Shown: piece by piece, positions 1-64,000 of the stretch
How the letters are laid out: each line of letters starts with the position of its first letter
How positions within the stretch are numbered: position 1 is the stretch's first letter
DNA from: Oscillospiraceae bacterium
GTDB taxonomy: Bacteria; Bacillota; Clostridia; Oscillospirales; UBA644
Direction of reading: 5' to 3'
NCBI GenBank assembly: GCA_902783255.1
Contig: CACZQB010000052.1
Coordinates: 41,389 to 105,388 of the forward strand
Length of the DNA stretch: 64,000 bases
Notes under the pieces: model-generated
The model's database searches: none
Seen by the model: only the letters and a program-made list of their open reading frames with translations
Told to the model about the DNA's origin: nothing
Position numbers and translations under genes: made by a program

Positions 1-352
1 TGACTGCCATAAGGTCCGCATATTTCATTCCCGCGGCTGAACGCACAACAAGATCGCCTACGCTGCATTCGTCAAGCACGGTGATCTTTACGTTGAATTT
101 CTCTTCCGTATCCTTATACCTCTGTATAAGCCTGTCTCCTCTTGCGGTATTGCCCGACTGCGGATTTATCGGATTTTCAGAGCCTGCGCGTGCAGACGCC
201 ATAATAAACTCGTAGCCTCCAAGATCTGTTCCTTCGTTTTCGTCATAATTACCGAACTCGGGAATCAGCTCATCTTCTGGAACAGATGCGCAAGCTGCTG
301 CAAAAATCAAAACAATGACAATAATCGCCACTGTTTTAAACCACTTTAGCAT
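1..352 (-). CDS. Solute-binding-protein-like lipoprotein, paralog 1 (5' part only; gene runs off the left edge)
   Basis: Reverse-strand ATG at 350-352 gives MLKWFKTVAIIVIVLIFAAAC... (signal peptide plus lipobox Cys). The downstream block RLIQRYKDTEEKFNVKITV matches the KYNVKIT/RYNCKIT block of the paralogs at 536, 4707 and 7000. Absent from the ORF track because it is truncated. Confidence 0.7.
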   Translation of the reverse strand, partial: MLKWFKTVAIIVIVLIFAAACASVPEDELIPEFGNYDENEGTDLGGYEFIMASARAGSENPINPQSGNTARGDRLIQRYKDTEEKFNVKITVLDECSVGDLVVRSAAGMKYADLMAV

Positions 353-385
353 AATACTATCCTCGCACATATTATTCTGCATAAT

Positions 386-414
386 ATTATTACATATTTC
401 GATCGATTTGTCAA
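386..414 (-). promoter_or_regulatory. Sigma-A-type promoter for lipoprotein paralog 1
   Basis: Reverse strand TTGACA (409-414), 17 nt spacer, AATAAT (386-391) preceded by TGt. Confidence 0.4.
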
Positions 415-452
415 TATACCTATAATTATTCATCGAATTTTTTGACTTTTTC

Positions 453-481
453 TTGACTTTTTTGGAATAAAGTGATATAAT
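453..481 (+). promoter_or_regulatory. Sigma-A-type promoter for lipoprotein paralog 2
   Basis: TTGACT (453-458), 17 nt spacer, TATAAT (476-481). Confidence 0.6.
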
Positions 482-535
482 ATAACTGCAATAATAGCAG
501 CGTATAATCACTGTTTCACAGAAAGGAAAACCGAA

Positions 536-1948
536 ATGAAAAAGGCAGTTTCTTTGTTTATTCTTGTTTTTATGATTTTTTCACTCTGTTCATGTCAGCA
601 GACTGAACCTGAAACGGTCCCGGAATATTCTGATGATGTCGGGGAAGTCGATTATAAAGGCGCAGAATTCGTTTTTGCCCTGAGAAATGAAGAACATTCA
701 ACCGGTGAAGAATATTTAGGATATGTTGTAAACACTGAATTTTCCGATCTTGCAATCAAGCGAAAAAAAGAAGTTGAAAGTAAGTATAACGTTAAAATAA
801 CCGAAGATACTTCAGGCTCGGATATAGGCTATCTTATTCCTGCAACATCTCTTTCCGGCAGTGTTCCTTACGATGCCATTCAGTCGGCGTCGAACCCGAT
901 ATCCGGGCTCGTTCGCGGAGGATATTTATACGATATAACTACAATAGGCGATATAATCGATTATCTTAACGCCGGTAAGTGGGGTACGAAGGAAACACTG
1001 AAACCTATGTGCTGGAACGGCGGACTCTACGGCGTGATCCCCGCTTCATGGCCTATTCTCAAATACCGTTCGATCGACGGCGCTGTTGTTGTAAACGAGA
1101 ATATTATAAACTATCTTCGCGAAACCGATCCGAGAGAACTGGTTGAACGCGATGAGTGGACATGGAAAAAATTCGAAGAGCTTATGCCTGTATACAGCCA
1201 CATAAACGACGCCGGCGAAGAGGTAGTGGCGCTTGAGACGACCGTTCACTGGCTTTTCAGAACTATGCATACAACTAACGGTGTGCCTGTAATAATAAAA
1301 GACGACAGCGGCGATTTCAAACTCAGCCTTCACGATTCACCCGCCGTTTTTGAAGCCATGCAGACTGCGTGGAATTGGACTTTCGGCGAATTCAGCACAT
1401 ATGTAAATGTCAATACGGGCGACTGGAAAGTGCTTCTTAAAAACTTTATAGACGGCAGATCGGTACTGACTATCATGAACGGCACAGACCTTTGCGGATC
1501 CGAAAATTCGATAGCTTTCAGTATGGATAATTTCGGCGTTGTTCCGTTCCCTCACGGACCGAACGGCACTGTCGAAAACACGGGTTCGACAATAACGGAA
1601 ACGAGATTTGTAACAAGTATTCCCGCTCTCTGCAAAGAACCCGTAATGTCTGCAGTAATACTGAATGCGATCTATGAGCCTCTTGACGGTTACGACAATG
1701 AAGAGAGTATTATAGACTATCTGAGAAAACAGTATTTCTTTGACGACAGAGATGTGAATAACTTTGTAAAGATGTATGAAACCACTCTTTACAACTACAG
1801 ATGTGAAAACGTTACCGATGCCTACATCAGCATCGACAGAAATATCACCATGGCGGAAACTCTCGGAAAATACGAAAACGCCGATGAGGACAACAGGATA
1901 AAATATATCGTCAATATGGAAACTACCGCGGAAGAAATATTCGGGTAA
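536..1948 (+). CDS. Solute-binding-protein-like lipoprotein, paralog 2
   Basis: 470-aa ORF with RBS gaaaggaaa upstream. Signal peptide ends in lipobox LCSC. Shares WGTK, LYGVIP..W and YEPLDGYD...IDY...YFFDDRD blocks with the paralogs. Own promoter at 453-481. Confidence 0.85.
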   Translation: MKKAVSLFILVFMIFSLCSCQQTEPETVPEYSDDVGEVDYKGAEFVFALRNEEHSTGEEYLGYVVNTEFSDLAIKRKKEVESKYNVKITEDTSGSDIGYLIPATSLSGSVPYDAIQSASNPISGLVRGGYLYDITTIGDIIDYLNAGKWGTKETLKPMCWNGGLYGVIPASWPILKYRSIDGAVVVNENIINYLRETDPRELVERDEWTWKKFEELMPVYSHINDAGEEVVALETTVHWLFRTMHTTNGVPVIIKDDSGDFKLSLHDSPAVFEAMQTAWNWTFGEFSTYVNVNTGDWKVLLKNFIDGRSVLTIMNGTDLCGSENSIAFSMDNFGVVPFPHGPNGTVENTGSTITETRFVTSIPALCKEPVMSAVILNAIYEPLDGYDNEESIIDYLRKQYFFDDRDVNNFVKMYETTLYNYRCENVTDAYISIDRNITMAETLGKYENADEDNRIKYIVNMETTAEEIFG

Positions 1949-2003
1949 AAAAACATTTTCAATTGTTATTCATAAAATCTGTAAGGGAAAACATGTAAAA
2001 CTC

Positions 2004-2032
2004 TTTACAAACAGCCTTTTTTCTGATATAAT
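2004..2032 (+). promoter_or_regulatory. Sigma-A-type promoter for the small membrane protein gene
   Basis: TTTACA, 17 nt spacer, TATAAT (2027-2032). Confidence 0.5.
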
Positions 2033-2078
2033 ACTGTAAAGCGTTAAAATCTGCTTAATAAGTAAAGGAGACAATAAA

Positions 2079-2321
2079 ATGGATTTATTAAGAAGCATCT
2101 GGCCAACACCGTTCAAAGTTCAGCCCGGCAAGATCGGCTCGCTGATCATTCAGCTCGTGATTTTCCTTATTGTTTGCGCAATAGTCGGTTTTGTGGCAAA
2201 TCTGCTCGCATCGGTTCCCGTTGTAGGTATAATATTTACAGTTATCGGTTCCCTTATGGGCATCTACTCAACGGTAGGCATTATTCTTTGCATTCTTAAA
2301 TTTGTTGGCGTAATCAAATAA
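2079..2321 (+). CDS. Small membrane protein (two hydrophobic helices), unknown function
   Basis: 80-aa ORF with RBS aaaggagac, bracketed by its own promoter (2004-2032) and hairpin terminator (2349-2383). Hydrophobic segments LIIQLVIFLIVCAIVGFVANLL and VVGIIFTVIGSLMGIYSTVGIILCIL. Confidence 0.6.
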   Translation: MDLLRSIWPTPFKVQPGKIGSLIIQLVIFLIVCAIVGFVANLLASVPVVGIIFTVIGSLMGIYSTVGIILCILKFVGVIK

Positions 2322-2348
2322 TATTATAAACATCAAAAAAAACAACAT

Positions 2349-2383
2349 GGCTCCCTTGCATCAATGGCAGGGGAGCCTTTTAT
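2349..2383. terminator. Rho-independent terminator, bidirectional, between convergent genes
   Basis: Stem GGCTCCC(t)TGC / GCA(g)GGGAGCC (2349-2377). A-run upstream and TTTTAT downstream. Confidence 0.6.
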
Positions 2384-2435
2384 ATCCTTTTCGGGAACCG
2401 AAAAAAACTGTTCATTATATTATCGGTTCTGTGAT

Positions 2436-3575
2436 TTATTTCTGTCTGTCAAATATATCCGCCGCTTTTTTCAGCAGTTCTCTTATCGGCAGGTGCTGAG
2501 GGCAGACCTTTTCGCATTTGCCGCAGCGTATGCAGTCCGAAGCTCTTCCGTGCCCGTCGCCTGTTACGGCGTTGTCGTAATACATATGAGAGTTCCAGCT
2601 GTGAAACATTTCAAACGAATTAAGCGCAGAAAAAACCGCAGGAATGCGTATTCCTTTAGGACATTCATTTTCCTCAATGCAATAGCGGCATGAAGTGCAT
2701 GGAATGAGATGCATCCCGCGAAATATATCGCAGACTTTGCGAACTGCATTCATTTCGTTTTCATCAAGCGGTCTGAAATCGCACATCGTGTTTATATTAT
2801 CTTCCATCTGAGCCATATCGCTCATTCCGGAAAGCACCATTGCCATGTTGGGAAAACTTGCAGCAAACCGTATCGCATAACCTGCATTGCTGCACCCGTT
2901 CAGTTTACGAAATACTTCGTCAGCTTCTTTGGGAAGATTTACAAGACTGCCGCCTTTTACAGGTTCCATAACTATTACGGGCTTACTGTGCTTTTCGCAT
3001 ATTTCATATACTCTTTTGCTTTCAACCGATTCATCGTTATAGTCAACATAATTGAACTGTATCTGCACAATTTCAATTTCGGGGTGTTCCTGCAGGATCA
3101 TATCAAGAACTTCCGGCTTATCGTGAAAAGAAAGACCGAAATGGCGTATAAGTCCCTCATCTTTCAGCGCATACGCCGTTTCATACGCTTTGCAGCTTTT
3201 GTATTTCGGGTAATTGTCTTTATTCTGCGCGTGCATAAGATAAAAATCAAAATAATCAACGCCGCATTGTGAAAGCTGATGTTCAACAAATGGATGTATA
3301 TCTTCCTGCTTATTGAAATACGAAGCGGTCAGTTTATTTGTAAGCAGAAATTTATTGCGCGGGTAGCGTTTTGCAACGCAGTCTCGTATTGCGGTTTCGG
3401 ATTTTCCTTCGATATATCCGTGCGCGGTATCAAAATAATTGAATCCCGCGTCTGTAAAGGCATCTGCCATTCGGCAGAAAATATCGTAGTCTACCTCTCC
3501 GTCTTTCATTGGCAGTCTCATGCAGCCAAAGCCGAAATTTCCGTGTATTTCCGGAAAAAATCTGTTTATTTCCAT
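2436..3575 (-). CDS. Aldo/keto reductase with C-terminal 4Fe-4S ferredoxin-type domain
   Basis: N-terminus FGFGCMRLP...FDTAHGY is typical of AKRs. C-terminus has two Cys clusters, CTSCRYC...C and CIRCGKCEKVCP. Paralog of the gene at 51131-52306. Confidence 0.9.
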   Translation of the reverse strand: MEINRFFPEIHGNFGFGCMRLPMKDGEVDYDIFCRMADAFTDAGFNYFDTAHGYIEGKSETAIRDCVAKRYPRNKFLLTNKLTASYFNKQEDIHPFVEHQLSQCGVDYFDFYLMHAQNKDNYPKYKSCKAYETAYALKDEGLIRHFGLSFHDKPEVLDMILQEHPEIEIVQIQFNYVDYNDESVESKRVYEICEKHSKPVIVMEPVKGGSLVNLPKEADEVFRKLNGCSNAGYAIRFAASFPNMAMVLSGMSDMAQMEDNINTMCDFRPLDENEMNAVRKVCDIFRGMHLIPCTSCRYCIEENECPKGIRIPAVFSALNSFEMFHSWNSHMYYDNAVTGDGHGRASDCIRCGKCEKVCPQHLPIRELLKKAADIFDRQK

Positions 3576-3647
3576 TTTATGCCTCCCTGTTGCGGTATTA
3601 TTTTACAAGTTTGATGCCGTGCCGGTCAGTCAGCGACTGCTTTTACA

Positions 3648-3676
3648 ATTATAGTCGAATTTGTATGCGATGTCAA
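3648..3676 (-). promoter_or_regulatory. Sigma-A-type promoter for aldo/keto reductase 2436-3575
   Basis: Reverse strand TTGACA (3671-3676), 17 nt spacer, TATAAT (3648-3653). Confidence 0.65.
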
Positions 3677-3770
3677 TGATGTAAGGCTGAAATTCCGGAA
3701 ATTAATACATTTTTTTCGGAATGTGCTTCGCTTCTGTTTACCGTTTTTTAAGGATATAAACGTTACATAT

Positions 3771-4514
3771 TTACAGCATGTTTACTGTTTCGCTCATAAC
3801 GTCGCCTATTTTATCTCTGAAAACGATGTATGCCGCCTTGTCAAACTGCGTTTCCTCACGGTTTATAAGCACTATATGTTTTCCTCTGAAATAATGCACA
3901 AATCCTGCTGCAGGATACACAGCAAGCGATGTTCCGCCTATTATCAGCAGATCTGCGCCTGATATTTCATCGATAGCTTTTTCTATCACCTCGGCATTAA
4001 GTTGTTCTTCATAAAGAACGACGTCAGGCCTTACGGTATGCCCGCATTTTTCGCATTTAGGAATGCCGCCTTTTAATTCTTTTACTTTTTCGTTTGACAT
4101 TACCGTTTTGCAGCGTAAACAGTAATGCTTAAGTATCGTGCCGTGAAGTTCTATAACATTCCTGCTTCCCGCCATCTGGTGAAGTCCGTCAATATTCTGA
4201 GTGATAACTGCACTAAGCAATCCTCTTTTTTCAAGCTCCGCAAGCGCAAAATGCGCTCTGTTGGGTTTTGCGGATGTATTGAGGAAATAATTATAATAAA
4301 AATCGTAAAAAACATCGGGATGACTCATAAAAAAACTGTGGCTGAGTATCGTTTCCGGCGAAACTTTATATTTTTTTACAGTGTTGTAAAGTCCGTCTTC
4401 GCTTCTGTAATCTTTCAGTCCGCTTTCGGTCGAAACACCTGCTCCGCCGAAAAAAACAGTTCTGCTGCTTTGCTTTATCATTTCCGCAAATGCGGCTATT
4501 TTATTTTTGTCCAT
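3771..4514 (-). CDS. cobB: NAD-dependent protein deacylase (Sir2 family)
   Basis: Motifs FFGGAGVSTESGLKDYRS and QNIDGLH, plus the zinc ribbon CLRC...CEKCG. Start moved to MDKNK (4514) because the longer start at 4538 lies about 7 nt from the predicted TSS of promoter 4552-4580 and has no RBS. Confidence 0.9.
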   Translation of the reverse strand: MDKNKIAAFAEMIKQSSRTVFFGGAGVSTESGLKDYRSEDGLYNTVKKYKVSPETILSHSFFMSHPDVFYDFYYNYFLNTSAKPNRAHFALAELEKRGLLSAVITQNIDGLHQMAGSRNVIELHGTILKHYCLRCKTVMSNEKVKELKGGIPKCEKCGHTVRPDVVLYEEQLNAEVIEKAIDEISGADLLIIGGTSLAVYPAAGFVHYFRGKHIVLINREETQFDKAAYIVFRDKIGDVMSETVNML

Positions 4515-4551
4515 AAATAATACCCCTGAAAAGATCATTTATTTTAAAATA

Positions 4552-4580
4552 ATTATACATCTTATAAAACTCCGTGTCAA
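4552..4580 (-). promoter_or_regulatory. Sigma-A-type promoter for the Sir2 gene
   Basis: Reverse strand TTGACA (4575-4580), 17 nt spacer, TATAAT (4552-4557). Confidence 0.65.
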
Positions 4581-4646
4581 TATCGCTTTTGCTGAAAATC
4601 GTAAATACGTGATAATTGTCTCAGTAATCTTTAAATCATATTCGGG

Positions 4647-4675
4647 TTGACAAAAATGCATATTTGTGATATATT
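4647..4675 (+). promoter_or_regulatory. Sigma-A-type promoter for lipoprotein paralog 3 / araD
   Basis: TTGACA (4647-4652), 17 nt spacer, TATATT (4670-4675). Confidence 0.6.
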
Positions 4676-4706
4676 AAAAATAATCGAAAAAAAGGAAGGA
4701 TATATT

Positions 4707-6125
4707 ATGAAAAAAATCTCATTGCTCCTTGTTTTTGTAATTATTTTTTCTGTTGCAGTCACTGCATGCGGAGCAGAAGAAAAAGAAGTATTCGATGTTG
4801 ATTTCGAAATGAAAAGCGATAAAGTCGATCTTGAAGGCGTAAGCATTATTTACGAGATCGGTCTTCCCGACAGTGCGCTTGCAACGCCGGGCTGTCTCGG
4901 TTACGAGCTTGATACAACTTTCGGTGATCTTGCTTCGCAGCGATTAAAGGATATACAGAACGATTTCAACTGCACGATCAACCTGAAATATGTTAACAAC
5001 GGCGTATCATGCCGCGCGTTTGTAGCCACTTCCGCTTCCGGCGTATTTATGTGCGATGTTATTTCCGGCACTTCAGATATGTGGGCGGATGTTGCAAGAA
5101 TAGGCATGGTAATAGGAATGTCAGAGCTTGAAGATTATATAGATTATCGCAACGAAGAAAAATGGGGCTACAGAAATATGCTTGAAGTCGTTTATTATGA
5201 AGACGACCTTTACGGACTTGTTCCGCTTCTCTGGCCCGAAGTTTCCGTCTCCTACGGCAATCCGCTTGTTGTGAACGAAAACATGATATCTGCTCTCGGC
5301 GTTGCCGACCCGAGAGACCTTCTTGAGAACGGTCAATGGAACTGGGATATGTTTGACGATTGTCTCGGACAGTATTATATTGAAGAAGGCGGAGAAGTAA
5401 AGCAGTATTCTCTTACAGCAAGCAGAGATACGATAGGTAATATGTTTATCCTTTCAAACGGTTCTCATTTTGCGGAAAAGGATGCATCGGGCAAATATAT
5501 TCCGGGATTCTTTACCCCTAACGGAATAAAGGCAATGGATGCAGCGAAGCGCATTTTTGACGGACCGAACGGAAAAACAGTTAATTATGTCGCCGATCCG
5601 ATCCAGTCCCTTATATCCGGCACAACGGTTCTCGGTGCCGCGAATTCAGACAATATCATAGGCATCACAGGAAGGATATCGAAAGAAATGGATAATTTCG
5701 GTATTCTCTCGTGGCCGTGCGGACCCGATGTCGAACCCGGCTATGCCGCAGGTCATCACGCCAACATTGAAAGATGCATTGCGTTTTCCAGAATGTCAAC
5801 TCATCCCGAAGTAGCTGCAACGATAATAAATGCGGTTTATGAACCGTTTGAGGGATATGAAACGCTTGATTCTATAATCGATCTTATGACCCGCAACTAT
5901 TTCTTTGACAAGCGCGATTCAGAGGTATTTTACAATATGTATTTCAATTCCGTATATAATTATTTCCATTACAGCGGAATGTACGGATATATGCACGAAT
6001 GGTTCAGCTCAAATAAAACTCCTACCGAATATATTGAAGGCGCAAGGGATATGATCCAGCAAAAGATCGACGAATACGTTCTTCCCACAATGCGTGGAAT
6101 AGAAGCTGTCTGGGGTAAAGAATAA
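4707..6125 (+). CDS. Solute-binding-protein-like lipoprotein, paralog 3
   Basis: MKKISLLLVFVIIFSVAVTAC lipoprotein signal with RBS aaggaagga. The ORF-track TTG start at 4647 is the -35 box of its own promoter. Shares LYGLVP..W and YEPFEGYE...IDL...YFFDKRD blocks. Confidence 0.85.
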   Translation: MKKISLLLVFVIIFSVAVTACGAEEKEVFDVDFEMKSDKVDLEGVSIIYEIGLPDSALATPGCLGYELDTTFGDLASQRLKDIQNDFNCTINLKYVNNGVSCRAFVATSASGVFMCDVISGTSDMWADVARIGMVIGMSELEDYIDYRNEEKWGYRNMLEVVYYEDDLYGLVPLLWPEVSVSYGNPLVVNENMISALGVADPRDLLENGQWNWDMFDDCLGQYYIEEGGEVKQYSLTASRDTIGNMFILSNGSHFAEKDASGKYIPGFFTPNGIKAMDAAKRIFDGPNGKTVNYVADPIQSLISGTTVLGAANSDNIIGITGRISKEMDNFGILSWPCGPDVEPGYAAGHHANIERCIAFSRMSTHPEVAATIINAVYEPFEGYETLDSIIDLMTRNYFFDKRDSEVFYNMYFNSVYNYFHYSGMYGYMHEWFSSNKTPTEYIEGARDMIQQKIDEYVLPTMRGIEAVWGKE

Positions 6126-6126
6126 T

Positions 6127-6828
6127 ATGCTTGAAAAACTGAAAAAAGATGTTCTCAATGCCAATCTTATGCTTGTAAAATACGGGCTTGTCATTTTAAC
6201 ATGGGGCAATGTAAGCGGAATAGACAGAGAAAGCGGTCTTGTTGTTATTAAACCGTCCGGGGTGGATTACTCGGAACTGAGACCCGAGGATATGGTGGTC
6301 GTCGACCTTAACGGAAAAACGGTGGAAGGCACTCTCAGGCCAAGCTCCGATACTCCAACGCACATTGAACTGTATAAAGCGTTTCCCGATATAGGCGGCG
6401 TTGCACATGCGCACTCAACTTATGCAACGGCATTTTCACAGGCAATGAAAAGCATTATTCCTCTTGGCACCACACATGCGGACTGCTTCTACGGGCAGAT
6501 ACCCGTAACAAGAAAGCTGACTCAGAACGAAATAGATACGGAATACGAAAAAAACACGGGCATAGCGATAGTAGATACGTTTGAAAAAGATCATCTCTCT
6601 TATAAAGCATGTCCCGCGGCACTCGTAGCTATGCACGCGCCGTTTACATGGGGCGACAGTCCTGAAAAAGCGGTCGAAAATGCGTATATTCTTGAAAAAG
6701 TTGCCGAAATGAATGTTATTTCGTTTTGTATCTCCGAAAAAACCCGCTCAGACCCGATGGATAAGGCCCTGATCGATAAACATTATTTCCGCAAGCACGG
6801 AAAAAATGCATATTACGGACAAAAATAA
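6127..6828 (+). CDS. araD: L-ribulose-5-phosphate 4-epimerase (class II aldolase fold)
   Basis: Near-colinear resemblance to E. coli AraD as I recall it: LTWGNVS, VIKPSGVDY, PSSDTPTH, GTTHAD.FYG.IP.TRK, KHY.RKHG..AYYGQ. Starts 1 nt after the stop of the preceding lipoprotein gene. Confidence 0.9.
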   Translation: MLEKLKKDVLNANLMLVKYGLVILTWGNVSGIDRESGLVVIKPSGVDYSELRPEDMVVVDLNGKTVEGTLRPSSDTPTHIELYKAFPDIGGVAHAHSTYATAFSQAMKSIIPLGTTHADCFYGQIPVTRKLTQNEIDTEYEKNTGIAIVDTFEKDHLSYKACPAALVAMHAPFTWGDSPEKAVENAYILEKVAEMNVISFCISEKTRSDPMDKALIDKHYFRKHGKNAYYGQK

Positions 6829-6839
6829 CTATAATAAAA

Positions 6840-6870
6840 CGGACCCGAACTGAAACGGATCCGTTTTATT
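6840..6870 (+). terminator. Rho-independent terminator after araD
   Basis: AAAACGGAcCCG ... ACGGATCCGTTTT hairpin followed by a T-run. Confidence 0.55.
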
Positions 6871-6927
6871 TATGGATTGTATACAGATGTTCAGCGCTGA
6901 TAGACAAGAAAAAATTGTAAAATAATA

Positions 6928-6956
6928 TTGACAATCAGGTAATTGCGAAGTATAAT
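6928..6956 (+). promoter_or_regulatory. Sigma-A-type promoter for lipoprotein paralog 4
   Basis: TTGACA (6928-6933), 17 nt spacer, TATAAT (6951-6956). Confidence 0.65.
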
Positions 6957-6999
6957 AAAAGCATATAGAATATAAGTTAACATCGAAAGGAAAACCGAT

Positions 7000-8376
7000 A
7001 TGAAAAGAATACTATCTGCCGTTCTTGTTATTCTGCTTGTTTTTGCTCTGTGTTCGTGCGGCGGACAGCCTGAGAGTGAAGCAGTTCCGGAATATCAGCT
7101 TGATGCCGAAACGGAAAATTTTGCCGGAATGGAAATATCGTTTTTCGGCGACACTGATCTGTTTTTCAGATATGAGGCACATTCTCCGGCATATGACGCG
7201 CTTGTAAAGCGTATAAGGGAAGTTGAAAGCAGATATAACTGCAAAATAACATATAACTCCTCCTCTTCCGCCGATAGTCTCGTTACTGCGTCCTTTGCTG
7301 CCGGCGAACCGCTCAGCGACGCCTTGTTCCTTGATGCCAAACCTTTCAGAACTCTTGCGGCGGGCGGTTATCTGCTTGATCTGAACAGCTATTCGGATAT
7401 AATAGACGTTAACGATTCTTTCAGATGGGGGTCGAAAAATGTTCTTGAAATATGCTGCTGCAACGGCCACCTTTACGGCGTTACCCCGGCAGCATGGGTG
7501 GACAAAATGTCACCGTACTATTTCCTTGTTGTTACAAACGATGATATAGTTATGAAAAACGGATACTCCGATCCTCATGAATATTATGAAAACAAAACAT
7601 GGAACAGAACTCTTTTTGAAGAAATGGTAAGAAACTGCGCCGACCTTGACGCCGGTATATACGGAATAGATACGTCAGCCGAATTTATCGGACGTATGGC
7701 AGTATATTCCGACGGTATAGGACTTACGGATACATCCTCGGCAACTCCTCGCTCCACATGGCACAGTGCGAGTGTTCTTGACAATCTTCAGTGGGCGGCG
7801 GACTTTGTTGCGGCAAACAAACAGTATATTACCCAAAAAGGCGAAAGCTACGATCTTTTTATTGAGGGAAAATCGGCAATGGCTATGCCTGCGATCCATC
7901 ATTTTTGCAGAAAAATCATATTCACCACCGCTATGAGCAGCTATTCCGTAATGCCGTTCCCATGCAGTGATGCGGCTGAACCCGGAACATGCGGAGGATT
8001 TTTTTCTACAGGACTCGATACGATTTCCATGCCTGTTTTAACAACTACCGAAACCGAGACCGCAACAGTGATAAATGCGATGTGGGCGCCTATGGACGGT
8101 TACGAAACAGAAGATGCGCTTGATTCATATTATATTTCCAATATATTCTTTAAGAGAGCCGATCTGGAAATATATAAAAACTGCGTCAGCAATTCACGAT
8201 ACAATTACTGGGTCGAAAAAGTTTTCACTCCGCTTGAAAACATTATTTCATTGGTCGTCAGCGGTCAATCCACACCTTCTCAGGCAGTGGAGCAATATAT
8301 CGATGCCGCCGATGAGGTCATAGCAAATGTGGTCGTTCCAAATGAAACCGGTCTTTCGGAATATTTCAATAACTGA
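7000..8376 (+). CDS. Solute-binding-protein-like lipoprotein, paralog 4
   Basis: Signal peptide plus lipobox (FALCSCG), with RBS gaaaggaaa identical to that of paralog 2. Blocks RYNCKIT, WGSK, LYGVTP..W and APMDGYETEDALD...IFFKRAD. Own promoter at 6928-6956. Confidence 0.85.
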   Translation: MKRILSAVLVILLVFALCSCGGQPESEAVPEYQLDAETENFAGMEISFFGDTDLFFRYEAHSPAYDALVKRIREVESRYNCKITYNSSSSADSLVTASFAAGEPLSDALFLDAKPFRTLAAGGYLLDLNSYSDIIDVNDSFRWGSKNVLEICCCNGHLYGVTPAAWVDKMSPYYFLVVTNDDIVMKNGYSDPHEYYENKTWNRTLFEEMVRNCADLDAGIYGIDTSAEFIGRMAVYSDGIGLTDTSSATPRSTWHSASVLDNLQWAADFVAANKQYITQKGESYDLFIEGKSAMAMPAIHHFCRKIIFTTAMSSYSVMPFPCSDAAEPGTCGGFFSTGLDTISMPVLTTTETETATVINAMWAPMDGYETEDALDSYYISNIFFKRADLEIYKNCVSNSRYNYWVEKVFTPLENIISLVVSGQSTPSQAVEQYIDAADEVIANVVVPNETGLSEYFNN

Positions 8377-8431
8377 GCAAGCATCGGTTAAGCGCATTTG
8401 ATGTTGAACGGCGATAAAAAATATAAACAAT

Positions 8432-8469
8432 CAAAACAGTCTCACAAATAATCGTGAGACTGTTTTTTA
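8432..8469. terminator. Bidirectional terminator between lipoprotein paralog 4 and the GH2 gene
   Basis: Perfect 10-bp stem ACAGTCTCAC / GTGAGACTGT with an 8-nt loop, flanked by AAAA and TTTTTT. Confidence 0.75.
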
Positions 8470-8539
8470 TGAGCTTCAGAAACAAAATGTAAAGTCAAAT
8501 GCTATTACATTCAGTCCTTTTCACTGAAAAAAGATGTTT

Positions 8540-11566
<3,027 letters not shown>

Positions 11567-11576
11567 TTACATGATA

Positions 11577-11605
11577 ATTATATCATAAACGTATCGTAAA
11601 GTCAA
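11577..11605 (-). promoter_or_regulatory. Sigma-A-type promoter for GH2 beta-galactosidase
   Basis: Reverse strand TTGACT (11600-11605), 17 nt spacer, TAATAA preceded by TGa (extended -10). Confidence 0.45.
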
Positions 11606-11636
11606 CAAATAATTTCGGTAATCGTCTTTTCCGGTA

Positions 11637-11665
11637 TTGACATTAACTGTTTATTGTGTTAAAAT
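11637..11665 (+). promoter_or_regulatory. Sigma-A-type promoter for the GDPD-VOC-esterase unit
   Basis: TTGACA (11637-11642), 17 nt spacer, TAAAAT (11660-11665), with TGTGt upstream of the -10. Confidence 0.55.
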
Positions 11666-11710
11666 CAATTAAACATAATTCTGTTCATCAATCGATGAAA
11701 GGAGAGCCAA

Positions 11711-12436
11711 ATGCTTAAAGATACGGTAAAAATCTGCAAAACAGGTGCAAAAATGGTAGCTCACAGAGGCGTGAGCGGACTTGAAACGGAAAACACGATC
11801 GCCGCATTTTTAGCCGCCGGTCAGAGATCGTATTTCGGCGTTGAAACAGATACTCAAAGAACGAAGGACGGATTTTTTATCACATTCCACGACGGTGAAC
11901 TGAACCGTATGATGGGAGTCGAGAAAAAAATCAGAGATATTACCCTTGAAGAGCTCCGCGGTTACACCATGACGGATATAAGCGACGGAAAAAAACGCTC
12001 CGATCTCGTCGTTCCAACGCTTGACGAGTATATCCGCATATGCAAACATTACAATAAGACCTGTATTCTTGAGCTGAAAGGCGTTTTCAGCGTTAAAGAC
12101 ATTGAAGATATGCTTGAAGTGATCAATACAGAAGAGTATCTTGACGGTATTATATTTATTTCGGGCGAATGGGAGTCTCTTATAAATCTTCGCAAAGTAT
12201 TGAAAACACACCCCGCGCAGTATATATGCGGCAAGATAACAGACGAACTTATCGAATCGCTCGTCAAAAACGGCTTGGATATAGACCCTTATTTTGAAGC
12301 TTTGACGGAAGAAAACGTAAAACAGCTTCATAATGCCGGAATAACCATAAACTGCTGGACTGTCAACGATCCCGCTATAGCGGAAAAACTTGACGGCTGG
12401 GGCGTAGAGATGATCACATCTAATTTTCTTGAATAA
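11711..12436 (+). CDS. Glycerophosphodiester phosphodiesterase family protein
   Basis: GDPD signature VAHRG.SG..ENT..AF and FGVETD...TKDG. RBS aaaggagag. Promoter at 11637-11665. Confidence 0.85.
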   Translation: MLKDTVKICKTGAKMVAHRGVSGLETENTIAAFLAAGQRSYFGVETDTQRTKDGFFITFHDGELNRMMGVEKKIRDITLEELRGYTMTDISDGKKRSDLVVPTLDEYIRICKHYNKTCILELKGVFSVKDIEDMLEVINTEEYLDGIIFISGEWESLINLRKVLKTHPAQYICGKITDELIESLVKNGLDIDPYFEALTEENVKQLHNAGITINCWTVNDPAIAEKLDGWGVEMITSNFLE

Positions 12437-12447
12437 AGGGATATAAC

Positions 12448-12840
12448 ATGAGAATTAAAGGATTTCACCATGTTGCGGTAAACAGCACCGAGTTTGACAG
12501 AACCGAACGGTTTTACACTCAGCTCCTCGGACTGAAAAAAGTTAAGGCATGGGGAGCTGAAAATGAACGCCGCGCAATGTATGAGTGTGAAGACGGCGCA
12601 TGCATAGAGGTTTTTGAAGAGAAAAAATTATCGGAAAACCCTGAAAGCCCTATTGCGCACTTTGCTTTTAATGTAGATGATCCGGATGCGTATGCAAAAG
12701 CCGTTGAGGATGCAGGTTACGAAATTACCACGCCGCCCAAAACAGCAGTTGTAAACGGATATCCCGGTTTTACCGCCCGACTGGCGTTCTGTAAAGGTCC
12801 TAACGGCGAGATAATCGAATTTTTTTGCATGAAAGGGTAA
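12448..12840 (+). CDS. VOC (glyoxalase/bleomycin-resistance/dioxygenase) family protein
   Basis: 130 aa. IKGFHHVAVNS...FYT..LGL is the typical VOC beta-alpha-beta-beta-beta opening. Tightly packed between the GDPD and esterase genes. Confidence 0.8.
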   Translation: MRIKGFHHVAVNSTEFDRTERFYTQLLGLKKVKAWGAENERRAMYECEDGACIEVFEEKKLSENPESPIAHFAFNVDDPDAYAKAVEDAGYEITTPPKTAVVNGYPGFTARLAFCKGPNGEIIEFFCMKG

Positions 12841-12845
12841 ATGAA

Positions 12846-14015
12846 ATGACTGAAAAAGAATCTGCTTTTATTCGCGAACATATATGGAATGATTTTTGCG
12901 AGCGCGAAAGAAAAAATAAGAAGAGGATCGAAGAGATCGAAAATCAGGTAATGCCTTTCGGAGAAGTAAAAATGCGTTACGGTATTTCCGTAAACGGCAG
13001 TCCCGAAAAAAACGGCTATCCGCTTTATATCGCCCTTCACGGCGGCGGACACAGCGATACCCCCGATATCAATGACAGCCAGTGGGAACATATGAAAATA
13101 TATTACCGCGACAGCGTAAAAAACGGGGTATATGTTGCGTGCAGAGGCGTTCGCGACACATGGGATACTCACGCAAACCCCGAAAGCTTTCCTCTTTATG
13201 ACGAGCTTATTTCCAACATGGTCCTTTTTAACAATGTAGATCCGAACAGGGTATATATAATGGGATTTTCAGCCGGAGGAGACGGTGTATACATCACTAC
13301 TCCTAAAATGGCTGACAGATTTGCCGCTGCCAATATGTCTGCGGGATGTCCAAACAATGTCAAGCTCGACAATCTCAGAAATATGGCGTTTATCATTCAG
13401 GCAGGAGAGCGCGATTACTTTTTCAGAAGAAACGAGCTTATTGCCGAATATGACGAATATTTAGACAGACTTTCAGCTCAATACGGCGGATATTATCACG
13501 AAGCGAACATACATTTTGACAAGGCGCACAATTTCAGAGATAACGATTCTTCATTCACACCGCGCGCGGTAATAAAAAACAATGCCGCATGGCTGCGCGA
13601 CGGCGACAGAGAATATATAGAAAAAGATGTCAATGCCGTAACGTTCCTTTCAAAACAGGTAAGAAATCCGTATCCCGACAGGGTCGTATGGAATCTTTCC
13701 CAGCGTGCGCCGCTTCGCAAAACAGATACATTCTACTGGCTCGGCGCTGATAAAAATGTAAACGAAGGCGAGCTTGTTGTATCTTACAGCAGTGAAAAAT
13801 GCAAAATAACGATTGAAAAAGCCACCGCGAAGGAATTTTCCGTTTATTACAACGAAAAAATGTTTGCAAAAGAGCCTGAGATCATAATTGATTCAGAAAA
13901 TGTTTCGGTTGTAAAAACCGATTACCGTCCCGAAGAGATCGCATTGGAAACATGCGGGAAAAACTGCGATCCGAACTATATATTCACAGGAAGAATAGAC
14001 TTTGAGGTTAAATAA
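12846..14015 (+). CDS. Alpha/beta-hydrolase-fold esterase-like protein
   Basis: HGGGH oxyanion-type motif and nucleophile elbow GFSAGG. Start set at the second Met (MTEKE, RBS gaaaggg) rather than 12825, which overlaps the previous gene. Specificity unknown. Confidence 0.7.
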   Translation: MTEKESAFIREHIWNDFCERERKNKKRIEEIENQVMPFGEVKMRYGISVNGSPEKNGYPLYIALHGGGHSDTPDINDSQWEHMKIYYRDSVKNGVYVACRGVRDTWDTHANPESFPLYDELISNMVLFNNVDPNRVYIMGFSAGGDGVYITTPKMADRFAAANMSAGCPNNVKLDNLRNMAFIIQAGERDYFFRRNELIAEYDEYLDRLSAQYGGYYHEANIHFDKAHNFRDNDSSFTPRAVIKNNAAWLRDGDREYIEKDVNAVTFLSKQVRNPYPDRVVWNLSQRAPLRKTDTFYWLGADKNVNEGELVVSYSSEKCKITIEKATAKEFSVYYNEKMFAKEPEIIIDSENVSVVKTDYRPEEIALETCGKNCDPNYIFTGRIDFEVK

Positions 14016-14023
14016 GTCAATAC

Positions 14024-14066
14024 AAAAATATCCCTCCGAAATTACGGGTTTCGGAGGGATTTTTTA
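14024..14066. terminator. Bidirectional terminator between the esterase gene and the hypothetical 14084-14737
   Basis: 12-bp stem ATCCCTCCGAAA / TTTCGGAGGGAT, flanked by AAAAA and TTTTT. Confidence 0.75.
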
Positions 14067-14083
14067 TACTTTTCAGGTGTCGG

Positions 14084-14737
14084 TCACGATATCCAGACCG
14101 TTCCGTCATCGGTAATATACAGTGAACCTGTCTCTTCCGACACGGTATTGCCGTCAAAGTCTTTTATGATTATTTTGTTATAAAACTTATAATCTTCCGA
14201 AGCGCGGTCATTTTCGCTGTCCCATCCGTCTTCGAACCATGCTTCAAGATAGACTCTGTTTTCTCTGATGATTACCGCTGTTTCGTTGGGCTGCAGCGGA
14301 AATGATATTCTGTATGGATAGTAGCAGTTAAAAAAATCTTTCTGACTTACCACACTCACGCCTTCACCCATGAGCGAAAGATTGTAAAGCTCTGTTTTGT
14401 CAATGGCGAATGATTGAACGACCTGCGTATCTGAGCCCGGATAGTATTTGTAAAGCATAATGGTGTTTTTATTGAAATCACCCTTGAGAAAGAAATAATA
14501 TCCGTTGAAATAAAGCGGTTTACCGTATGTAACGTTTCTTTCTTTTTCAAAAGGAGTATATACTTTGCCGGTATCGGTGTCATAAAACTTTATCACTGCC
14601 CCACGGTAGCCGTTTTTATCGTTACGATTCAATACGTCGTAAAAATCCTCAAAATCCGTAACGGCATACGCAAAACGTGACTGACTCTCTATTTTTGTAA
14701 TGTTTAATCCTTTTGTTTCGTCAAATTTTCTTATCAT
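14084..14737 (-). CDS. Hypothetical cytoplasmic protein (Tyr/Phe/Asp-rich, probably beta-rich)
   Basis: 217-aa ORF, last gene of the fucosidase/radical-SAM transcription unit, starting 11 nt after the upstream stop. No signal peptide, TM helix or motif I recognise. Confidence 0.65.
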   Translation of the reverse strand: MIRKFDETKGLNITKIESQSRFAYAVTDFEDFYDVLNRNDKNGYRGAVIKFYDTDTGKVYTPFEKERNVTYGKPLYFNGYYFFLKGDFNKNTIMLYKYYPGSDTQVVQSFAIDKTELYNLSLMGEGVSVVSQKDFFNCYYPYRISFPLQPNETAVIIRENRVYLEAWFEDGWDSENDRASEDYKFYNKIIIKDFDGNTVSEETGSLYITDDGTVWIS

Positions 14738-14748
14738 CTTTTTCTATT

Positions 14749-15594
14749 TCAGCCAAATCTTTTTGAATATCCGCATTTTCTGCAAAGCTCTTCAACAGCC
14801 TTTCTTGAAGAAAAACCGTTATATATCGCTTTCGAACGCGGCTTTTCAAGAATATCTTCGATATTTTCCGTAAAAATGTTGCCTAGCGCAATATCACCGT
14901 CTTTATCAAGGCAGCATGGAACGACCGTTCCGTTGCTCAGAATGCCTATCTGATCTCTGAGCCCGTAGCAGAAAACACTTTCTCTTTCTTCGCCGTTTGA
15001 AAGATCAGGCCAGTCGAATTTATCTCCGTATTCGATAAAAATGTTTTTTCCTATGCAAACACTGTTTCTCGATTTAGTCCATGGTTCTGAAAACACTTCG
15101 GCGATCATTTTTTTTATTTCTTCGTTTTTTTTGTCCATACCGCCGCTGTTCCAGAGCCGCAGGGAGACAATTTTATCATTTTCCGCCTTTTTTGCGAATA
15201 AAATACAACCGTTTATATATTCGTCAAGCGTTTGCCCCTGAATTGAAGCTTCAAAAGAATGGAGCGAAATATTTACCTTTTTTACCGCCGCAGACGAAAG
15301 AAGAATATCGCCTCTTTTACCCAGCAGCGTTCCGTTCGTGGTTATTATAACCTTATATCCGTTGGATTTTGCAATATCGAGAAACAGCGGCAGTTCAGGG
15401 TGGCAAAGAGGTTCGCCCATAATGTGCAGATATATGTATTCCGTATGCGGATGCAGCTTTTTGCACACAGCTTCGAACTGTGACGCATTCATCATCATTT
15501 TTTCTCTTTTTGTCCCCGGGCAAAAAGCGCATGATAAATTACATACGTTCGTTATCTCAACGTAAGCTTTCTTAAAGCGCATCTGCAACAGCAA
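14749..15594 (-). CDS. Radical SAM protein with short SPASM/twitch-type C-terminal Cys cluster
   Basis: CNLSCAFC (CxxxCxxC) at residues 18-25, GEPL motif (HIMGEPLCHP), and C-terminal CC...CxxC (VVPCCLD...CRKCG). The start is either TTG 15594 or ATG 15582; both overlap the 3' end of the fucosidase gene. Confidence 0.85.
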   Translation of the reverse strand: MLLQMRFKKAYVEITNVCNLSCAFCPGTKREKMMMNASQFEAVCKKLHPHTEYIYLHIMGEPLCHPELPLFLDIAKSNGYKVIITTNGTLLGKRGDILLSSAAVKKVNISLHSFEASIQGQTLDEYINGCILFAKKAENDKIVSLRLWNSGGMDKKNEEIKKMIAEVFSEPWTKSRNSVCIGKNIFIEYGDKFDWPDLSNGEERESVFCYGLRDQIGILSNGTVVPCCLDKDGDIALGNIFTENIEDILEKPRSKAIYNGFSSRKAVEELCRKCGYSKRFG

Positions 15595-16813
15595 CTCTCA
15601 CAACGGTGTTTGTTCCGTATGGATAACCTGTAAAATTAACGCTCATCAGTCCGTTATCCGTGTTTTGCGTAAAATCAAGTGCCTCGTTGTTGTCTACCCA
15701 TTTTATCGAAGAGAAGCGGGTTTTAACATTAGTAAAAGATCTCGGTCCCACGCCCTGCACGCCTTTTACGACGTTTGCCTGAGACAATACCGAAAGATCA
15801 TGTATATAAAACCAGTATCGCGCTCCGTCAAAAAGAACGAAGTCTTTGCCTGTCGATCGTATTTCGCACGGTTTGGCGTTGTATACCGAGTCTCCAGCCA
15901 TTTTTATCCAGTCGCCCACGCCGGCAAGAAGTTCTTTCTGTAAAGGAAGTATCCGTCCCTCTGCGGTCGGTCCGACATTCAGAAGATAATTTGCTCCGAC
16001 TTTTCTGCATGCGCAGAGATTTTCTATCAGCTCGGGCAGAGACTGATACGCAAAGTCGAGACTGCCTATGCCCCAGTGTCTGTTTATCGTCTGGCACATT
16101 TCGGCAGCAACGTATTTTTCCATACCTTCTCTGTTCATAGGCTCGGGACGGCCCTGCTCAAACGTTACGCTGTCAATATAAGGATTTCCGATTTTTCCGC
16201 GCGCATCAAGTCCCGTGTTGTTTATTATCATCGCGTCGGGCTGATTTTTTCTAATGAGAGCGTAAAGCTCGTTTTCTTCCCAATTTTCATTCGGTTTAGA
16301 CCAGTTTCCGTCAAACCACATGCCGCCTATCTCTCCGTATTGTGTGCAGAGTATTTCAACGGAGCGACGGAGATATCTGAGGTATTCTTTAAAATTCCCG
16401 TTAAAATCGGGATTGTACCAATCGAGCGTAGTGTGGTAAAACATAGGCAGAATCCCTTCCGCGCGGCAGCCTTCCACAAAATCAGCTATCAGATCGCGAC
16501 CCGCAGCGGAGTGCGGAGCGTCATAGTCGTTAAGTCCTCTTGTGTCGTAAAGGGAAAAACCCTCGTGATGGCGCGTGGTCAGAGTTATGTATTTCATTCC
16601 TGCTCGTTTTGCGATGCGGGCAACTTCTCTTCCCGAAAAATCCTTCGCCGTAAAAGTGTCTTTAAGTTTTATATATTCTTCTTTCGGTATTTTTCCTATT
16701 TCCTGGATCCATTCTCCTTTGCCTAGCTGGGAATAAAGACCCCAGTGAATAAACATTCCGAACCCGAGTTTTTCAAATCTCGCAATTCTTTTTTCCGGAA
16801 CAGGTATAGCCAT
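15572..16813 (-). CDS. Alpha-L-fucosidase (GH29)
   Basis: FGMFIHWGLYS...GEW, TTRHHEGF and WFDG motifs are typical of GH29. RBS aggagga. Promoter at 16847-16875. Confidence 0.9.
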   Translation of the reverse strand: MAIPVPEKRIARFEKLGFGMFIHWGLYSQLGKGEWIQEIGKIPKEEYIKLKDTFTAKDFSGREVARIAKRAGMKYITLTTRHHEGFSLYDTRGLNDYDAPHSAAGRDLIADFVEGCRAEGILPMFYHTTLDWYNPDFNGNFKEYLRYLRRSVEILCTQYGEIGGMWFDGNWSKPNENWEENELYALIRKNQPDAMIINNTGLDARGKIGNPYIDSVTFEQGRPEPMNREGMEKYVAAEMCQTINRHWGIGSLDFAYQSLPELIENLCACRKVGANYLLNVGPTAEGRILPLQKELLAGVGDWIKMAGDSVYNAKPCEIRSTGKDFVLFDGARYWFYIHDLSVLSQANVVKGVQGVGPRSFTNVKTRFSSIKWVDNNEALDFTQNTDNGLMSVNFTGYPYGTNTVVRVAVADAL

Positions 16814-16846
16814 AGTGAAATCCTCCTGATATATTTTTCCGTTACG

Positions 16847-16875
16847 ATTTTACCATATCACTCATAATATGTCAA
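16847..16875 (-). promoter_or_regulatory. Sigma-A-type promoter for the fucosidase / radical SAM / hypothetical operon
   Basis: Reverse strand TTGACA (16870-16875), 17 nt spacer, TAAAAT (16847-16852). Confidence 0.55.
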
Positions 16876-16974
16876 CACCTGTTTTACATAACTTCCTATT
16901 TTTCTGACGGCTCTGAAACGGTGTATTGATTCAGTCGAAATTTACAACAATAAATGAATTCTTCTCTTTCCTTC

Positions 16975-17003
16975 TTGACAACAGCAAAAAATAGATGTAT
17001 AAT
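16975..17003 (+). promoter_or_regulatory. Sigma-A-type promoter for the EIIC-like permease
   Basis: TTGACA (16975-16980), 17 nt spacer, TATAAT (16998-17003). Confidence 0.65.
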
Positions 17004-17034
17004 TCGGTCAATAATTCCATGTGAGGTGGTTTTT

Positions 17035-18045
17035 TTGGATTTTATTAAAAAATTCTTCAAACGGTATTTTATTACTGCAATGTCATATATGGCTCTCGGG
17101 CTTTTTTCATCTCTTATTATCGGGCTTATAATCGGACAGATAGCAAAGATCCCGTATCTTGATTTTCTTACTCAGATTTCCGATATGCTCGCCGCATCGT
17201 CTCCTGTAGTCGGTGCCGCAATTGGAGCCGCAATCGGTTACAGCCTTCAAAAAGATAAACCTCTCGTTGTTTTTTCCGCTGCTGTTACAGGTGCCGTCGG
17301 GTATGCGGCGGGAGGACCTGTAGGTGCGTATCTTGCCGCAGTTCTCGGCTCTGAAACAGGCGGGCTCCTTTCCGGAAAAACGAAGATAGATATTATCGTA
17401 ACACCCCTTGCATCGATAATTCCGGGCGGACTTATCGGGATATTCGTCGGTCCGTATATCAATCAGTTCATGCAGTGGCTGGGAAGCGTAATAAACAGCG
17501 CAACAGAGCTTGCGCCTATACCCATGGGCATTGTTGTTGCCGTTATTGTCGGCCTTGCGCTTACAGCGCCGATAAGTTCTGCCGCTCTTTGTATAATGAT
17601 CGGGCTTGACGGTATTGCCGCAGGCGCCGCATGCGTAGGGTGCTGCTGCCAGATGATAGGCTTTGCAGTAGCTTCTTTCCGCGACAACGGTTTCGGCGGA
17701 CTTATATCTCAGGGTGTCGGCACTTCTATGCTGCAGTTCGGCAATATTCTCAATCATCCGCAGATATGGCTTGCTCCAACGCTTGCATCCGCAATACTCG
17801 GCCCTGTTTCCACCGCAGTGCTGGGTATGACAAACACATCTTCCGGAGCAGGAATGGGAACAAGCGGCTTTGTGGGACAGTTCGGTGCCTTTGCGGCGAT
17901 GAATGACGAGTTCGGAACGGTCCTTACTCTTGTGTATATTTTCCTTATGCATTTTATTCTGCCTGCGGCGCTTACATTTGCGTTTGATCTTCTTTTCAGA
18001 AAAATAGGCTGGGTAAAAAAAGGATACATGAAAATTCAATACTGA
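17035..18045 (+). CDS. Polytopic membrane permease resembling the stand-alone PTS EIIC-2 family
   Basis: Gly/Ala-rich multi-helix protein (GGLISQGVGTSMLQ). Start moved to TTG 17035 (RBS gaggtgg) because the ATG at 16954 lies upstream of the strong promoter at 16975-17003. The family assignment is from memory only. Confidence 0.6.
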   Translation: MDFIKKFFKRYFITAMSYMALGLFSSLIIGLIIGQIAKIPYLDFLTQISDMLAASSPVVGAAIGAAIGYSLQKDKPLVVFSAAVTGAVGYAAGGPVGAYLAAVLGSETGGLLSGKTKIDIIVTPLASIIPGGLIGIFVGPYINQFMQWLGSVINSATELAPIPMGIVVAVIVGLALTAPISSAALCIMIGLDGIAAGAACVGCCCQMIGFAVASFRDNGFGGLISQGVGTSMLQFGNILNHPQIWLAPTLASAILGPVSTAVLGMTNTSSGAGMGTSGFVGQFGAFAAMNDEFGTVLTLVYIFLMHFILPAALTFAFDLLFRKIGWVKKGYMKIQY

Positions 18046-18059
18046 TTACCGAAAAACTG

Positions 18060-18098
18060 AAACCGGAGGAGCCGATCGCTTTTCCGGTTTTTGTTTTC
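18060..18098 (+). terminator. Rho-independent terminator after the EIIC-like gene
   Basis: Stem AAACCGGA / TCCGGTTT followed by TTGTTTT. Confidence 0.55.
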
Positions 18099-18131
18099 GC
18101 AAAAAAATCATATTTTTTGATTTGTTATATG

Positions 18132-18160
18132 TTGATATTCTCGTAAAAATATGATATATT
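18132..18160 (+). promoter_or_regulatory. Sigma-A-type promoter for the CotH-VTC-DUF4956 operon
   Basis: TTGATA (18132-18137), 17 nt spacer, TATATT (18155-18160), about 30 nt upstream of the RBS gggggag. Confidence 0.5.
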
Positions 18161-18191
18161 ATAATAAAGTAGTGTTTGAAGGGGGAGAAAT

Positions 18192-21100
18192 ATGAAAACG
18201 GGCAAAAAAGATCTGTCTTACGTTGTTGCCGCCGCAGCAGGGCTTACAGCGCTTATTTTACTTGTAGTTTTCGGATTGACGATCCGCCCCTCGTCTCCCT
18301 CCCAAACTGCTTTAAACGGTGAAAAAATGCAGATAGTTTCCGACGGGTCTTTCGGCGATATCGTTTTTAATGAAATGCTGCTTTCAAACGATAAATTCTA
18401 TCCCGACGGCAGCGGAAATTTTTACGACTACGCTGAAATCAGAAATATGACTGACAGGACCGTTGATATTTCCGACTGGTATATAACCGAGGATAAAAAT
18501 CCGGACAAGTGGTTTTTCCCGAAAGGAACGACAATAATCCCGAACGGTTATATTCTCGTGTTTTTCTGCGGGGAAGAAAAAGGCGGTCTTTACTGTCCGA
18601 TGAAACTTTCAAAAAACGGCAGGGAAATATTTACTATTTATACAAAAAGCGGTTCCGTATCCGACAGAGTCGTAACATCGCCGACGGAAATAAATCTCGT
18701 TTATGAGCGAACAGACAGCGGCTCGTGGCGATCAAACGAAGCGCCGTCTCCGCTGTATCCGAATAACGAGCAGGGAAAAGCGCTTTTTGCCGCCTCTCGC
18801 GTAAGAAAGAACGATCCCGTGAAAATAACGGAAATCATGGCTGATAACCTGTTTACCGTTTCCGACTCTGACGGCGATTACGCGGATTATATCGAAATAA
18901 CGAATTTCGGGAGTAATGAGGTCGATCTTGAAGGATATACGCTTTCGGACAATTCTTCGGACCGTTTTAAATGGACGTTTCCGCCTGTAGTGCTCGGCAT
19001 AAATGAAAGCATTATCGTTTTTGCATCCGGAAAAAACAGGATTACAGGAGAGCTTCATTCCTCTTTCCGCCTTTCGGCTGACGGAGGATATGTAAGTTTA
19101 TGCGATAAAAACGGGGTGCTTCTTGATGAAGAGAAGTACGGAGATCTTGAAAACGGCAAAGTTCTCTCCCGTTCTTCAAAAGAAGAAGAAATGACCGTTC
19201 TTTACACGCCGTCGCCTGGATATACGGATATTGACGTTTATTCAAGAAACAGCGACGCCTCAAAAGAGCTTCTTATCAATGAAGTCATGGCCGTAAACGA
19301 CAGATATGTTGTTCAGAACGGAGAATATTTTGACTGGATCGAGATAAAAAACAATTCACGTTCACCCATTCTTCTTTCGGACTATTATCTTACGGGCAAC
19401 AAAAATGATCCGTCGCGCTGGCAGTTTCCTGCAATTACGCTTCAGCCGGGCGAAATGATCCTTGTTTTTGCTTCGGGAACACCGGAAAGATCAACAAGCG
19501 CATTTATTCATTGCAATTTCAGGCTCGACTCGGTATACGAAGAGCTTTATCTTTACAGATCCGAAGGTGATTTTTTCAAACTCTGCGATGGTGCCGTTCT
19601 GACCGAAATACCTTACGGCATGTCATACGGCCGTTCTCCGTCAAAAGGCGGTTTCGTATATATTCCTTCACCTACGCCGGGAACGGAAAACTCTGAAGGA
19701 GTCAGATATATTTCTTCTCAGCCGCTGCCTTCGGTAAAAGGCGGAGTATTTGACGGAATATCTTCACTGTCCGTTTCTTTTGACGGAAAAGGAGATATTT
19801 ACTATACGCTTGACGGTTCTTTGCCGGATAAAAACAGCTTGCTGTATTCGTCGCCCGTTAAGGTCGCAAAAACATGCGTTATCCGCGCTGTTTGCTTTGA
19901 AAACGGAAAGCTGCCGAGCAAAAGCATTACCGAAAGCTATATTATCAATGAAAATCATACTCTTCCGGTCGTTTCAGTCGCCTCCGATCCTCAAGGATTG
20001 TGGAGCGAAGAAGAGGGCATATGTTTTCGCGGTATTGCCGATGAAAACGGCAGTTACCCCAAAGATGCGAATATCTGGCAAAACTGGGAAAGGCAGTGCT
20101 CTGTCCAGCTTTTTGACGGGATATGGGGATTTAAGGCGGATTGCGGTATAAAACTTTTCGGTCAGTCAAACAGAGAATATCCTAAACAGTCCTTTCAACT
20201 TAAATTTCGCGCAAAATACGGCTGCCCTGAAATATACTGTTCTCTTTTTGCAAACACGCCCGAGATCACACGTTTCAACAGCCTTGTTCTTCGTTCCGGT
20301 TCTCAGGATTACAGACGTTCTCTTATAAGAGACGAGCTTGCCACATCGCTTGCCGCGGATATGGATCTGCTTGTTCAGGGATATAAGGCGTGCGTTCTTT
20401 ACATAAACGGACAATACTACGGTATTTATTATATTCGTGAAAAAATCGATGAAAAATTTATCGCATCGCATATCGGTGTATCAGAAGAAAGCATAGATCT
20501 TCTTGTGGGCAACGGCAATGTGATTTACGGCAGCAATGACGACTGGTACAGTGCGCTCTGGTATGCGAGAAATTACGACCTTTCCGTTCCTTCAAATTAT
20601 AACTACCTTAAAAGAAGCATTGATGTTGAGAGCTTCGCCGATTTTATCATCGCAGAAGCTTTTTACGGAAACAGAGACTCCGGCAATATTAAATTTTATC
20701 GATCAAGTGAAACGGACGGGAAATGGCGCTGGATCCTTTATGACCTTGATTACGCCATGACAGATGACACCGATTTCGGTACATACGGGTTGTTTTATAT
20801 GATCGACCCCGAGGGGACCGGGTATGCCCATAAATACAGCACCGTGCTTATCAACAGGCTTCTTCGAAGTCCCGAATTTTTTGATATGTTCCTTCGCCGT
20901 TTCGCATTTCATCTTGACAATACTTTTGCCGCAGACCGTATAGTATCCGAAGTGGATTCTTTTCGTCAGCTTATAGGAGACGAAATAGTAAGGAATATAA
21001 ACAGATGGGGCAGCACTTACAATACGTGGGACTGGCAGACAAAAGTAATAAAGAATTTTGTTACAGATAATTACGACTCCGGAAAAACAAGAAAAGAGCA

Positions 21101-21326
21101 GCTTATATCTGAAATCAGATCTCTGTTTTCTCTTTCTGATACGGCAGTTGAATACTACTTTTATATGACGGAAGAAGAGCGTGCGGAATTTGATACGGTA
21201 ATGTCTCTCGGTCTTATTGAAAACTCCGAAGATATTTTTGCTTATACCCACCCGGCAGATGCCGTTGCAGATGAATTGCCTGTTTTTGAAGAAGACTCCG
21301 GAGAGGGGGAATGGGATGAGACATGA
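18192..21326 (+). CDS. Membrane-anchored CotH-family atypical kinase with three lamin-tail-domain repeats
   Basis: N-terminal TM helix (VVAAAAGLTALILLVVFGL). Three LTD-like repeats (..EI.N.....DLS/EGY.L...). A GDIYYTLDGS Ig-like module. A CotH core (RDELA...LYINGQYYGIYYIREKIDEKFI, WILYDLDYAM). Acidic tail. Confidence 0.85.
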   Translation: MKTGKKDLSYVVAAAAGLTALILLVVFGLTIRPSSPSQTALNGEKMQIVSDGSFGDIVFNEMLLSNDKFYPDGSGNFYDYAEIRNMTDRTVDISDWYITEDKNPDKWFFPKGTTIIPNGYILVFFCGEEKGGLYCPMKLSKNGREIFTIYTKSGSVSDRVVTSPTEINLVYERTDSGSWRSNEAPSPLYPNNEQGKALFAASRVRKNDPVKITEIMADNLFTVSDSDGDYADYIEITNFGSNEVDLEGYTLSDNSSDRFKWTFPPVVLGINESIIVFASGKNRITGELHSSFRLSADGGYVSLCDKNGVLLDEEKYGDLENGKVLSRSSKEEEMTVLYTPSPGYTDIDVYSRNSDASKELLINEVMAVNDRYVVQNGEYFDWIEIKNNSRSPILLSDYYLTGNKNDPSRWQFPAITLQPGEMILVFASGTPERSTSAFIHCNFRLDSVYEELYLYRSEGDFFKLCDGAVLTEIPYGMSYGRSPSKGGFVYIPSPTPGTENSEGVRYISSQPLPSVKGGVFDGISSLSVSFDGKGDIYYTLDGSLPDKNSLLYSSPVKVAKTCVIRAVCFENGKLPSKSITESYIINENHTLPVVSVASDPQGLWSEEEGICFRGIADENGSYPKDANIWQNWERQCSVQLFDGIWGFKADCGIKLFGQSNREYPKQSFQLKFRAKYGCPEIYCSLFANTPEITRFNSLVLRSGSQDYRRSLIRDELATSLAADMDLLVQGYKACVLYINGQYYGIYYIREKIDEKFIASHIGVSEESIDLLVGNGNVIYGSNDDWYSALWYARNYDLSVPSNYNYLKRSIDVESFADFIIAEAFYGNRDSGNIKFYRSSETDGKWRWILYDLDYAMTDDTDFGTYGLFYMIDPEGTGYAHKYSTVLINRLLRSPEFFDMFLRRFAFHLDNTFAADRIVSEVDSFRQLIGDEIVRNINRWGSTYNTWDWQTKVIKNFVTDNYDSGKTRKEQLISEIRSLFSLSDTAVEYYFYMTEEERAEFDTVMSLGLIENSEDIFAYTHPADAVADELPVFEEDSGEGEWDET

Positions 21327-21990
21327 GCTTAAATATATGATCGGCAAATCTGATTCCGTTTTGCTGAAAAGCATCCTTTCCCGCATAATGAGTTTCGATC
21401 CGCACTATCAAAACGGCATATATACCGTATCAAGTTTGTATTTCGATGATCTGTCTTTTGCCGCATATAACGATAAGCTGAACGGCGACAGCGAAAGAGA
21501 AAAATTCAGGATCCGTCTTTACAACGGCGACGAGTCGTATATCGTTCTTGAAAAGAAATGCAAAAAGAAAGATTTTGTGAATAAATATTCATTTTTAATG
21601 AATAAAAATGACGTTTTAGCTGCGATCAACGGCAAGAGAACAGAAAGTGATAACGAACTGGCAAAAGAGTTTTATGCAAAAACGGTTTCGCAGGGGCTGA
21701 GACCTGTAGTAACGGTAGAGTATGAACGGACTGCATTCGTTTTTCCTTTGGGAGAAACAAGAATAACGATAGACAGAAACATTCGCTTTTCAATGGATCC
21801 CGAATCTCTTTTCGGAGGCAGAGATCTGTTTTATCCGCTTCCGTTTTCGGAATCTGATATACTTGAAGTGAAATACAACGAAAATTTCCCTTCATTTCTC
21901 ACGCCGGTTCTTTCATCCGTTTCAGCCGAACGGATTGCATATTCAAAATACGCTATGGCTGTAAGCGCAATTGAAGGGAGCAATATATGA
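21316..21990 (+). CDS. VTC (polyphosphate-polymerase-like, triphosphate tunnel) domain protein
   Basis: Starts MRHELKY (RBS ggagaggggga) and overlaps the CotH stop by 11 nt. Alternating charged beta-strand pattern (HELKY, KFRIRLY, VLEKKCK, RITIDRN, ILEVKY) is typical of tunnel metalloenzymes and bacterial VTC-domain proteins. Confidence 0.8.
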   Translation: MRHELKYMIGKSDSVLLKSILSRIMSFDPHYQNGIYTVSSLYFDDLSFAAYNDKLNGDSEREKFRIRLYNGDESYIVLEKKCKKKDFVNKYSFLMNKNDVLAAINGKRTESDNELAKEFYAKTVSQGLRPVVTVEYERTAFVFPLGETRITIDRNIRFSMDPESLFGGRDLFYPLPFSESDILEVKYNENFPSFLTPVLSSVSAERIAYSKYAMAVSAIEGSNI

Positions 21991-22646
21991 ATTTCTCGGA
22001 CATTATCAAAAACAGCGCGCTGAATGAGTTTTCCGGCGAACTGACATTCCCCGGAGTTATTCTTACGATCACGACAGCTTTTCTGATCTCGCTTTTCATT
22101 ATTTTTATTTACAATGTAACCTTCAAAGGAGTAGTATTCAACAAGGGTTTTGCCCTGTCGCTTTCGCTTCTTTCCGTTGTTACGTCCGCAATAATAATGA
22201 CGGTCACTTCAAATCTTGTCCTCTCTCTCGGTATGGTCGGCGCATTGTCGATCGTTCGTTTCAGAACTGCCGTAAAAGATCCTGTTGACACGATCTTTAT
22301 GTTTTGGGCTGTCTGTGCGGGCATAATGACGGGTGCAGGATTGATTTTCTGGTCGCTTTTTGCAAATATTCTTATCGGACTTGTTTATCTTGCGATTTCG
22401 TTTTTCACAAAAAAGAGTGCGTCGGTCCAATATCTTCTGACCGTTCGCTATTCTTCCGAGGCGTCACAGGAAATAAAACATAAGATCCGTCTGTTGTCAA
22501 AATACAAAATCAGGGCAAAAATATACGGAAAAGATTATATCGAGCTTTCGGCAGACGTTCGTATCCGCGGCAAGGATATGGAAATAATCGATTCGATCAA
22601 AGATCTTCGCGGCGTTGCGGATATCTCCCTGATAGAATATCAATGA
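21987..22646 (+). CDS. DUF4956-like membrane protein (4 TM helices plus cytoplasmic C-terminal domain)
   Basis: ATGA overlap with the VTC gene. Motif SLGMVGALSIVRFRTAVKDPVD as I recall it for DUF4956. Usually found next to VTC and CotH genes. Confidence 0.8.
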   Translation: MNFSDIIKNSALNEFSGELTFPGVILTITTAFLISLFIIFIYNVTFKGVVFNKGFALSLSLLSVVTSAIIMTVTSNLVLSLGMVGALSIVRFRTAVKDPVDTIFMFWAVCAGIMTGAGLIFWSLFANILIGLVYLAISFFTKKSASVQYLLTVRYSSEASQEIKHKIRLLSKYKIRAKIYGKDYIELSADVRIRGKDMEIIDSIKDLRGVADISLIEYQ

Positions 22647-22705
22647 TTGTTGATTTTATACATATAACGGAGTTTGAATTCAATAAAATTTGTAAATAAA
22701 TACTA

Positions 22706-22740
22706 TTGCATTTTTATTCCAAATATTGTATAATAATTCA
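22706..22740 (+). promoter_or_regulatory. arg operon promoter (TTGCAT-17-TATAAT) overlapped by two tandem ARG boxes (ArgR/AhrC operator)
   Basis: -35 at 22706-22711 and -10 at 22729-22734. Box 1 TGCATTTTTATTCC (22707-22720) matches the core consensus TGAATWWWWATTCA at 12/14. Box 2 TGTATAATAATTCA (22727-22740) matches at 13/14. The boxes start 20 nt apart. Confidence 0.65.
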
Positions 22741-22782
22741 TATTTGTTTGCAAAACGATTATTATATACAGGAGATAGGAAC

Positions 22783-24015
22783 ATGGGTAATCTGAATATC
22801 ACAAAAGAAATAAAAAAAGTGGTTCTCGCCTATTCCGGCGGACTTGACACCTCTATTATTATTCCCTGGCTGAAAGAAAATTTCAACAACTGCGAAGTAA
22901 TAGCAGTTGCCGCCGATGTGGGACAGGGCGGAGAACTTGACGGTCTTCGCGAAAAAGCGATAAAAACAGGCGCGTCCAAAATATATATTGAAGATCTCGT
23001 TGATGAGTTCGTAGACGATTATATTTTTCCGACTTTGAAAGCCTCTGCGGTTTACGAAAACAAATATCTTCTGGGCACATCGTTCGCACGCCCTATAATC
23101 GCTAAACGGATCGTTGAAATCGCCGTAAAGGAAGGCGCAGACGCGATCGCTCACGGCTGCACGGGCAAGGGCAACGATCAGGTCAGGTTTGAGCTTGCAA
23201 TAAAGGCGTTCGCTCCCGACATGCCGATAATTGCGCCGTGGAGGATCTGGAATATCAAATCCCGCGACGAAGAGATCGATTATGCGGAAGCTCATAACAT
23301 TCCTCTCAGGATAAGCAGAGAAACAAATTATTCAAAAGATATGAATCTCTGGCATCTTTCACACGAAGGTCTTGATCTTGAAGATCCTGCAAACGAGCCC
23401 GATTACGATAAGATCCTTGAACTCGGCGTTTCTCCGGAAAAAGCGCCCGATACACCGTCGTATGTTACCATAGGCTTTGAAAAAGGCGTTCCCGTATCTG
23501 TTGACGGCGTAAAAATGAAAGGTTCGGATATCATCAGAAAGCTCAACAAGCTTGGCGGCGAAAACGGCATAGGCATTGCAGATCTCGTTGAAAACCGTCT
23601 TGTCGGTATGAAATCAAGGGGCGTTTACGAAACTCCGGGCGGAACGATCCTTTATCAGGCACATGATATTCTCGAAACACTCTGCCTGGACAGAGATACG
23701 CTTCATTTCAAACAGCATGCAGCTCTGAAATTTGCAGAGCTTGTTTATTTCGGACAGTGGTTCACTCCGCTTCGCGAAGCGCTTTCCGCTTTTGTGGATG
23801 AAACGCAGAAAACGGTGACAGGCGAGGTCAAGCTCAAACTTTACAAAGGCAATATCATAAATGCGGGAGTAACTTCTCCGAACTCTCTTTACGATGAGGA
23901 TATCGCCACATTCAGTGAAGATGAGGTATACAATCAGGCGGACAGCGCAGGCTTTATCAATCTTTTCGGTCTGCCTATAAAAGTAAAAGCAAAACACGAA
24001 CAGAAAAACAGATAA
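22783..24015 (+). CDS. argG: Argininosuccinate synthase
   Basis: [10 protein letters not shown]-loop-like motif, with [13 protein letters not shown] and ENR.VG.KSRG.YE. Start at MGNLNI (RBS caggagat); the track start at 22726 lies inside the -10 box. Confidence 0.95.
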
Positions 24016-24027
24016 TCGGAGGCGGCA

Positions 24028-24297
24028 ATGAACGCAGTAATTACCGTTACGGGTAAAGACACGGTTGGTATAATTGCAAAGGTCAGCAACGAATGCTTTA
24101 AATATAACGCAAACATTCTTGACATAACGCAAAAAGTTTTCGGCGGAATGTTTGTTATGACGATGCTTATTTCCGTTGACGAGCTGAATATCAAATTCGC
24201 GGATTTCGTTGACATAATGAACGACCTTGCTAAAAAAGAACACCTTGTTATCCACACAATGCATGAATCGATCTTCGACGCAATGCATAACATCTGA
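24028..24297 (+). CDS. ACT domain protein (UPF0237 family)
   Basis: 89 aa. [20 protein letters not shown] is the classic ACT opening. RBS ggagg. Begins 12 nt after argG. Confidence 0.85.
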
Positions 24298-24370
24298 ATT
24301 ATACCGCGGCGTTTTCATGCGTTTGTATGGGAATGCCGCTTCAGGTTATTTTCTAATTATTGGAGACAAA

Positions 24371-25738
24371 ATGCTGAACGAAAGTAAAATTCTTGAAACA
24401 ATAAATATGATAACGCAGGAGCATCTTGATATCAGGACCGTCACGATGGGTATCTCGCTTCATTCCTGCGTTGACAGCGACACAAAGAAGTGTTGTGCAA
24501 GAATATATGATAAAATAACAAAAAAAGCCGAAAATCTTGTTGCAGCGGGAGAAAGCATCGAAAAAGAACTCGGTATTCCCATAATTAACAAACGTATTTC
24601 GGTAACGCCGATATCTCTTATTGCTGCGGCCGCGGCGGGTGACGATGAGAATTTTGACTGTTCTCCGTTCGCCGAAACGCTGCAAAAAGCTGCGGATACA
24701 TGCGGCGTGAATTTTATAGGCGGTTTTTCCGCGCTGGTTCAGAAGGGGTTTGCCGTCAGTGACAAAGCGCTTATAAAATCGATTCCGTCAGCGCTTGCGG
24801 CTACAAAAAACGTCTGTTCTTCGGTAAACGTCGCCTCTACAAAAGCGGGAATAAACATGAACGCCGTTGCAATGATGGGCAAAACAATAAAACAGCTTGC
24901 ATATCTTACACGTGAAAACGATTCGATCGGCTGCGCAAAACTTGTTGTATTTGCCAATGTTCCCGAAGATAACCCGTTCATGGCAGGCGCATTTCACGGC
25001 TCAGGCGAAGGCGAATGTATGATAAATGTCGGCGTTTCGGGTCCCGGCGTTGTAAAAAGGGCTCTCGAAAAATGCGACGGCGATCTTTCGGAAGTCGCAG
25101 AAACAATAAAAAAGACTGCTTTTAAGATCACAAGAATGGGTCAGCTTGTTGCGGCGCAAGCTTCAACAAAGCTCGGCGTTCCGTTCGGCATCGTCGATCT
25201 GTCCCTTGCGCCAACGCCGGCAATAGGCGACTCTGTAGCCCACATCCTTGAAGAAATGGGACTTGAAAGCTGCGGGGCATGCGGAACAACAGCTGCTCTT
25301 GCGCTTCTGAATGATGCGGTAAAAAAAGGCGGCGTAATGGCGTCGTCACACGTAGGCGGTCTTTCAGGGGCATTCATACCCGTTTCGGAAGATGCAGGCA
25401 TGATATCAGCTGCAAAAAGCGGAGCGCTTACAATAGAAAAACTTGAGGCAATGACTGCGGTATGCTCTGTCGGACTTGACATGATAGCGGTTCCCGGAGA
25501 CACGCCCGATGAGGTCATTTCCGCTCTGATCGCGGATGAGGCTGCGATAGGCGTTGTAAATTCCAAAACCACTGCAGTCCGCGTGATACCGGCATACGGC
25601 AAAACGGTAGGCGATACGGTTTCGTTCGGAGGATTGCTGGGAGAGGCTCCGGTAATGAAGATCAGCAGTTTTTCTCCCGCTAAATTCATATCCCGCGGCG
25701 GACGTATCCCCGCACCGATACAAAGTCTTAAAAACTGA
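24371..25738 (+). CDS. UPF0210 / DUF711 (PFL-like) family protein
   Basis: Starts [30 protein letters not shown] (RBS ggaga), a conserved UPF0210 opening. The canonical partner of the preceding ACT protein. Confidence 0.85.
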
Positions 25739-25751
25739 AAAGGAAACAGCA

Positions 25752-27128
25752 ATGAAACTCTGGTCAGGAAGATTTTCAAAAGACGTTGACGGTCGAGTAA
25801 ACGATTTCAATTCATCCGTATCATTTGACAAACGTCTTTACAAACAGGATATAGAGGGCAGTATCGCGCATTCTCAGATGCTTTTCGAATGCGGGATAAT
25901 AACCGACGAAGACAGAAAAGCAATACAGAGCGGACTGAAAAGCATTCTTGATGATGTGGAATCGGGAAAACTTGATTTTTCTTCCGAAGCGGAAGATATT
26001 CATATGAATATCGAAACGATACTTACCGATCGTATAGGCGACGCCGGTAAGCGTCTTCACACCGCAAGATCACGAAACGATCAGGTCGCGCTTGATATAC
26101 GCCTTTATATGCGCAGCGAAACAGACGATATTTCCGAAGAACTTAAAAAGCTTATATCCGCCATTGTAAAGATCGCTGAAAAAACGACCGACTGGGTAAT
26201 GCCGTCTTATACTCATCTTCAGCGCGCGCAGCCTGTTTCGTTTGCTCACTATATAATGGCTTATGCGCAGATGTTTCTTCGTGACAGACAGCGTCTTGCA
26301 GACTGCAGAAAGCGTCTTAACCTGTGTCCGCTCGGCGCAGGCGCTCTGGCAACAACAACATATCCGATCGACAGATATATGACCGCGCAGCTTCTCGGGT
26401 TCGACGGTATTTGCGAAAACAGTATGGATGCTGTTTCAGACCGCGATTTTCTCATTGAATTCTGTTCAGACTGCGCAATGATCATGATGCATCTCTCGCG
26501 CTTTTGCGAGGAAATTATATTATGGTGTTCTTCTGAATTCAGGTTTATTTCGCTCGATGACGCATTCTCTACCGGTTCATCGATAATGCCGCAAAAAAAG
26601 AATCCCGATGTGGCTGAACTTTGCAGAGGCAAAACAGGCAGAGTTTACGGCAGTCTGATAACTCTGCTGACCGTTATGAAATCTCTTCCTCTCGCATATA
26701 ATAAAGATATGCAGGAAGATAAGGAGGCGGTTTTTGATTGCTGCGATACCGTAAAAATGTGCCTGAGCGTTTTTACTCCGATGTTTGAGACTGCGACCGT
26801 CAACAGAGAAAATCTGAGAGCGGCTGCATCTAAAGGTTTTATAAACGCAACGGACTGCGCGGATTACCTTGTCAGAAAAGGACTTCCGTTCCGTGACGCA
26901 TATAAGGCTGTCGGAAGGGCGGTAATGTATTGCGAAAAGACCGGAAAGGATCTTGAATCCCTCACGGTAGAAGAATACCGTAAATTTTCGCCTCTTTTCG
27001 ATTCGGATATATATTCCGCAATAAATCTTGAAAACTGTATGCTCAACAGAAAAGCGGCAGGCGGTCCGTCTCCGGAATCGGTAAAGATCCAGATAGAAAA
27101 CCTTAAAAAGGCGAACGAACTTGTATAA
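25752..27128 (+). CDS. argH: Argininosuccinate lyase
   Basis: MKLWSGRF start, TSRNDQV-like ARSRNDQV, and the GSSIMPQKKNPD fumarate-lyase signature. Confidence 0.95.
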   Translation: MKLWSGRFSKDVDGRVNDFNSSVSFDKRLYKQDIEGSIAHSQMLFECGIITDEDRKAIQSGLKSILDDVESGKLDFSSEAEDIHMNIETILTDRIGDAGKRLHTARSRNDQVALDIRLYMRSETDDISEELKKLISAIVKIAEKTTDWVMPSYTHLQRAQPVSFAHYIMAYAQMFLRDRQRLADCRKRLNLCPLGAGALATTTYPIDRYMTAQLLGFDGICENSMDAVSDRDFLIEFCSDCAMIMMHLSRFCEEIILWCSSEFRFISLDDAFSTGSSIMPQKKNPDVAELCRGKTGRVYGSLITLLTVMKSLPLAYNKDMQEDKEAVFDCCDTVKMCLSVFTPMFETATVNRENLRAAASKGFINATDCADYLVRKGLPFRDAYKAVGRAVMYCEKTGKDLESLTVEEYRKFSPLFDSDIYSAINLENCMLNRKAAGGPSPESVKIQIENLKKANELV

Positions 27129-27158
27129 TCAATACAGACCCGAAAGGAATAATCCCGG

Positions 27159-28205
27159 ATGAATACAAACGTTTATAACGTATCAATAATCGGCGCGTCA
27201 GGTTATGCCGGAGCAGAGCTTGTAAGAATACTTCTTTCTCACCCGAACGCAAAACTCGCCGCTTTGAGTTCTGTTTCTTATACCGGACAGAGCATAGCCG
27301 AGCTTTATCCTTCATACAGAAATATATGCGAGCAGATCCTTGTTTCCGAAGAAGATGCGATTGAAAAGGGCGATGTTGTTTTCGCATCTCTTCCCCACGG
27401 TCTTTCTCAGGAAATTGCTCTTGAATGTGACAGAAAAGGTAAGCTTTTTATCGATCTAGGTGCGGATTTCCGTCTTGACGACGGCGAAATATATACCGAA
27501 TGGTATGGCAAAGACTATATTTACCCGGAACTTCACGCCAAGTCGGTATACGGACTTTCGGAAATATACCGTGACAAAATAAAAAAAGCAACAATAATCG
27601 GAAACCCCGGCTGTTATCCCACATCCGTCGCTCTCGCATTGTATCCCGCCATAAAAAACAATCTTGTAAAGGCGGATGACTTTATAGTGGATTCCAAAAG
27701 CGGCGTTACGGGCGCAGGAAAAGGTCTGACGCAAAAAACTCATTTCCCGGAATGCAATGAAGCATTCTCACCTTACAATATAGGCAAACATCGCCATACG
27801 CCGGAGATAGAGCAGACTCTTTCGCACTTTGCAGGCAATTCTGTGCGCATAACTTTCGTTCCGCATCTTCTTCCCGTCAACCGCGGCATTATATCTACCG
27901 TATATGCTGAAAATATCAGCGGACTGACGGTTGAAGACATCCGCGCAATATACGCAAGAACATATGAAGACGAATATTTTATCAGAGTTCTGCCGTCAGG
28001 CGAGGTCGCAAATCTTAAAAATGTGAGAATGAGTAATTTCTGCGATATTTCAATACATGAAGACAGACATACGTCTAAACTGATTATAGTTTCCGCCATA
28101 GACAATATGGTCAAGGGCGCGGCGGGTCAGGCTGTTCAGAATATGAATATCGCTCTTGGTATAAATGAAAGGGCGGGAATTGATTTTGTTCCCCCTGCAA
28201 TATGA
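27159..28205 (+). CDS. argC: N-acetyl-gamma-glutamyl-phosphate reductase
   Basis: IIGASGYAG NAD-binding motif, active site GNPGCYPT, and SAIDNMVKGAAGQAVQNMN. Confidence 0.95.
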   Translation: MNTNVYNVSIIGASGYAGAELVRILLSHPNAKLAALSSVSYTGQSIAELYPSYRNICEQILVSEEDAIEKGDVVFASLPHGLSQEIALECDRKGKLFIDLGADFRLDDGEIYTEWYGKDYIYPELHAKSVYGLSEIYRDKIKKATIIGNPGCYPTSVALALYPAIKNNLVKADDFIVDSKSGVTGAGKGLTQKTHFPECNEAFSPYNIGKHRHTPEIEQTLSHFAGNSVRITFVPHLLPVNRGIISTVYAENISGLTVEDIRAIYARTYEDEYFIRVLPSGEVANLKNVRMSNFCDISIHEDRHTSKLIIVSAIDNMVKGAAGQAVQNMNIALGINERAGIDFVPPAI

Positions 28206-28232
28206 AGCAATATCATTCGGAAGGAAAAACAT

Positions 28233-29447
28233 ATGAATTTTCTTGAAAACGGATCAGTTACGACTCCCAAAGGCTTTACCGCATCAGGTTATCACTGCGG
28301 TATAAGAAAAAGTCAGAAGAAAAAAGATATTTCTCTTATTTTCTGCGAAAAAAGATGCGCTGCGGCGGCAGTCTACACAAGAAATCTTGTAAAGGGAGCC
28401 CCCTTAACAGTAACAAAAAACAATATTTCCGACGGATACGCGCAGGCTGTTATCTGCAACAGCGGAAATGCCAATACATGCAATGCCGACGGAGTGGAAA
28501 AAGCTGAACTGACATGCGAAAAGCTTGCCGAAAAGCTCGCAATTTCCAAGAAGGACATCATAATCGGCTCTACGGGCGTTATAGGCCAGCCGATAAATAT
28601 CGACGCAATCCTTTCAGGAATAGATCCGCTTATTGCAACGCTTTCAAAAGATGGATCAGGGGCTGCCGAAGGCATAATGACTACCGATACCGTAAAAAAA
28701 TCTTTTGCCGTCGAATTTGAAATTGACGGCAGGAAGGCGTATATCGGCGGTATAGCAAAAGGATCGGGCATGATCAATCCTCATATGGCAACAATGCTGT
28801 GCTTTGTAACTACCGATATTGCGATAACCCCGGAACTTCTCCACGAAGCTCTTCTGTATGCGGTAAAAAAATCTCTTAATATGGTTAATATAGACGGCGA
28901 CACAAGCACTAACGATATGATGTCTATAATGGCTTCAGGTCTTGCCGGAAACAAAACAATAACAGAAAAAAATGCCGAGTATGATATTTTTGCAGAGGCG
29001 CTTCTTGAGCTTTCGATAAAGGTTGCTAAAGCTATAGCGAAAGACGGCGAGGGGGCGACAAAACTTATCATAGCGGATGTTCGCAACTGCAAAGATGAAG
29101 ATACAGCTGAAATACTTGCCGATTCCGTCGTTTCATCTTCGCTTGTAAAGGCGGCTATGTTCGGCGCAGACGCAAACTGGGGCAGGGTTTTGTGCGCACT
29201 CGGTTATGCGGGAGAGGATATAGACATTACAAAGATAAATGTTGCGTTTATTTCCGCAGCGGGCAAAATCGATGTCTGCAAAAACGGCGCCGGTATACCT
29301 TTTTCGGAGGAAATCGCAAAAACAATACTTTCCTGCGACGAGATCACCATAGATATCGATTTGCAGGACGGCAATGCTTCCGCTCAGGGATACGGATGCG
29401 ATCTTACATATGACTATGTTAAAATAAACGGAGACTACCGTACATGA
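28233..29447 (+). CDS. argJ: Bifunctional ornithine acetyltransferase / N-acetylglutamate synthase
   Basis: PKGF.A.G..CGI.K, autoprocessing site ATMLCFVTTD, and the C-terminus DLTYDYVKINGDYRT. Confidence 0.95.
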   Translation: MNFLENGSVTTPKGFTASGYHCGIRKSQKKKDISLIFCEKRCAAAAVYTRNLVKGAPLTVTKNNISDGYAQAVICNSGNANTCNADGVEKAELTCEKLAEKLAISKKDIIIGSTGVIGQPINIDAILSGIDPLIATLSKDGSGAAEGIMTTDTVKKSFAVEFEIDGRKAYIGGIAKGSGMINPHMATMLCFVTTDIAITPELLHEALLYAVKKSLNMVNIDGDTSTNDMMSIMASGLAGNKTITEKNAEYDIFAEALLELSIKVAKAIAKDGEGATKLIIADVRNCKDEDTAEILADSVVSSSLVKAAMFGADANWGRVLCALGYAGEDIDITKINVAFISAAGKIDVCKNGAGIPFSEEIAKTILSCDEITIDIDLQDGNASAQGYGCDLTYDYVKINGDYRT

Positions 29448-30310
29448 ATAAATACGAAGAAAAAGCGTTTATCATTTCCGAAGCTCTGCCGTATATACAG
29501 CGGTTCAGCGGAAAAACGATCGTCGTCAAATACGGCGGCAACGCAATGATAAACGATATTATGAAAAACGCCGTTATTTCAGACTGTATCCTTCTTTCTC
29601 TTGTAGGCATCAATACTGTCCTCGTTCACGGAGGCGGTCCTGAAATTACCGCAATGCTCGGCAAGCTCGGAAAAGAAACGCGTTTTATAAACGGTCTCAG
29701 ATACACCGATGACGAAACGATGGATATAGTTCAGATGTCGCTTGCGGGAAAAGTCAACAAAGACCTTGTCACGCTTATCGCGAGAGCAGGCGGCAGGGCA
29801 GTGGGTCTTTGCGGACTTGACAGTGAACTTATCTGCGCAAAAAAACTCGAAGACGGAGAAAATGATTACGGATATGTCGGAGAGATCACTTCGGTAAACA
29901 CAAAAATAATCGAAGATAATATCCGTGCAGGCTATATCCCCGTTATTGCTACTGTAGCAGGCGGCGAGGACGGTCATGCTTATAATGTAAACGCCGATAC
30001 TGCCGCCGCGTATATCGCAGGGGCGCTCGGCGCCGAAAAGCTGATACTTCTTACAGATACAAAAGGCGTTCTTGCAGATAAGGACGATGAAACATCTCTT
30101 ATTCCGAAAATAGCCATGGATGAGATCGACGGTTATATCGGGCAGGGAATTATCGTAGGCGGAATGATCCCGAAACTTCGCTGCTGCGAAACCGCAATAA
30201 AAAAAGGCGTTCGCTCGGCTCATATTATAGACGGAAGAGTAGCGCACTCTATACTGATAGAAATGTTTACTGCCGGCGGTATAGGAACAATGATAGACAA
30301 TACGCTTTAA
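29444..30310 (+). CDS. argB: Acetylglutamate kinase
   Basis: VVKYGGNAM, VLVHGGGPEI and NVNADTAA motifs. ATGA overlap with argJ. Confidence 0.95.
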   Translation: MNKYEEKAFIISEALPYIQRFSGKTIVVKYGGNAMINDIMKNAVISDCILLSLVGINTVLVHGGGPEITAMLGKLGKETRFINGLRYTDDETMDIVQMSLAGKVNKDLVTLIARAGGRAVGLCGLDSELICAKKLEDGENDYGYVGEITSVNTKIIEDNIRAGYIPVIATVAGGEDGHAYNVNADTAAAYIAGALGAEKLILLTDTKGVLADKDDETSLIPKIAMDEIDGYIGQGIIVGGMIPKLRCCETAIKKGVRSAHIIDGRVAHSILIEMFTAGGIGTMIDNTL

Positions 30311-30320
30311 GAGGGTTGAA

Positions 30321-31508
30321 ATGAGCACGTTTAACGATATAAAAAAACAGGATAACGATTTTATAGCAAATACATACGCGCGTTTTGACGTTGCGTTCGT
30401 TTCGGGTAAAAATGCGCGGTTCATTGATGAGAGCGGGAAGGAATACATCGATTTCGGCAGCGGAATAGGCACGAACAGCCTCGGTATTGCAAATGATGCG
30501 TGGGCTGAGGCAGTATCATTGCAGGCGTCACGCATGCAGCACTGTTCAAATCTGTATTATAACCCGGTAACGGCAAAACTTGCCGAAAAGCTGTGCAGGA
30601 CTACAGGAATGAAAAAGGTGTTTTTCGCCAATTCAGGCGCGGAGGCAAACGAATGCGGCATAAAAACGGCGAGAAAATACAGCTTTGATAAATACGGCGC
30701 CGATGCTTGCAGAAATAAGATAATAACACTTAAAAATTCATTTCACGGCAGAACCGTGACCACGCTTTCCGCTACGGGACAGGATGTTTTTCATAACTAT
30801 TTCTTTCCTTTTACCGACGGTTTCCTTTTTTGCGCACCGGATCTGGACGAGATAAAAAATACCGTAATGTCAGACGGTCATGTATGTGCCGTTATGTTCG
30901 AAACTATTCAGGGCGAAGGCGGCGTTCTGCCCCTCGATGACGGTTTTTTGAGAGACCTTTCGGCGTTTGCCGCAAAAGAAGATATTCTTCTTATAGTTGA
31001 CGAAATACAGACCGGCATAGCAAGAACAGGCAGGTTCCTTTCTTATATGCACAGCGGTATTTCGCCTGATATCGTTACTCTCGCAAAAGGCTTGGGCGGC
31101 GGACTTCCCATAGGAGCCTGTCTTTTTAACGAAAAAACAGAGAAAGTCCTTTCATTCGGTGACCACGGCTCGACCTTTGGCGGAAATCCTGTTTCATGCG
31201 CAGGGGCATGTGTTGTTCTTGATAAAGTAACTTCCGACGGCTTTTGCGGAGAGGTAGAGAAAAAAGGAGAATATATAAAAGCGAAACTTTTCGAAAAGCT
31301 TGGCGATGAAATAACGGAAATTCGCGGCAGAGGACTGATGCTCGGCATTGATTTTAAATCAAAACCAGCAAAACAGATCGTTGCCGAAGCACTGAAAAAA
31401 GGTGTTGTAATGCTTACCGCAAAACAGTCGGTCCGTCTTCTTCCTCCGCTTACCATAACATACGAAGATATTGACGAAGGCATAGAAAAACTTGCTTCCA
31501 TATTCTGA
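30321..31508 (+). CDS. argD: Acetylornithine aminotransferase (class III PLP)
   Basis: FANSGAEANE, DEIQTGIARTG, TLAKGLGGG (PLP Lys) and TFGGNP. Confidence 0.93.
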   Translation: MSTFNDIKKQDNDFIANTYARFDVAFVSGKNARFIDESGKEYIDFGSGIGTNSLGIANDAWAEAVSLQASRMQHCSNLYYNPVTAKLAEKLCRTTGMKKVFFANSGAEANECGIKTARKYSFDKYGADACRNKIITLKNSFHGRTVTTLSATGQDVFHNYFFPFTDGFLFCAPDLDEIKNTVMSDGHVCAVMFETIQGEGGVLPLDDGFLRDLSAFAAKEDILLIVDEIQTGIARTGRFLSYMHSGISPDIVTLAKGLGGGLPIGACLFNEKTEKVLSFGDHGSTFGGNPVSCAGACVVLDKVTSDGFCGEVEKKGEYIKAKLFEKLGDEITEIRGRGLMLGIDFKSKPAKQIVAEALKKGVVMLTAKQSVRLLPPLTITYEDIDEGIEKLASIF

Positions 31509-31524
31509 TAAAAGGAGAAAAACA

Positions 31525-32439
31525 ATGAAATCGCTTTTAACAATGCAGCAGCTCTCACAGAAAGAGCTTTTTGATATTCTCGATACAGCAACCGAACTGA
31601 AAGCCGAACTGAAAGCCGGAAAAAAACATGAAAAACGCCTTGACGGAATGACACTCGGCATGATATTTCAAAAAAGTTCTACCCGAACACGCGTTTCATT
31701 TGAAGTAGGCATGCAGCAGCTTGGCGGATATCCGCTTTTTTTGTCGGGCAACGATCTGCAGCTGGGCAGAGGAGAATCGATCAAGGATACTGCGCGTGTT
31801 TTCGGCAGATATCTTGACGGCATAATGATCCGTACATTCAAACAGAGCGATGTTGAGGATCTTGCGAAGTATTCCGGTCTGCCTATAATCAACGGTCTGA
31901 CCGATTACTGCCACCCGTGCCAGGTACTTGCTGATCTTCTCACAATAAAAGAGCATAAAGGCGGGTTTAACGGGCTAAAAGCGTGTTATATCGGCGACGG
32001 CAACAATATGGCAAACAGCCTTACCGTAGGATGTCTTCTTTCCGGTATGAGTTTTTCTCTCGCAACCCCCGAAGAGTATAAGCCGTGCGATAATATAATG
32101 AGATTCGGTGAGTCGTACGGCGGCAAATTCTCATGGTCGACCGATATTTTTGAAGCAGCGGATAAAGCCGATGTAATTTTTACGGATGTCTGGGCGAGCA
32201 TGGGACAGGAAGGCGAGGCGGAAATACGCAGAAAGGCTTTCGCCGGCTATTGTGTAGACAAAAAACTGCTTGGCGTTGCGAACAGCGGATGTATGCTGCA
32301 GCATTGTCTTCCCGCGCATAAAGGTGAAGAAATTGCCGAGGATGTGTTTGAAGAACACGCAAACGAGATATTCGACGAGGCAGAAAACAGGCTTCATGCT
32401 CAGAAAGCCGTAATGTGGCTTTGCATGCATAAAAACTGA
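31525..32439 (+). CDS. argF: Ornithine carbamoyltransferase
   Basis: STRTRVSFE carbamoyl-phosphate motif, with HPCQ, DVWASMG and HCLPA. Start at MKSLLTM (RBS aaaggagaa). Confidence 0.93.
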   Translation: MKSLLTMQQLSQKELFDILDTATELKAELKAGKKHEKRLDGMTLGMIFQKSSTRTRVSFEVGMQQLGGYPLFLSGNDLQLGRGESIKDTARVFGRYLDGIMIRTFKQSDVEDLAKYSGLPIINGLTDYCHPCQVLADLLTIKEHKGGFNGLKACYIGDGNNMANSLTVGCLLSGMSFSLATPEEYKPCDNIMRFGESYGGKFSWSTDIFEAADKADVIFTDVWASMGQEGEAEIRRKAFAGYCVDKKLLGVANSGCMLQHCLPAHKGEEIAEDVFEEHANEIFDEAENRLHAQKAVMWLCMHKN

Positions 32440-32617
32440 AAACATTGATATCTGTTTCTAGTAAAGATTATTATTCATTCAAATTATTATAGAATCGGTA
32501 GTAAACCATGGAAAAATATAAAAAATATTACCAGTCATATTCAAATTGTTTTTAAAGAAATAGATGATAATTTTTACAAACAGGAATCAGGATTTGATAA
32601 AATAATTAATTAAACAT

Positions 32618-32666
32618 CAAAAAAGGATCTGTACAGGTTATAGTTCTGTACAGATCCTTTGTTTTC
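32618..32666. terminator. Bidirectional terminator shared by the arg operon and tex
   Basis: 13-bp perfect stem AGGATCTGTACAG / CTGTACAGATCCT with a 9-nt loop, flanked by AAAAAA and TTTGTTTT. Confidence 0.8.
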
Positions 32667-32672
32667 ATATGC

Positions 32673-34820
32673 TTATTTCGTTTTCATTGTAAGCGAAATA
32701 CGTTTTTTTGCCGGGTCAACGCCGAGAACTCTGACTTTAACGATATCTCCGACTTTTACCACTTCGGACGGATGTTTAATATATCTGTCAGCGACCTGCG
32801 AAATATGCACAAGCCCATCCTGATGAACACCTATATCAACAAAAACGCCGAAATCGATCACGTTCCTTACGGTTCCCGTAAACTCCATTCCTTCTTTAAG
32901 GTCGTTTATATCCATAACGTCGGAACGCAGCAGCGGCGGCGGAAGTTCATCTCTTATATCGCGACCTGGTCTGAGTATTTCGGCAACTATATCATTCAGC
33001 GTATCAAGACCTATATTGCACTGATCGGCTGCCTTCTGCTTGCCGTATCTGTCAAGCTTCAGGTTAAGGAGAGTAAGATTTCCTTCTTTGATATCATCCG
33101 GTGTGTATCCGAAAATATCCATCATTTTTCTCGCCGCGTCATACGACTCGGGGTGAACGGCGGTATTGTCGAACGGATCTTCTGCTCCCGGAATACGTAA
33201 AAATCCCGCACATTGTTCAAATGCTTTCGGGCCGAGCTTTTTAACTTTAAGAAAATCTTTTCTTGAACGGAACGGTCCGTTTTCGTTGCGGTAGTCAACA
33301 ATGTTTTTGGCAATGGCGGAATTTATTCCGGCAACATATGAAAGCAGTGACGGAGAGGCTGTATTTATGTCTACTCCAACGGAGTTTACACAGTCTTCAA
33401 CAACGCCTGAAAGTGCGGCGTCGAGCCTTGCCTGAGGCATATCGTGCTGATATTGACCTACGCCTATGCTTTTCGGGTCTATCTTTACAAGCTCCGCAAG
33501 CGGGTCCTGAAGGCGTCTTCCGATAGATACCGCGGAACGCAGCGATACGTCGAATTCCGGGAATTCTTCGGCGCCGAGTTTTGATGCGGAATATACGGAA
33601 GCTCCCGCTTCGTTTACAACCATATATGTTACTTTTCTGTCAAGACCGCGTATTGTATCCGCAATAAATATCTCCGTTTCTTTTGAGGCGGTCCCGTTGC
33701 CTATAGATATACAGTCAACATTGTATTTTGAGATGTATTTTTTTACTTTTTCGGCAGCTTCGGCAACCTTGCTCTGAGGGGGCGTGGGATATATAACATC
33801 CGTCATCAGCACTTTGCCTTTTTCGTCTATAACGCATATTTTACATCCGGTTCTGTAAGCAGGGTCGACCGCAAGCACGGTTTTTCCTTTGACCGGCGGC
33901 TGCATAAGAAGAGGTTTTAAGTTAAGACCGAACATTTTTATCGCCTGCTCGTCGGCTTTTTCGGTAAGATCGCTTCTTGTTTCACGTTCTATTGACGGAA
34001 ATATCAGTCTTTCGTATCCGTCTTTTGCTGCATTTGCAACAAAATCAGATGAGATAGAACCCGGTCTGATGTAAATATCGTTTATTATTTTCAGCGCGCG
34101 ATCTTCCGAAATGCCGATTGAAACGTTGAGCCAATCCTCTTTTTCTCCGCGGTTGATCGCAAGTATACGATGGCTCGGCACTGTTTTTACCGGTTCGGAA
34201 TAATCGTAATACATCGAATAAACCGAGTCGCCTTCCTTTGCCTGCTTTGAAACTATAAGCGCTTCCTTGTGTATAAGCTCCTTCAGCTCTTTTCTTATTT
34301 CAGGATCGTCCGATATCGTCTCAGCAATGATGTCAGAAGCGCCGTCAAGAGCGTCCTGCGCCGTTTCAACGCCTTTTTCGGAGTCGATATATTCTTCTGC
34401 CAGCTCAAACAGGTCTCCGGATGTGAGTGATTGTTCAAGCAAAAGCTGAGCGAGAGGTTCAAGACCTTTTTCCTTGGCAATCGAAGCTCTTGTTCTCTTT
34501 TTCTGCTTGAAAGGACGGTATATATCTTCAACTGCGGAAAGTGTCTGAGCCTCGGCAAGAGACGCTGCTATTTCGTCCGTCATTTTTTCCTGTGACTGAA
34601 TACTGTCGTAAACCTCCTGCTTTCTTTTTTCGAGATTTCTCAGATATTCAAGTCTGTCGGCAATTTCTCTCAGTACCTGGTCATCGCAGTGACCCGTCAT
34701 CTCTTTTCTGTATCTCGCGATAAACGGGATCGTGTTGCCGTCGTCAATAAGAGCGACGATATTTTCGAGATTTTCTTTTTTTATCTTGAATTCGGCGCAA
34801 AGTATTTCGTTTATGTTCAT
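32673..34820 (-). CDS. tex: Tex-family transcription accessory protein (YqgF/HhH/S1 domains)
   Basis: 715 aa. N-terminus IPFIARYRKE, YqgF-like core, and a C-terminal S1 domain (G.V..V.DFG.FVDIG...DGLVHIS). Confidence 0.93.
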   Translation of the reverse strand: MNINEILCAEFKIKKENLENIVALIDDGNTIPFIARYRKEMTGHCDDQVLREIADRLEYLRNLEKRKQEVYDSIQSQEKMTDEIAASLAEAQTLSAVEDIYRPFKQKKRTRASIAKEKGLEPLAQLLLEQSLTSGDLFELAEEYIDSEKGVETAQDALDGASDIIAETISDDPEIRKELKELIHKEALIVSKQAKEGDSVYSMYYDYSEPVKTVPSHRILAINRGEKEDWLNVSIGISEDRALKIINDIYIRPGSISSDFVANAAKDGYERLIFPSIERETRSDLTEKADEQAIKMFGLNLKPLLMQPPVKGKTVLAVDPAYRTGCKICVIDEKGKVLMTDVIYPTPPQSKVAEAAEKVKKYISKYNVDCISIGNGTASKETEIFIADTIRGLDRKVTYMVVNEAGASVYSASKLGAEEFPEFDVSLRSAVSIGRRLQDPLAELVKIDPKSIGVGQYQHDMPQARLDAALSGVVEDCVNSVGVDINTASPSLLSYVAGINSAIAKNIVDYRNENGPFRSRKDFLKVKKLGPKAFEQCAGFLRIPGAEDPFDNTAVHPESYDAARKMMDIFGYTPDDIKEGNLTLLNLKLDRYGKQKAADQCNIGLDTLNDIVAEILRPGRDIRDELPPPLLRSDVMDINDLKEGMEFTGTVRNVIDFGVFVDIGVHQDGLVHISQVADRYIKHPSEVVKVGDIVKVRVLGVDPAKKRISLTMKTK

Positions 34821-34873
34821 TATTCTCTTCCCTTCCGTTCAGTTATCTGTTTGTTGGTTTATTCATAACGGTA

Positions 34874-35686
34874 TCATATCCGCAAAAGTTTTTCGGCGTT
34901 TTTATGAAGAATGTTCTCTTTTTCTTCGTCGGATATCGGCAGTGAAAGAAGTTTCTGTCGTTCCTTTCCCGAGTCGCTCCACGGCGAATCAGTGCCGAAA
35001 AGTATCTTATCCGATCCGTGTTTTTTCAATATCCGCAAAAACTGCTCTGCGGAATACATTTCAAACCCCATTGAAGTATCTATGTATATATCGGTTCCCG
35101 CAATGTATTCTTCAACATCGTTCCACATCGACTGTCCGCCCAGATGCGCGGCGATCATCGTTCCGCCTCCGAGCTGCTTTCTTATATTCGCAAACATTTT
35201 CGGCGTAGCGCGAAACGGAGGATCATATGCCGGATCGAAGCCCGCGTGATGAAGGATTATCAGCCCTTTTGAAAATGCGTAATCGTATATTTTAAGCATA
35301 TCAGGCGAGTCCGCAATAAAATCCTGACATTCAGCGTGAAGTTTTATTCCGGGGAGACCGAGCGATACAACATAGTCTATATCGCGTTTATAGTCGTCTG
35401 TATGCGGATAGATACCCCCGAACGCCTTTACTCTGCCGTCGGTTATTTCCGCAGAAAAAGCGTTGGTTTTTACTGTTTGCGACTGTTTTGTGATTACCGG
35501 CATCACTACCGATATATCTATTCCCGATCTGTCCATAAATTTTATCAGACCGCTTTTTGTTCCGTCTGTATGCGGCGTGTAAAGATGTTTGCCGCTTTCA
35601 ACAAGTGCTGCAAGAGCACGGGGCGCAAGTGTATCGGGAAAAATATGCGTATGGAAATCAATGCACTTTATGCTTGTCATTGGCAT
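34874..35686 (-). CDS. Amidohydrolase-2 family TIM-barrel metal-dependent hydrolase
   Basis: IDFHTHIFPD metal-binding opening, with later H and D ligands (HAGF, FGTDSPW). Confidence 0.8.
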   Translation of the reverse strand: MPMTSIKCIDFHTHIFPDTLAPRALAALVESGKHLYTPHTDGTKSGLIKFMDRSGIDISVVMPVITKQSQTVKTNAFSAEITDGRVKAFGGIYPHTDDYKRDIDYVVSLGLPGIKLHAECQDFIADSPDMLKIYDYAFSKGLIILHHAGFDPAYDPPFRATPKMFANIRKQLGGGTMIAAHLGGQSMWNDVEEYIAGTDIYIDTSMGFEMYSAEQFLRILKKHGSDKILFGTDSPWSDSGKERQKLLSLPISDEEKENILHKNAEKLLRI

Positions 35687-35713
35687 CTCCTTTAAAACAG
35701 TATTTGCGATGAT

Positions 35714-36184
35714 TTACGGTTCATCTGCGCTGAGGTCATCGCTGTCTGTAAGCAGATCTTCGTTTGAAACGGCATTGCCGCCTATTTTATCGCATGTGAT
35801 ATTCCCCGCGCATCTTGCATTGCCTATTATGTTTTGACATTCAATGTTGCCGCCGCATGAAACGTTGCCGAGTATGTTTTCGCATTCGATACTGCCGCAG
35901 CATTCTGCCGCTTCAAGAGTTTGTCCGATAAGATCAACGGAAAATTCATATTGCCTGTAAGCTTCTTTAGCGTCTATTATTTCATGACCGCGAAAAGCGG
36001 CTATGCGAAGTTTTCCGTCATCTGCCCATGGAATGGCCGCGCATGTTTCACAGGATTTACTGTCGCACTTATCTTTCTGACTTTCTTTTATAATCATGTC
36101 GTTCAGAATCAGTGCGGCTTCTATTTCTGTGTAAATTCCTTTTTTTATGTGATCAAAAAGCAAAAGGATATCGGCAGTATACAT
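35714..36184 (-). CDS. Hypothetical protein with C-terminal Gly-Asn/Cys ladder repeats
   Basis: Start at MYTADI (RBS gggagg 6 nt upstream). The C-terminal tract GSIECENILGNVSCGGNIECQNIIGNARCAGNITCDKIGGNAVS has a regular 7-8 residue periodicity. Acidic tail. Confidence 0.65.
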   Translation of the reverse strand: MYTADILLLFDHIKKGIYTEIEAALILNDMIIKESQKDKCDSKSCETCAAIPWADDGKLRIAAFRGHEIIDAKEAYRQYEFSVDLIGQTLEAAECCGSIECENILGNVSCGGNIECQNIIGNARCAGNITCDKIGGNAVSNEDLLTDSDDLSADEP

Positions 36185-36259
36185 GCAATACCTCCCGTTG
36201 AAATGCATAGGTTCCGTTCACAAAAAGACGGTGATCGCAAATTGTTTGCATATGAAAGA

Positions 36260-36288
36260 ATTTTATCATTTTTATGCGAATTTGTCAA
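36260..36288 (-). promoter_or_regulatory. Sigma-A-type promoter for the Cys-ladder protein / amidohydrolase / tex unit
   Basis: Reverse strand TTGACA (36283-36288), 17 nt spacer, TAAAAT (36260-36265). Confidence 0.55.
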
Positions 36289-36389
36289 TAAGAATTTTAC
36301 ACATCTCCGTAAGAAAATGCCGCACGTATCTCAAACGGTATTAAAATATTATGATTTGTCAAAAAAAGTATTACATTTTCTGAAAAGTA

Positions 36390-36417
36390 TTGACAAACTC
36401 TTAATTTGTGTTATTAT
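36390..36417 (+). promoter_or_regulatory. Sigma-A-type promoter for potABC
   Basis: TTGACA (36390-36395), 16 nt spacer, TATTAT (36412-36417) with TGt extended -10. An 85-nt leader with two short hairpins follows. Confidence 0.5.
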
Positions 36418-36502
36418 TATACTCAAGTATTCCGTGAAGTCGTTATCGACGGAAAAAAGTGGGATACAGAGACCGTTCGGGGCTCTGAAGGGAGATAGAT
36501 AG

Positions 36503-37618
36503 ATGGCAGAAAGCATCATTCGACTGGAAAACATTTCAGTCGCACTTGGTGGAGAACAGATTTTAAAGAATTTAAATCTTAATATCAACGACAAGGAATT
36601 TGTAACATTGCTCGGTCCAAGCGGATGCGGGAAGACTACCACTTTGCGCATTATCGGCGGTTTTCAGCGTCAGGACAGCGGCAATGTTTTCTTTGCAAAT
36701 GAGATAATTAACGATTTGCCTCCTTACAAACGCAATGTAAATACGGTTTTTCAGAAATATGCGCTTTTTCCCCATCTTAACGTATTCGGAAACATCGCTT
36801 ACGGACTGCATATGCAGAAGGTTCCGAAAGAAGAAAGAAAAAAGCGTAAACAGGAAATAAAAAAGAGTGTTGAAGAAATGCTTGCGCTTGTAAATCTTCG
36901 CGGTTTTGAAAACAGAGACATAATGTCTTTATCCGGCGGTCAGCAGCAGCGTGTTGCGATAGCGCGAGCGCTTATCAACAAGCCTCACGTTCTGCTGCTT
37001 GACGAACCTCTCGGAGCTTTGGACCTTAAGCTTCGTAAGGAAATGCAGATAGAGCTTAAAAATATACAGATCAAAACGGGCATCACATTTATATACGTCA
37101 CTCATGACCAGGAAGAGGCGCTGACGATGTCCGATACAGTCGTTGTAATGAAAGGCGGGGAGATTCAGCAGATAGGAACTCCTCAGGATATTTACAACGA
37201 GCCGAAAAACGCTTTTGTCGCCGATTTTATCGGTGAAAGCAATATTCTTCCGGGCGTTATGCTCGAAGACTACCGCGTTGAAATCTGCGGCAGACTTTTT
37301 GAGTGCGTAGACAAGGGGTTTGAAGACAACGAAAAGGTCGGTGTGGTCGTTCGTCCCGAAGATATTGAGATCAAATCCGAAAGCGAAGGATTTTTGACAG
37401 GCGTTGTAAAATCCTGCGTATTTAAGGGTGTTCATTATGAAATGACAATAGAACAGATCAACTACCCTTACACCTGGCTTGTTCATTCAACAGATGCCGC
37501 CGAAATCGGCGAAACCGTGGGAATGTGCTTTTATCCCAACGATATCCATGTAATGAAGGGCGAGGATATAGACTACAGTTATTTCAGCAATGTGCCTGAG
37601 GAGGATACGGAAGAATGA
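36503..37618 (+). CDS. potA: Spermidine/putrescine ABC transporter ATP-binding protein
   Basis: Walker [10 protein letters not shown], signature [15 protein letters not shown], Walker B LLLDEPL, C-terminal TOBE-like domain, and PotA-type FQ.YALFPH. Confidence 0.92.
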
Positions 37619-38736
37619 AACCGTTTCCGAAATTCAGGCTGAAGCGCAGCGTTTTTGCGTATCCGTATGTCGTATTTGCGATCATTTTTCTTGTATCGCC
37701 GCTTGTTCTCGTCATTTTCTACTCACTTACGCGCGAGATCGATAATTACTCCGTTAATAAAAGCTCTGTCAATTCGCCCGAGGTGATCATTGATAACCTT
37801 GATTTCATAGGTTACGAAGAAGATCCCGTTCTTTCTCAGGTAGGCACATATTATTACGACGGCGAAACTCTTACCGTTATAAATTACAGAGAACGACATC
37901 CCGAAACATACAGGATCTTTTTCGAAAATGAAAAGATCTCGCTTATTGAGGAATATGAAGGAGATACGCTTATCGATGCGGATCTGAAAGATGTCAAATT
38001 CCTCAACAGACTGAAAGGTGTCTATTTTACGATAGACAATTTCGTTAAATTCTTTAATACGGGCGACTATATGAAGGTCTTTCTGAGGTCGCTCTATATA
38101 GCGTTTATGTCAACGCTTTTCTGCCTTATCATAGGCTTTCCCACGGCATATGTCCTTTCCAAAATGAAAGAAAGAACAAGAAATATCGTTTCGGTAATGT
38201 TTCTTTTGCCGATGTGGATCAACTTTCTGCTCAGAACTTATGCATGGAGAACACTGATTGAAAAAACCGGTATCATAAATACTGTTCTTGAGTCTGTAGG
38301 TCTTCCCGCACAGAATCTTATGTATACACAGGGCGCCGTCATTCTTGTTATGGTTTATGACTTTCTGCCGTTTATGATACTGCCTATTTACAATACTCTT
38401 ATTAAGATAGACAGATCTGTTATCGAGGCGTCATACGACCTCGGCGCAAATCATTACCGCACTCTTTTCAGAGTGATCTTTCCTCTTGCTCTTCCGGGTA
38501 TTTCAAGCGGCGTTACAATGACGTTCGTTCCTGCGATAACGGCATTTGCCATTTCAAAAATTATGGGCGGCACACAGTGCGCTACGATAGGTGAAACAAT
38601 AGAACGCGAATTCAGCACGGATATGTGGTTTGGCTCGGCAATGTCAGTTATAATAATGGTGCTTATGCTTGCATCCATGTTCCTTATTGCCGGCGGAGAC
38701 AACGATGGCGAAAATATCGGAGGTGGCTTGCTGTGA
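37615..38736 (+). CDS. potB: Spermidine/putrescine ABC permease with about 95-aa extracytoplasmic insertion
   Basis: ATGA overlap with potA. Permease core with the EAA-type loop ([18 protein letters not shown]). At 373 aa it is longer than the roughly 275-285 aa I recall for PotB; the extra segment follows TM1. Confidence 0.88.
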
Positions 38737-39602
38737 CGGATATTATCTATATAGCTCTGATCGCCATTCCGGTCCTGATCGCGCTTGTTCTCGTATTCGG
38801 AAGTCCGAAGCGAAAGATCACAAAGGTGTCGCGCATAATATATCTTACCGCGATTTTTGTGTTCACGTATCTGCCGATATTCGTGCTTATCGTTTTTTCT
38901 TTCAACTCCGGCCGTTCTACCGGCGTATGGGAAGGTTTTTCTCTGAAATGGTATGAAGAGCTTATAAACGATGCTCGCATTCAGGCGGCGTTGCTTACAA
39001 CAATAATCGTCGCTCTTTCCTCCGCCGTTATATCAACCGTTTTCGGCACGGTATCGGCGATCGGTATTTTCTATATGAAGAAAATGCCGAAAAACATAAT
39101 AATGAATATAACGAATATTCCCATACTCAACGCGGATATCATCACCGGCGTATCCCTCCTTCTTCTTTACAATATATTGGGTATAGACCTTGGATACGCT
39201 TCGCTGATAATAGCGCATATTTCCTTTAATATCCCGTATGTTATACTTTCCGTTATGCCGAAACTCAAACAAATGGATAACAATATCTATGAGGCGGCTC
39301 TCGATCTCGGCGCAACGCCCACAAAGGCGCTTGTAAACGTTATCGTTCCTCAGATAATGCCCGGCATCGTCTCGGGTTTTCTGCTTGCGCTCACGATGTC
39401 CATGGATGATTTCGTAATAAGCCTTTTCACTAGCGGGCCTGTTGTATCAACGCTTTCTCTTGAAATATATTCAATGACAAAACGCGGTATCACGCCCGAA
39501 ATAAACGCACTTTCAACGATAATTTTTGTGATCGTTATTGCCGTTCTCCTGATTTCCAATCTGAAAAATCCACAGGCAGACAAAAAAAAGCGCAGAGCGT
39601 AA
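38733..39602 (+). CDS. potC: Spermidine/putrescine ABC permease
   Basis: GTG start in a GTGA overlap with the potB stop. EAA loop YEAALDLGATPTKALVNVI.P, and PotC-like SFN....W.GFSLKWY. Confidence 0.85.
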   Translation: MTDIIYIALIAIPVLIALVLVFGSPKRKITKVSRIIYLTAIFVFTYLPIFVLIVFSFNSGRSTGVWEGFSLKWYEELINDARIQAALLTTIIVALSSAVISTVFGTVSAIGIFYMKKMPKNIIMNITNIPILNADIITGVSLLLLYNILGIDLGYASLIIAHISFNIPYVILSVMPKLKQMDNNIYEAALDLGATPTKALVNVIVPQIMPGIVSGFLLALTMSMDDFVISLFTSGPVVSTLSLEIYSMTKRGITPEINALSTIIFVIVIAVLLISNLKNPQADKKKRRA

Positions 39603-39611
39603 TTATGATTT

Positions 39612-39630
39612 TTTGTGCAAAATGCACAAA
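39612..39630 (+). terminator. Short stem-loop after potC (weak terminator or protein-binding palindrome)
   Basis: TTTGTGCA-aaa-TGCACAAA: 8-bp stem, 3-nt loop. The T-rich stretch comes only about 10 nt later. Confidence 0.3.
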
Positions 39631-39695
39631 TATGTTTCGTGTTTTTACGACAAATTGCATGCAACGGAAAAAAGTTTTAACTTTCCCGTAAGTTG

Positions 39696-39724
39696 TTGAA
39701 ATATCCGAAAAAAAGTGATATAAT
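39696..39724 (+). promoter_or_regulatory. Sigma-A-type promoter for the ABC exporter / small partner module
   Basis: TTGAAA (39696-39701), 17 nt spacer, TATAAT (39719-39724) with TGa extended -10. Confidence 0.55.
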
Positions 39725-39770
39725 CTCGGTAATTTCGTTTTAAAAACGCTGAAGCCTCAAGGAGTCCATT

Positions 39771-42125
39771 ATGGCTGAAGAAAAAAAGAAGATGACATTC
39801 GAAGAGGTTCTCGAATGTCTTCCGTGTAAAAACAAAGAAGTTCCTGCGAAATTCGCCGGTATTGTCAGATCCGTTACCGAAAGTGACGAAACGGTTTATT
39901 TCTACGTTATTTCGGATGTTGTTCTCGGCAGCAGATACGGCGAAAGTTTTGCCGCAATTACCGACAGACAGCTTATCTCGTACGATGAGATGCGCGAAGA
40001 AAAGCTGATGCGGTTCAATATTAGCGAAATTGAAAAAGCAGATGTCAAGAGAATGTACGGCAACGCTCTTTTCCGTATAAAGAAAGACGGAAAACTGCTC
40101 GAGCTTAACAAATGCTCTTACTCAGTAACCGAATATTTCGATAATATCGCGCAGTATATAAACGATCTCAATGAAGGTAAGGAAAAAACCGCGCTTATAG
40201 AAGGCGTTCATGAGTCATACGAAAAACGCCAGCTTTACTGTCCGAAATGCGGGGCGCGCCTTCCTTATAAAAATGCTCCGTGTATAAAATGCGCCGATAA
40301 AAAGAAAATACTCGGCCGTATTCTCGTATACGTAAAACCTCACATGGTCCTTCTGATCGTTGCGTTGCTTATGGCAATGATCACGACCGTTACAAACCTT
40401 ATACCTCCGCTTCTTACCGCAAGACTTGTAGACCAGACTCTTGTCAATGTTTCCGATCTTGTCAAAGGAACTCCTGAAATGGACGCCAGGATCAACGAGC
40501 TTTTCCTTATCGTCCTTTTTCTCTTTATTATCAATACTTTTCAGAATATTGTCGGCGCTTTCCGCGGATATATACTCAGAATTGCGTCAGAGCGCATAAC
40601 GAACACCCTTAAAACCGAGCTTTACACAAAAGCGCAGTATCTTCCGATCAAATATTACGATAAAACTTCAACAGGTTCCGTAATTTCGCGTATAAACGGC
40701 GACACGGCAAACCTGAACGGCTTTATAATGCGTATTTCGCAGGAAGTTCTCACTCAGGCGATACAGCTTGTGGGCATAGTTGTCGTTATGGTTTCAATGA
40801 ACCCCGTGCTGTCTATTCTTTCTCTGCTCCCCATTCCGATAGTAGTTATAAGCGCAAAAATATTCTCGAAATTTATTCATCCGTATTACTACCGCATATG
40901 GAAACGCGGCGCGAAGATCAACTCGATCCTTGCGGATACTCTTCCGGGAATAAAAGTAGTAAAAGCGTTCACCTCCGAAGAAAAATCGATCAACAACTTT
41001 ACCTCAACCAATAAAGACCTTATAAACGAAAACCTGAAGACGGCGCGTATTTCCTCTATATACAACAGTGCAACCGGACTCGTTATGATGATGGGCAGCC
41101 TTGTTATCTGGGGACTCGGCGGATATATGGTTCTGACAAAAGCGTCCTTCCTCGGTTCCTCCGTTCTTACGGCCGGCGGACTTGTTGCTTTCATAAACTA
41201 CATGTGGATGTTCTATAACCCTGTTCAGTTCTTTGTAAGCCTTAACGAAACATTTATCAGCGCATTCACATCCGCGGAACGTGTTTTTGAGATACTTGAC
41301 GCTGAACCCGAAGAGGATTTTGGCAAGGGAAATATTCCTGAAGGAGGAATAAAAGGCAAAATCGAATTCAGAAATGTTTCTTTCAGCTACGAAAAGGGCA
41401 AAAAGATACTTTCAAATGTCAATTTTACGATCGAACCCGGCGAAATAGTCGGCATTGTAGGCACAACAGGCTCAGGGAAATCCACGATCGTCAACCTTCT
41501 TATGCGCTATTACGAAAATCATGAAGGCGAAATATATATCGACGACACAAACATCAAGGATATCGATTTACAGTTTTACCGTTCATCTGTCGGCTACGTT
41601 CTTCAGGAACCGCTGCTTTTCAAAGACACTGTCTTCAGAAATATAGCACACTCTGATCCTACAACGCCGGTTGAAGATGTTATTTATGCCGCACAGGTCG
41701 CAAATGCACATAAATTCATCACCAAACTTCCGGACAGCTACGATACAATGCTTGGAGAGCGCGGCGTTGGACTGTCAGGCGGCGAACGCCAGCGTATTTC
41801 TATCGCCCGTGCTGTTCTTAAAGACCCTGCGATCCTTATTCTTGACGAAGCGACCGCTTCTGTTGACTCTGAAACGGAGAGCATCATTCAGGAAGCTATT
41901 GAACGAATTATAAACGGTAGAACAACGATTATGATCGCACACAGACTTTCCACTCTTAAAAAAGCGGATAAAATAATCGTTGTTGAAGACGGAAAGATTT
42001 CCGAAATGGGCTCGCATAACGAGCTTATGGAAAAACAGGGCAGATATTACAAACTTGTCAAAATACAGTCGCTTGCGAGAGAGCTTTCCGACGAAGGCGG
42101 TATTTTTGAAGGCGACGGCAAATGA
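39771..42125 (+). CDS. ABC exporter (fused TMD-NBD) with about 190-aa N-terminal cytoplasmic extension containing a zinc ribbon
   Basis: 784 aa. Extension includes CPKCG...CIKC. It is followed by a six-helix exporter TMD, Walker A GTTGSGKST, signature LSGGERQRISIARA and Walker B ILILDEATASVD. Own promoter at 39696-39724. Confidence 0.9.
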   Translation: MAEEKKKMTFEEVLECLPCKNKEVPAKFAGIVRSVTESDETVYFYVISDVVLGSRYGESFAAITDRQLISYDEMREEKLMRFNISEIEKADVKRMYGNALFRIKKDGKLLELNKCSYSVTEYFDNIAQYINDLNEGKEKTALIEGVHESYEKRQLYCPKCGARLPYKNAPCIKCADKKKILGRILVYVKPHMVLLIVALLMAMITTVTNLIPPLLTARLVDQTLVNVSDLVKGTPEMDARINELFLIVLFLFIINTFQNIVGAFRGYILRIASERITNTLKTELYTKAQYLPIKYYDKTSTGSVISRINGDTANLNGFIMRISQEVLTQAIQLVGIVVVMVSMNPVLSILSLLPIPIVVISAKIFSKFIHPYYYRIWKRGAKINSILADTLPGIKVVKAFTSEEKSINNFTSTNKDLINENLKTARISSIYNSATGLVMMMGSLVIWGLGGYMVLTKASFLGSSVLTAGGLVAFINYMWMFYNPVQFFVSLNETFISAFTSAERVFEILDAEPEEDFGKGNIPEGGIKGKIEFRNVSFSYEKGKKILSNVNFTIEPGEIVGIVGTTGSGKSTIVNLLMRYYENHEGEIYIDDTNIKDIDLQFYRSSVGYVLQEPLLFKDTVFRNIAHSDPTTPVEDVIYAAQVANAHKFITKLPDSYDTMLGERGVGLSGGERQRISIARAVLKDPAILILDEATASVDSETESIIQEAIERIINGRTTIMIAHRLSTLKKADKIIVVEDGKISEMGSHNELMEKQGRYYKLVKIQSLARELSDEGGIFEGDGK

Positions 42126-42146
42126 TTATTTCAGATCGGTGATTTT

Positions 42147-42668
42147 ATGGATAATTCAGTCAGATTTTTCAGCGGAAAAAACATTCATATCGCTCCTGGA
42201 AGCATGGGCGTTTTGCTTAAAGTTACCATGCCCGACGGAACGGTATACGAAGATGTTGAACCACGCAGGTATTTCCCGATTTCGGATATTTACAAAAATA
42301 TCAGCATAGTTCGTGTTGAAGAGGACGAGCGCGGAAAGGATAAGATAACGGAATATCTTATTATAAAGGATATTGACAACCTCGATGAGGAATCACGCAA
42401 AGCACTGCTCGATTCTTTGAATAAATACTACATGATCCCCAAAATACTCGATATTTACGACCAGAAGAACGTTTACGGCATCCTTCAGTGGAAAGTGCTT
42501 ACAGACCGCGGAGAATTTGCATTCGATATCCGCGATATCTATTCAAGCATCAAGCAGCTGAACAGCGGAAAAATACTTATTATCGATTCATACGACAACC
42601 GTTACGAAATAGACGATATAAGCAAGCTTTCCAAAAAAGGACAGAAACTTCTTCTGGGATATCTGTAA
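42147..42668 (+). CDS. Small soluble partner protein (resembles DUF1854, from memory)
   Basis: 173-aa ORF starting 21 nt after the ABC exporter, with RBS ggtga. No TM helix or signal peptide. My recollection is that DUF1854 proteins characteristically follow ABC ATPase/exporter genes; this is unverified. Confidence 0.7.
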   Translation: MDNSVRFFSGKNIHIAPGSMGVLLKVTMPDGTVYEDVEPRRYFPISDIYKNISIVRVEEDERGKDKITEYLIIKDIDNLDEESRKALLDSLNKYYMIPKILDIYDQKNVYGILQWKVLTDRGEFAFDIRDIYSSIKQLNSGKILIIDSYDNRYEIDDISKLSKKGQKLLLGYL

Positions 42669-42732
42669 TCTTATATTTGAAAACCGACGCATAGCGGTTA
42701 ATATATTTATTTCAAAGGAGAAAAGAAAGAAA

Positions 42733-43776
42733 TTGAAAAAAATTGTTTTGGGACTTATTACCGCGGTAATGCTTGTAGCATTGCTTTCTTCCTGTAATTC
42801 GTCAGGCTCTGCTCAGCTCAGAGTTTACAACTGGCAGGAATATATGGATCCTGAAGTAATTGAAATGTTTACCAAAGAAACAGGTATCGAGGTTTTATAT
42901 AACGTATTTGATACCAACGAAAACATGTACAACAAAATAAAGAATATGAAAGGATATTCTTACGATGTTATTTTCCCGTCCGACTATATGGTCAAGAAAA
43001 TGGCGGACGAGGGCATGCTTGCCGAAATCAACTTCGATAATATCCCTAATTATAAGTATATCAACGACAGCTATAAGGGAATGGGTTATGATAAAAAGAA
43101 TCTCTTTTCCGTTCCTTACATAGGCGGCACGGTCTGCATAGCATATAACCCCAAGTATGTTGACGAAAGCGAAGTTAATTCTTGGGATGTTCTCTGGAAT
43201 GAAAAATACGCCGGCGAAATATTCATGATGGACAGCGAACGCGACTCTATTGCCGTTGCTCTTCTTCGCCTCGGATATTCGATCAACACAAAGAATATGG
43301 ATGAACTTAACGAAGCAAAAGATCTTCTCATTCAGCAAAAACCCCTCGTTCTTGCTTATACGTCCGATGATGTCAAGGAAAAAATGGCAAAAGAAGAGGG
43401 CTGGCTTGCCGTTATGTGGTCCTGCGATATAACATTTGTTCGTGACCTTAACGAAGACATTAAATTTGTCATTCCCGAACAGGGCACCAATATCTGGTGG
43501 GATACCGCATGCATTCTTGAAAACGCCGAACACAAAGAAGAGGCTGAAAAATTTATAGATTTCCTTTGCCGCCCCGACATCGCGCTTATGAACGCTGAAT
43601 ACCTTGAAAGCTCAACGCCGAATACGGCAGCGTTTGAAGAACTCGACGAAGAGATCAAAAACGACCCCGTTATTTATCCTTCCGATGAAATGCTCGCAAA
43701 ATGCGAAGTATTTGAAGATCTTTCAGACTATATGTCAACCTATACTTCTATCTGGAATTCGGTTATCAATTCTTAG
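42733..43776 (+). CDS. potD: Spermidine/putrescine ABC transporter substrate-binding lipoprotein
   Basis: TTG start with RBS aaaggagaa. Lipobox LLSSC. PotD-type LRVYNWQEYMDPEV...F...TGI.V.Y..FD.NE. Confidence 0.9.
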   Translation: MKKIVLGLITAVMLVALLSSCNSSGSAQLRVYNWQEYMDPEVIEMFTKETGIEVLYNVFDTNENMYNKIKNMKGYSYDVIFPSDYMVKKMADEGMLAEINFDNIPNYKYINDSYKGMGYDKKNLFSVPYIGGTVCIAYNPKYVDESEVNSWDVLWNEKYAGEIFMMDSERDSIAVALLRLGYSINTKNMDELNEAKDLLIQQKPLVLAYTSDDVKEKMAKEEGWLAVMWSCDITFVRDLNEDIKFVIPEQGTNIWWDTACILENAEHKEEAEKFIDFLCRPDIALMNAEYLESSTPNTAAFEELDEEIKNDPVIYPSDEMLAKCEVFEDLSDYMSTYTSIWNSVINS

Positions 43777-43789
43777 GATAATACAATAC

Positions 43790-43822
43790 AAACTGCCGGG
43801 TATGCGTCCGGCAGTTTTTTTA
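43790..43822 (+). terminator. Rho-independent terminator after potD
   Basis: Stem AACTGCCGG / CCGGCAGTT followed by TTTTT. Confidence 0.75.
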
Positions 43823-43870
43823 TGTCTGAAAATCGTAAATTTCTTTTATCAAAAAGTCACAATCTTGTTG

Positions 43871-43898
43871 TTTATAAATCACATTACGCTGATATAAT
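43871..43898 (+). promoter_or_regulatory. Candidate promoter for PEP carboxykinase
   Basis: TTTATA, 16 nt spacer, TGaTATAAT (-10 at 43893-43898). Confidence 0.4.
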
Positions 43899-43985
43899 GT
43901 AAAATGAGGTGGGATTGGACTTCCCCCGGTTTTATCATAGTTATTATAAATTATATATGGTATTTTTTACCGGAAAGGGCATAAA

Positions 43986-45752
43986 ATGACAAATAACAAA
44001 GCTGTTCTCAACTGGATTGACGAACAGGTCAAACTTTGCAGACCCGATAAAGTCGTATGGATCGACGGGTCTGACGAACAGAGAGACGCTCTGCGCGCAG
44101 AAGCCTGCGCTACGGGTGAGCTCATCAAATTAAACGAACAGAAACTCCCCGGATGTTATCTTCACAGAACCGCGAAAAACGACGTTGCCCGTGTTGAAAG
44201 CAGAACCTTCATCTGCACCGAAACACAGGAAGAAGCCGGCAATATCAACAACTGGTGCGCCCCCGCGGAAATGCACGCAAAACTCAACGCTCTTTACAAG
44301 GACTGCATGGTAGGAAGAACGATGTATGTTATTCCTTATTCAATGTGCATGCCCGAATCTCCGTTTGCAAAAATCGGTATCGAACTTACAGACTCGATAT
44401 ATGTTGTTCTCAACATGCTTATCATGACACGTGCAGGACAGCATGTTCTTGATGTCCTCGGCGACAACCCCGATTTCGTAAAAGGTCTTCATGCAAAAAA
44501 GGATATCGATGAAGAAAACAGATATATCGTTCATTTCCCGCAGGAAAACAGTATCTGTTCAGTAAACTCAGGTTACGGCGGAAACGTTCTTCTCGGTAAA
44601 AAATGCTTCGCACTGAGAATCGCCTCCTATCTTGCGCACAAAGAAGGCTGGCTTGCCGAGCATATGCTTATTCTCGGTATCGAGTATCCTAACGGTGAAA
44701 TTCATTACATAACCGCCGCTTTCCCGTCTGCATGCGGCAAAACAAATCTCGCTATGCTTATTCCTCCCGAAATATTTGCAAAACAGGGATATAAAGTATG
44801 GTGTGTAGGCGACGATATCGCATGGCTTCGAATCGGTCCCGACGGACGTCTTTGGGCAGTCAATCCCGAAAACGGCTTTTTCGGCGTTGCTCCCGGAACG
44901 AATGCTAAATCCAACCCGAATGCTCTTGCCGCAACACGCAGAGAGACTATTTTCACAAACGTTGTTCACAATCTTGAAGACAACACAGTCTGGTGGGAAG
45001 GACTCGACAAGAATCCTCCGAAAAATGCGGAAAACTGGCTCGGTGAAAAATGGGACGGCACAGACGGAACAAAGGGCGCGCATCCGAACTCACGCTTCAC
45101 CGCTATGGCTGAAAACTGCCCCTGCATTTCAAAAGAATTCAACAATCCCGCAGGCGTACCCGTTGACGCTATCATATTCGGCGGTCGCCGTGCAAAAACA
45201 GCACCGCTCGTATATCAGTCCTTTGACTGGAATCACGGCGTATACGTCGGTTCAGCAATGGCATCCGAAACGACTGCTGCAGCTGCAGGAGCTGTCGGCG
45301 TAGTTCGCCGCGACCCGATGGCTATGCTTCCGTTTGTAGGATACAATATGGGCGACTACTGGGCACACTGGATCGAAATGGGCAAAAAGATCCCCAATCC
45401 TCCGAAGATTTTCAACGTCAACTGGTTCAGAACAGACGACAAGGGCAACTTTATCTGGCCCGGCTACGGCGACAACCTCCGCGTACTTCTTTGGATACTC
45501 GGAAGAGTTGCAGGTACTGTTGACGCGGTCGAAAGTCCCATAGGTTATCTGCCCAACCCCGAAGACATCAATATCGAAGGACTTGAAGACAGCGGTATTA
45601 CACGCGACGTTCTTGCTGATCTTCTTTCTGTTGACAAGAACCTCTGGAAAGAAGATGCGGACGGTGTTGAACAGTTCTACAATAAAGTTGGCGATCATAC
45701 TCCCGCGGAACTTCGCAATCAGCTTGCTGAATTCAGAAAGAGACTTGGTTGA
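43986..45752 (+). CDS. Phosphoenolpyruvate carboxykinase (GTP-dependent)
   Basis: 588 aa. GTP-PEPCK kinase-1a loop FPSACGKTNLAM, with GWLAEHMLILG, GDDIAW and NWF..D..G.F.WPG.G.N.RVL.W. Confidence 0.93.
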   Translation: MTNNKAVLNWIDEQVKLCRPDKVVWIDGSDEQRDALRAEACATGELIKLNEQKLPGCYLHRTAKNDVARVESRTFICTETQEEAGNINNWCAPAEMHAKLNALYKDCMVGRTMYVIPYSMCMPESPFAKIGIELTDSIYVVLNMLIMTRAGQHVLDVLGDNPDFVKGLHAKKDIDEENRYIVHFPQENSICSVNSGYGGNVLLGKKCFALRIASYLAHKEGWLAEHMLILGIEYPNGEIHYITAAFPSACGKTNLAMLIPPEIFAKQGYKVWCVGDDIAWLRIGPDGRLWAVNPENGFFGVAPGTNAKSNPNALAATRRETIFTNVVHNLEDNTVWWEGLDKNPPKNAENWLGEKWDGTDGTKGAHPNSRFTAMAENCPCISKEFNNPAGVPVDAIIFGGRRAKTAPLVYQSFDWNHGVYVGSAMASETTAAAAGAVGVVRRDPMAMLPFVGYNMGDYWAHWIEMGKKIPNPPKIFNVNWFRTDDKGNFIWPGYGDNLRVLLWILGRVAGTVDAVESPIGYLPNPEDINIEGLEDSGITRDVLADLLSVDKNLWKEDADGVEQFYNKVGDHTPAELRNQLAEFRKRLG

Positions 45753-45839
45753 TAAAAATATAAAAAAGAGCTTTTTAGAGCATTCTCCGCAAAGAAGTTG
45801 CTGTGAGGTGCCCGTTAGCGGCTCAAAAGAACACAATAT

Positions 45840-45875
45840 CGGCGGGACCATTGCAGTCCCGCCGATTTTCTTTCT
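45840..45875 (+). terminator. Rho-independent terminator after PEP carboxykinase
   Basis: GC-rich 9-bp stem CGGCGGGAC / GTCCCGCCG followed by ATTTTCTTTC. Confidence 0.7.
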
Positions 45876-46038
45876 TGTATTCTGTGGTGTGAAATCCGAT
45901 GCTCGTTATATCTATGGATGCACGGGCGTTGCTTGATTAAGTTCGACTCGTCAGGGCAGTTCAGGCGTATCTCTTCTAAGTCTTTTATGCAAACTCTTTT
46001 TTTCGAAAAGCCTCCTGTCAGCGCCATCGTTTCAGATT

Positions 46039-47763
46039 TTAACCTTGAGAGACGGTGAACAGTGAATAGAAATAGCCTTTCTTTTCCATAAGTTCTTCGA
46101 AAGTCCCTTGTTCCGAAACTTCGCCGTTTTTCAGAGCGAACAGACTGGTACAGCGGCGCAGGATATTCTCGTCCAGATCGTGGGTGACGATGACGCGGGT
46201 GTAGCCGTCCAGATTCAGAATCGCATCCAGCACATCAAAGGAGGTCTTCGCGTCCAGGCTTGCCGTTGCCTCATCCACAAAGAGCACTGGCGTCTTGCGC
46301 AGCAGCGCACGGGCAATTGAGATTCTCTGCCGCTCGCCGCCGGAGAGACCGGAGCCATTTTCACCGCAGAGATAGTCCGCGCCTTTTTCGTCGATAAGTT
46401 TTTTTAGCCCGGACAGCCGCACGGCGCGTTCAATCTCCTCTTCCGGAAATTCGGAGAACATGGTGATATTGTCGCGAATCGTGCTGTTGAACATAAACAC
46501 GTTCTGCTGAATAATAGACACAAGGTCGTAGAGTGAGCCTGCGGAAACTGTTTTGAGCTCTTTTCCGTCATAAAGGATCTCGCCCTCATAGTTTTTCGAG
46601 GATGCCATCAGCAAATTCAGAATCGTCGATTTGCCGCTGCCGGAGCTTCCCACCAGCGCATAGCAGCCGCCGGCGCGCAGTTCCATGTCCACATCACGCA
46701 GGACGGGCTTCCCTTCCTCATAGGCAAACGCAACATCCTTGACCGAGATCCCTTTGGTGAGATGAGGCGGGATCTGGTCGCCTTCGTCGGAAACGTTTTT
46801 GTTCAGCGCCTGCGCCAGCTTGTCAATCAGGGCGTAGGATGACATCATACCGGCGAAAAACGTGGGGAATGTCTGGATAGGGGCCAGCACATAGTTCAGC
46901 AGCTGAACAAAAACAATGGCGGTACCTGCCGTGATACCCATGCCGGAGAGCGCCAGCGCAGCGGCCACAAAAAACACGCCGAACTGCAGGATCGCTCCCG
47001 CAATGCCGGAAGAATAGTTTACCAGTACATTCACCTTTGTACGCTTTTTTGAGGCCTCTGCCACATCAGAGTTTCTGTGCTCATGCAGCTTGGCAATGCT
47101 TTTCTCAGCTTTGAAGCTCTTGATTACAGAAAAGCCCGTGAGTGCATCCTTAAGCATGCCGGTATAGCTCCCTTTTTGATCGGAGACGTTCTTTTCCGCG
47201 ATTGCAGCTTTGTTTCCCATAACAACGGAAACGATGATAGGCAGCAGAGAGAAGCCGATGGCGATCAAGGTCAAAAGCGGGCTGCACCAAATCATGAGAC
47301 CCAGCGCACCGACAAATGTGATGCCTACCTGTATCGTGCTCTGCAACTGTCCGATAAAGTCTGTTTCAATGGTATTCACGTCGTTGGAGAGGGCAGAGAT
47401 ATAGAGTGAGCTGTTTTCGCCGGAGAAGGCCTGAATGCCCTTTTTCATAAGCCGTTCAAAAACGTATTCCCGATACTGCTTCATCGCCTTTGCGCGGAAT
47501 TCGGAGAGGAATGTTCTGTCCAGAAGCCCTCCCAGTCCAATCAGGGCAAATGCGCCTCCCGCAACGATCAGGAGCGTGGCGAAACCGTAGGGACATTCTC
47601 CGGAAATCAGGTCAGAAACCTCTTTGATGAGCCAGGAGATCACCAGATTTGTCGCAGCGCCGAGCAGGGCTGCGATCACAGTCATCGCCAAATTGAATTT
47701 GTTATTCCGAAACAGTTCTTTGAGAAAAGGGCGCCGCAGCGCTTTGATTTCTTTCTTATTCAT
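46039..47763 (-). CDS. ABC exporter (fused TMD-NBD, multidrug/peptide-type)
   Basis: Start at ATG 47763 (RBS aggaga) rather than TTG 47781. Walker A GSSGSGKST, signature LSGGERQRISIARAL, Walker B LFVDEATASLD. GC-rich with CTG-rich codon usage, unlike its neighbours. Confidence 0.9.
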   Translation of the reverse strand: MNKKEIKALRRPFLKELFRNNKFNLAMTVIAALLGAATNLVISWLIKEVSDLISGECPYGFATLLIVAGGAFALIGLGGLLDRTFLSEFRAKAMKQYREYVFERLMKKGIQAFSGENSSLYISALSNDVNTIETDFIGQLQSTIQVGITFVGALGLMIWCSPLLTLIAIGFSLLPIIVSVVMGNKAAIAEKNVSDQKGSYTGMLKDALTGFSVIKSFKAEKSIAKLHEHRNSDVAEASKKRTKVNVLVNYSSGIAGAILQFGVFFVAAALALSGMGITAGTAIVFVQLLNYVLAPIQTFPTFFAGMMSSYALIDKLAQALNKNVSDEGDQIPPHLTKGISVKDVAFAYEEGKPVLRDVDMELRAGGCYALVGSSGSGKSTILNLLMASSKNYEGEILYDGKELKTVSAGSLYDLVSIIQQNVFMFNSTIRDNITMFSEFPEEEIERAVRLSGLKKLIDEKGADYLCGENGSGLSGGERQRISIARALLRKTPVLFVDEATASLDAKTSFDVLDAILNLDGYTRVIVTHDLDENILRRCTSLFALKNGEVSEQGTFEELMEKKGYFYSLFTVSQG

Positions 47764-48091
47764 GATAATTCTCCTGTTCAACGAGTGATTTTAAAAGAGC
47801 GGTAAATTCCTTGTTCTCAAATTGGCTTACCGCATTGCAGACACCGTCCATTGCCGCTGCCCTCAGGTCATCGTGGGCACTGGCACCGTCAATGCTGCCC
47901 ACAAAGCAGATGTCGCTTTCGTCATAGCCGGGAGAAGCGTCAAAGAATTCGGCAAGCTCTTTGGCTTTGATCAATGTATCGCGCGCCTTGTCACCCTGCC
48001 TTGACAGGAACTGCGACCCGGCAAGAGTGGCGAAAAAGGCGGTGCATATTCTGTCGAAGTAGTTCGGCTTGTCCTCTTCCCGCAGCCCCAC
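47756..48091 (-). CDS. Hypothetical 111-aa ORF, possibly the detached C-terminal part of the upstream XRE/TPR regulator
   Basis: GTG-initiated ORF with no obvious RBS. Its stop overlaps the ABC exporter start (ATGAATAA). Same strand and composition as the ORF at 48208-48834. See the finding on the broken frame. Confidence 0.5.
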   Translation of the reverse strand: MGLREEDKPNYFDRICTAFFATLAGSQFLSRQGDKARDTLIKAKELAEFFDASPGYDESDICFVGSIDGASAHDDLRAAAMDGVCNAVSQFENKEFTALLKSLVEQENYHE

Positions 48092-48207
48092 AAGAAGCCG
48101 GGGTCCCCAGCTCAGGATCGCCTGCAGGCATGATCGCCACAGTGATAATATACGTTCACATAGCCGTTGATCGTGATGATCAGATCGGAGACGAGCTTCA
48201 GAAGAGC

Positions 48208-48834
48208 CTACGGCAGAAACTGCTGCGACTCAGCGGCGTGATCGCTTTGGGCCAGAATAATCCCGATCCGGGGGCTGTGCAACCCGTCTGCGTTATGGGT
48301 TTTCAAAAGCTCTACGGCCTTTTCCGTTTCGCCCAGCCCCAGATATGTATCCGCGATTCTTCCGTAGATCGTCTGTTCACTAATCTGCGGATCTTCGTTT
48401 CGGCTCGGCAGCAGACTGGACTGTTCCGGAAGCTCCGGCGCGCGGTGAAACAGGGCCTTATCTCCGCTGTCATAGCCAAACGCGCGGTACAGCGCGGCAC
48501 TCTGAGTTAGGATCTGAAATGAGTGTGGATACTTTTTTAGTGCTTTTTCTGCCTCCGCAAGCCCGTCCCTGTCCTTGCTGCGGCGGTATTCCAGTAAACG
48601 TTTCACCATCGCTTCCAGGCGGTTATCCTTTATTTCATAACCGAGCAGAACGTCCGCGGAGGTATCGAAAAAATCAGCCATATGAATGATCAGTTCCAGC
48701 TCCGGGATCGACAACTTCGCCTCCCATTTATATACCGCACCTTCTGTTACCCCCAGCGCTTCGGAAAGCTGCTTCCGGGTCAGCGACCGTTCCTTGCGAG
48801 AGGCTCGGATGTTCTCCGCAAGCATCATCTTCAT
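48208..48834 (-). CDS. XRE-family helix-turn-helix regulator with TPR-like C-terminal region (possibly truncated)
   Basis: HTH: RKERSLTRKQLSEALGVTEGAVYKWEAKLSIPELELIIHMADFFDTSADVLLG. Start at MKMML, downstream of promoter 48854-48882. Ends at an amber codon (48208-48210). Confidence 0.75.
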   Translation of the reverse strand: MKMMLAENIRASRKERSLTRKQLSEALGVTEGAVYKWEAKLSIPELELIIHMADFFDTSADVLLGYEIKDNRLEAMVKRLLEYRRSKDRDGLAEAEKALKKYPHSFQILTQSAALYRAFGYDSGDKALFHRAPELPEQSSLLPSRNEDPQISEQTIYGRIADTYLGLGETEKAVELLKTHNADGLHSPRIGIILAQSDHAAESQQFLP

Positions 48835-48853
48835 GTAGCCGCTTCTGTATCTG

Positions 48854-48882
48854 ATTATACCGCAAAAAAACTGAAAAGTCAA
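48854..48882 (-). promoter_or_regulatory. Sigma-A-type promoter for the XRE regulator / ABC exporter cassette
   Basis: Reverse strand TTGACT (48877-48882), 17 nt spacer, TATAAT (48854-48859). Confidence 0.55.
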
Positions 48883-49061
48883 CAGACTAATCATATTATC
48901 AGATTTTATTGTTTTCTACTGTCAGTAAGAGTTTCGCCTTTGCGGGCGAAAAGAAGCCAGAAAAGCAGCAGATTCAAATAGGCAAAATCAATCAGGTATT
49001 CGCGAAAAGACCTTTTTACTGAGTTACAGGAATTGACCCTGCAATCATTCCGGCTGATTAC

Positions 49062-49112
49062 AAAAAAACAAGGGAGGCAACTTTCTTATAAAGAGCCTCC
49101 CTTAGTATGTTT
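49062..49112. terminator. Bidirectional terminator downstream of the MATE gene
   Basis: Stem AAGGGAGGC / GCCTCCCTT (49070-49103), flanked by AAAAAAA and a downstream T-run. Confidence 0.6.
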
Positions 49113-49124
49113 TTTTTATCGTTA

Positions 49125-50507
49125 TTATTTGTGCCTGCCAAGCGGGTTCCACCGTCCCGAAATGTAGTATACAAGAAACATAAAAAACATTGCCATATTG
49201 TGAAGTATCATACATGTCCATGCCGAAACAAGCCCGAAAGACAAAAGCTGAGTGCAGATAAATGTTCCGACAATGCGAATTCCCCACATGCCTATGATGT
49301 TGCAGATAAACGGCATAACGGTTTTGCCCATTCCCTGCATCATTCCCTCTACTATTATCGAAAAACCGTAAAAAGGCTCTGAAACCGCGACCATACGAAG
49401 AACCGTTGAACCGAGAATGATGACCTCTTCGCTTTTGGAAAAAATACGCATCATGTTCGGCGCAAACGTGAAAAGCAGCGTCCCGGAAATGATCATAAGA
49501 AATATTTCTATCGGTAAGATCATTTTTGAAAGGTCGCGTATTCTTTTTTCGTCTTTTGCACCCAATGCGTTGCCCGCAAGCGTCGCGGCAGCTGTCTGCA
49601 TGCCGTATCCGGGTATGTAAAAAGCTGATTCAACTGTATTTGCTATTGTATGTGCTGCGGTTGAAACCTCCCCGAGTGAATTTACCATTGCGGCAAAACA
49701 TACATATCCGAAGGATGTCGCAAAGCGCTGTATCGCATTGGGCAGCGCGACCCTCAGGCAAGGTCTGAGTATTTTTCCGTCCGGTTTTATTGACTGTCCC
49801 TTAGGCGAAAGCTCCGGATGACGCCACACGACAGCAGTGATGAATGCTCCGCCGAAAACGAAAGATATCGCACTTGCTACGGCAGCGCCTATTACGCCCA
49901 TCCCTGCTCCTGGAATAGTGATCTCAAGCGACAGTATGTTTGCGCTGCGCATTGGATAGATAAGAAAGAAATTCAGCACAACATTTATTATATTTACAAG
50001 TATCCCAACACGCATAGGCGTTTTCGTATCGCCTACGGCACGCAAAACTGTTCCGTAAATGATAGAAGCTGTTCTCGCAAGCATTGGAACATATAATATA
50101 AAAAAGTATTGAGCGGAAATACTGCGTATATTTTCATCGACCTGCATCATCTGCGGAATAAGTTCGCTCAAAGAAAGAGTAAGAACGGTAAAAAGCAGTC
50201 CGCATACGAGAACGGCGAGCGTTGCCTGAGCGGACGCTTTTTTTACGCTTTCTTTATTTCCCGCGCCGTTTGCCTGAGCAATAAATGCCAGAAATCCGAC
50301 GCTTACAGCTGAAATCGTGCTTCCGATCAGCCAGTTTACGGTCGTAGTAGAGCCTACCGCAGCAGTCGCTTCCGTGCCGAGAGAACCCACCATCGCAGTA
50401 TCTATATACTGAACCGCAGTTTGCATAAGCTGTTCAAGCATGGTAGGCCATGCAAGCGATAAAATTACCGGAACAAGCTCAAACGGCAGCCTGAATTTTT
50501 TTGTCAT
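49125..50507 (-). CDS. MATE family efflux transporter
   Basis: 460 aa with 12 hydrophobic helices. N-terminus ILSLAWPTMLEQLMQTAVQYIDTAMVG is typical of the MatE repeat. Confidence 0.9.
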   Translation of the reverse strand: MTKKFRLPFELVPVILSLAWPTMLEQLMQTAVQYIDTAMVGSLGTEATAAVGSTTTVNWLIGSTISAVSVGFLAFIAQANGAGNKESVKKASAQATLAVLVCGLLFTVLTLSLSELIPQMMQVDENIRSISAQYFFILYVPMLARTASIIYGTVLRAVGDTKTPMRVGILVNIINVVLNFFLIYPMRSANILSLEITIPGAGMGVIGAAVASAISFVFGGAFITAVVWRHPELSPKGQSIKPDGKILRPCLRVALPNAIQRFATSFGYVCFAAMVNSLGEVSTAAHTIANTVESAFYIPGYGMQTAAATLAGNALGAKDEKRIRDLSKMILPIEIFLMIISGTLLFTFAPNMMRIFSKSEEVIILGSTVLRMVAVSEPFYGFSIIVEGMMQGMGKTVMPFICNIIGMWGIRIVGTFICTQLLSFGLVSAWTCMILHNMAMFFMFLVYYISGRWNPLGRHK

Positions 50508-50540
50508 TCGTTGTCCTCAATGTTATTATACTTTCAGAAT

Positions 50541-50569
50541 AGTATATCATATTTTTTTTGTTTTTACAA
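50541..50569 (-). promoter_or_regulatory. Candidate promoter for the MATE transporter
   Basis: Reverse strand TTGTAA (50564-50569), 17 nt spacer, TATACT (50541-50546). Confidence 0.4.
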
Positions 50570-50584
50570 GTTGATTTTGACCTA

Positions 50585-50613
50585 TTGAAAAAAATTTCGG
50601 AATGTGGTATTAT
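50585..50613 (+). promoter_or_regulatory. Candidate promoter for the GAF / aldo-keto reductase unit
   Basis: TTGAAA (50585-50590), 17 nt spacer, TATTAT (50608-50613). Confidence 0.45.
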
Positions 50614-50647
50614 ATAGCATATTATTTTATCATAACATGAGGCTCAA

Positions 50648-51097
50648 ATGGATTACGATTTATTATGCCGACAGCTTTCTTCTGTCATATGCGGTGTTCC
50701 TCATCGTACGGCAAACCTCGCAAATGCAGCTGCTCTTCTTTTTTACGGACTTGAAAACATTAACTGGGCGGGATTTTATTTTATCGAGAACGGTATTCTT
50801 GTTCTCGGTCCGTTCCAGGGCAAACACGCCTGCATCGAAATCCCTGTGGGAAAAGGTGTTTGCGGGACTGCAGCGAAAAAAAACGAAACGATACTTGTAA
50901 AAAACGTACACGAATTTCCCGGACATATTGCCTGCGACGCTGCATCGGAGTCGGAGATAGTTATTCCTATAAGACAGCATGGAAAAGTAATAGGCGTTCT
51001 TGATATAGACAGTCCTTTGGAAAACCGCTTTTCTGAGGACGATAAGACCGGACTTGAAGAATTTGCACGGATCATTCAGACCGAAATATTCGGATGA
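50648..51097 (+). CDS. GAF domain protein (free methionine-R-sulfoxide reductase-like)
   Basis: 149 aa. NWAGFY, LGPFQGK.AC..I..GKGVCG.AA and H.FPGHIACD..S.SEIV.PI match the YebR/fRMsr-type GAF pattern as I recall it. Confidence 0.85.
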   Translation: MDYDLLCRQLSSVICGVPHRTANLANAAALLFYGLENINWAGFYFIENGILVLGPFQGKHACIEIPVGKGVCGTAAKKNETILVKNVHEFPGHIACDAASESEIVIPIRQHGKVIGVLDIDSPLENRFSEDDKTGLEEFARIIQTEIFG

Positions 51098-51130
51098 CCA
51101 TTTTGAAATTTGATTTTCGGAGTAAAATAA

Positions 51131-52306
51131 ATGAACTATCGCACCGATAAGTACGGCAATTCGCTTTCAATACTCGGTTTCGGTTGTATGCGCTTTCCGA
51201 AAAAAATGGGCGCAACAGATTTTGCAGAGACCGAGCGTGAGGTGATGCTCGCAATAAATAAAGGCATAAATTATTTCGATACGGCTTACATATATCCGAG
51301 GAGTGAATCTGTTCTCGGTGAGATTCTCGAAAAAAACGGTGTTCGCAATAAAATAAACATTGCAACGAAGCTGCCTCACTATCTGATCAAAAAAAATGAG
51401 GATTTCGAACGAATATTCAACGAAGAACTGAAACGTCTGCGTACCGATCACGTTGATTATTATCTTATGCATATGCTTACCGATATCGACACATGGAAGA
51501 GGCTCGTTTCCCTCGGAGTAGAGGAATGGCTTGCAAAAAAAACAGAATGCGGACAGATAAAACAGGTCGGCTTTTCTTATCACGGCAATTCCGATATGTT
51601 CTGTACGCTTGTTGACGCTCGAAACTGGGATTTTTGTATGATCCAGTATAATTATATGGACGAAAACACACAGGCAGGACGCAGAGGCCTTGAATATGCG
51701 AATAAAAAGGGGCTGCCCGTAATGATCATGGAGCCGCTTCGCGGCGGAAAGCTCGCAAATCCGCCCGAAAATGCAAAAAAGATCATGGAAAGGTATATCC
51801 CTTCACATACTCCTGCCCAGTGGTCTTTTCTCTGGCTCTGGGATCAGCCTGAGGTCACCGTAGTTCTATCGGGAATGAATTCCGAGCAGATGATCCTTGA
51901 CAATGTTGCCACGGCATCTTCGGCAAAAACAGGCTTTATGGGTGACGCTGAAAGGGCAATGCTTGCTGATGTTGTAAAAGCAATCAATTCAAAAATCAAA
52001 GTCGGCTGCACGGGATGCGGCTACTGCGTGCCGTGTCCGAAAAATGTGGATATTCCGGGAACATTTGCCGCATATAACAGGGCAAAAAGCGAGGGAAAAA
52101 TTCCCGGCCTGATCGATTATTTTATGTGCACGGCTCTTCGCCCGACTTCGACTGCCGCTTCACAGTGCGTAGGCTGCGGAAAATGCGAAAAACACTGTCC
52201 TCAGAAAATTGAGATACGCAAACAACTGAAAGAAGCTTCAAAGTATCTTGAAGGTCCTCTTTATAAAACAGCAAGAAAAGTGGCAAAAATATTCGTGAAA
52301 ATGTAA
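51131..52306 (+). CDS. Aldo/keto reductase with C-terminal 4Fe-4S ferredoxin-type domain (paralog of 2436-3575)
   Basis: LGFGCMRFP, FDTAYIY, MEPLRGG, and the clusters CTGCGYCVPCP and CVGCGKCEKHCP. Confidence 0.9.
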   Translation: MNYRTDKYGNSLSILGFGCMRFPKKMGATDFAETEREVMLAINKGINYFDTAYIYPRSESVLGEILEKNGVRNKINIATKLPHYLIKKNEDFERIFNEELKRLRTDHVDYYLMHMLTDIDTWKRLVSLGVEEWLAKKTECGQIKQVGFSYHGNSDMFCTLVDARNWDFCMIQYNYMDENTQAGRRGLEYANKKGLPVMIMEPLRGGKLANPPENAKKIMERYIPSHTPAQWSFLWLWDQPEVTVVLSGMNSEQMILDNVATASSAKTGFMGDAERAMLADVVKAINSKIKVGCTGCGYCVPCPKNVDIPGTFAAYNRAKSEGKIPGLIDYFMCTALRPTSTAASQCVGCGKCEKHCPQKIEIRKQLKEASKYLEGPLYKTARKVAKIFVKM

Positions 52307-52340
52307 AAGGACTTTTTGTATCTGAAAATATAATGCATAA

Positions 52341-52373
52341 ACCCTCAACCTCTGTATACCGGAGGCTGAGGGT
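52341..52373 (+). terminator. Candidate terminator after aldo/keto reductase 51131-52306
   Basis: Stem ACCCTCAaCCTC / GAGGcTGAGGGT with one mismatch and a weak T-tail. Confidence 0.4.
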
Positions 52374-52541
52374 ATTATATATTCGGGTGTTGTTGAATTG
52401 TATTGATTTTTAAACCTTGCGCTGACATTTTTCTTCCGTCTGGCTATGCAGGTTTTGGCATTACGCTTTGTCTGTAAAGTTAACGCTGATTATTTCCGAA
52501 AAACAACTGCAAAAGCGATCCGGTATTCTGCCGGCAGCAGT

Positions 52542-52582
52542 AAAAGCTCAATGGCTCGCTGTTTAAGCGCAGAGCTTTTTTG
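52542..52582. terminator. Candidate terminator downstream of zinc-ribbon gene 52607-53275
   Basis: AAAAGCTC / GAGCTTTT 8-bp stem with a long 22-nt loop and T-runs on both strands. Confidence 0.3.
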
Positions 52583-52606
52583 ATCATTGCGTAATGGTTT
52601 ATTCAG

Positions 52607-53275
52607 CTAACGGATCATGCTGTGATAAGATATTACGACCGGAGCATTTTTGGGAAATCTCTTGCCGCCGGAAGTGACAGTCTGACCGTTTACGGTTATT
52701 GATTCTACCATTCCGGGCCTTTTTAATAATCCTATAGCCAGATCATTGAGAGGGACGCATCTGACATTTGTAAAACCCGCGCTCTCAAACATTGCCGCAA
52801 TTGCGTTGTAATCTTTTTTCGCAAAATCAGAGACTGAAGACGGAACTCTTGCTTTATCTTCTGAGTTTAAATCCTCTTCATCTTTTAATATGGATATCCA
52901 TAAAAATCCAGCGGCACAAAGAGAAAAAATACCCATTATCGCAAGTATGAACAGCCATGAATTGGAATCGCCCGAAGCATGTCCGGCGGCAAAACCGATT
53001 AAAATCATCATCACGCCGGCAATCGCAAAAATCAGAGATAGTTTGATCTTCAGAGCTTTTGTTTTTAATGCATCGGCATATTTTCTGTCGGCAAGCTCCA
53101 TCTGTTTCATACGGACTATACGATCTGTTTCCGCTTGTTTAACGCTTGCCTCGTTTTCATTGTGCAGTAAGACCTTCGAGCCGCAATATTCGCAACAAAC
53201 TTCTTTACAGTCTTCTTCAATGTTGAGCGAAGCTCCGCAATTAGGGCATTGTGCCCGGATAAGATTGACAGCCAT
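52607..53275 (-). CDS. Zinc-ribbon membrane protein (Zn ribbon, coiled segment, 2 TM helices, small C-terminal domain)
   Basis: CPNCG...CEYCG at the N-terminus with RBS ggaaggg. Two hydrophobic helices (LSLIFAIAGVMMILIGFAAG, LFILAIMGIFSLCAAGFLWISIL). The C-terminal roughly 90 aa look PASTA-like or like a small alpha/beta domain. Confidence 0.7.
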   Translation of the reverse strand: MAVNLIRAQCPNCGASLNIEEDCKEVCCEYCGSKVLLHNENEASVKQAETDRIVRMKQMELADRKYADALKTKALKIKLSLIFAIAGVMMILIGFAAGHASGDSNSWLFILAIMGIFSLCAAGFLWISILKDEEDLNSEDKARVPSSVSDFAKKDYNAIAAMFESAGFTNVRCVPLNDLAIGLLKRPGMVESITVNGQTVTSGGKRFPKNAPVVISYHSMIR

Positions 53276-53368
53276 ATTTCCCTTCCTGTAATTAATTCTT
53301 TTATGCTTTCCTGAAAAGACATTTATGCAGTATCGATTTGTGGTAAATTTAAGTATTCAGATTCGTTG

Positions 53369-54091
53369 CTATTTCCAGATATAATACCTGATTTTAATTT
53401 TAATTGCTCTTTCTCCTGATTTTGAATTTCCAATCGAAATGTTTTCGATTTTAACCTTTTCGCCGTATTTTTCTCCGACAGCAGAGTCAACGATATCGGC
53501 AATTATATCGTCGGCGCCTATATATTCGAGCGTTTCTCTGCCCAGCGAAAGTCCTGATACCGAAACGGAGCCTATGCCCGCCGTTATTCTGCCGTCTTTC
53601 ACTGACGGGTCTGCAGTAACGGAAAGATCGATGTTGTCAGGTAAAAACAACATTATCAACGGCGGCAGTTCAGTGCCGAAAAGATCTGAAAGGCTGCTTT
53701 TTTCAACCTGTCCTTCGATCATCGCTCCGCCGCTTTCGGGAAGAGAGATCACAACGTTTTTCAAAGGAAGCATTTTTCCCTCATACTGCTTTACAATTGT
53801 GTTTAGTTCGCTTTGAGTAAATTCAATTTCTACAGGAATTTCAGTTACTTCCTTCAGCCTTTCCGCAGCAATTTCAGCGACATGAGGTGTTTTAATCGAA
53901 ATATCGGTCGATGTTTTGCCTATGTGAATTCCGCAAAAGAGCGCAAAAACAGGAAGTAAGAGAGCAACGATAACACAAAGCGCGGCTATAACGATCCTTT
54001 TTATTTTTGTTTTTCCCGTAAAAGCATGGCCGCATGAAAAACAGAATCGGGAATCATCGGGTATTTCTGTGCCGCATTTTTTACAGATCAT
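53369..54091 (-). CDS. Zinc-ribbon membrane protein with extracytoplasmic domain
   Basis: MICKKCGTEIPDDSRFCFSCG zinc ribbon, one TM helix (IVIAALCVIVALLLPVFALFCGI), then about 170 aa of external domain. Promoter at 54128-54156. Confidence 0.7.
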   Translation of the reverse strand: MICKKCGTEIPDDSRFCFSCGHAFTGKTKIKRIVIAALCVIVALLLPVFALFCGIHIGKTSTDISIKTPHVAEIAAERLKEVTEIPVEIEFTQSELNTIVKQYEGKMLPLKNVVISLPESGGAMIEGQVEKSSLSDLFGTELPPLIMLFLPDNIDLSVTADPSVKDGRITAGIGSVSVSGLSLGRETLEYIGADDIIADIVDSAVGEKYGEKVKIENISIGNSKSGERAIKIKIRYYIWK

Positions 54092-54127
54092 AATTATTAT
54101 TTCCTTACACTACTGATGATTATTTAC

Positions 54128-54156
54128 ATTATACACATAAAGGGGGTGACGGTCAA
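54128..54156 (-). promoter_or_regulatory. Sigma-A-type promoter for the zinc-ribbon gene pair
   Basis: Reverse strand TTGACC (54151-54156), 17 nt spacer, TATAAT (54128-54133). Confidence 0.5.
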
Positions 54157-54229
54157 GGATATTTTCTTTAAAATTTGTGGCAAAACAGTGAACATATACG
54201 GTTTCCTATAATTAATTGCCTCAAAAAAC

Positions 54230-54258
54230 TTGACAAACCTTGAAAAAAGGATTACAAT
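54230..54258 (+). promoter_or_regulatory. Sigma-A-type promoter for yicC-remA-rpoZ-priA...
   Basis: TTGACA (54230-54235), 17 nt spacer, TACAAT (54253-54258). Confidence 0.55.
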
Positions 54259-54341
54259 ATATAATGATATATTATTACTGTAAGTATGTATTTTCTGTCA
54301 TTTTAAATTTCGGAAATCATATTATATCGGGAGGTATTGTT

Positions 54342-55223
54342 TTGGTCAAAAGCATGACAGGCTTCGGAAGGGCCTCCGCAGTTGCGGACGGTGTTGCGAT
54401 TACGGTAGAGATCAAATCCGTAAATCACCGCTACCTCGAGCTGAACGCACGCATTCCGAGAGCATATATGCAGCTTGAAGATAATATTCGTTCATATATC
54501 TCAACGCGTCTTTCAAGAGGCAAACTCGATTTGAATTTAAATCTCGATTTTTCTGCTGCTGAGAGCAATAAAAAAGTTTCAGTAGATAAAAAACTGCTGA
54601 AAAACTATCTTGACGAGATGTCGGCTGTTGCTGAAGAGTTCGGACTTACAAACGATATTTCTGCAAGCACCGTTCTTCGTTTGCCCGATGTCGTTACAGT
54701 CTCGCAGGATGAAACCGACTCATCGCAGATGTGGCTTTCCGTAAAACCGGTCCTTGAAGAGGCAGTCGATGCGCTTTTAAAACAGCGTGAGGCTGAAGGC
54801 ACCCGTCTTTGTGCTGATATTTCAGCAAAACTCGAAACAATAAAGGATCGTGTTGCCGTAATAAACGCAAGAGTACCTGTTTTGACGGAAGAATATGCCT
54901 CAAAGCTTAGAAAGCGCATAGAAAAAATACTCGGCAGCGCCGATGTTGACGAACAGCGTCTTCTTACCGAGGTTGCTATTATGGCGGATAAAACCGCGAT
55001 TGACGAAGAGGTCGTCCGTTTGGGGTCACACGCAGCAGCTCTTGAAGAAGCTCTTTGCGCAGATAAACCGATAGGCAAATACATCGATAATTCTATACAG
55101 GAAATGAACCGTGAGGTAAACACCATTTCTTCAAAAATAGGTGATCTTGAAGTTACCCGCATAGTTCTTGAGCTTAAATCGATAATCGAGCAGATAAGAG
55201 AACAGATACAGAATATAGAGTGA
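54342..55223 (+). CDS. yicC: YicC/YloC family stress-induced protein (endoribonuclease family)
   Basis: TTG start (RBS gggagg 7 nt upstream) gives [10 protein letters not shown], matching the B. subtilis YloC opening. C-terminus [11 protein letters not shown]. The track start at 54240 lies inside promoter 54230-54258. Confidence 0.88.
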
Positions 55224-55227
55224 TTTT

Positions 55228-55473
55228 ATGAAACTTATAAATATCGGTTACGGCAACAGTATTGCCGACAACAGAATAATTGCCGTCATCTCGCCCGATT
55301 CCTCCCCGGTAAAACGAATAATAGCCGATGCGCGGGAAAAAGGTTTTCTTGTAGATGCCACATACGGCCGCAAAACAAAATCAGTTATCGTAACAGACAG
55401 TTCGCACGTCGTGCTCAGCGCAGTATCGCCTGAAACGATAAGCGGACGTATAAATGAAAATATCGGAGAATGA
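55228..55473 (+). CDS. remA: RemA/DUF370 family regulator
   Basis: [12 protein letters not shown]...[18 protein letters not shown].....L.DAT.GR.T.SVI..DS.HV.LSA matches RemA closely. Confidence 0.88.
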
Positions 55474-55498
55474 TCCGAATTAAAACAGGAGAAGTAAT

Positions 55499-55702
55499 AT
55501 GTTGTATCCAAGTGTAAACGATCTTATTAAAGGCGACCACAGATGCCGCTACTCGCTTGTTATTGCCGTTGCAAAACAGGCACGTTATCTTGCCGAAAAA
55601 GCGGAAGAAAACGGTGAAAAACTCGAAGAAAAGCCTATAAAGCAGGCGGTAATGTCTTTTGCAAACGGAAAGGCAACATACAGAGAGCATGTTGAAGGAT
55701 GA
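55499..55702 (+). CDS. rpoZ: DNA-directed RNA polymerase subunit omega
   Basis: 67 aa. MLYPSVNDLI...RYSLVIAVAKQAR follows the RpoZ pattern (P S I D . L ... K Y . L V . . . A . R A R). Conserved position after remA. Confidence 0.85.
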   Translation: MLYPSVNDLIKGDHRCRYSLVIAVAKQARYLAEKAEENGEKLEEKPIKQAVMSFANGKATYREHVEG

Positions 55703-57734
55703 CATTCCTCTTTATGCACTTGTTGCGATAAAAGGACTTCCGATCTCTGCAGACGGACTTTTTACATATATCATTCCGAAAGAACTTGTGCCGTCTGTCA
55801 GGGCAGGACTTCTTTGCTCCGTTCCGTTCGGCAGGATCAAAGAGGCGCAAGGCATGATTATTTCCTTGTCCGAAAAAACCGATGTTCCTTCCGATAAGAT
55901 CAGACCGATCATATCTCTCGGAACCGACGAAACGGATATATCGTCGCTTTCAGAATTCAGATTGAGTCTCGCCTTATATATAAAGGAGCGCTATTTCTGC
56001 ACTTATTGGGATGCAGTTTCGCTCGTTCTGCCTTTCGGAAAAATGAAAACGAGAAAAAGACAGACAAAAATAAAAGACCCTCTTTCGGACATTGAAAGAC
56101 ATCAGTCGGAATCAGTCGTTCTTAACCCTGAACAGCAGAAAGCTTACGATGAAATAAAAAAAGGATTTTCGAGCGGCAGAGCGCATCTTCTTTTCGGAGT
56201 TACGGGAAGCGGCAAAACGCTTGTTTATATAAAACTAATAGACGATGTTTTGTCTGCCGGCAAAACCGCATTGCTGCTTGTTCCCGAAATCGCATTGACT
56301 TATCAGATAGTTTCAAGGCTGTATGACCGTTACGGAAAAAGTCTTGCCGTTCTTCACAGTGCTCTTACCCCTGCCGAAAGGCGTGAAACATTCAGACTGA
56401 TAGCAAACGGTCAAAAGAAAATTGTCGTCGGCACTCGCTCCGCGCTTTTTGCTCCGATAAACGATCCCGGAATCATTATCATAGACGAAGAGCAGGAGGG
56501 GACATACAAATCCGAAATGACGCCTAAGTATTCGGCGCGTGAAGTGGCAGCTTTTATAGTAAAAAAGTCAAATTCTCTTCTTCTGATAGCCTCAGCCACT
56601 CCGTCATTTGAAGCATACCGCCTTGCTGAGTCTGAAAAAATCGGCTTTTCCGCAATAAAAGAACGCTATAACGGCGGTCCTTTGCCGAAAGTTTTGCTTG
56701 TTGATATGCACGACGAAATTTCGGAAGGCAATTCAACGCCCTTTAGCTCACTGCTTGTATCCGAAATATCGCAAAACCTTAAAAACGGAGAACAAACCGT
56801 TTTATTTATGAATCACAGAGGTTATAACACCTTTGTCAGCTGTCTTGACTGCGGAGAACCAGTTGTATGTCCTTATTGCGGCGTAACGATGCCGTATCAC
56901 AAAAAAAATGAGCGGCTTGTATGTCACTATTGCGGTTATTCTATCCCGGTTCCTTCAAAATGTCCGAAATGCGGCGGCGAAACGATGAAATACTCGGGAA
57001 TTGGCACACAAAAGGCAGAAGAAGATCTTGCGGCTATCTTTCCCGAGGCAAAAATACTCAGGATGGATGCTGATACCGTTTCCGAAAAAGGAAGCAGAAA
57101 TGAAATTCTTTCTGCATTTTCACGCGGTGAATGCGATATCCTTCTTGGCACGCAGATGATAACAAAAGGACTCGATTTCCCGAATGTCACTCTTGTAGGC
57201 GTGCTTCTTGCCGATACTATGCTGTTTTCTTCGGATTTCAGAGCATTTGAAAAAACATTTTCGTTAATGACGCAAGTTGTGGGCAGGGCAGGCAGATCGC
57301 AAAAAACAGGCAGAGCGATAATCCAGTCGTTTTATCCGGAACACCGTGTTTTCAGGTATGCGCTCGATCAGGATTACGCAGGTTTTTACAGAAACGAGAC
57401 TGCATTCAGAAAAACGATGCTGTATCCTCCGTTTTGCGATATATGTCAGGTTTCTTTTATCGCGCCCACCGAAAGCAAGGCTTTTGATGCCGCTGAAAGA
57501 TTTGAAAACGAACTGCGGAATGCTCAGGGAGATATGCCGCTTCGCGTTATCCCCGCAAAGGCAACGCATGTTCCCATGGTTGAAACGAAACCGCGTGTAA
57601 GGATACTTCTTAAATGCATCGATAATCGCAGTCAGAGGAAAATTCTTTCAGATGTATATTTATCATTTATAAAAAATCCGGCGAATAAAGAAATTCGCAT
57701 CGATATAGACATGAACCCGGCAAACATCGGGTAA
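55689..57734 (+). CDS. priA: Primosomal protein N' (replication restart helicase)
   Basis: Walker A GVTGSGKT, DEEQ box, and the Cys-rich zinc module CLDCG..VVCPYCG....H....L.CHYCG......CPKCG. Start at MLKDDIP overlaps the rpoZ 3' end. Confidence 0.92.
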   Translation: MLKDDIPLYALVAIKGLPISADGLFTYIIPKELVPSVRAGLLCSVPFGRIKEAQGMIISLSEKTDVPSDKIRPIISLGTDETDISSLSEFRLSLALYIKERYFCTYWDAVSLVLPFGKMKTRKRQTKIKDPLSDIERHQSESVVLNPEQQKAYDEIKKGFSSGRAHLLFGVTGSGKTLVYIKLIDDVLSAGKTALLLVPEIALTYQIVSRLYDRYGKSLAVLHSALTPAERRETFRLIANGQKKIVVGTRSALFAPINDPGIIIIDEEQEGTYKSEMTPKYSAREVAAFIVKKSNSLLLIASATPSFEAYRLAESEKIGFSAIKERYNGGPLPKVLLVDMHDEISEGNSTPFSSLLVSEISQNLKNGEQTVLFMNHRGYNTFVSCLDCGEPVVCPYCGVTMPYHKKNERLVCHYCGYSIPVPSKCPKCGGETMKYSGIGTQKAEEDLAAIFPEAKILRMDADTVSEKGSRNEILSAFSRGECDILLGTQMITKGLDFPNVTLVGVLLADTMLFSSDFRAFEKTFSLMTQVVGRAGRSQKTGRAIIQSFYPEHRVFRYALDQDYAGFYRNETAFRKTMLYPPFCDICQVSFIAPTESKAFDAAERFENELRNAQGDMPLRVIPAKATHVPMVETKPRVRILLKCIDNRSQRKILSDVYLSFIKNPANKEIRIDIDMNPANIG

Positions 57735-57749
57735 ACAGGAGTATTGAAA

Positions 57750-58214
57750 ATGGCACTTCGCGAAATAGTAAAGGAAGGATATGAAAGCCTTTCTAAAATA
57801 TCAAAACCGGTCACAACATTTGATTCCCGTCTTGAACTGCTTATAAAGGATATGAAAGATACTCTTACGAACGCAGACGGGCTTGGACTTGCTGCGCCTC
57901 AGATAGGCGTGCTCCGCCGTGTTATAGTTATTGTAGATGGTGAAACCGAGCAGCTTGTTGCGCTTGTAAACCCCGAAATAACAAATGCAAGCGGAACACA
58001 GAATGCAACCGAAGGCTGTCTTTCCGTTCCGGGAGTATGGGGACGAACCGAAAGACCTGCAGAGGTAACGGTAAAAGCTCAGGATTCAAAAGGCGAATGG
58101 TTCGAAATAACAAGAACAGGCATTACGGCGGTTTGTCTTTGCCATGAAATAGATCATCTTAACGGAATTCTTTTCCGTGAACATGTTATAGAATACGTAG
58201 AGGAAAAAGACTGA
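57750..58214 (+). CDS. def: Peptide deformylase
   Basis: GLGLAAPQIG, EGCLSVPG and HEIDHLNG motifs. ATG 57750 is preferred (RBS aggag 9 nt upstream) over TTG 57744. Confidence 0.93.
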   Translation: MALREIVKEGYESLSKISKPVTTFDSRLELLIKDMKDTLTNADGLGLAAPQIGVLRRVIVIVDGETEQLVALVNPEITNASGTQNATEGCLSVPGVWGRTERPAEVTVKAQDSKGEWFEITRTGITAVCLCHEIDHLNGILFREHVIEYVEEKD

Positions 58215-59101
58215 TGCGCATTCTTTTTATGGGTTCGCCTGATTTTGCGGTCGAATCGCTGAAGGCCCTGATCGCCGCGAAATTCGAAATATGCGCCGTT
58301 GTTACTCAGCCCGACAGACCGAAGGGCAGGGGATATGCTTTATACCCCACCGCAACGGGCGCGTTTGCCGAACTGCAGGGTTTTGATGTATATAAACCGG
58401 AAAAACTCAAAAACGGCGAGCTGATGCCGATCCTCGAAAAGTATGTCCCAGATGTTATTGTCGTTGCGGCATACGGTAAAATTCTGCCCGAATATATTCT
58501 GTCTTATCCGAAATACGGCTGCGTGAATGTTCATGCCTCTCTTTTGCCTGCATACAGGGGCGCATCTCCGATCAATTTTGCTATAATCAACGGAGAAAAG
58601 GAAACAGGCATAACTACAATGCTTATGGATAAGGGTCTTGATACGGGCGATATTCTGATGCAGCAGTCCACGCCGATATATAATGAAGACAATGCCGAAA
58701 CTCTTCACGACCGTCTTGCCGTTATCGGAGGCGAGCTTTTATGCAAAACTCTGCACGGACTTGAGGACGGAACCGTTACGCCCGTAAAACAGACGGGAAA
58801 TTTCAGCTATGCTCCTCTGATCACCGCCGAAACAAAAAAAATATCTTTTTCTGATACAAAAGAAAATATAATCAATAAAATAAGAGGATTGAGTCCCGTT
58901 CCGGGCGCGATAGCATACGCGGAAGGAAAAACGGTAAAAATTTATTCGGCGACCGAAGCGGACGGTCCTCATGACGGGTTTCTTACCGTGAAGGCAGCAG
59001 ACGGCTGGGTCCGGATTACCGAGCTTGCGCCGGAAGGGAAAAAAAGAATGTCCGACGAAGCGCTCCTGCGCGGCAACAGAAATTTCCACTTTGACTCTTA
59101 A
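58214..59101 (+). CDS. fmt: Methionyl-tRNA formyltransferase
   Basis: MRILFMGSPDFAV, VVTQPDRPKGRG, NVHASLLP.YRGA.PI. TGATG junction with def. Confidence 0.93.
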   Translation: MRILFMGSPDFAVESLKALIAAKFEICAVVTQPDRPKGRGYALYPTATGAFAELQGFDVYKPEKLKNGELMPILEKYVPDVIVVAAYGKILPEYILSYPKYGCVNVHASLLPAYRGASPINFAIINGEKETGITTMLMDKGLDTGDILMQQSTPIYNEDNAETLHDRLAVIGGELLCKTLHGLEDGTVTPVKQTGNFSYAPLITAETKKISFSDTKENIINKIRGLSPVPGAIAYAEGKTVKIYSATEADGPHDGFLTVKAADGWVRITELAPEGKKRMSDEALLRGNRNFHFDS

Positions 59102-59124
59102 CTAAGCAAAACGGAGGTAAAAAT

Positions 59125-59817
59125 TTGCCTTATTTATATTTTGATACCTGGTATCTTGTGCTCGTTATTCCTGCGGTCATATTGTCGCTTATCGCGTCTG
59201 CATCCGTAAAAAGCACATATTCAAAGTATTCATCCGTTCTTTCCGCAAGAGGAATGACGGGCGGTGAGCTCGCCTCGGAAATACTCAGAAGAGCGGGAAT
59301 TTATGACGTTACCATAACCCACACACAGGGGCAGCTTACAGATAATTACAGCCCTAAAGAAAATATCATCCGTCTTTCCGACGGCGTCTACGACAGTTCC
59401 TCCGTCGCCGCGCTCGGCATAGCCGCGCATGAAGCCGGGCACGTTTTGCAGTATTACGAAAATTACGCGCCCATAAAAATCCGGAATTCTCTTCTTCCCG
59501 TTGTAAATTTCGGATCAGGTCTTTCGATGCCGATTATTATTATCGGGTTTATTTTCAGCAGCAGGCTTCTTGTGAATATCGGTATAGTTCTTTTTTTCTT
59601 TGTTGTTTTGTTTCAGCTTTTAACTTTGCCTGTTGAGTTCAACGCGTCTTCAAGAGCGATGAAACAACTTGAGATGTGCGGCGCGCTGTCAAGCGATGAA
59701 CTTCCGCTTGCAAAAAAAGTTCTGTCCGCCGCAGCAATGACTTATGTCGCTTCCGTTGCCGTGTCTCTGGCTCAGTTTTTACGACTCATTCTTATATCGA
59801 ACGGAAGACGAAGATGA
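59125..59817 (+). CDS. Putative neutral zinc metallopeptidase (membrane, HExxH)
   Basis: TTG start with RBS ggagg. AAHEAGHVLQ zinc motif between hydrophobic helices. Family PF04298-like, from memory. Confidence 0.85.
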   Translation: MPYLYFDTWYLVLVIPAVILSLIASASVKSTYSKYSSVLSARGMTGGELASEILRRAGIYDVTITHTQGQLTDNYSPKENIIRLSDGVYDSSSVAALGIAAHEAGHVLQYYENYAPIKIRNSLLPVVNFGSGLSMPIIIIGFIFSSRLLVNIGIVLFFFVVLFQLLTLPVEFNASSRAMKQLEMCGALSSDELPLAKKVLSAAAMTYVASVAVSLAQFLRLILISNGRRR

Positions 59818-60845
59818 AAATCGACTTATCTTCTCTTAACTTTAACGAGCTCAAGGAATTCGTTTCAGAAAACGGACTGCCCGCATACAGATCTGAACAG
59901 ATCTTCAGGTGGATCGCGAGAGGCGTTTCTTCGTTTGACGAAATGACGGATATTTCAAAATCGCTGCGTGAAACACTCTCCGAAAAATCGTACCTTACAG
60001 TTTTGCAGACAGAAAAAAAACTTGTTTCTTCAGACGGAACGGTAAAATATCTATTTACTCTTGCCGACGGCGAACATATAGAAACTGTTGTGATGAATTA
60101 CGAACACGGAAATTCCGTTTGCATCTCCTCTCAGGTGGGGTGCAGAATGAACTGCGCTTTTTGCGCAAGCTCGCTGAAAGGTCTTAAACGAAATCTTACG
60201 GCAGGTGAAATGCTTGCACAGGTCGCCACAGTAAACAGAGAATACAGCGTTTCGTCGGTAGTTGTTATGGGTATAGGCGAGCCTATGGATAATTACGACA
60301 ATATTCTTGTTTTTCTTGATAATATCAGCAATCCCAAAGGACTGGCAATGAGCCTTCGCCATGTTTCGGTCTCTACATGCGGAGTTGTGCCTAAAATAAA
60401 CGAGCTTGCGAAAAAGAAACTTCAGCTGACGCTTTCAGTTTCATTGCATGCGCCGGATAACGAAACAAGAAATAAAATCATGCCCGTAAACCGCAAGTGG
60501 AACATCGAAACGCTGATTGAAGCATGCCGAAATTACACGGAAGAAACAAAACGCCGCATATCTTTTGAATATACTCTTATAAAAGATGTCAACGATTCTG
60601 TAAATCATGCGGAAACCCTTGCAAATCTTCTGCGCGGAATGCTTGCACACGTTAATCTGATCCCTGTTAATTATGTTATGGAACGCGGCTTTTATCCGTC
60701 TTCGCCAGAAAATATCCGAAGATTTTTCGATACTCTGAAAAGCAGAGGCATTAACGTTACGGTCAGACGCACTCTTGGCAGCGATATCAATGCCGCGTGC
60801 GGTCAGCTCAGGCATAAAACCGAGTCAGGCGGGAAAAACATATAA
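59814..60845 (+). CDS. rlmN: 23S rRNA/tRNA (adenine-C2)-methyltransferase, radical SAM
   Basis: YR..QIF.W, radical SAM cluster GCRMNCAFCAS, MGIGEP, and catalytic DINAACGQL. Confidence 0.93.
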   Translation: MKIDLSSLNFNELKEFVSENGLPAYRSEQIFRWIARGVSSFDEMTDISKSLRETLSEKSYLTVLQTEKKLVSSDGTVKYLFTLADGEHIETVVMNYEHGNSVCISSQVGCRMNCAFCASSLKGLKRNLTAGEMLAQVATVNREYSVSSVVVMGIGEPMDNYDNILVFLDNISNPKGLAMSLRHVSVSTCGVVPKINELAKKKLQLTLSVSLHAPDNETRNKIMPVNRKWNIETLIEACRNYTEETKRRISFEYTLIKDVNDSVNHAETLANLLRGMLAHVNLIPVNYVMERGFYPSSPENIRRFFDTLKSRGINVTVRRTLGSDINAACGQLRHKTESGGKNI

Positions 60846-60919
60846 ACATATAAATCAAACAGCAACATATTATCTTCATACAGAATCAAGCATTATTTTC
60901 TTCATCGGAGGAAACAAAT

Positions 60920-61651
60920 ATGATCATTTTCGGAAAAACCGATGTCGGCAAAGTGCGTCAGACCAATCAGGACGCATATGCCTATACCGAGCTCGGCGGC
61001 GGAAATTTCTGCGCCGTTGTCTGTGACGGTATGGGTGGACATGTGGGCGGCAATGTTGCTTCCGAAACCGCAATAGCGGCATTTCAAAAACAGATAAGTC
61101 TTGCGCAGGAGGCTTCTCTTCAGGAGAGGGATATCGCGCAGCTTCTTGAACTCTGCATTCACAGAGCAAATGAAGCCGTTTTTTCCCGTTCGATAAGCGA
61201 ACCGTCTCTCAGAGGTATGGGCACTACGATTGTAACCGTAATGTCTTATGAAGGACGGAGTTATATCGCCCATGTCGGCGACAGCCGCGCTTATTACTAC
61301 AATGGTGAAAAGATAGTCAGATTAACAAAAGATCATTCTGTTGTTCAGGAAATGATAGATCACGGCGAACTTACCGAAGAAGAAGCAGAGCATCATCCGT
61401 ATAAACATGTGATCACGCGTGTTCTCGGCGTTGATTCCGATGTCTCCGTTGAGGTTGCGCAGATAGAAATTGCATCCCCGGGCAAACTTCTTCTTTGTTC
61501 GGACGGACTTTCAAACATGCTCTCCGACGACGAGCTTGAAGAATTTCTTAAACGTGACGCCGATCCTGCCGCACTTTGCGATGAGCTTATTCTCTGTGCA
61601 AACGAACGTGGCGGTAATGACAACATCACCGCCGTGGTTGTTGCTCTTTAA
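60920..61651 (+). CDS. stp: PP2C-family Ser/Thr phosphatase
   Basis: GKVRQTNQD, VCDGMGGH, GTT, HVGDSR, LCSDGL, GGNDNIT. Confidence 0.9.
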   Translation: MIIFGKTDVGKVRQTNQDAYAYTELGGGNFCAVVCDGMGGHVGGNVASETAIAAFQKQISLAQEASLQERDIAQLLELCIHRANEAVFSRSISEPSLRGMGTTIVTVMSYEGRSYIAHVGDSRAYYYNGEKIVRLTKDHSVVQEMIDHGELTEEEAEHHPYKHVITRVLGVDSDVSVEVAQIEIASPGKLLLCSDGLSNMLSDDELEEFLKRDADPAALCDELILCANERGGNDNITAVVVAL

Positions 61652-61657
61652 TCGGAG

Positions 61658-63475
61658 GTGCCGGTGGATAAGTTGATAAATACCGTATTAGGCGGCAGAT
61701 ACAGAATTCTCGAAACAGTCGGCGTTGGCGGTATGTCGGTAGTTTACAAAGCTGCCGATTCAGTAGAAAGCAGATATGTTGCGATAAAAGTTCTGAAATC
61801 GGAATTTCTCAGCGATGAAAGGTTTCGTCGCCGCTTTCTGAACGAATCACGCGCCATAGCAATGCTTTCGCATCCGAATATCGTTGACGTTTACGATGTT
61901 AATTTCGAGGGCGATATACAATATATCGTAATGGAATATATAGAGGGAAGAACGCTTAAGGAATATATGGAGTTTACCGGCGCAATTCCCGAAAACGAAA
62001 CGATAGGGTATATTAAGCAAACCCTTCGCGCGCTTCGTCATGCCCACGAGCGCGGTATTGTGCACAGAGATATCAAACCGCAGAATATAATGCTGCTTGA
62101 TGACGGAACAATAAAGGTGATGGATTTCGGCATAGCGCATGTTTCCAATTTTGAAACGATTACCATGACCGATACTGCCATAGGCTCCGTTCACTATATC
62201 TCGCCCGAACAAGCAAAGGGCCAGCAGACGGACGAAAAATCAGATATTTATTCAACAGGCGTTATGCTTTATGAAATGGTAACAGGCAAGCTGCCCTTTA
62301 CCGGTGAAACTCCCGTTTCCGTAGCGTTAAAGCAGGTCCAGAGCAATCCTCGCCGTCCTTCAGAGGTCAATCCGAAAGTCTCCAGAGGTATGGAGCAGAT
62401 AATACTCAAAGCAATGAGAAAAGATCCCGAAGAGCGTTATCAGCATGCGAAGGAAATGCTTGTAGATATAAAAATACTCGAAGATAATAAAGACTGGGTA
62501 TTTGATTATCCCGATGGACCGGTCGAAAACACAGGTGAACCGAAAAATACCGAAGTTCACGAAGATCCTGAACCGAAAACAGAGGAACCGAAACCCGAAA
62601 AAGCTCCTTCTGTGCCTGCAAAGAAAAAGAAAAAGAAAAAACAATCTGCAAAAGCAAGGAAATGGCGTCACATAAGGAATGTTTTTCTTTCTGTTTCCGC
62701 AGGAATATTCCTCGGCGTTATTCTTGTGCTTATAGGCGTAGGGGCAATGTTTACGGTCGTTGAACAGCTGAATGATGATCTTATCGAGCTGCCGAGCTTT
62801 GTCGGTCAGGTGGCATCTGAAATAACAACCGATCCCCGATACAGTTCATATTTCGAATTTACTCAGGAATCACGATACGATGATACGATAGGCTCAGGTC
62901 TTGTTGTGGAGCAGACTCCCGAACCGGGAAACTACAGCAAGGGAACTACAGTAAAACTTGTGGTAAGCAACGGCAAGAGAACAGTTATCGTTCCAGATGT
63001 AAAAGGCTGGGAAGAGGCTCAGGCGATCGTTAAGCTTAAGCAGAGCGATCTTCTTTACGAAACTGTTCAGGTTCAGAGCGAAAACGTAGATGAAGGCAAA
63101 GTTATCAGAACAGAACCGTCATCCCAGACCACCGTTCCCGTAGGAACAACTGTCAAAATATATGTTTCGTTCACAACCGAAGCTACTCGTGTGCGTGTTC
63201 CCGGGCTTATTGGCTATAAAGAGGACCTTGCAAGACAGATGCTTCTCAATTCTCAGCTCTATTATTTTTCCGTGAAATACAGATACGATGATTTTGTTGA
63301 GGCGGGATATGTTATATCTCAGAGCATTGATAAAGAAACGATCGTAGACGTAAGCGAAGAGATCATAGTTGTGGTAAGCATGGGCAGCGTTGCCGACGCG
63401 ATCGCAAACGGAACATATAAACCGGAATATAACGATTCTTCCGCGCTTGATGAATATTACGATACGGGCGAGTGA
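61658..63475 (+). CDS. prkC: Ser/Thr protein kinase with three PASTA repeats
   Basis: Hanks kinase motifs (GGMSVVYKA, VAIK, HRDIKPQN, DFGIA, SPEQA), a TM helix, and three PASTA units. The true start may be GTG 61664, 5 nt after ggagg. Confidence 0.92.
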   Translation: MPVDKLINTVLGGRYRILETVGVGGMSVVYKAADSVESRYVAIKVLKSEFLSDERFRRRFLNESRAIAMLSHPNIVDVYDVNFEGDIQYIVMEYIEGRTLKEYMEFTGAIPENETIGYIKQTLRALRHAHERGIVHRDIKPQNIMLLDDGTIKVMDFGIAHVSNFETITMTDTAIGSVHYISPEQAKGQQTDEKSDIYSTGVMLYEMVTGKLPFTGETPVSVALKQVQSNPRRPSEVNPKVSRGMEQIILKAMRKDPEERYQHAKEMLVDIKILEDNKDWVFDYPDGPVENTGEPKNTEVHEDPEPKTEEPKPEKAPSVPAKKKKKKKQSAKARKWRHIRNVFLSVSAGIFLGVILVLIGVGAMFTVVEQLNDDLIELPSFVGQVASEITTDPRYSSYFEFTQESRYDDTIGSGLVVEQTPEPGNYSKGTTVKLVVSNGKRTVIVPDVKGWEEAQAIVKLKQSDLLYETVQVQSENVDEGKVIRTEPSSQTTVPVGTTVKIYVSFTTEATRVRVPGLIGYKEDLARQMLLNSQLYYFSVKYRYDDFVEAGYVISQSIDKETIVDVSEEIIVVVSMGSVADAIANGTYKPEYNDSSALDEYYDTGE

Positions 63476-63476
63476 T

Positions 63477-64000
63477 ATGATCGGAACGATTTACGAATGC
63501 GTCGGCGGGGTTTATACCGTAAAAACCGATGACGGCACTGTAAACTGCACGGCAAGAGGACTGTTCAGAAAAGACGATACTCTTATTTTTACAGGCGACA
63601 GGGTCAATGTGGAAGACGGAGTGATCACCGAAATCTTTCCGAGAAAAAACTCTCTCACCAGACCTCCGGTTGCGAATATAGATAAGCTTTTTCTCGTTGT
63701 TGCGGTATCTTCGCCCGATCCGAATCTTTACAATATAGATAAAATGCTCGCAGTCGCCGAATATCACGGCATACAGCCGGTAATAGTTCTCAGTAAGTCA
63801 GATTTAAACGATGTTTTCGGACTTTACGATATTTACGGCAGTCTTCCGTATAAGATTTATACTGTTTCTCAGGATTCCGAAAATGATATCGATAAAATAC
63901 GCGATGAAATAAGCGGCTGTGTATGCGTAATGAGCGGAATTTCGGGAGTAGGCAAATCAACGTTGCTCAACAGACTTTCCCCCGGCTTATCCCTGAAAAC
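63477..64000 (+). CDS. rsgA: Ribosome small-subunit-dependent GTPase A (5' part; continues off the right edge)
   Basis: ATG lies 1 nt after the prkC stop. OB-fold opening G.V....GG.Y.V, NID..F.V circularly permuted GTPase order, and GISGVGKSTLLN Walker A at the window end. Confidence 0.85.
   Translation, partial: MIGTIYECVGGVYTVKTDDGTVNCTARGLFRKDDTLIFTGDRVNVEDGVITEIFPRKNSLTRPPVANIDKLFLVVAVSSPDPNLYNIDKMLAVAEYHGIQPVIVLSKSDLNDVFGLYDIYGSLPYKIYTVSQDSENDIDKIRDEISGCVCVMSGISGVGKSTLLNRLSPGLSLK

Follow-up and report, generated by a model that had tools for sequence, protein, structure and literature searches.

The locus described here raises the question of why the gene of a polyamine-binding protein, potD, is separated from the ATPase and permease genes of its importer, potA, potB and potC, by an ABC exporter gene and a second, smaller gene. 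The sequence-only reading of this DNA had left two answers: a neutral insertion, or an exporter and its partner tied to polyamine homeostasis as an uptake/efflux pair. Our analysis favours, with a probability of about 55%, a single old insertion of an autonomous two-gene module, after which potD would have become co-transcribed with it, without any role in polyamine transport being needed.

The locus lies within the window, i.e., the whole 64-kb stretch of DNA that was analysed, and includes the following features:

36390-36417, + strand: promoter-like site before potA, TTGACA-16-TATTAT with TG (11/12 match, extended -10)
36503-37618, + strand: potA, polyamine importer ATPase, 371 aa (PF00005 and TOBE_2)
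37615-38736, + strand: potB, permease, 373 aa (BPD_transp_1 at residues 173-357)
38733-39602, + strand: potC, permease, 289 aa, GTG start (best NCBIfam match PotC)
39612-39630, + strand: weak AT-rich hairpin after potC (-11.2 kcal/mol for a 48-nt stretch, z = -1.9)
39696-39724, + strand: internal module promoter, TTGAAA-17-TATAAT with TG extended -10 (11/12 match, position conserved)
39771-42125, + strand: ABC exporter half-transporter, 784 aa (PF00664 and PF00005; NF052233, 557 bits)
42147-42668, + strand: DUF1854 accessory protein, 173 aa (PF08909, E = 2.2e-33)
42677-42704, + strand: weak potD promoter candidate, TTGAAA-16-TAATAT (9/12 match)
42682-42699, + strand: palindrome AACCGACGCATAGCGGTT (16-nt core identical in 15/15 subclade-A loci covering the site)
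42733-43776, + strand: potD, lipoprotein polyamine-binding protein, 347 aa, TTG start (SBP_bac_8/6; PRK09501 PotD)
43790-43824, + strand: intrinsic terminator after potD, end of the putative six-gene unit (12-bp stem with 6 GC pairs, then a T-run)

The order is potA-potB-potC, a 168-bp gap with a promoter, the ABC exporter gene, the DUF1854 gene, potD and a strong terminator. All sequence features named previously were found in their places, including the ATGA overlap of potA with potB and the GTGA overlap of the potB stop with the potC start; the GTG at 38733 has GGAGG 8 nt upstream, and alignments with homologues begin at residue 1 of the resulting protein. The distance between the potC stop and the potD start, earlier given as 3.1 kb, is 3130 bp.

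The Pot proteins resemble those of the E. coli and S. pneumoniae potABCD systems in having the same four components in the order A-B-C...D, a PotA with a TOBE domain, two BPD_transp_1 permeases, translational coupling and a lipoprotein PotD with most of the ligand residues. PotA combines PF00005 (E = 3e-34) with TOBE_2 (E = 1e-7), as is typical of the PotA subfamily, and scores 355.6 bits with TIGR01187 potA, which equals the cut-off, and 541.6 with NF043075 (cut-off 550). The best NCBIfam matches of the two permeases are the PotB (190 bits) and PotC (246 bits) models, but neither score reaches the enterobacterial equivalog cut-offs (348 and 326). PotD has the lipoprotein signal LLSSC, and among solved structures it is closest to S. 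pneumoniae PotD 4EQB (E = 4e-70), Listeria 4GL0 and E. coli PotD 8Y5H/1POT (E = 7e-64). In an ungapped alignment with E. coli PotD, residues W34, Y37, S83, Y85, W229, W255 and D257 are identical, E171 is replaced by D, and D168, Y293 and Q327 are replaced by S, S and F; the list of polyamine ligands used here is that reported by Sugiyama/Kashiwagi 1996. Judging from these aromatic and acidic ligand residues, the window protein is a bona fide PotD.

The differences from the E. coli and S. pneumoniae systems are also clear. The four genes are not contiguous, since potD is separated from potC by two foreign genes that make up an unrelated, separately promoted exporter module; three PotD ligand residues are replaced; and all four Pot proteins score under the enterobacterial and mycoplasma equivalog cut-offs. 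In PotB, roughly 100 additional residues separate TM1 from the conserved core: its NCBIfam alignment begins at residue 134, and the outgroup PotB proteins (273-279 aa) align to it only from residue 135.

The first of the two intervening genes encodes a half-transporter of the exporter fold, with PF00664 at residues 195-484 (E = 7e-39) and PF00005 at residues 547-696 (E = 4e-34) representing the transmembrane and nucleotide-binding domains. It shares this combination of ABC_membrane and ABC_tran in one polypeptide with the MsbA/TAP-type half-transporters, which are its next-best matches (458 and 429 bits), but differs from them by a 190-aa cytoplasmic N-terminal extension ahead of the transmembrane domain and by an obligatory separate DUF1854 subunit. 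The extension comprises a PH-like domain (residues ~42-134) and a 4-Cys zinc ribbon (C157-C174), the four cysteines of which are invariant or almost so; the AF2 model of residues 1-195 has a pLDDT of 92, and its top Foldseek matches are PH and bacterial PH domains. The second protein, of 173 aa and previously described only as soluble, can now be assigned to DUF1854 (115.4 bits against a Pfam gathering score of 26.8, profile positions 1-127 of 130). Its gene begins 21 nt past the exporter stop, and its AF2 model (pLDDT 85) is beta-rich, with no match among solved folds.

Both genes travel together in all 80 species genomes fetched, where they are adjacent and on the same strand. Members of the ABC exporter/DUF1854 family are spread widely among Betaproteobacteria and among the Oscillospiraceae-like Clostridia of gut and rumen, and the species-genome collection has DUF1854 on at least 428 contig stretches. 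A DUF1854 gene beside an ABC exporter gene was already described by Price et al. (bioRxiv 10.1101/072470), who reported that the Acidovorax and Cupriavidus ABC/DUF1854 genes are cofit with cphA/cphA' and proposed export of an Arg/Asp polymer; this cofitness with cyanophycin-synthetase-like genes represents the only functional data found for the family. From the exporter fold and this report we infer export as the direction of transport. Among named relatives, the window module is closest to the cyanophycin-associated pair (NF052233/NF052234), which it resembles in its two-gene architecture, its N-terminal extension (the NF052233 alignment spans exporter residues 22-769 and model positions 13-746 of 766) and the position of DUF1854 directly downstream. 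However, it scores far under the equivalog cut-offs (556.9 vs 880 bits for the exporter and 74 vs 150 bits for DUF1854), belongs to Clostridia rather than Betaproteobacteria and is surrounded by pot genes. No cphA was found in the 64-kb window, the ORFs of at least 800 aa being only a beta-galactosidase and a CotH protein.

The history of the locus may be read from its distribution. The layout with the module inside the pot genes is confined to genomes whose DUF1854 shares at least 57% identity with that of the window (11/11 such genomes, all of them metagenome-assembled, vs 0/69 others), and the DUF1854 proteins of this clade have a common 8-residue insertion; because of both features, a single origin of the layout is probable. 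The expected adjacency of potC and potD elsewhere was indeed found: among the nearest outgroups, Feifania hominis (L086) and L087 have an uninterrupted potABCD and L088 has potC next to potD, and 15-33 bp separate the two genes in these outgroups. The potC/potD split is therefore most likely derived.

Outside the clade, the neighbours of the module vary across the 69 non-pot loci. No pot or other polyamine gene was detected within 10 kb of the module in 69/69 non-pot genomes, so involvement with polyamines is not characteristic of the family; no binding-protein gene recurs near any of these 69 modules, so the family generally needs none; and no large neighbour recurs in the 80 loci with 10-kb flanks. 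A layout universal in one clade combined with unrelated neighbours elsewhere fits the inheritance of one insertion. An extended -10 promoter of the same design precedes the ABC gene in 26/59 non-pot loci vs 0/59 control segments, which bears out the idea that the module is independently promoted. Since each pot-clade genome contributes a single module copy to the 80 hits kept, this copy resembles a relocated orthologue rather than a specialised paralogue. The absence of repeats flanking the module and its uniform GC content suggest that the event is old.

The transcription signals point to the consequences of such an insertion for potD. The potA promoter and the internal promoter share the top score on the + strand of the 8-kb region (each 11/12); promoter-like sites in general are not enriched over shuffled sequence (23 found vs 18.6 +/- 5.4 expected). 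The internal promoter, proposed earlier as near-consensus and now extended by its TG motif, stands above chance because its position is conserved in every lineage examined, as TTG(A/C)A(A/T)-17-TGnTAnAAT in subclade A, subclade B, lineage C, L097 and L099. The stem-loop noted after potC is present, but its folding energy includes a second small hairpin, it has no U-tract, and it is lost in relatives L008 and L010, where the equivalent regions give -2.5 and -3.0 kcal/mol; it is not a conserved terminator. After DUF1854 no terminator was recognised, the palindrome scoring only as a 5-bp stem and the 64-nt spacer with it folding at -8.6 kcal/mol (z = -1.3). The sole strong terminator of the block is that after potD, at 43790-43817 (-16.9 kcal/mol, z = -3.7; 0/200 shuffles fold equally well). 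The potD promoter candidate, already considered weak, has a -35 that is not conserved among relatives, and in four lineages (L085/L094, L097, L098 and L099) only 20-50 bp, without a recognisable promoter, lie between DUF1854 and potD. Because no conserved terminator lies between potC and potD, the gaps are short and the one strong terminator stands behind potD, this gene very probably depends on transcription arriving through the module.

The read-through suggested earlier is thereby strengthened, but not as a merely passive process, since subclades A and B each gained their own conserved cis-element immediately before potD. The palindrome AACCGACGCATAGCGGTT of subclade A sits in the spacer of the weak promoter candidate; its flanks vary among the loci while the 16-nt core is invariant, it was seen nowhere else within the window or the loci, and it may be an operator or an RNA hairpin. 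In subclade B a conserved structured leader of ~120 nt precedes potD. The TTG start of potD is kept throughout the clade.

We suppose that a canonical potABCD operon, in the common ancestor of a group of uncultured Oscillospiraceae-like Clostridia from gut and rumen, received a single insertion that separated potC from potD. The inserted element would be a widespread module with its own extended -10 promoter, made up of an ABC exporter of the homodimer type, which carries a PH-like domain and a zinc ribbon on the cytoplasmic side, and its DUF1854 partner. The outcome would be a unit of six genes served by two promoters and a single terminator, in which the potA promoter can read through all six genes and the internal promoter drives the exporter, DUF1854 and potD. 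Such dependence of potD on the module would alone suffice to hold the three genes together. The module presumably keeps the activity that it has where it stands alone, i.e., ATP-driven export, possibly with DUF1854 as a cytoplasmic accessory, and its function need not involve polyamines. If the link is only transcriptional, the locus is an example of a foreign module fixed in an operon via the promoter dependence of a downstream gene, useful to studies of operon evolution and a warning for guilt-by-association annotation.

Several observations count against an insertion with no further meaning. The exporter-DUF1854-potD order is intact in six lineages with differing upstream and downstream neighbours (downstream: PEPCK; beta-helix/HrcA/GrpE; purA; LRP1-like; Lactamase_B; PHP/integrase), and the maintenance of block order amid scrambled flanks is a classical signature of functional coupling. 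In lineage C (L085/L094), represented by one species from two metagenomes (99.97% identical DNA), the order is rluD-like, exporter, DUF1854 and, after a 35-bp gap, an intact potD with its ligand residues kept, and no potABC is found on 6-7 kb of upstream sequence. The family's only functional data point to an arginine-rich polymer, which is a nitrogen-rich polycation like polyamines. A pure synteny accident agrees with the universality of the layout in the clade, but less well with the block kept amid differing flanks or the trio kept without adjacent potABC.

The block's persistence across several lineages hints at a polyamine link without proving one, and a biochemical tie of the module to polyamines can be proposed only tentatively. 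The uptake/efflux pair, to which we likewise give the weight of a possible but doubtful alternative, implies that in this clade the exported substrate is a polyamine, or a polycation derived from polyamines or arginine, and that the module is co-regulated with PotABCD, balancing uptake and efflux of nitrogen-rich cations, and owes its location to selection for this co-regulation. It could explain why the six-gene or three-gene block survives between entirely different flanks and why the trio persists in lineage C, and it is consistent with the kinship to the cyanophycin-associated pair. The PotB stretch of ~100 aa, which is extracytoplasmic, suggests that the Pot system was remodelled in the same clade, and genes for arginine biosynthesis form a cluster 4 kb upstream in the window, although subclade B and lineage C do not have this cluster next to the block. 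However, the pairing proposed by the sequence-only reading is not supported by the distribution: the layout is universal in the clade (11/11), the neighbours are unrelated in the 69/69 other genomes, and the single-copy module looks like a relocated orthologue. Moreover, the promoter dependence of potD explains the conserved order without a biochemical link. None of the bacterial polyamine exporters known to us (MdtJI, SapBCDF, PotE/CadB, Blt, PaeA) belongs to this type. If the tie is nevertheless biochemical, polyamines or arginine-derived polycations become a testable substrate hypothesis for the PH-domain ABC exporter/DUF1854 family; polyamine traffic in gut Clostridia is relevant to host physiology.

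It is rather improbable that the PH-domain ABC exporter, DUF1854 and PotD by themselves form a polyamine or polycation system, either exporting with PotD sensing or recapturing the product, or using PotD to feed an exporter-fold transporter; if true, this would give the first functional handle on the DUF1854 family.

Even less credible is a set of two or three abutting independent units, with the hairpin ending potABC, the module forming its own operon and potD using a promoter regulated through the palindrome. The hairpin and strong promoter between potC and the module, the palindrome placed exactly in the spacer of the promoter-like site (a typical operator position) and the subclade-B leader agree with it; however, the hairpin is weak and not conserved, the potD site matches at only 9/12 positions, the module lacks a terminator, and four lineages have short gaps with neither promoter nor element.

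The least probable reading makes PotD the partner of the exporter-type transporter, as an exporter-fold importer or an extracellular acceptor or sensor of its product, with the trio (the only part invariant in all six lineages, with a DUF1854-potD gap down to ~20 bp) as the functional unit; exporter-fold ABC importers do exist (IrtAB, YbtPQ, Rv1819c), but a transporter of this fold that depends on a binding protein is, as far as we know, without precedent, the 69 non-pot modules have no recurrent binding-protein gene, PotD keeps its standard ligand residues and resembles those of classical importers, and lineage C is a single species whose potABC could sit elsewhere in the genome. In this lineage PotD diverged much faster than the module (PotD identity 59% A-C vs 74% A-B; exporter identity 72% A-C vs 65-68% A-B), not slower, which is expected where potABC is not adjacent if the real partner of PotD is PotABC and not the exporter.

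The malEFG REP hairpin is an example of an intercistronic RNA element raising the expression of a binding protein. The locus is similar to malEFG-like operons in the extra transcriptional input to the binding-protein gene and in the hairpin-forming element beside potD in two subclades, and differs in that its additional promoter is part of a foreign module of two genes placed between the permease genes and potD.

In the window, potA, potB and potC are separated from the binding-protein gene potD by a two-gene module, which encodes a 784-aa ABC exporter and a 173-aa DUF1854 protein. The ORF listing and the sequence reads bear out the gene anatomy that the sequence-only reading had described for this block.

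Features of the pot block in the window
36390-36417, + strand: potA promoter, from a promoter-match scan of the region
36503-37618, + strand: potA (ORF listing), ATGA overlap with potB
37615-38736, + strand: potB (ORF listing), ATGA overlap with potA
38733 (GTG) to 39602, + strand: potC, GTGA overlap, GGAGG 8 nt upstream
39696-39724, + strand: internal module promoter TTGAAA-17-TATAAT with a TG extended -10
39771-42125, + strand: exporter ORF, 784 aa, separated from potC by a 168-bp gap
42147-42668, + strand: DUF1854 ORF, 173 aa, beginning 21 nt past the exporter ORF
42682-42699, + strand: 18-nt palindrome AACCGACGCATAGCGGTT (AACCG-N8-CGGTT, perfect arms), 33 nt before the potD start
42733 (TTG) to 43776, + strand: potD, after a 64-bp gap from DUF1854; lipoprotein signal LLSSC
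43790-43817, + strand: terminator after potD, the only strong one (-16.9 kcal/mol, z = -3.7)

Pfam and NCBIfam assign PotA to ABC_tran plus TOBE_2 (TIGR01187 score exactly at the cut-off) and both PotB and PotC to BPD_transp_1, and they also identify PotD, the best solved relatives of which are S. pneumoniae PotD 4EQB (E = 4e-70), Listeria Lmo0810 and E. coli PotD. At the positions that we take to be the ligand residues of E. coli PotD, an ungapped alignment finds W34, Y37, S83, Y85, W229, W255 and D257 identical in the window protein, E171 replaced by D, and D168, Y293 and Q327 replaced by S, S and F. Judged from these family assignments, PotD relatives and retained ligand residues, PotABCD of the window is predicted to be a genuine Pot-type importer. 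PotB (37615-38736) carries at residues ~40-135 an extra stretch of ~100 aa, which separates the first membrane helix from the conserved core of the permease. The stretch has no Pfam match and occurs in all lineages with the module beside potD (the pot clade) that have potB (373-383 aa), while the outgroup PotB proteins (273-279 aa) are without it.

The distribution of the module was followed with a DUF1854-alignment scan (one genome per species, 428 relatives, best 80 loci analysed) and a metagenome scan (8 loci). The exporter gene, with its N-terminal extension, and the DUF1854 gene were adjacent and on the same strand in 80/80 of these best loci, so the two genes always travel together there. 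Among the same best 80 of 428, the order potABC-exporter-DUF1854-potD was found in 11/11 genomes with DUF1854 identity of at least 57% and in 0/69 with identity of at most 49%. In the nearest PotD outgroups (54-58% identity), potABCD or potC-potD is canonical and uninterrupted, so that potC and potD are indeed adjacent in related genomes. Every pot-clade lineage (42733 in the window, L013-L015, L085, L097-L099) starts potD with TTG, and so does L088, the canonical outgroup closest to it; the start is ATG in the more distant outgroups L086 and L087. A literature search on a split pot operon found none; the component families are known, and the arrangement and its conservation appear to be undescribed.

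Module neighbours in the 69 non-pot loci are variable. The sole recurrent one, directly downstream in 32/67 loci, is a c-di-AMP receptor gene (PF06153, DarA/PstA-like), which lies on the same strand 15-194 bp past DUF1854 in Oscillospiraceae-like genomes (e.g., L038:3321-3647 and L033:2983-3306). One MAG carries the module on two contigs, JAFTKO010000043.1 (L037) and JAFTKO010000032.1 (L039), whose flanks agree in ORF order and sizes; this reflects either a genuine large duplication or a duplicate made in assembly or binning.

Within the pot clade, six lineages have different flanks, and exporter-DUF1854-potD is kept in 6/6; potABC lies upstream of the module in A, B and L097.

Flanks of the block in the pot-clade lineages
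Subclade A, with the window (L005-L012): upstream Tex / Amidohydro_2; downstream PEPCK
Subclade B (L013-L015, L100-L102): upstream SpoIIE / DUF975; downstream beta-helix / HrcA / GrpE
L097: upstream MFS; downstream purA
L098: upstream, contig ends; downstream LRP1-like
L099: upstream, contig ends; downstream Lactamase_B
Lineage C (L085 / L094): upstream RluD-like; downstream PHP / integrase

Lineage C was recovered from two metagenomes (L085:6110-10128 and L094:7651-11312), whose 99.97% identity marks it as one species; its sequences are ENA ERZ27245261 contig k141_483902 and JGI994J12354_10001680. Here the exporter gene directly follows a rluD-like gene, with no adjacent potABC, and is followed by DUF1854 and potD. 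Since in the outgroup Feifania hominis the rluD-like gene precedes potABCD, this site has apparently lost potABC. PotD of lineage C is intact (375 aa, with a C-terminal acidic tail). Its identity between A and C (59%) is lower than that between A and B (74%), and the exporter demonstrates the reverse (72% for A-C, 65-68% for A-B); by this comparison, PotD divergence has accelerated beyond that of the module proteins where adjacent potABC is absent.

The near-consensus promoter reported before the exporter gene is confirmed and, together with the potA promoter, gives the best plus-strand match in the region. Since promoter-like matches overall are at chance level (23 found vs 18.6 expected), it is conservation that counts: TTG(A/C)A(A/T)-17-TGnTAnAAT stands at the same position in every lineage examined, and a promoter of the same design precedes the ABC gene in 26/59 non-pot loci vs 0/59 control segments. 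The stem-loop noticed after potC does exist, but it is weak, has no U-tract and is gone in relatives. The candidate potD promoter is as weak as had been described (a 9-of-12 match, with the -35 unconserved), and no recognisable promoter occurs in the DUF1854-potD gaps of lineage C (35 bp), L097 (49 bp), L098 (about 20 bp) and L099 (41 bp). An Rfam search at the E-value threshold found no riboswitch or leader in 36.0-44.1 kb of the window or in L014 4-12 kb; two sub-threshold sRNA matches both fall on the potD terminator.

The palindrome before potD has a 16-nt core identical in 15/15 subclade-A loci covering the site, with varying flanks and no second occurrence in the window or the loci. Because it sits within the spacer of the weak promoter-like site, it may serve as an operator or form a small hairpin in the 5' RNA. 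In subclade B, the same intergenic space holds a near-invariant element of ~120 nt, folding as one long imperfect hairpin (RNAalifold -63.9 kcal/mol), which occurs once per locus and at this site alone (96 loci) and has no Rfam match. Its copies are at L013:10567-10690, L014:10539-10662, L015:10534-10657, L096:203-326 and, approximately, L101:2405-2530, the last read by eye and not aligned. As these five near-identical copies offer one compensatory pair, an RNA structure is not demonstrable, and the element may be either a structured RNA or a miniature inverted-repeat insertion.

The 173-aa protein belongs to DUF1854 (PF08909, E = 2e-33), and the 784-aa protein is an exporter-fold ABC half-transporter (PF00664 plus PF00005) with a 190-aa N-terminal extension. 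In the confident AlphaFold model of this extension (pLDDT 92), seven strands precede a long helix, and Foldseek places only PH and bacterial PH domains among the top matches; a search of the exporter N-terminus against solved structures gave no match. Cysteines C157, C160, C171 and C174 are invariant or nearly so in 32 homologues, which indicates a putative zinc ribbon immediately ahead of the first membrane helix. A word-indexed protein search with the N-terminal domain gave 2 matches only; the exhaustive representative search used instead found the extension in 168 representative clusters, always at the protein N-terminus. The DUF1854 model is beta-rich and two-lobed (pLDDT 85), with no Foldseek match in the PDB at E <= 0.001, and its profile met nothing significant among solved structures (top: spectrin PH domain, E = 0.2). 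Alignment of the exporter N-domain with the DUF1854 profile by hhalign shows no relationship, so that an origin of DUF1854 as a detached N-domain copy is unsupported.

In NCBIfam, the two module proteins match best to the "cyanophycin metabolism-associated ABC transporter" and its DUF1854 partner, with scores far under the cut-offs (557 vs 880 and 74 vs 150), and the 64-kb window contains no cphA. Literature on DUF1854/PF08909 was found in one paper only, and the ABC gene receives no more than a brief mention in the cyanophycin papers. Price et al. (bioRxiv 10.1101/072470) found cofitness of DUF1854 with its neighbouring ABC gene and with cphA/cphA' in Acidovorax and Cupriavidus, and proposed amino-acid polymer export by this pair; this cofitness is the only functional data found for the family.

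A recent mobile-element insertion of the module is rejected because its flanks show no direct or inverted repeats and no GC shift. The simplest account would be that an autonomous module with its own promoter entered between potC and potD once, long ago, and that potD has since been transcribed from the module promoter as well as from P(potA). This dependence of potD, combined with the precise deletion that loss of the module would require, would be enough to hold the block together. We therefore lean slightly towards transcriptional hitch-hiking without a biochemical link (probability about 0.55). A real role of the module in polyamine or polycation homeostasis is a tentative second: the block persists in six different genomic surroundings, the trio is kept even where potABC is not adjacent, and the one association known for the family is with a polycationic polymer rich in arginine. 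However, the layout is universal in the clade and the module has unrelated neighbours elsewhere, which by the test preset in the sequence-only reading weakens its proposal of an uptake/efflux pair. Independent transcription units are improbable, and a PotD working directly with the exporter is marginally more so. The layout is a good lead for the function of DUF1854-ABC transporters, for which the present evidence is synteny.

Several other features of the window were recorded. A complete arginine biosynthesis cluster (22726-32439: argG, DUF711, argH, argC, argJ, argB, argD, argF), with the DUF711 gene between argG and argH, lies 4 kb before potA; in subclade B and lineage C, the pot block has no such cluster beside it. 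Divergent from potA, 35714-36208 on the minus strand encodes a 164-aa protein with Cys/Gly/Asn-rich short repeats (…GNVSCGGNIECQNIIGNARCAGNITC…), which is conserved in position in subclade A and has no Pfam match. Unrelated to the pot block, 18192-21326 encodes a 1044-aa protein with three lamin-tail domains, a Fn3-associated/CHB_HEX_C region and a CotH kinase domain.
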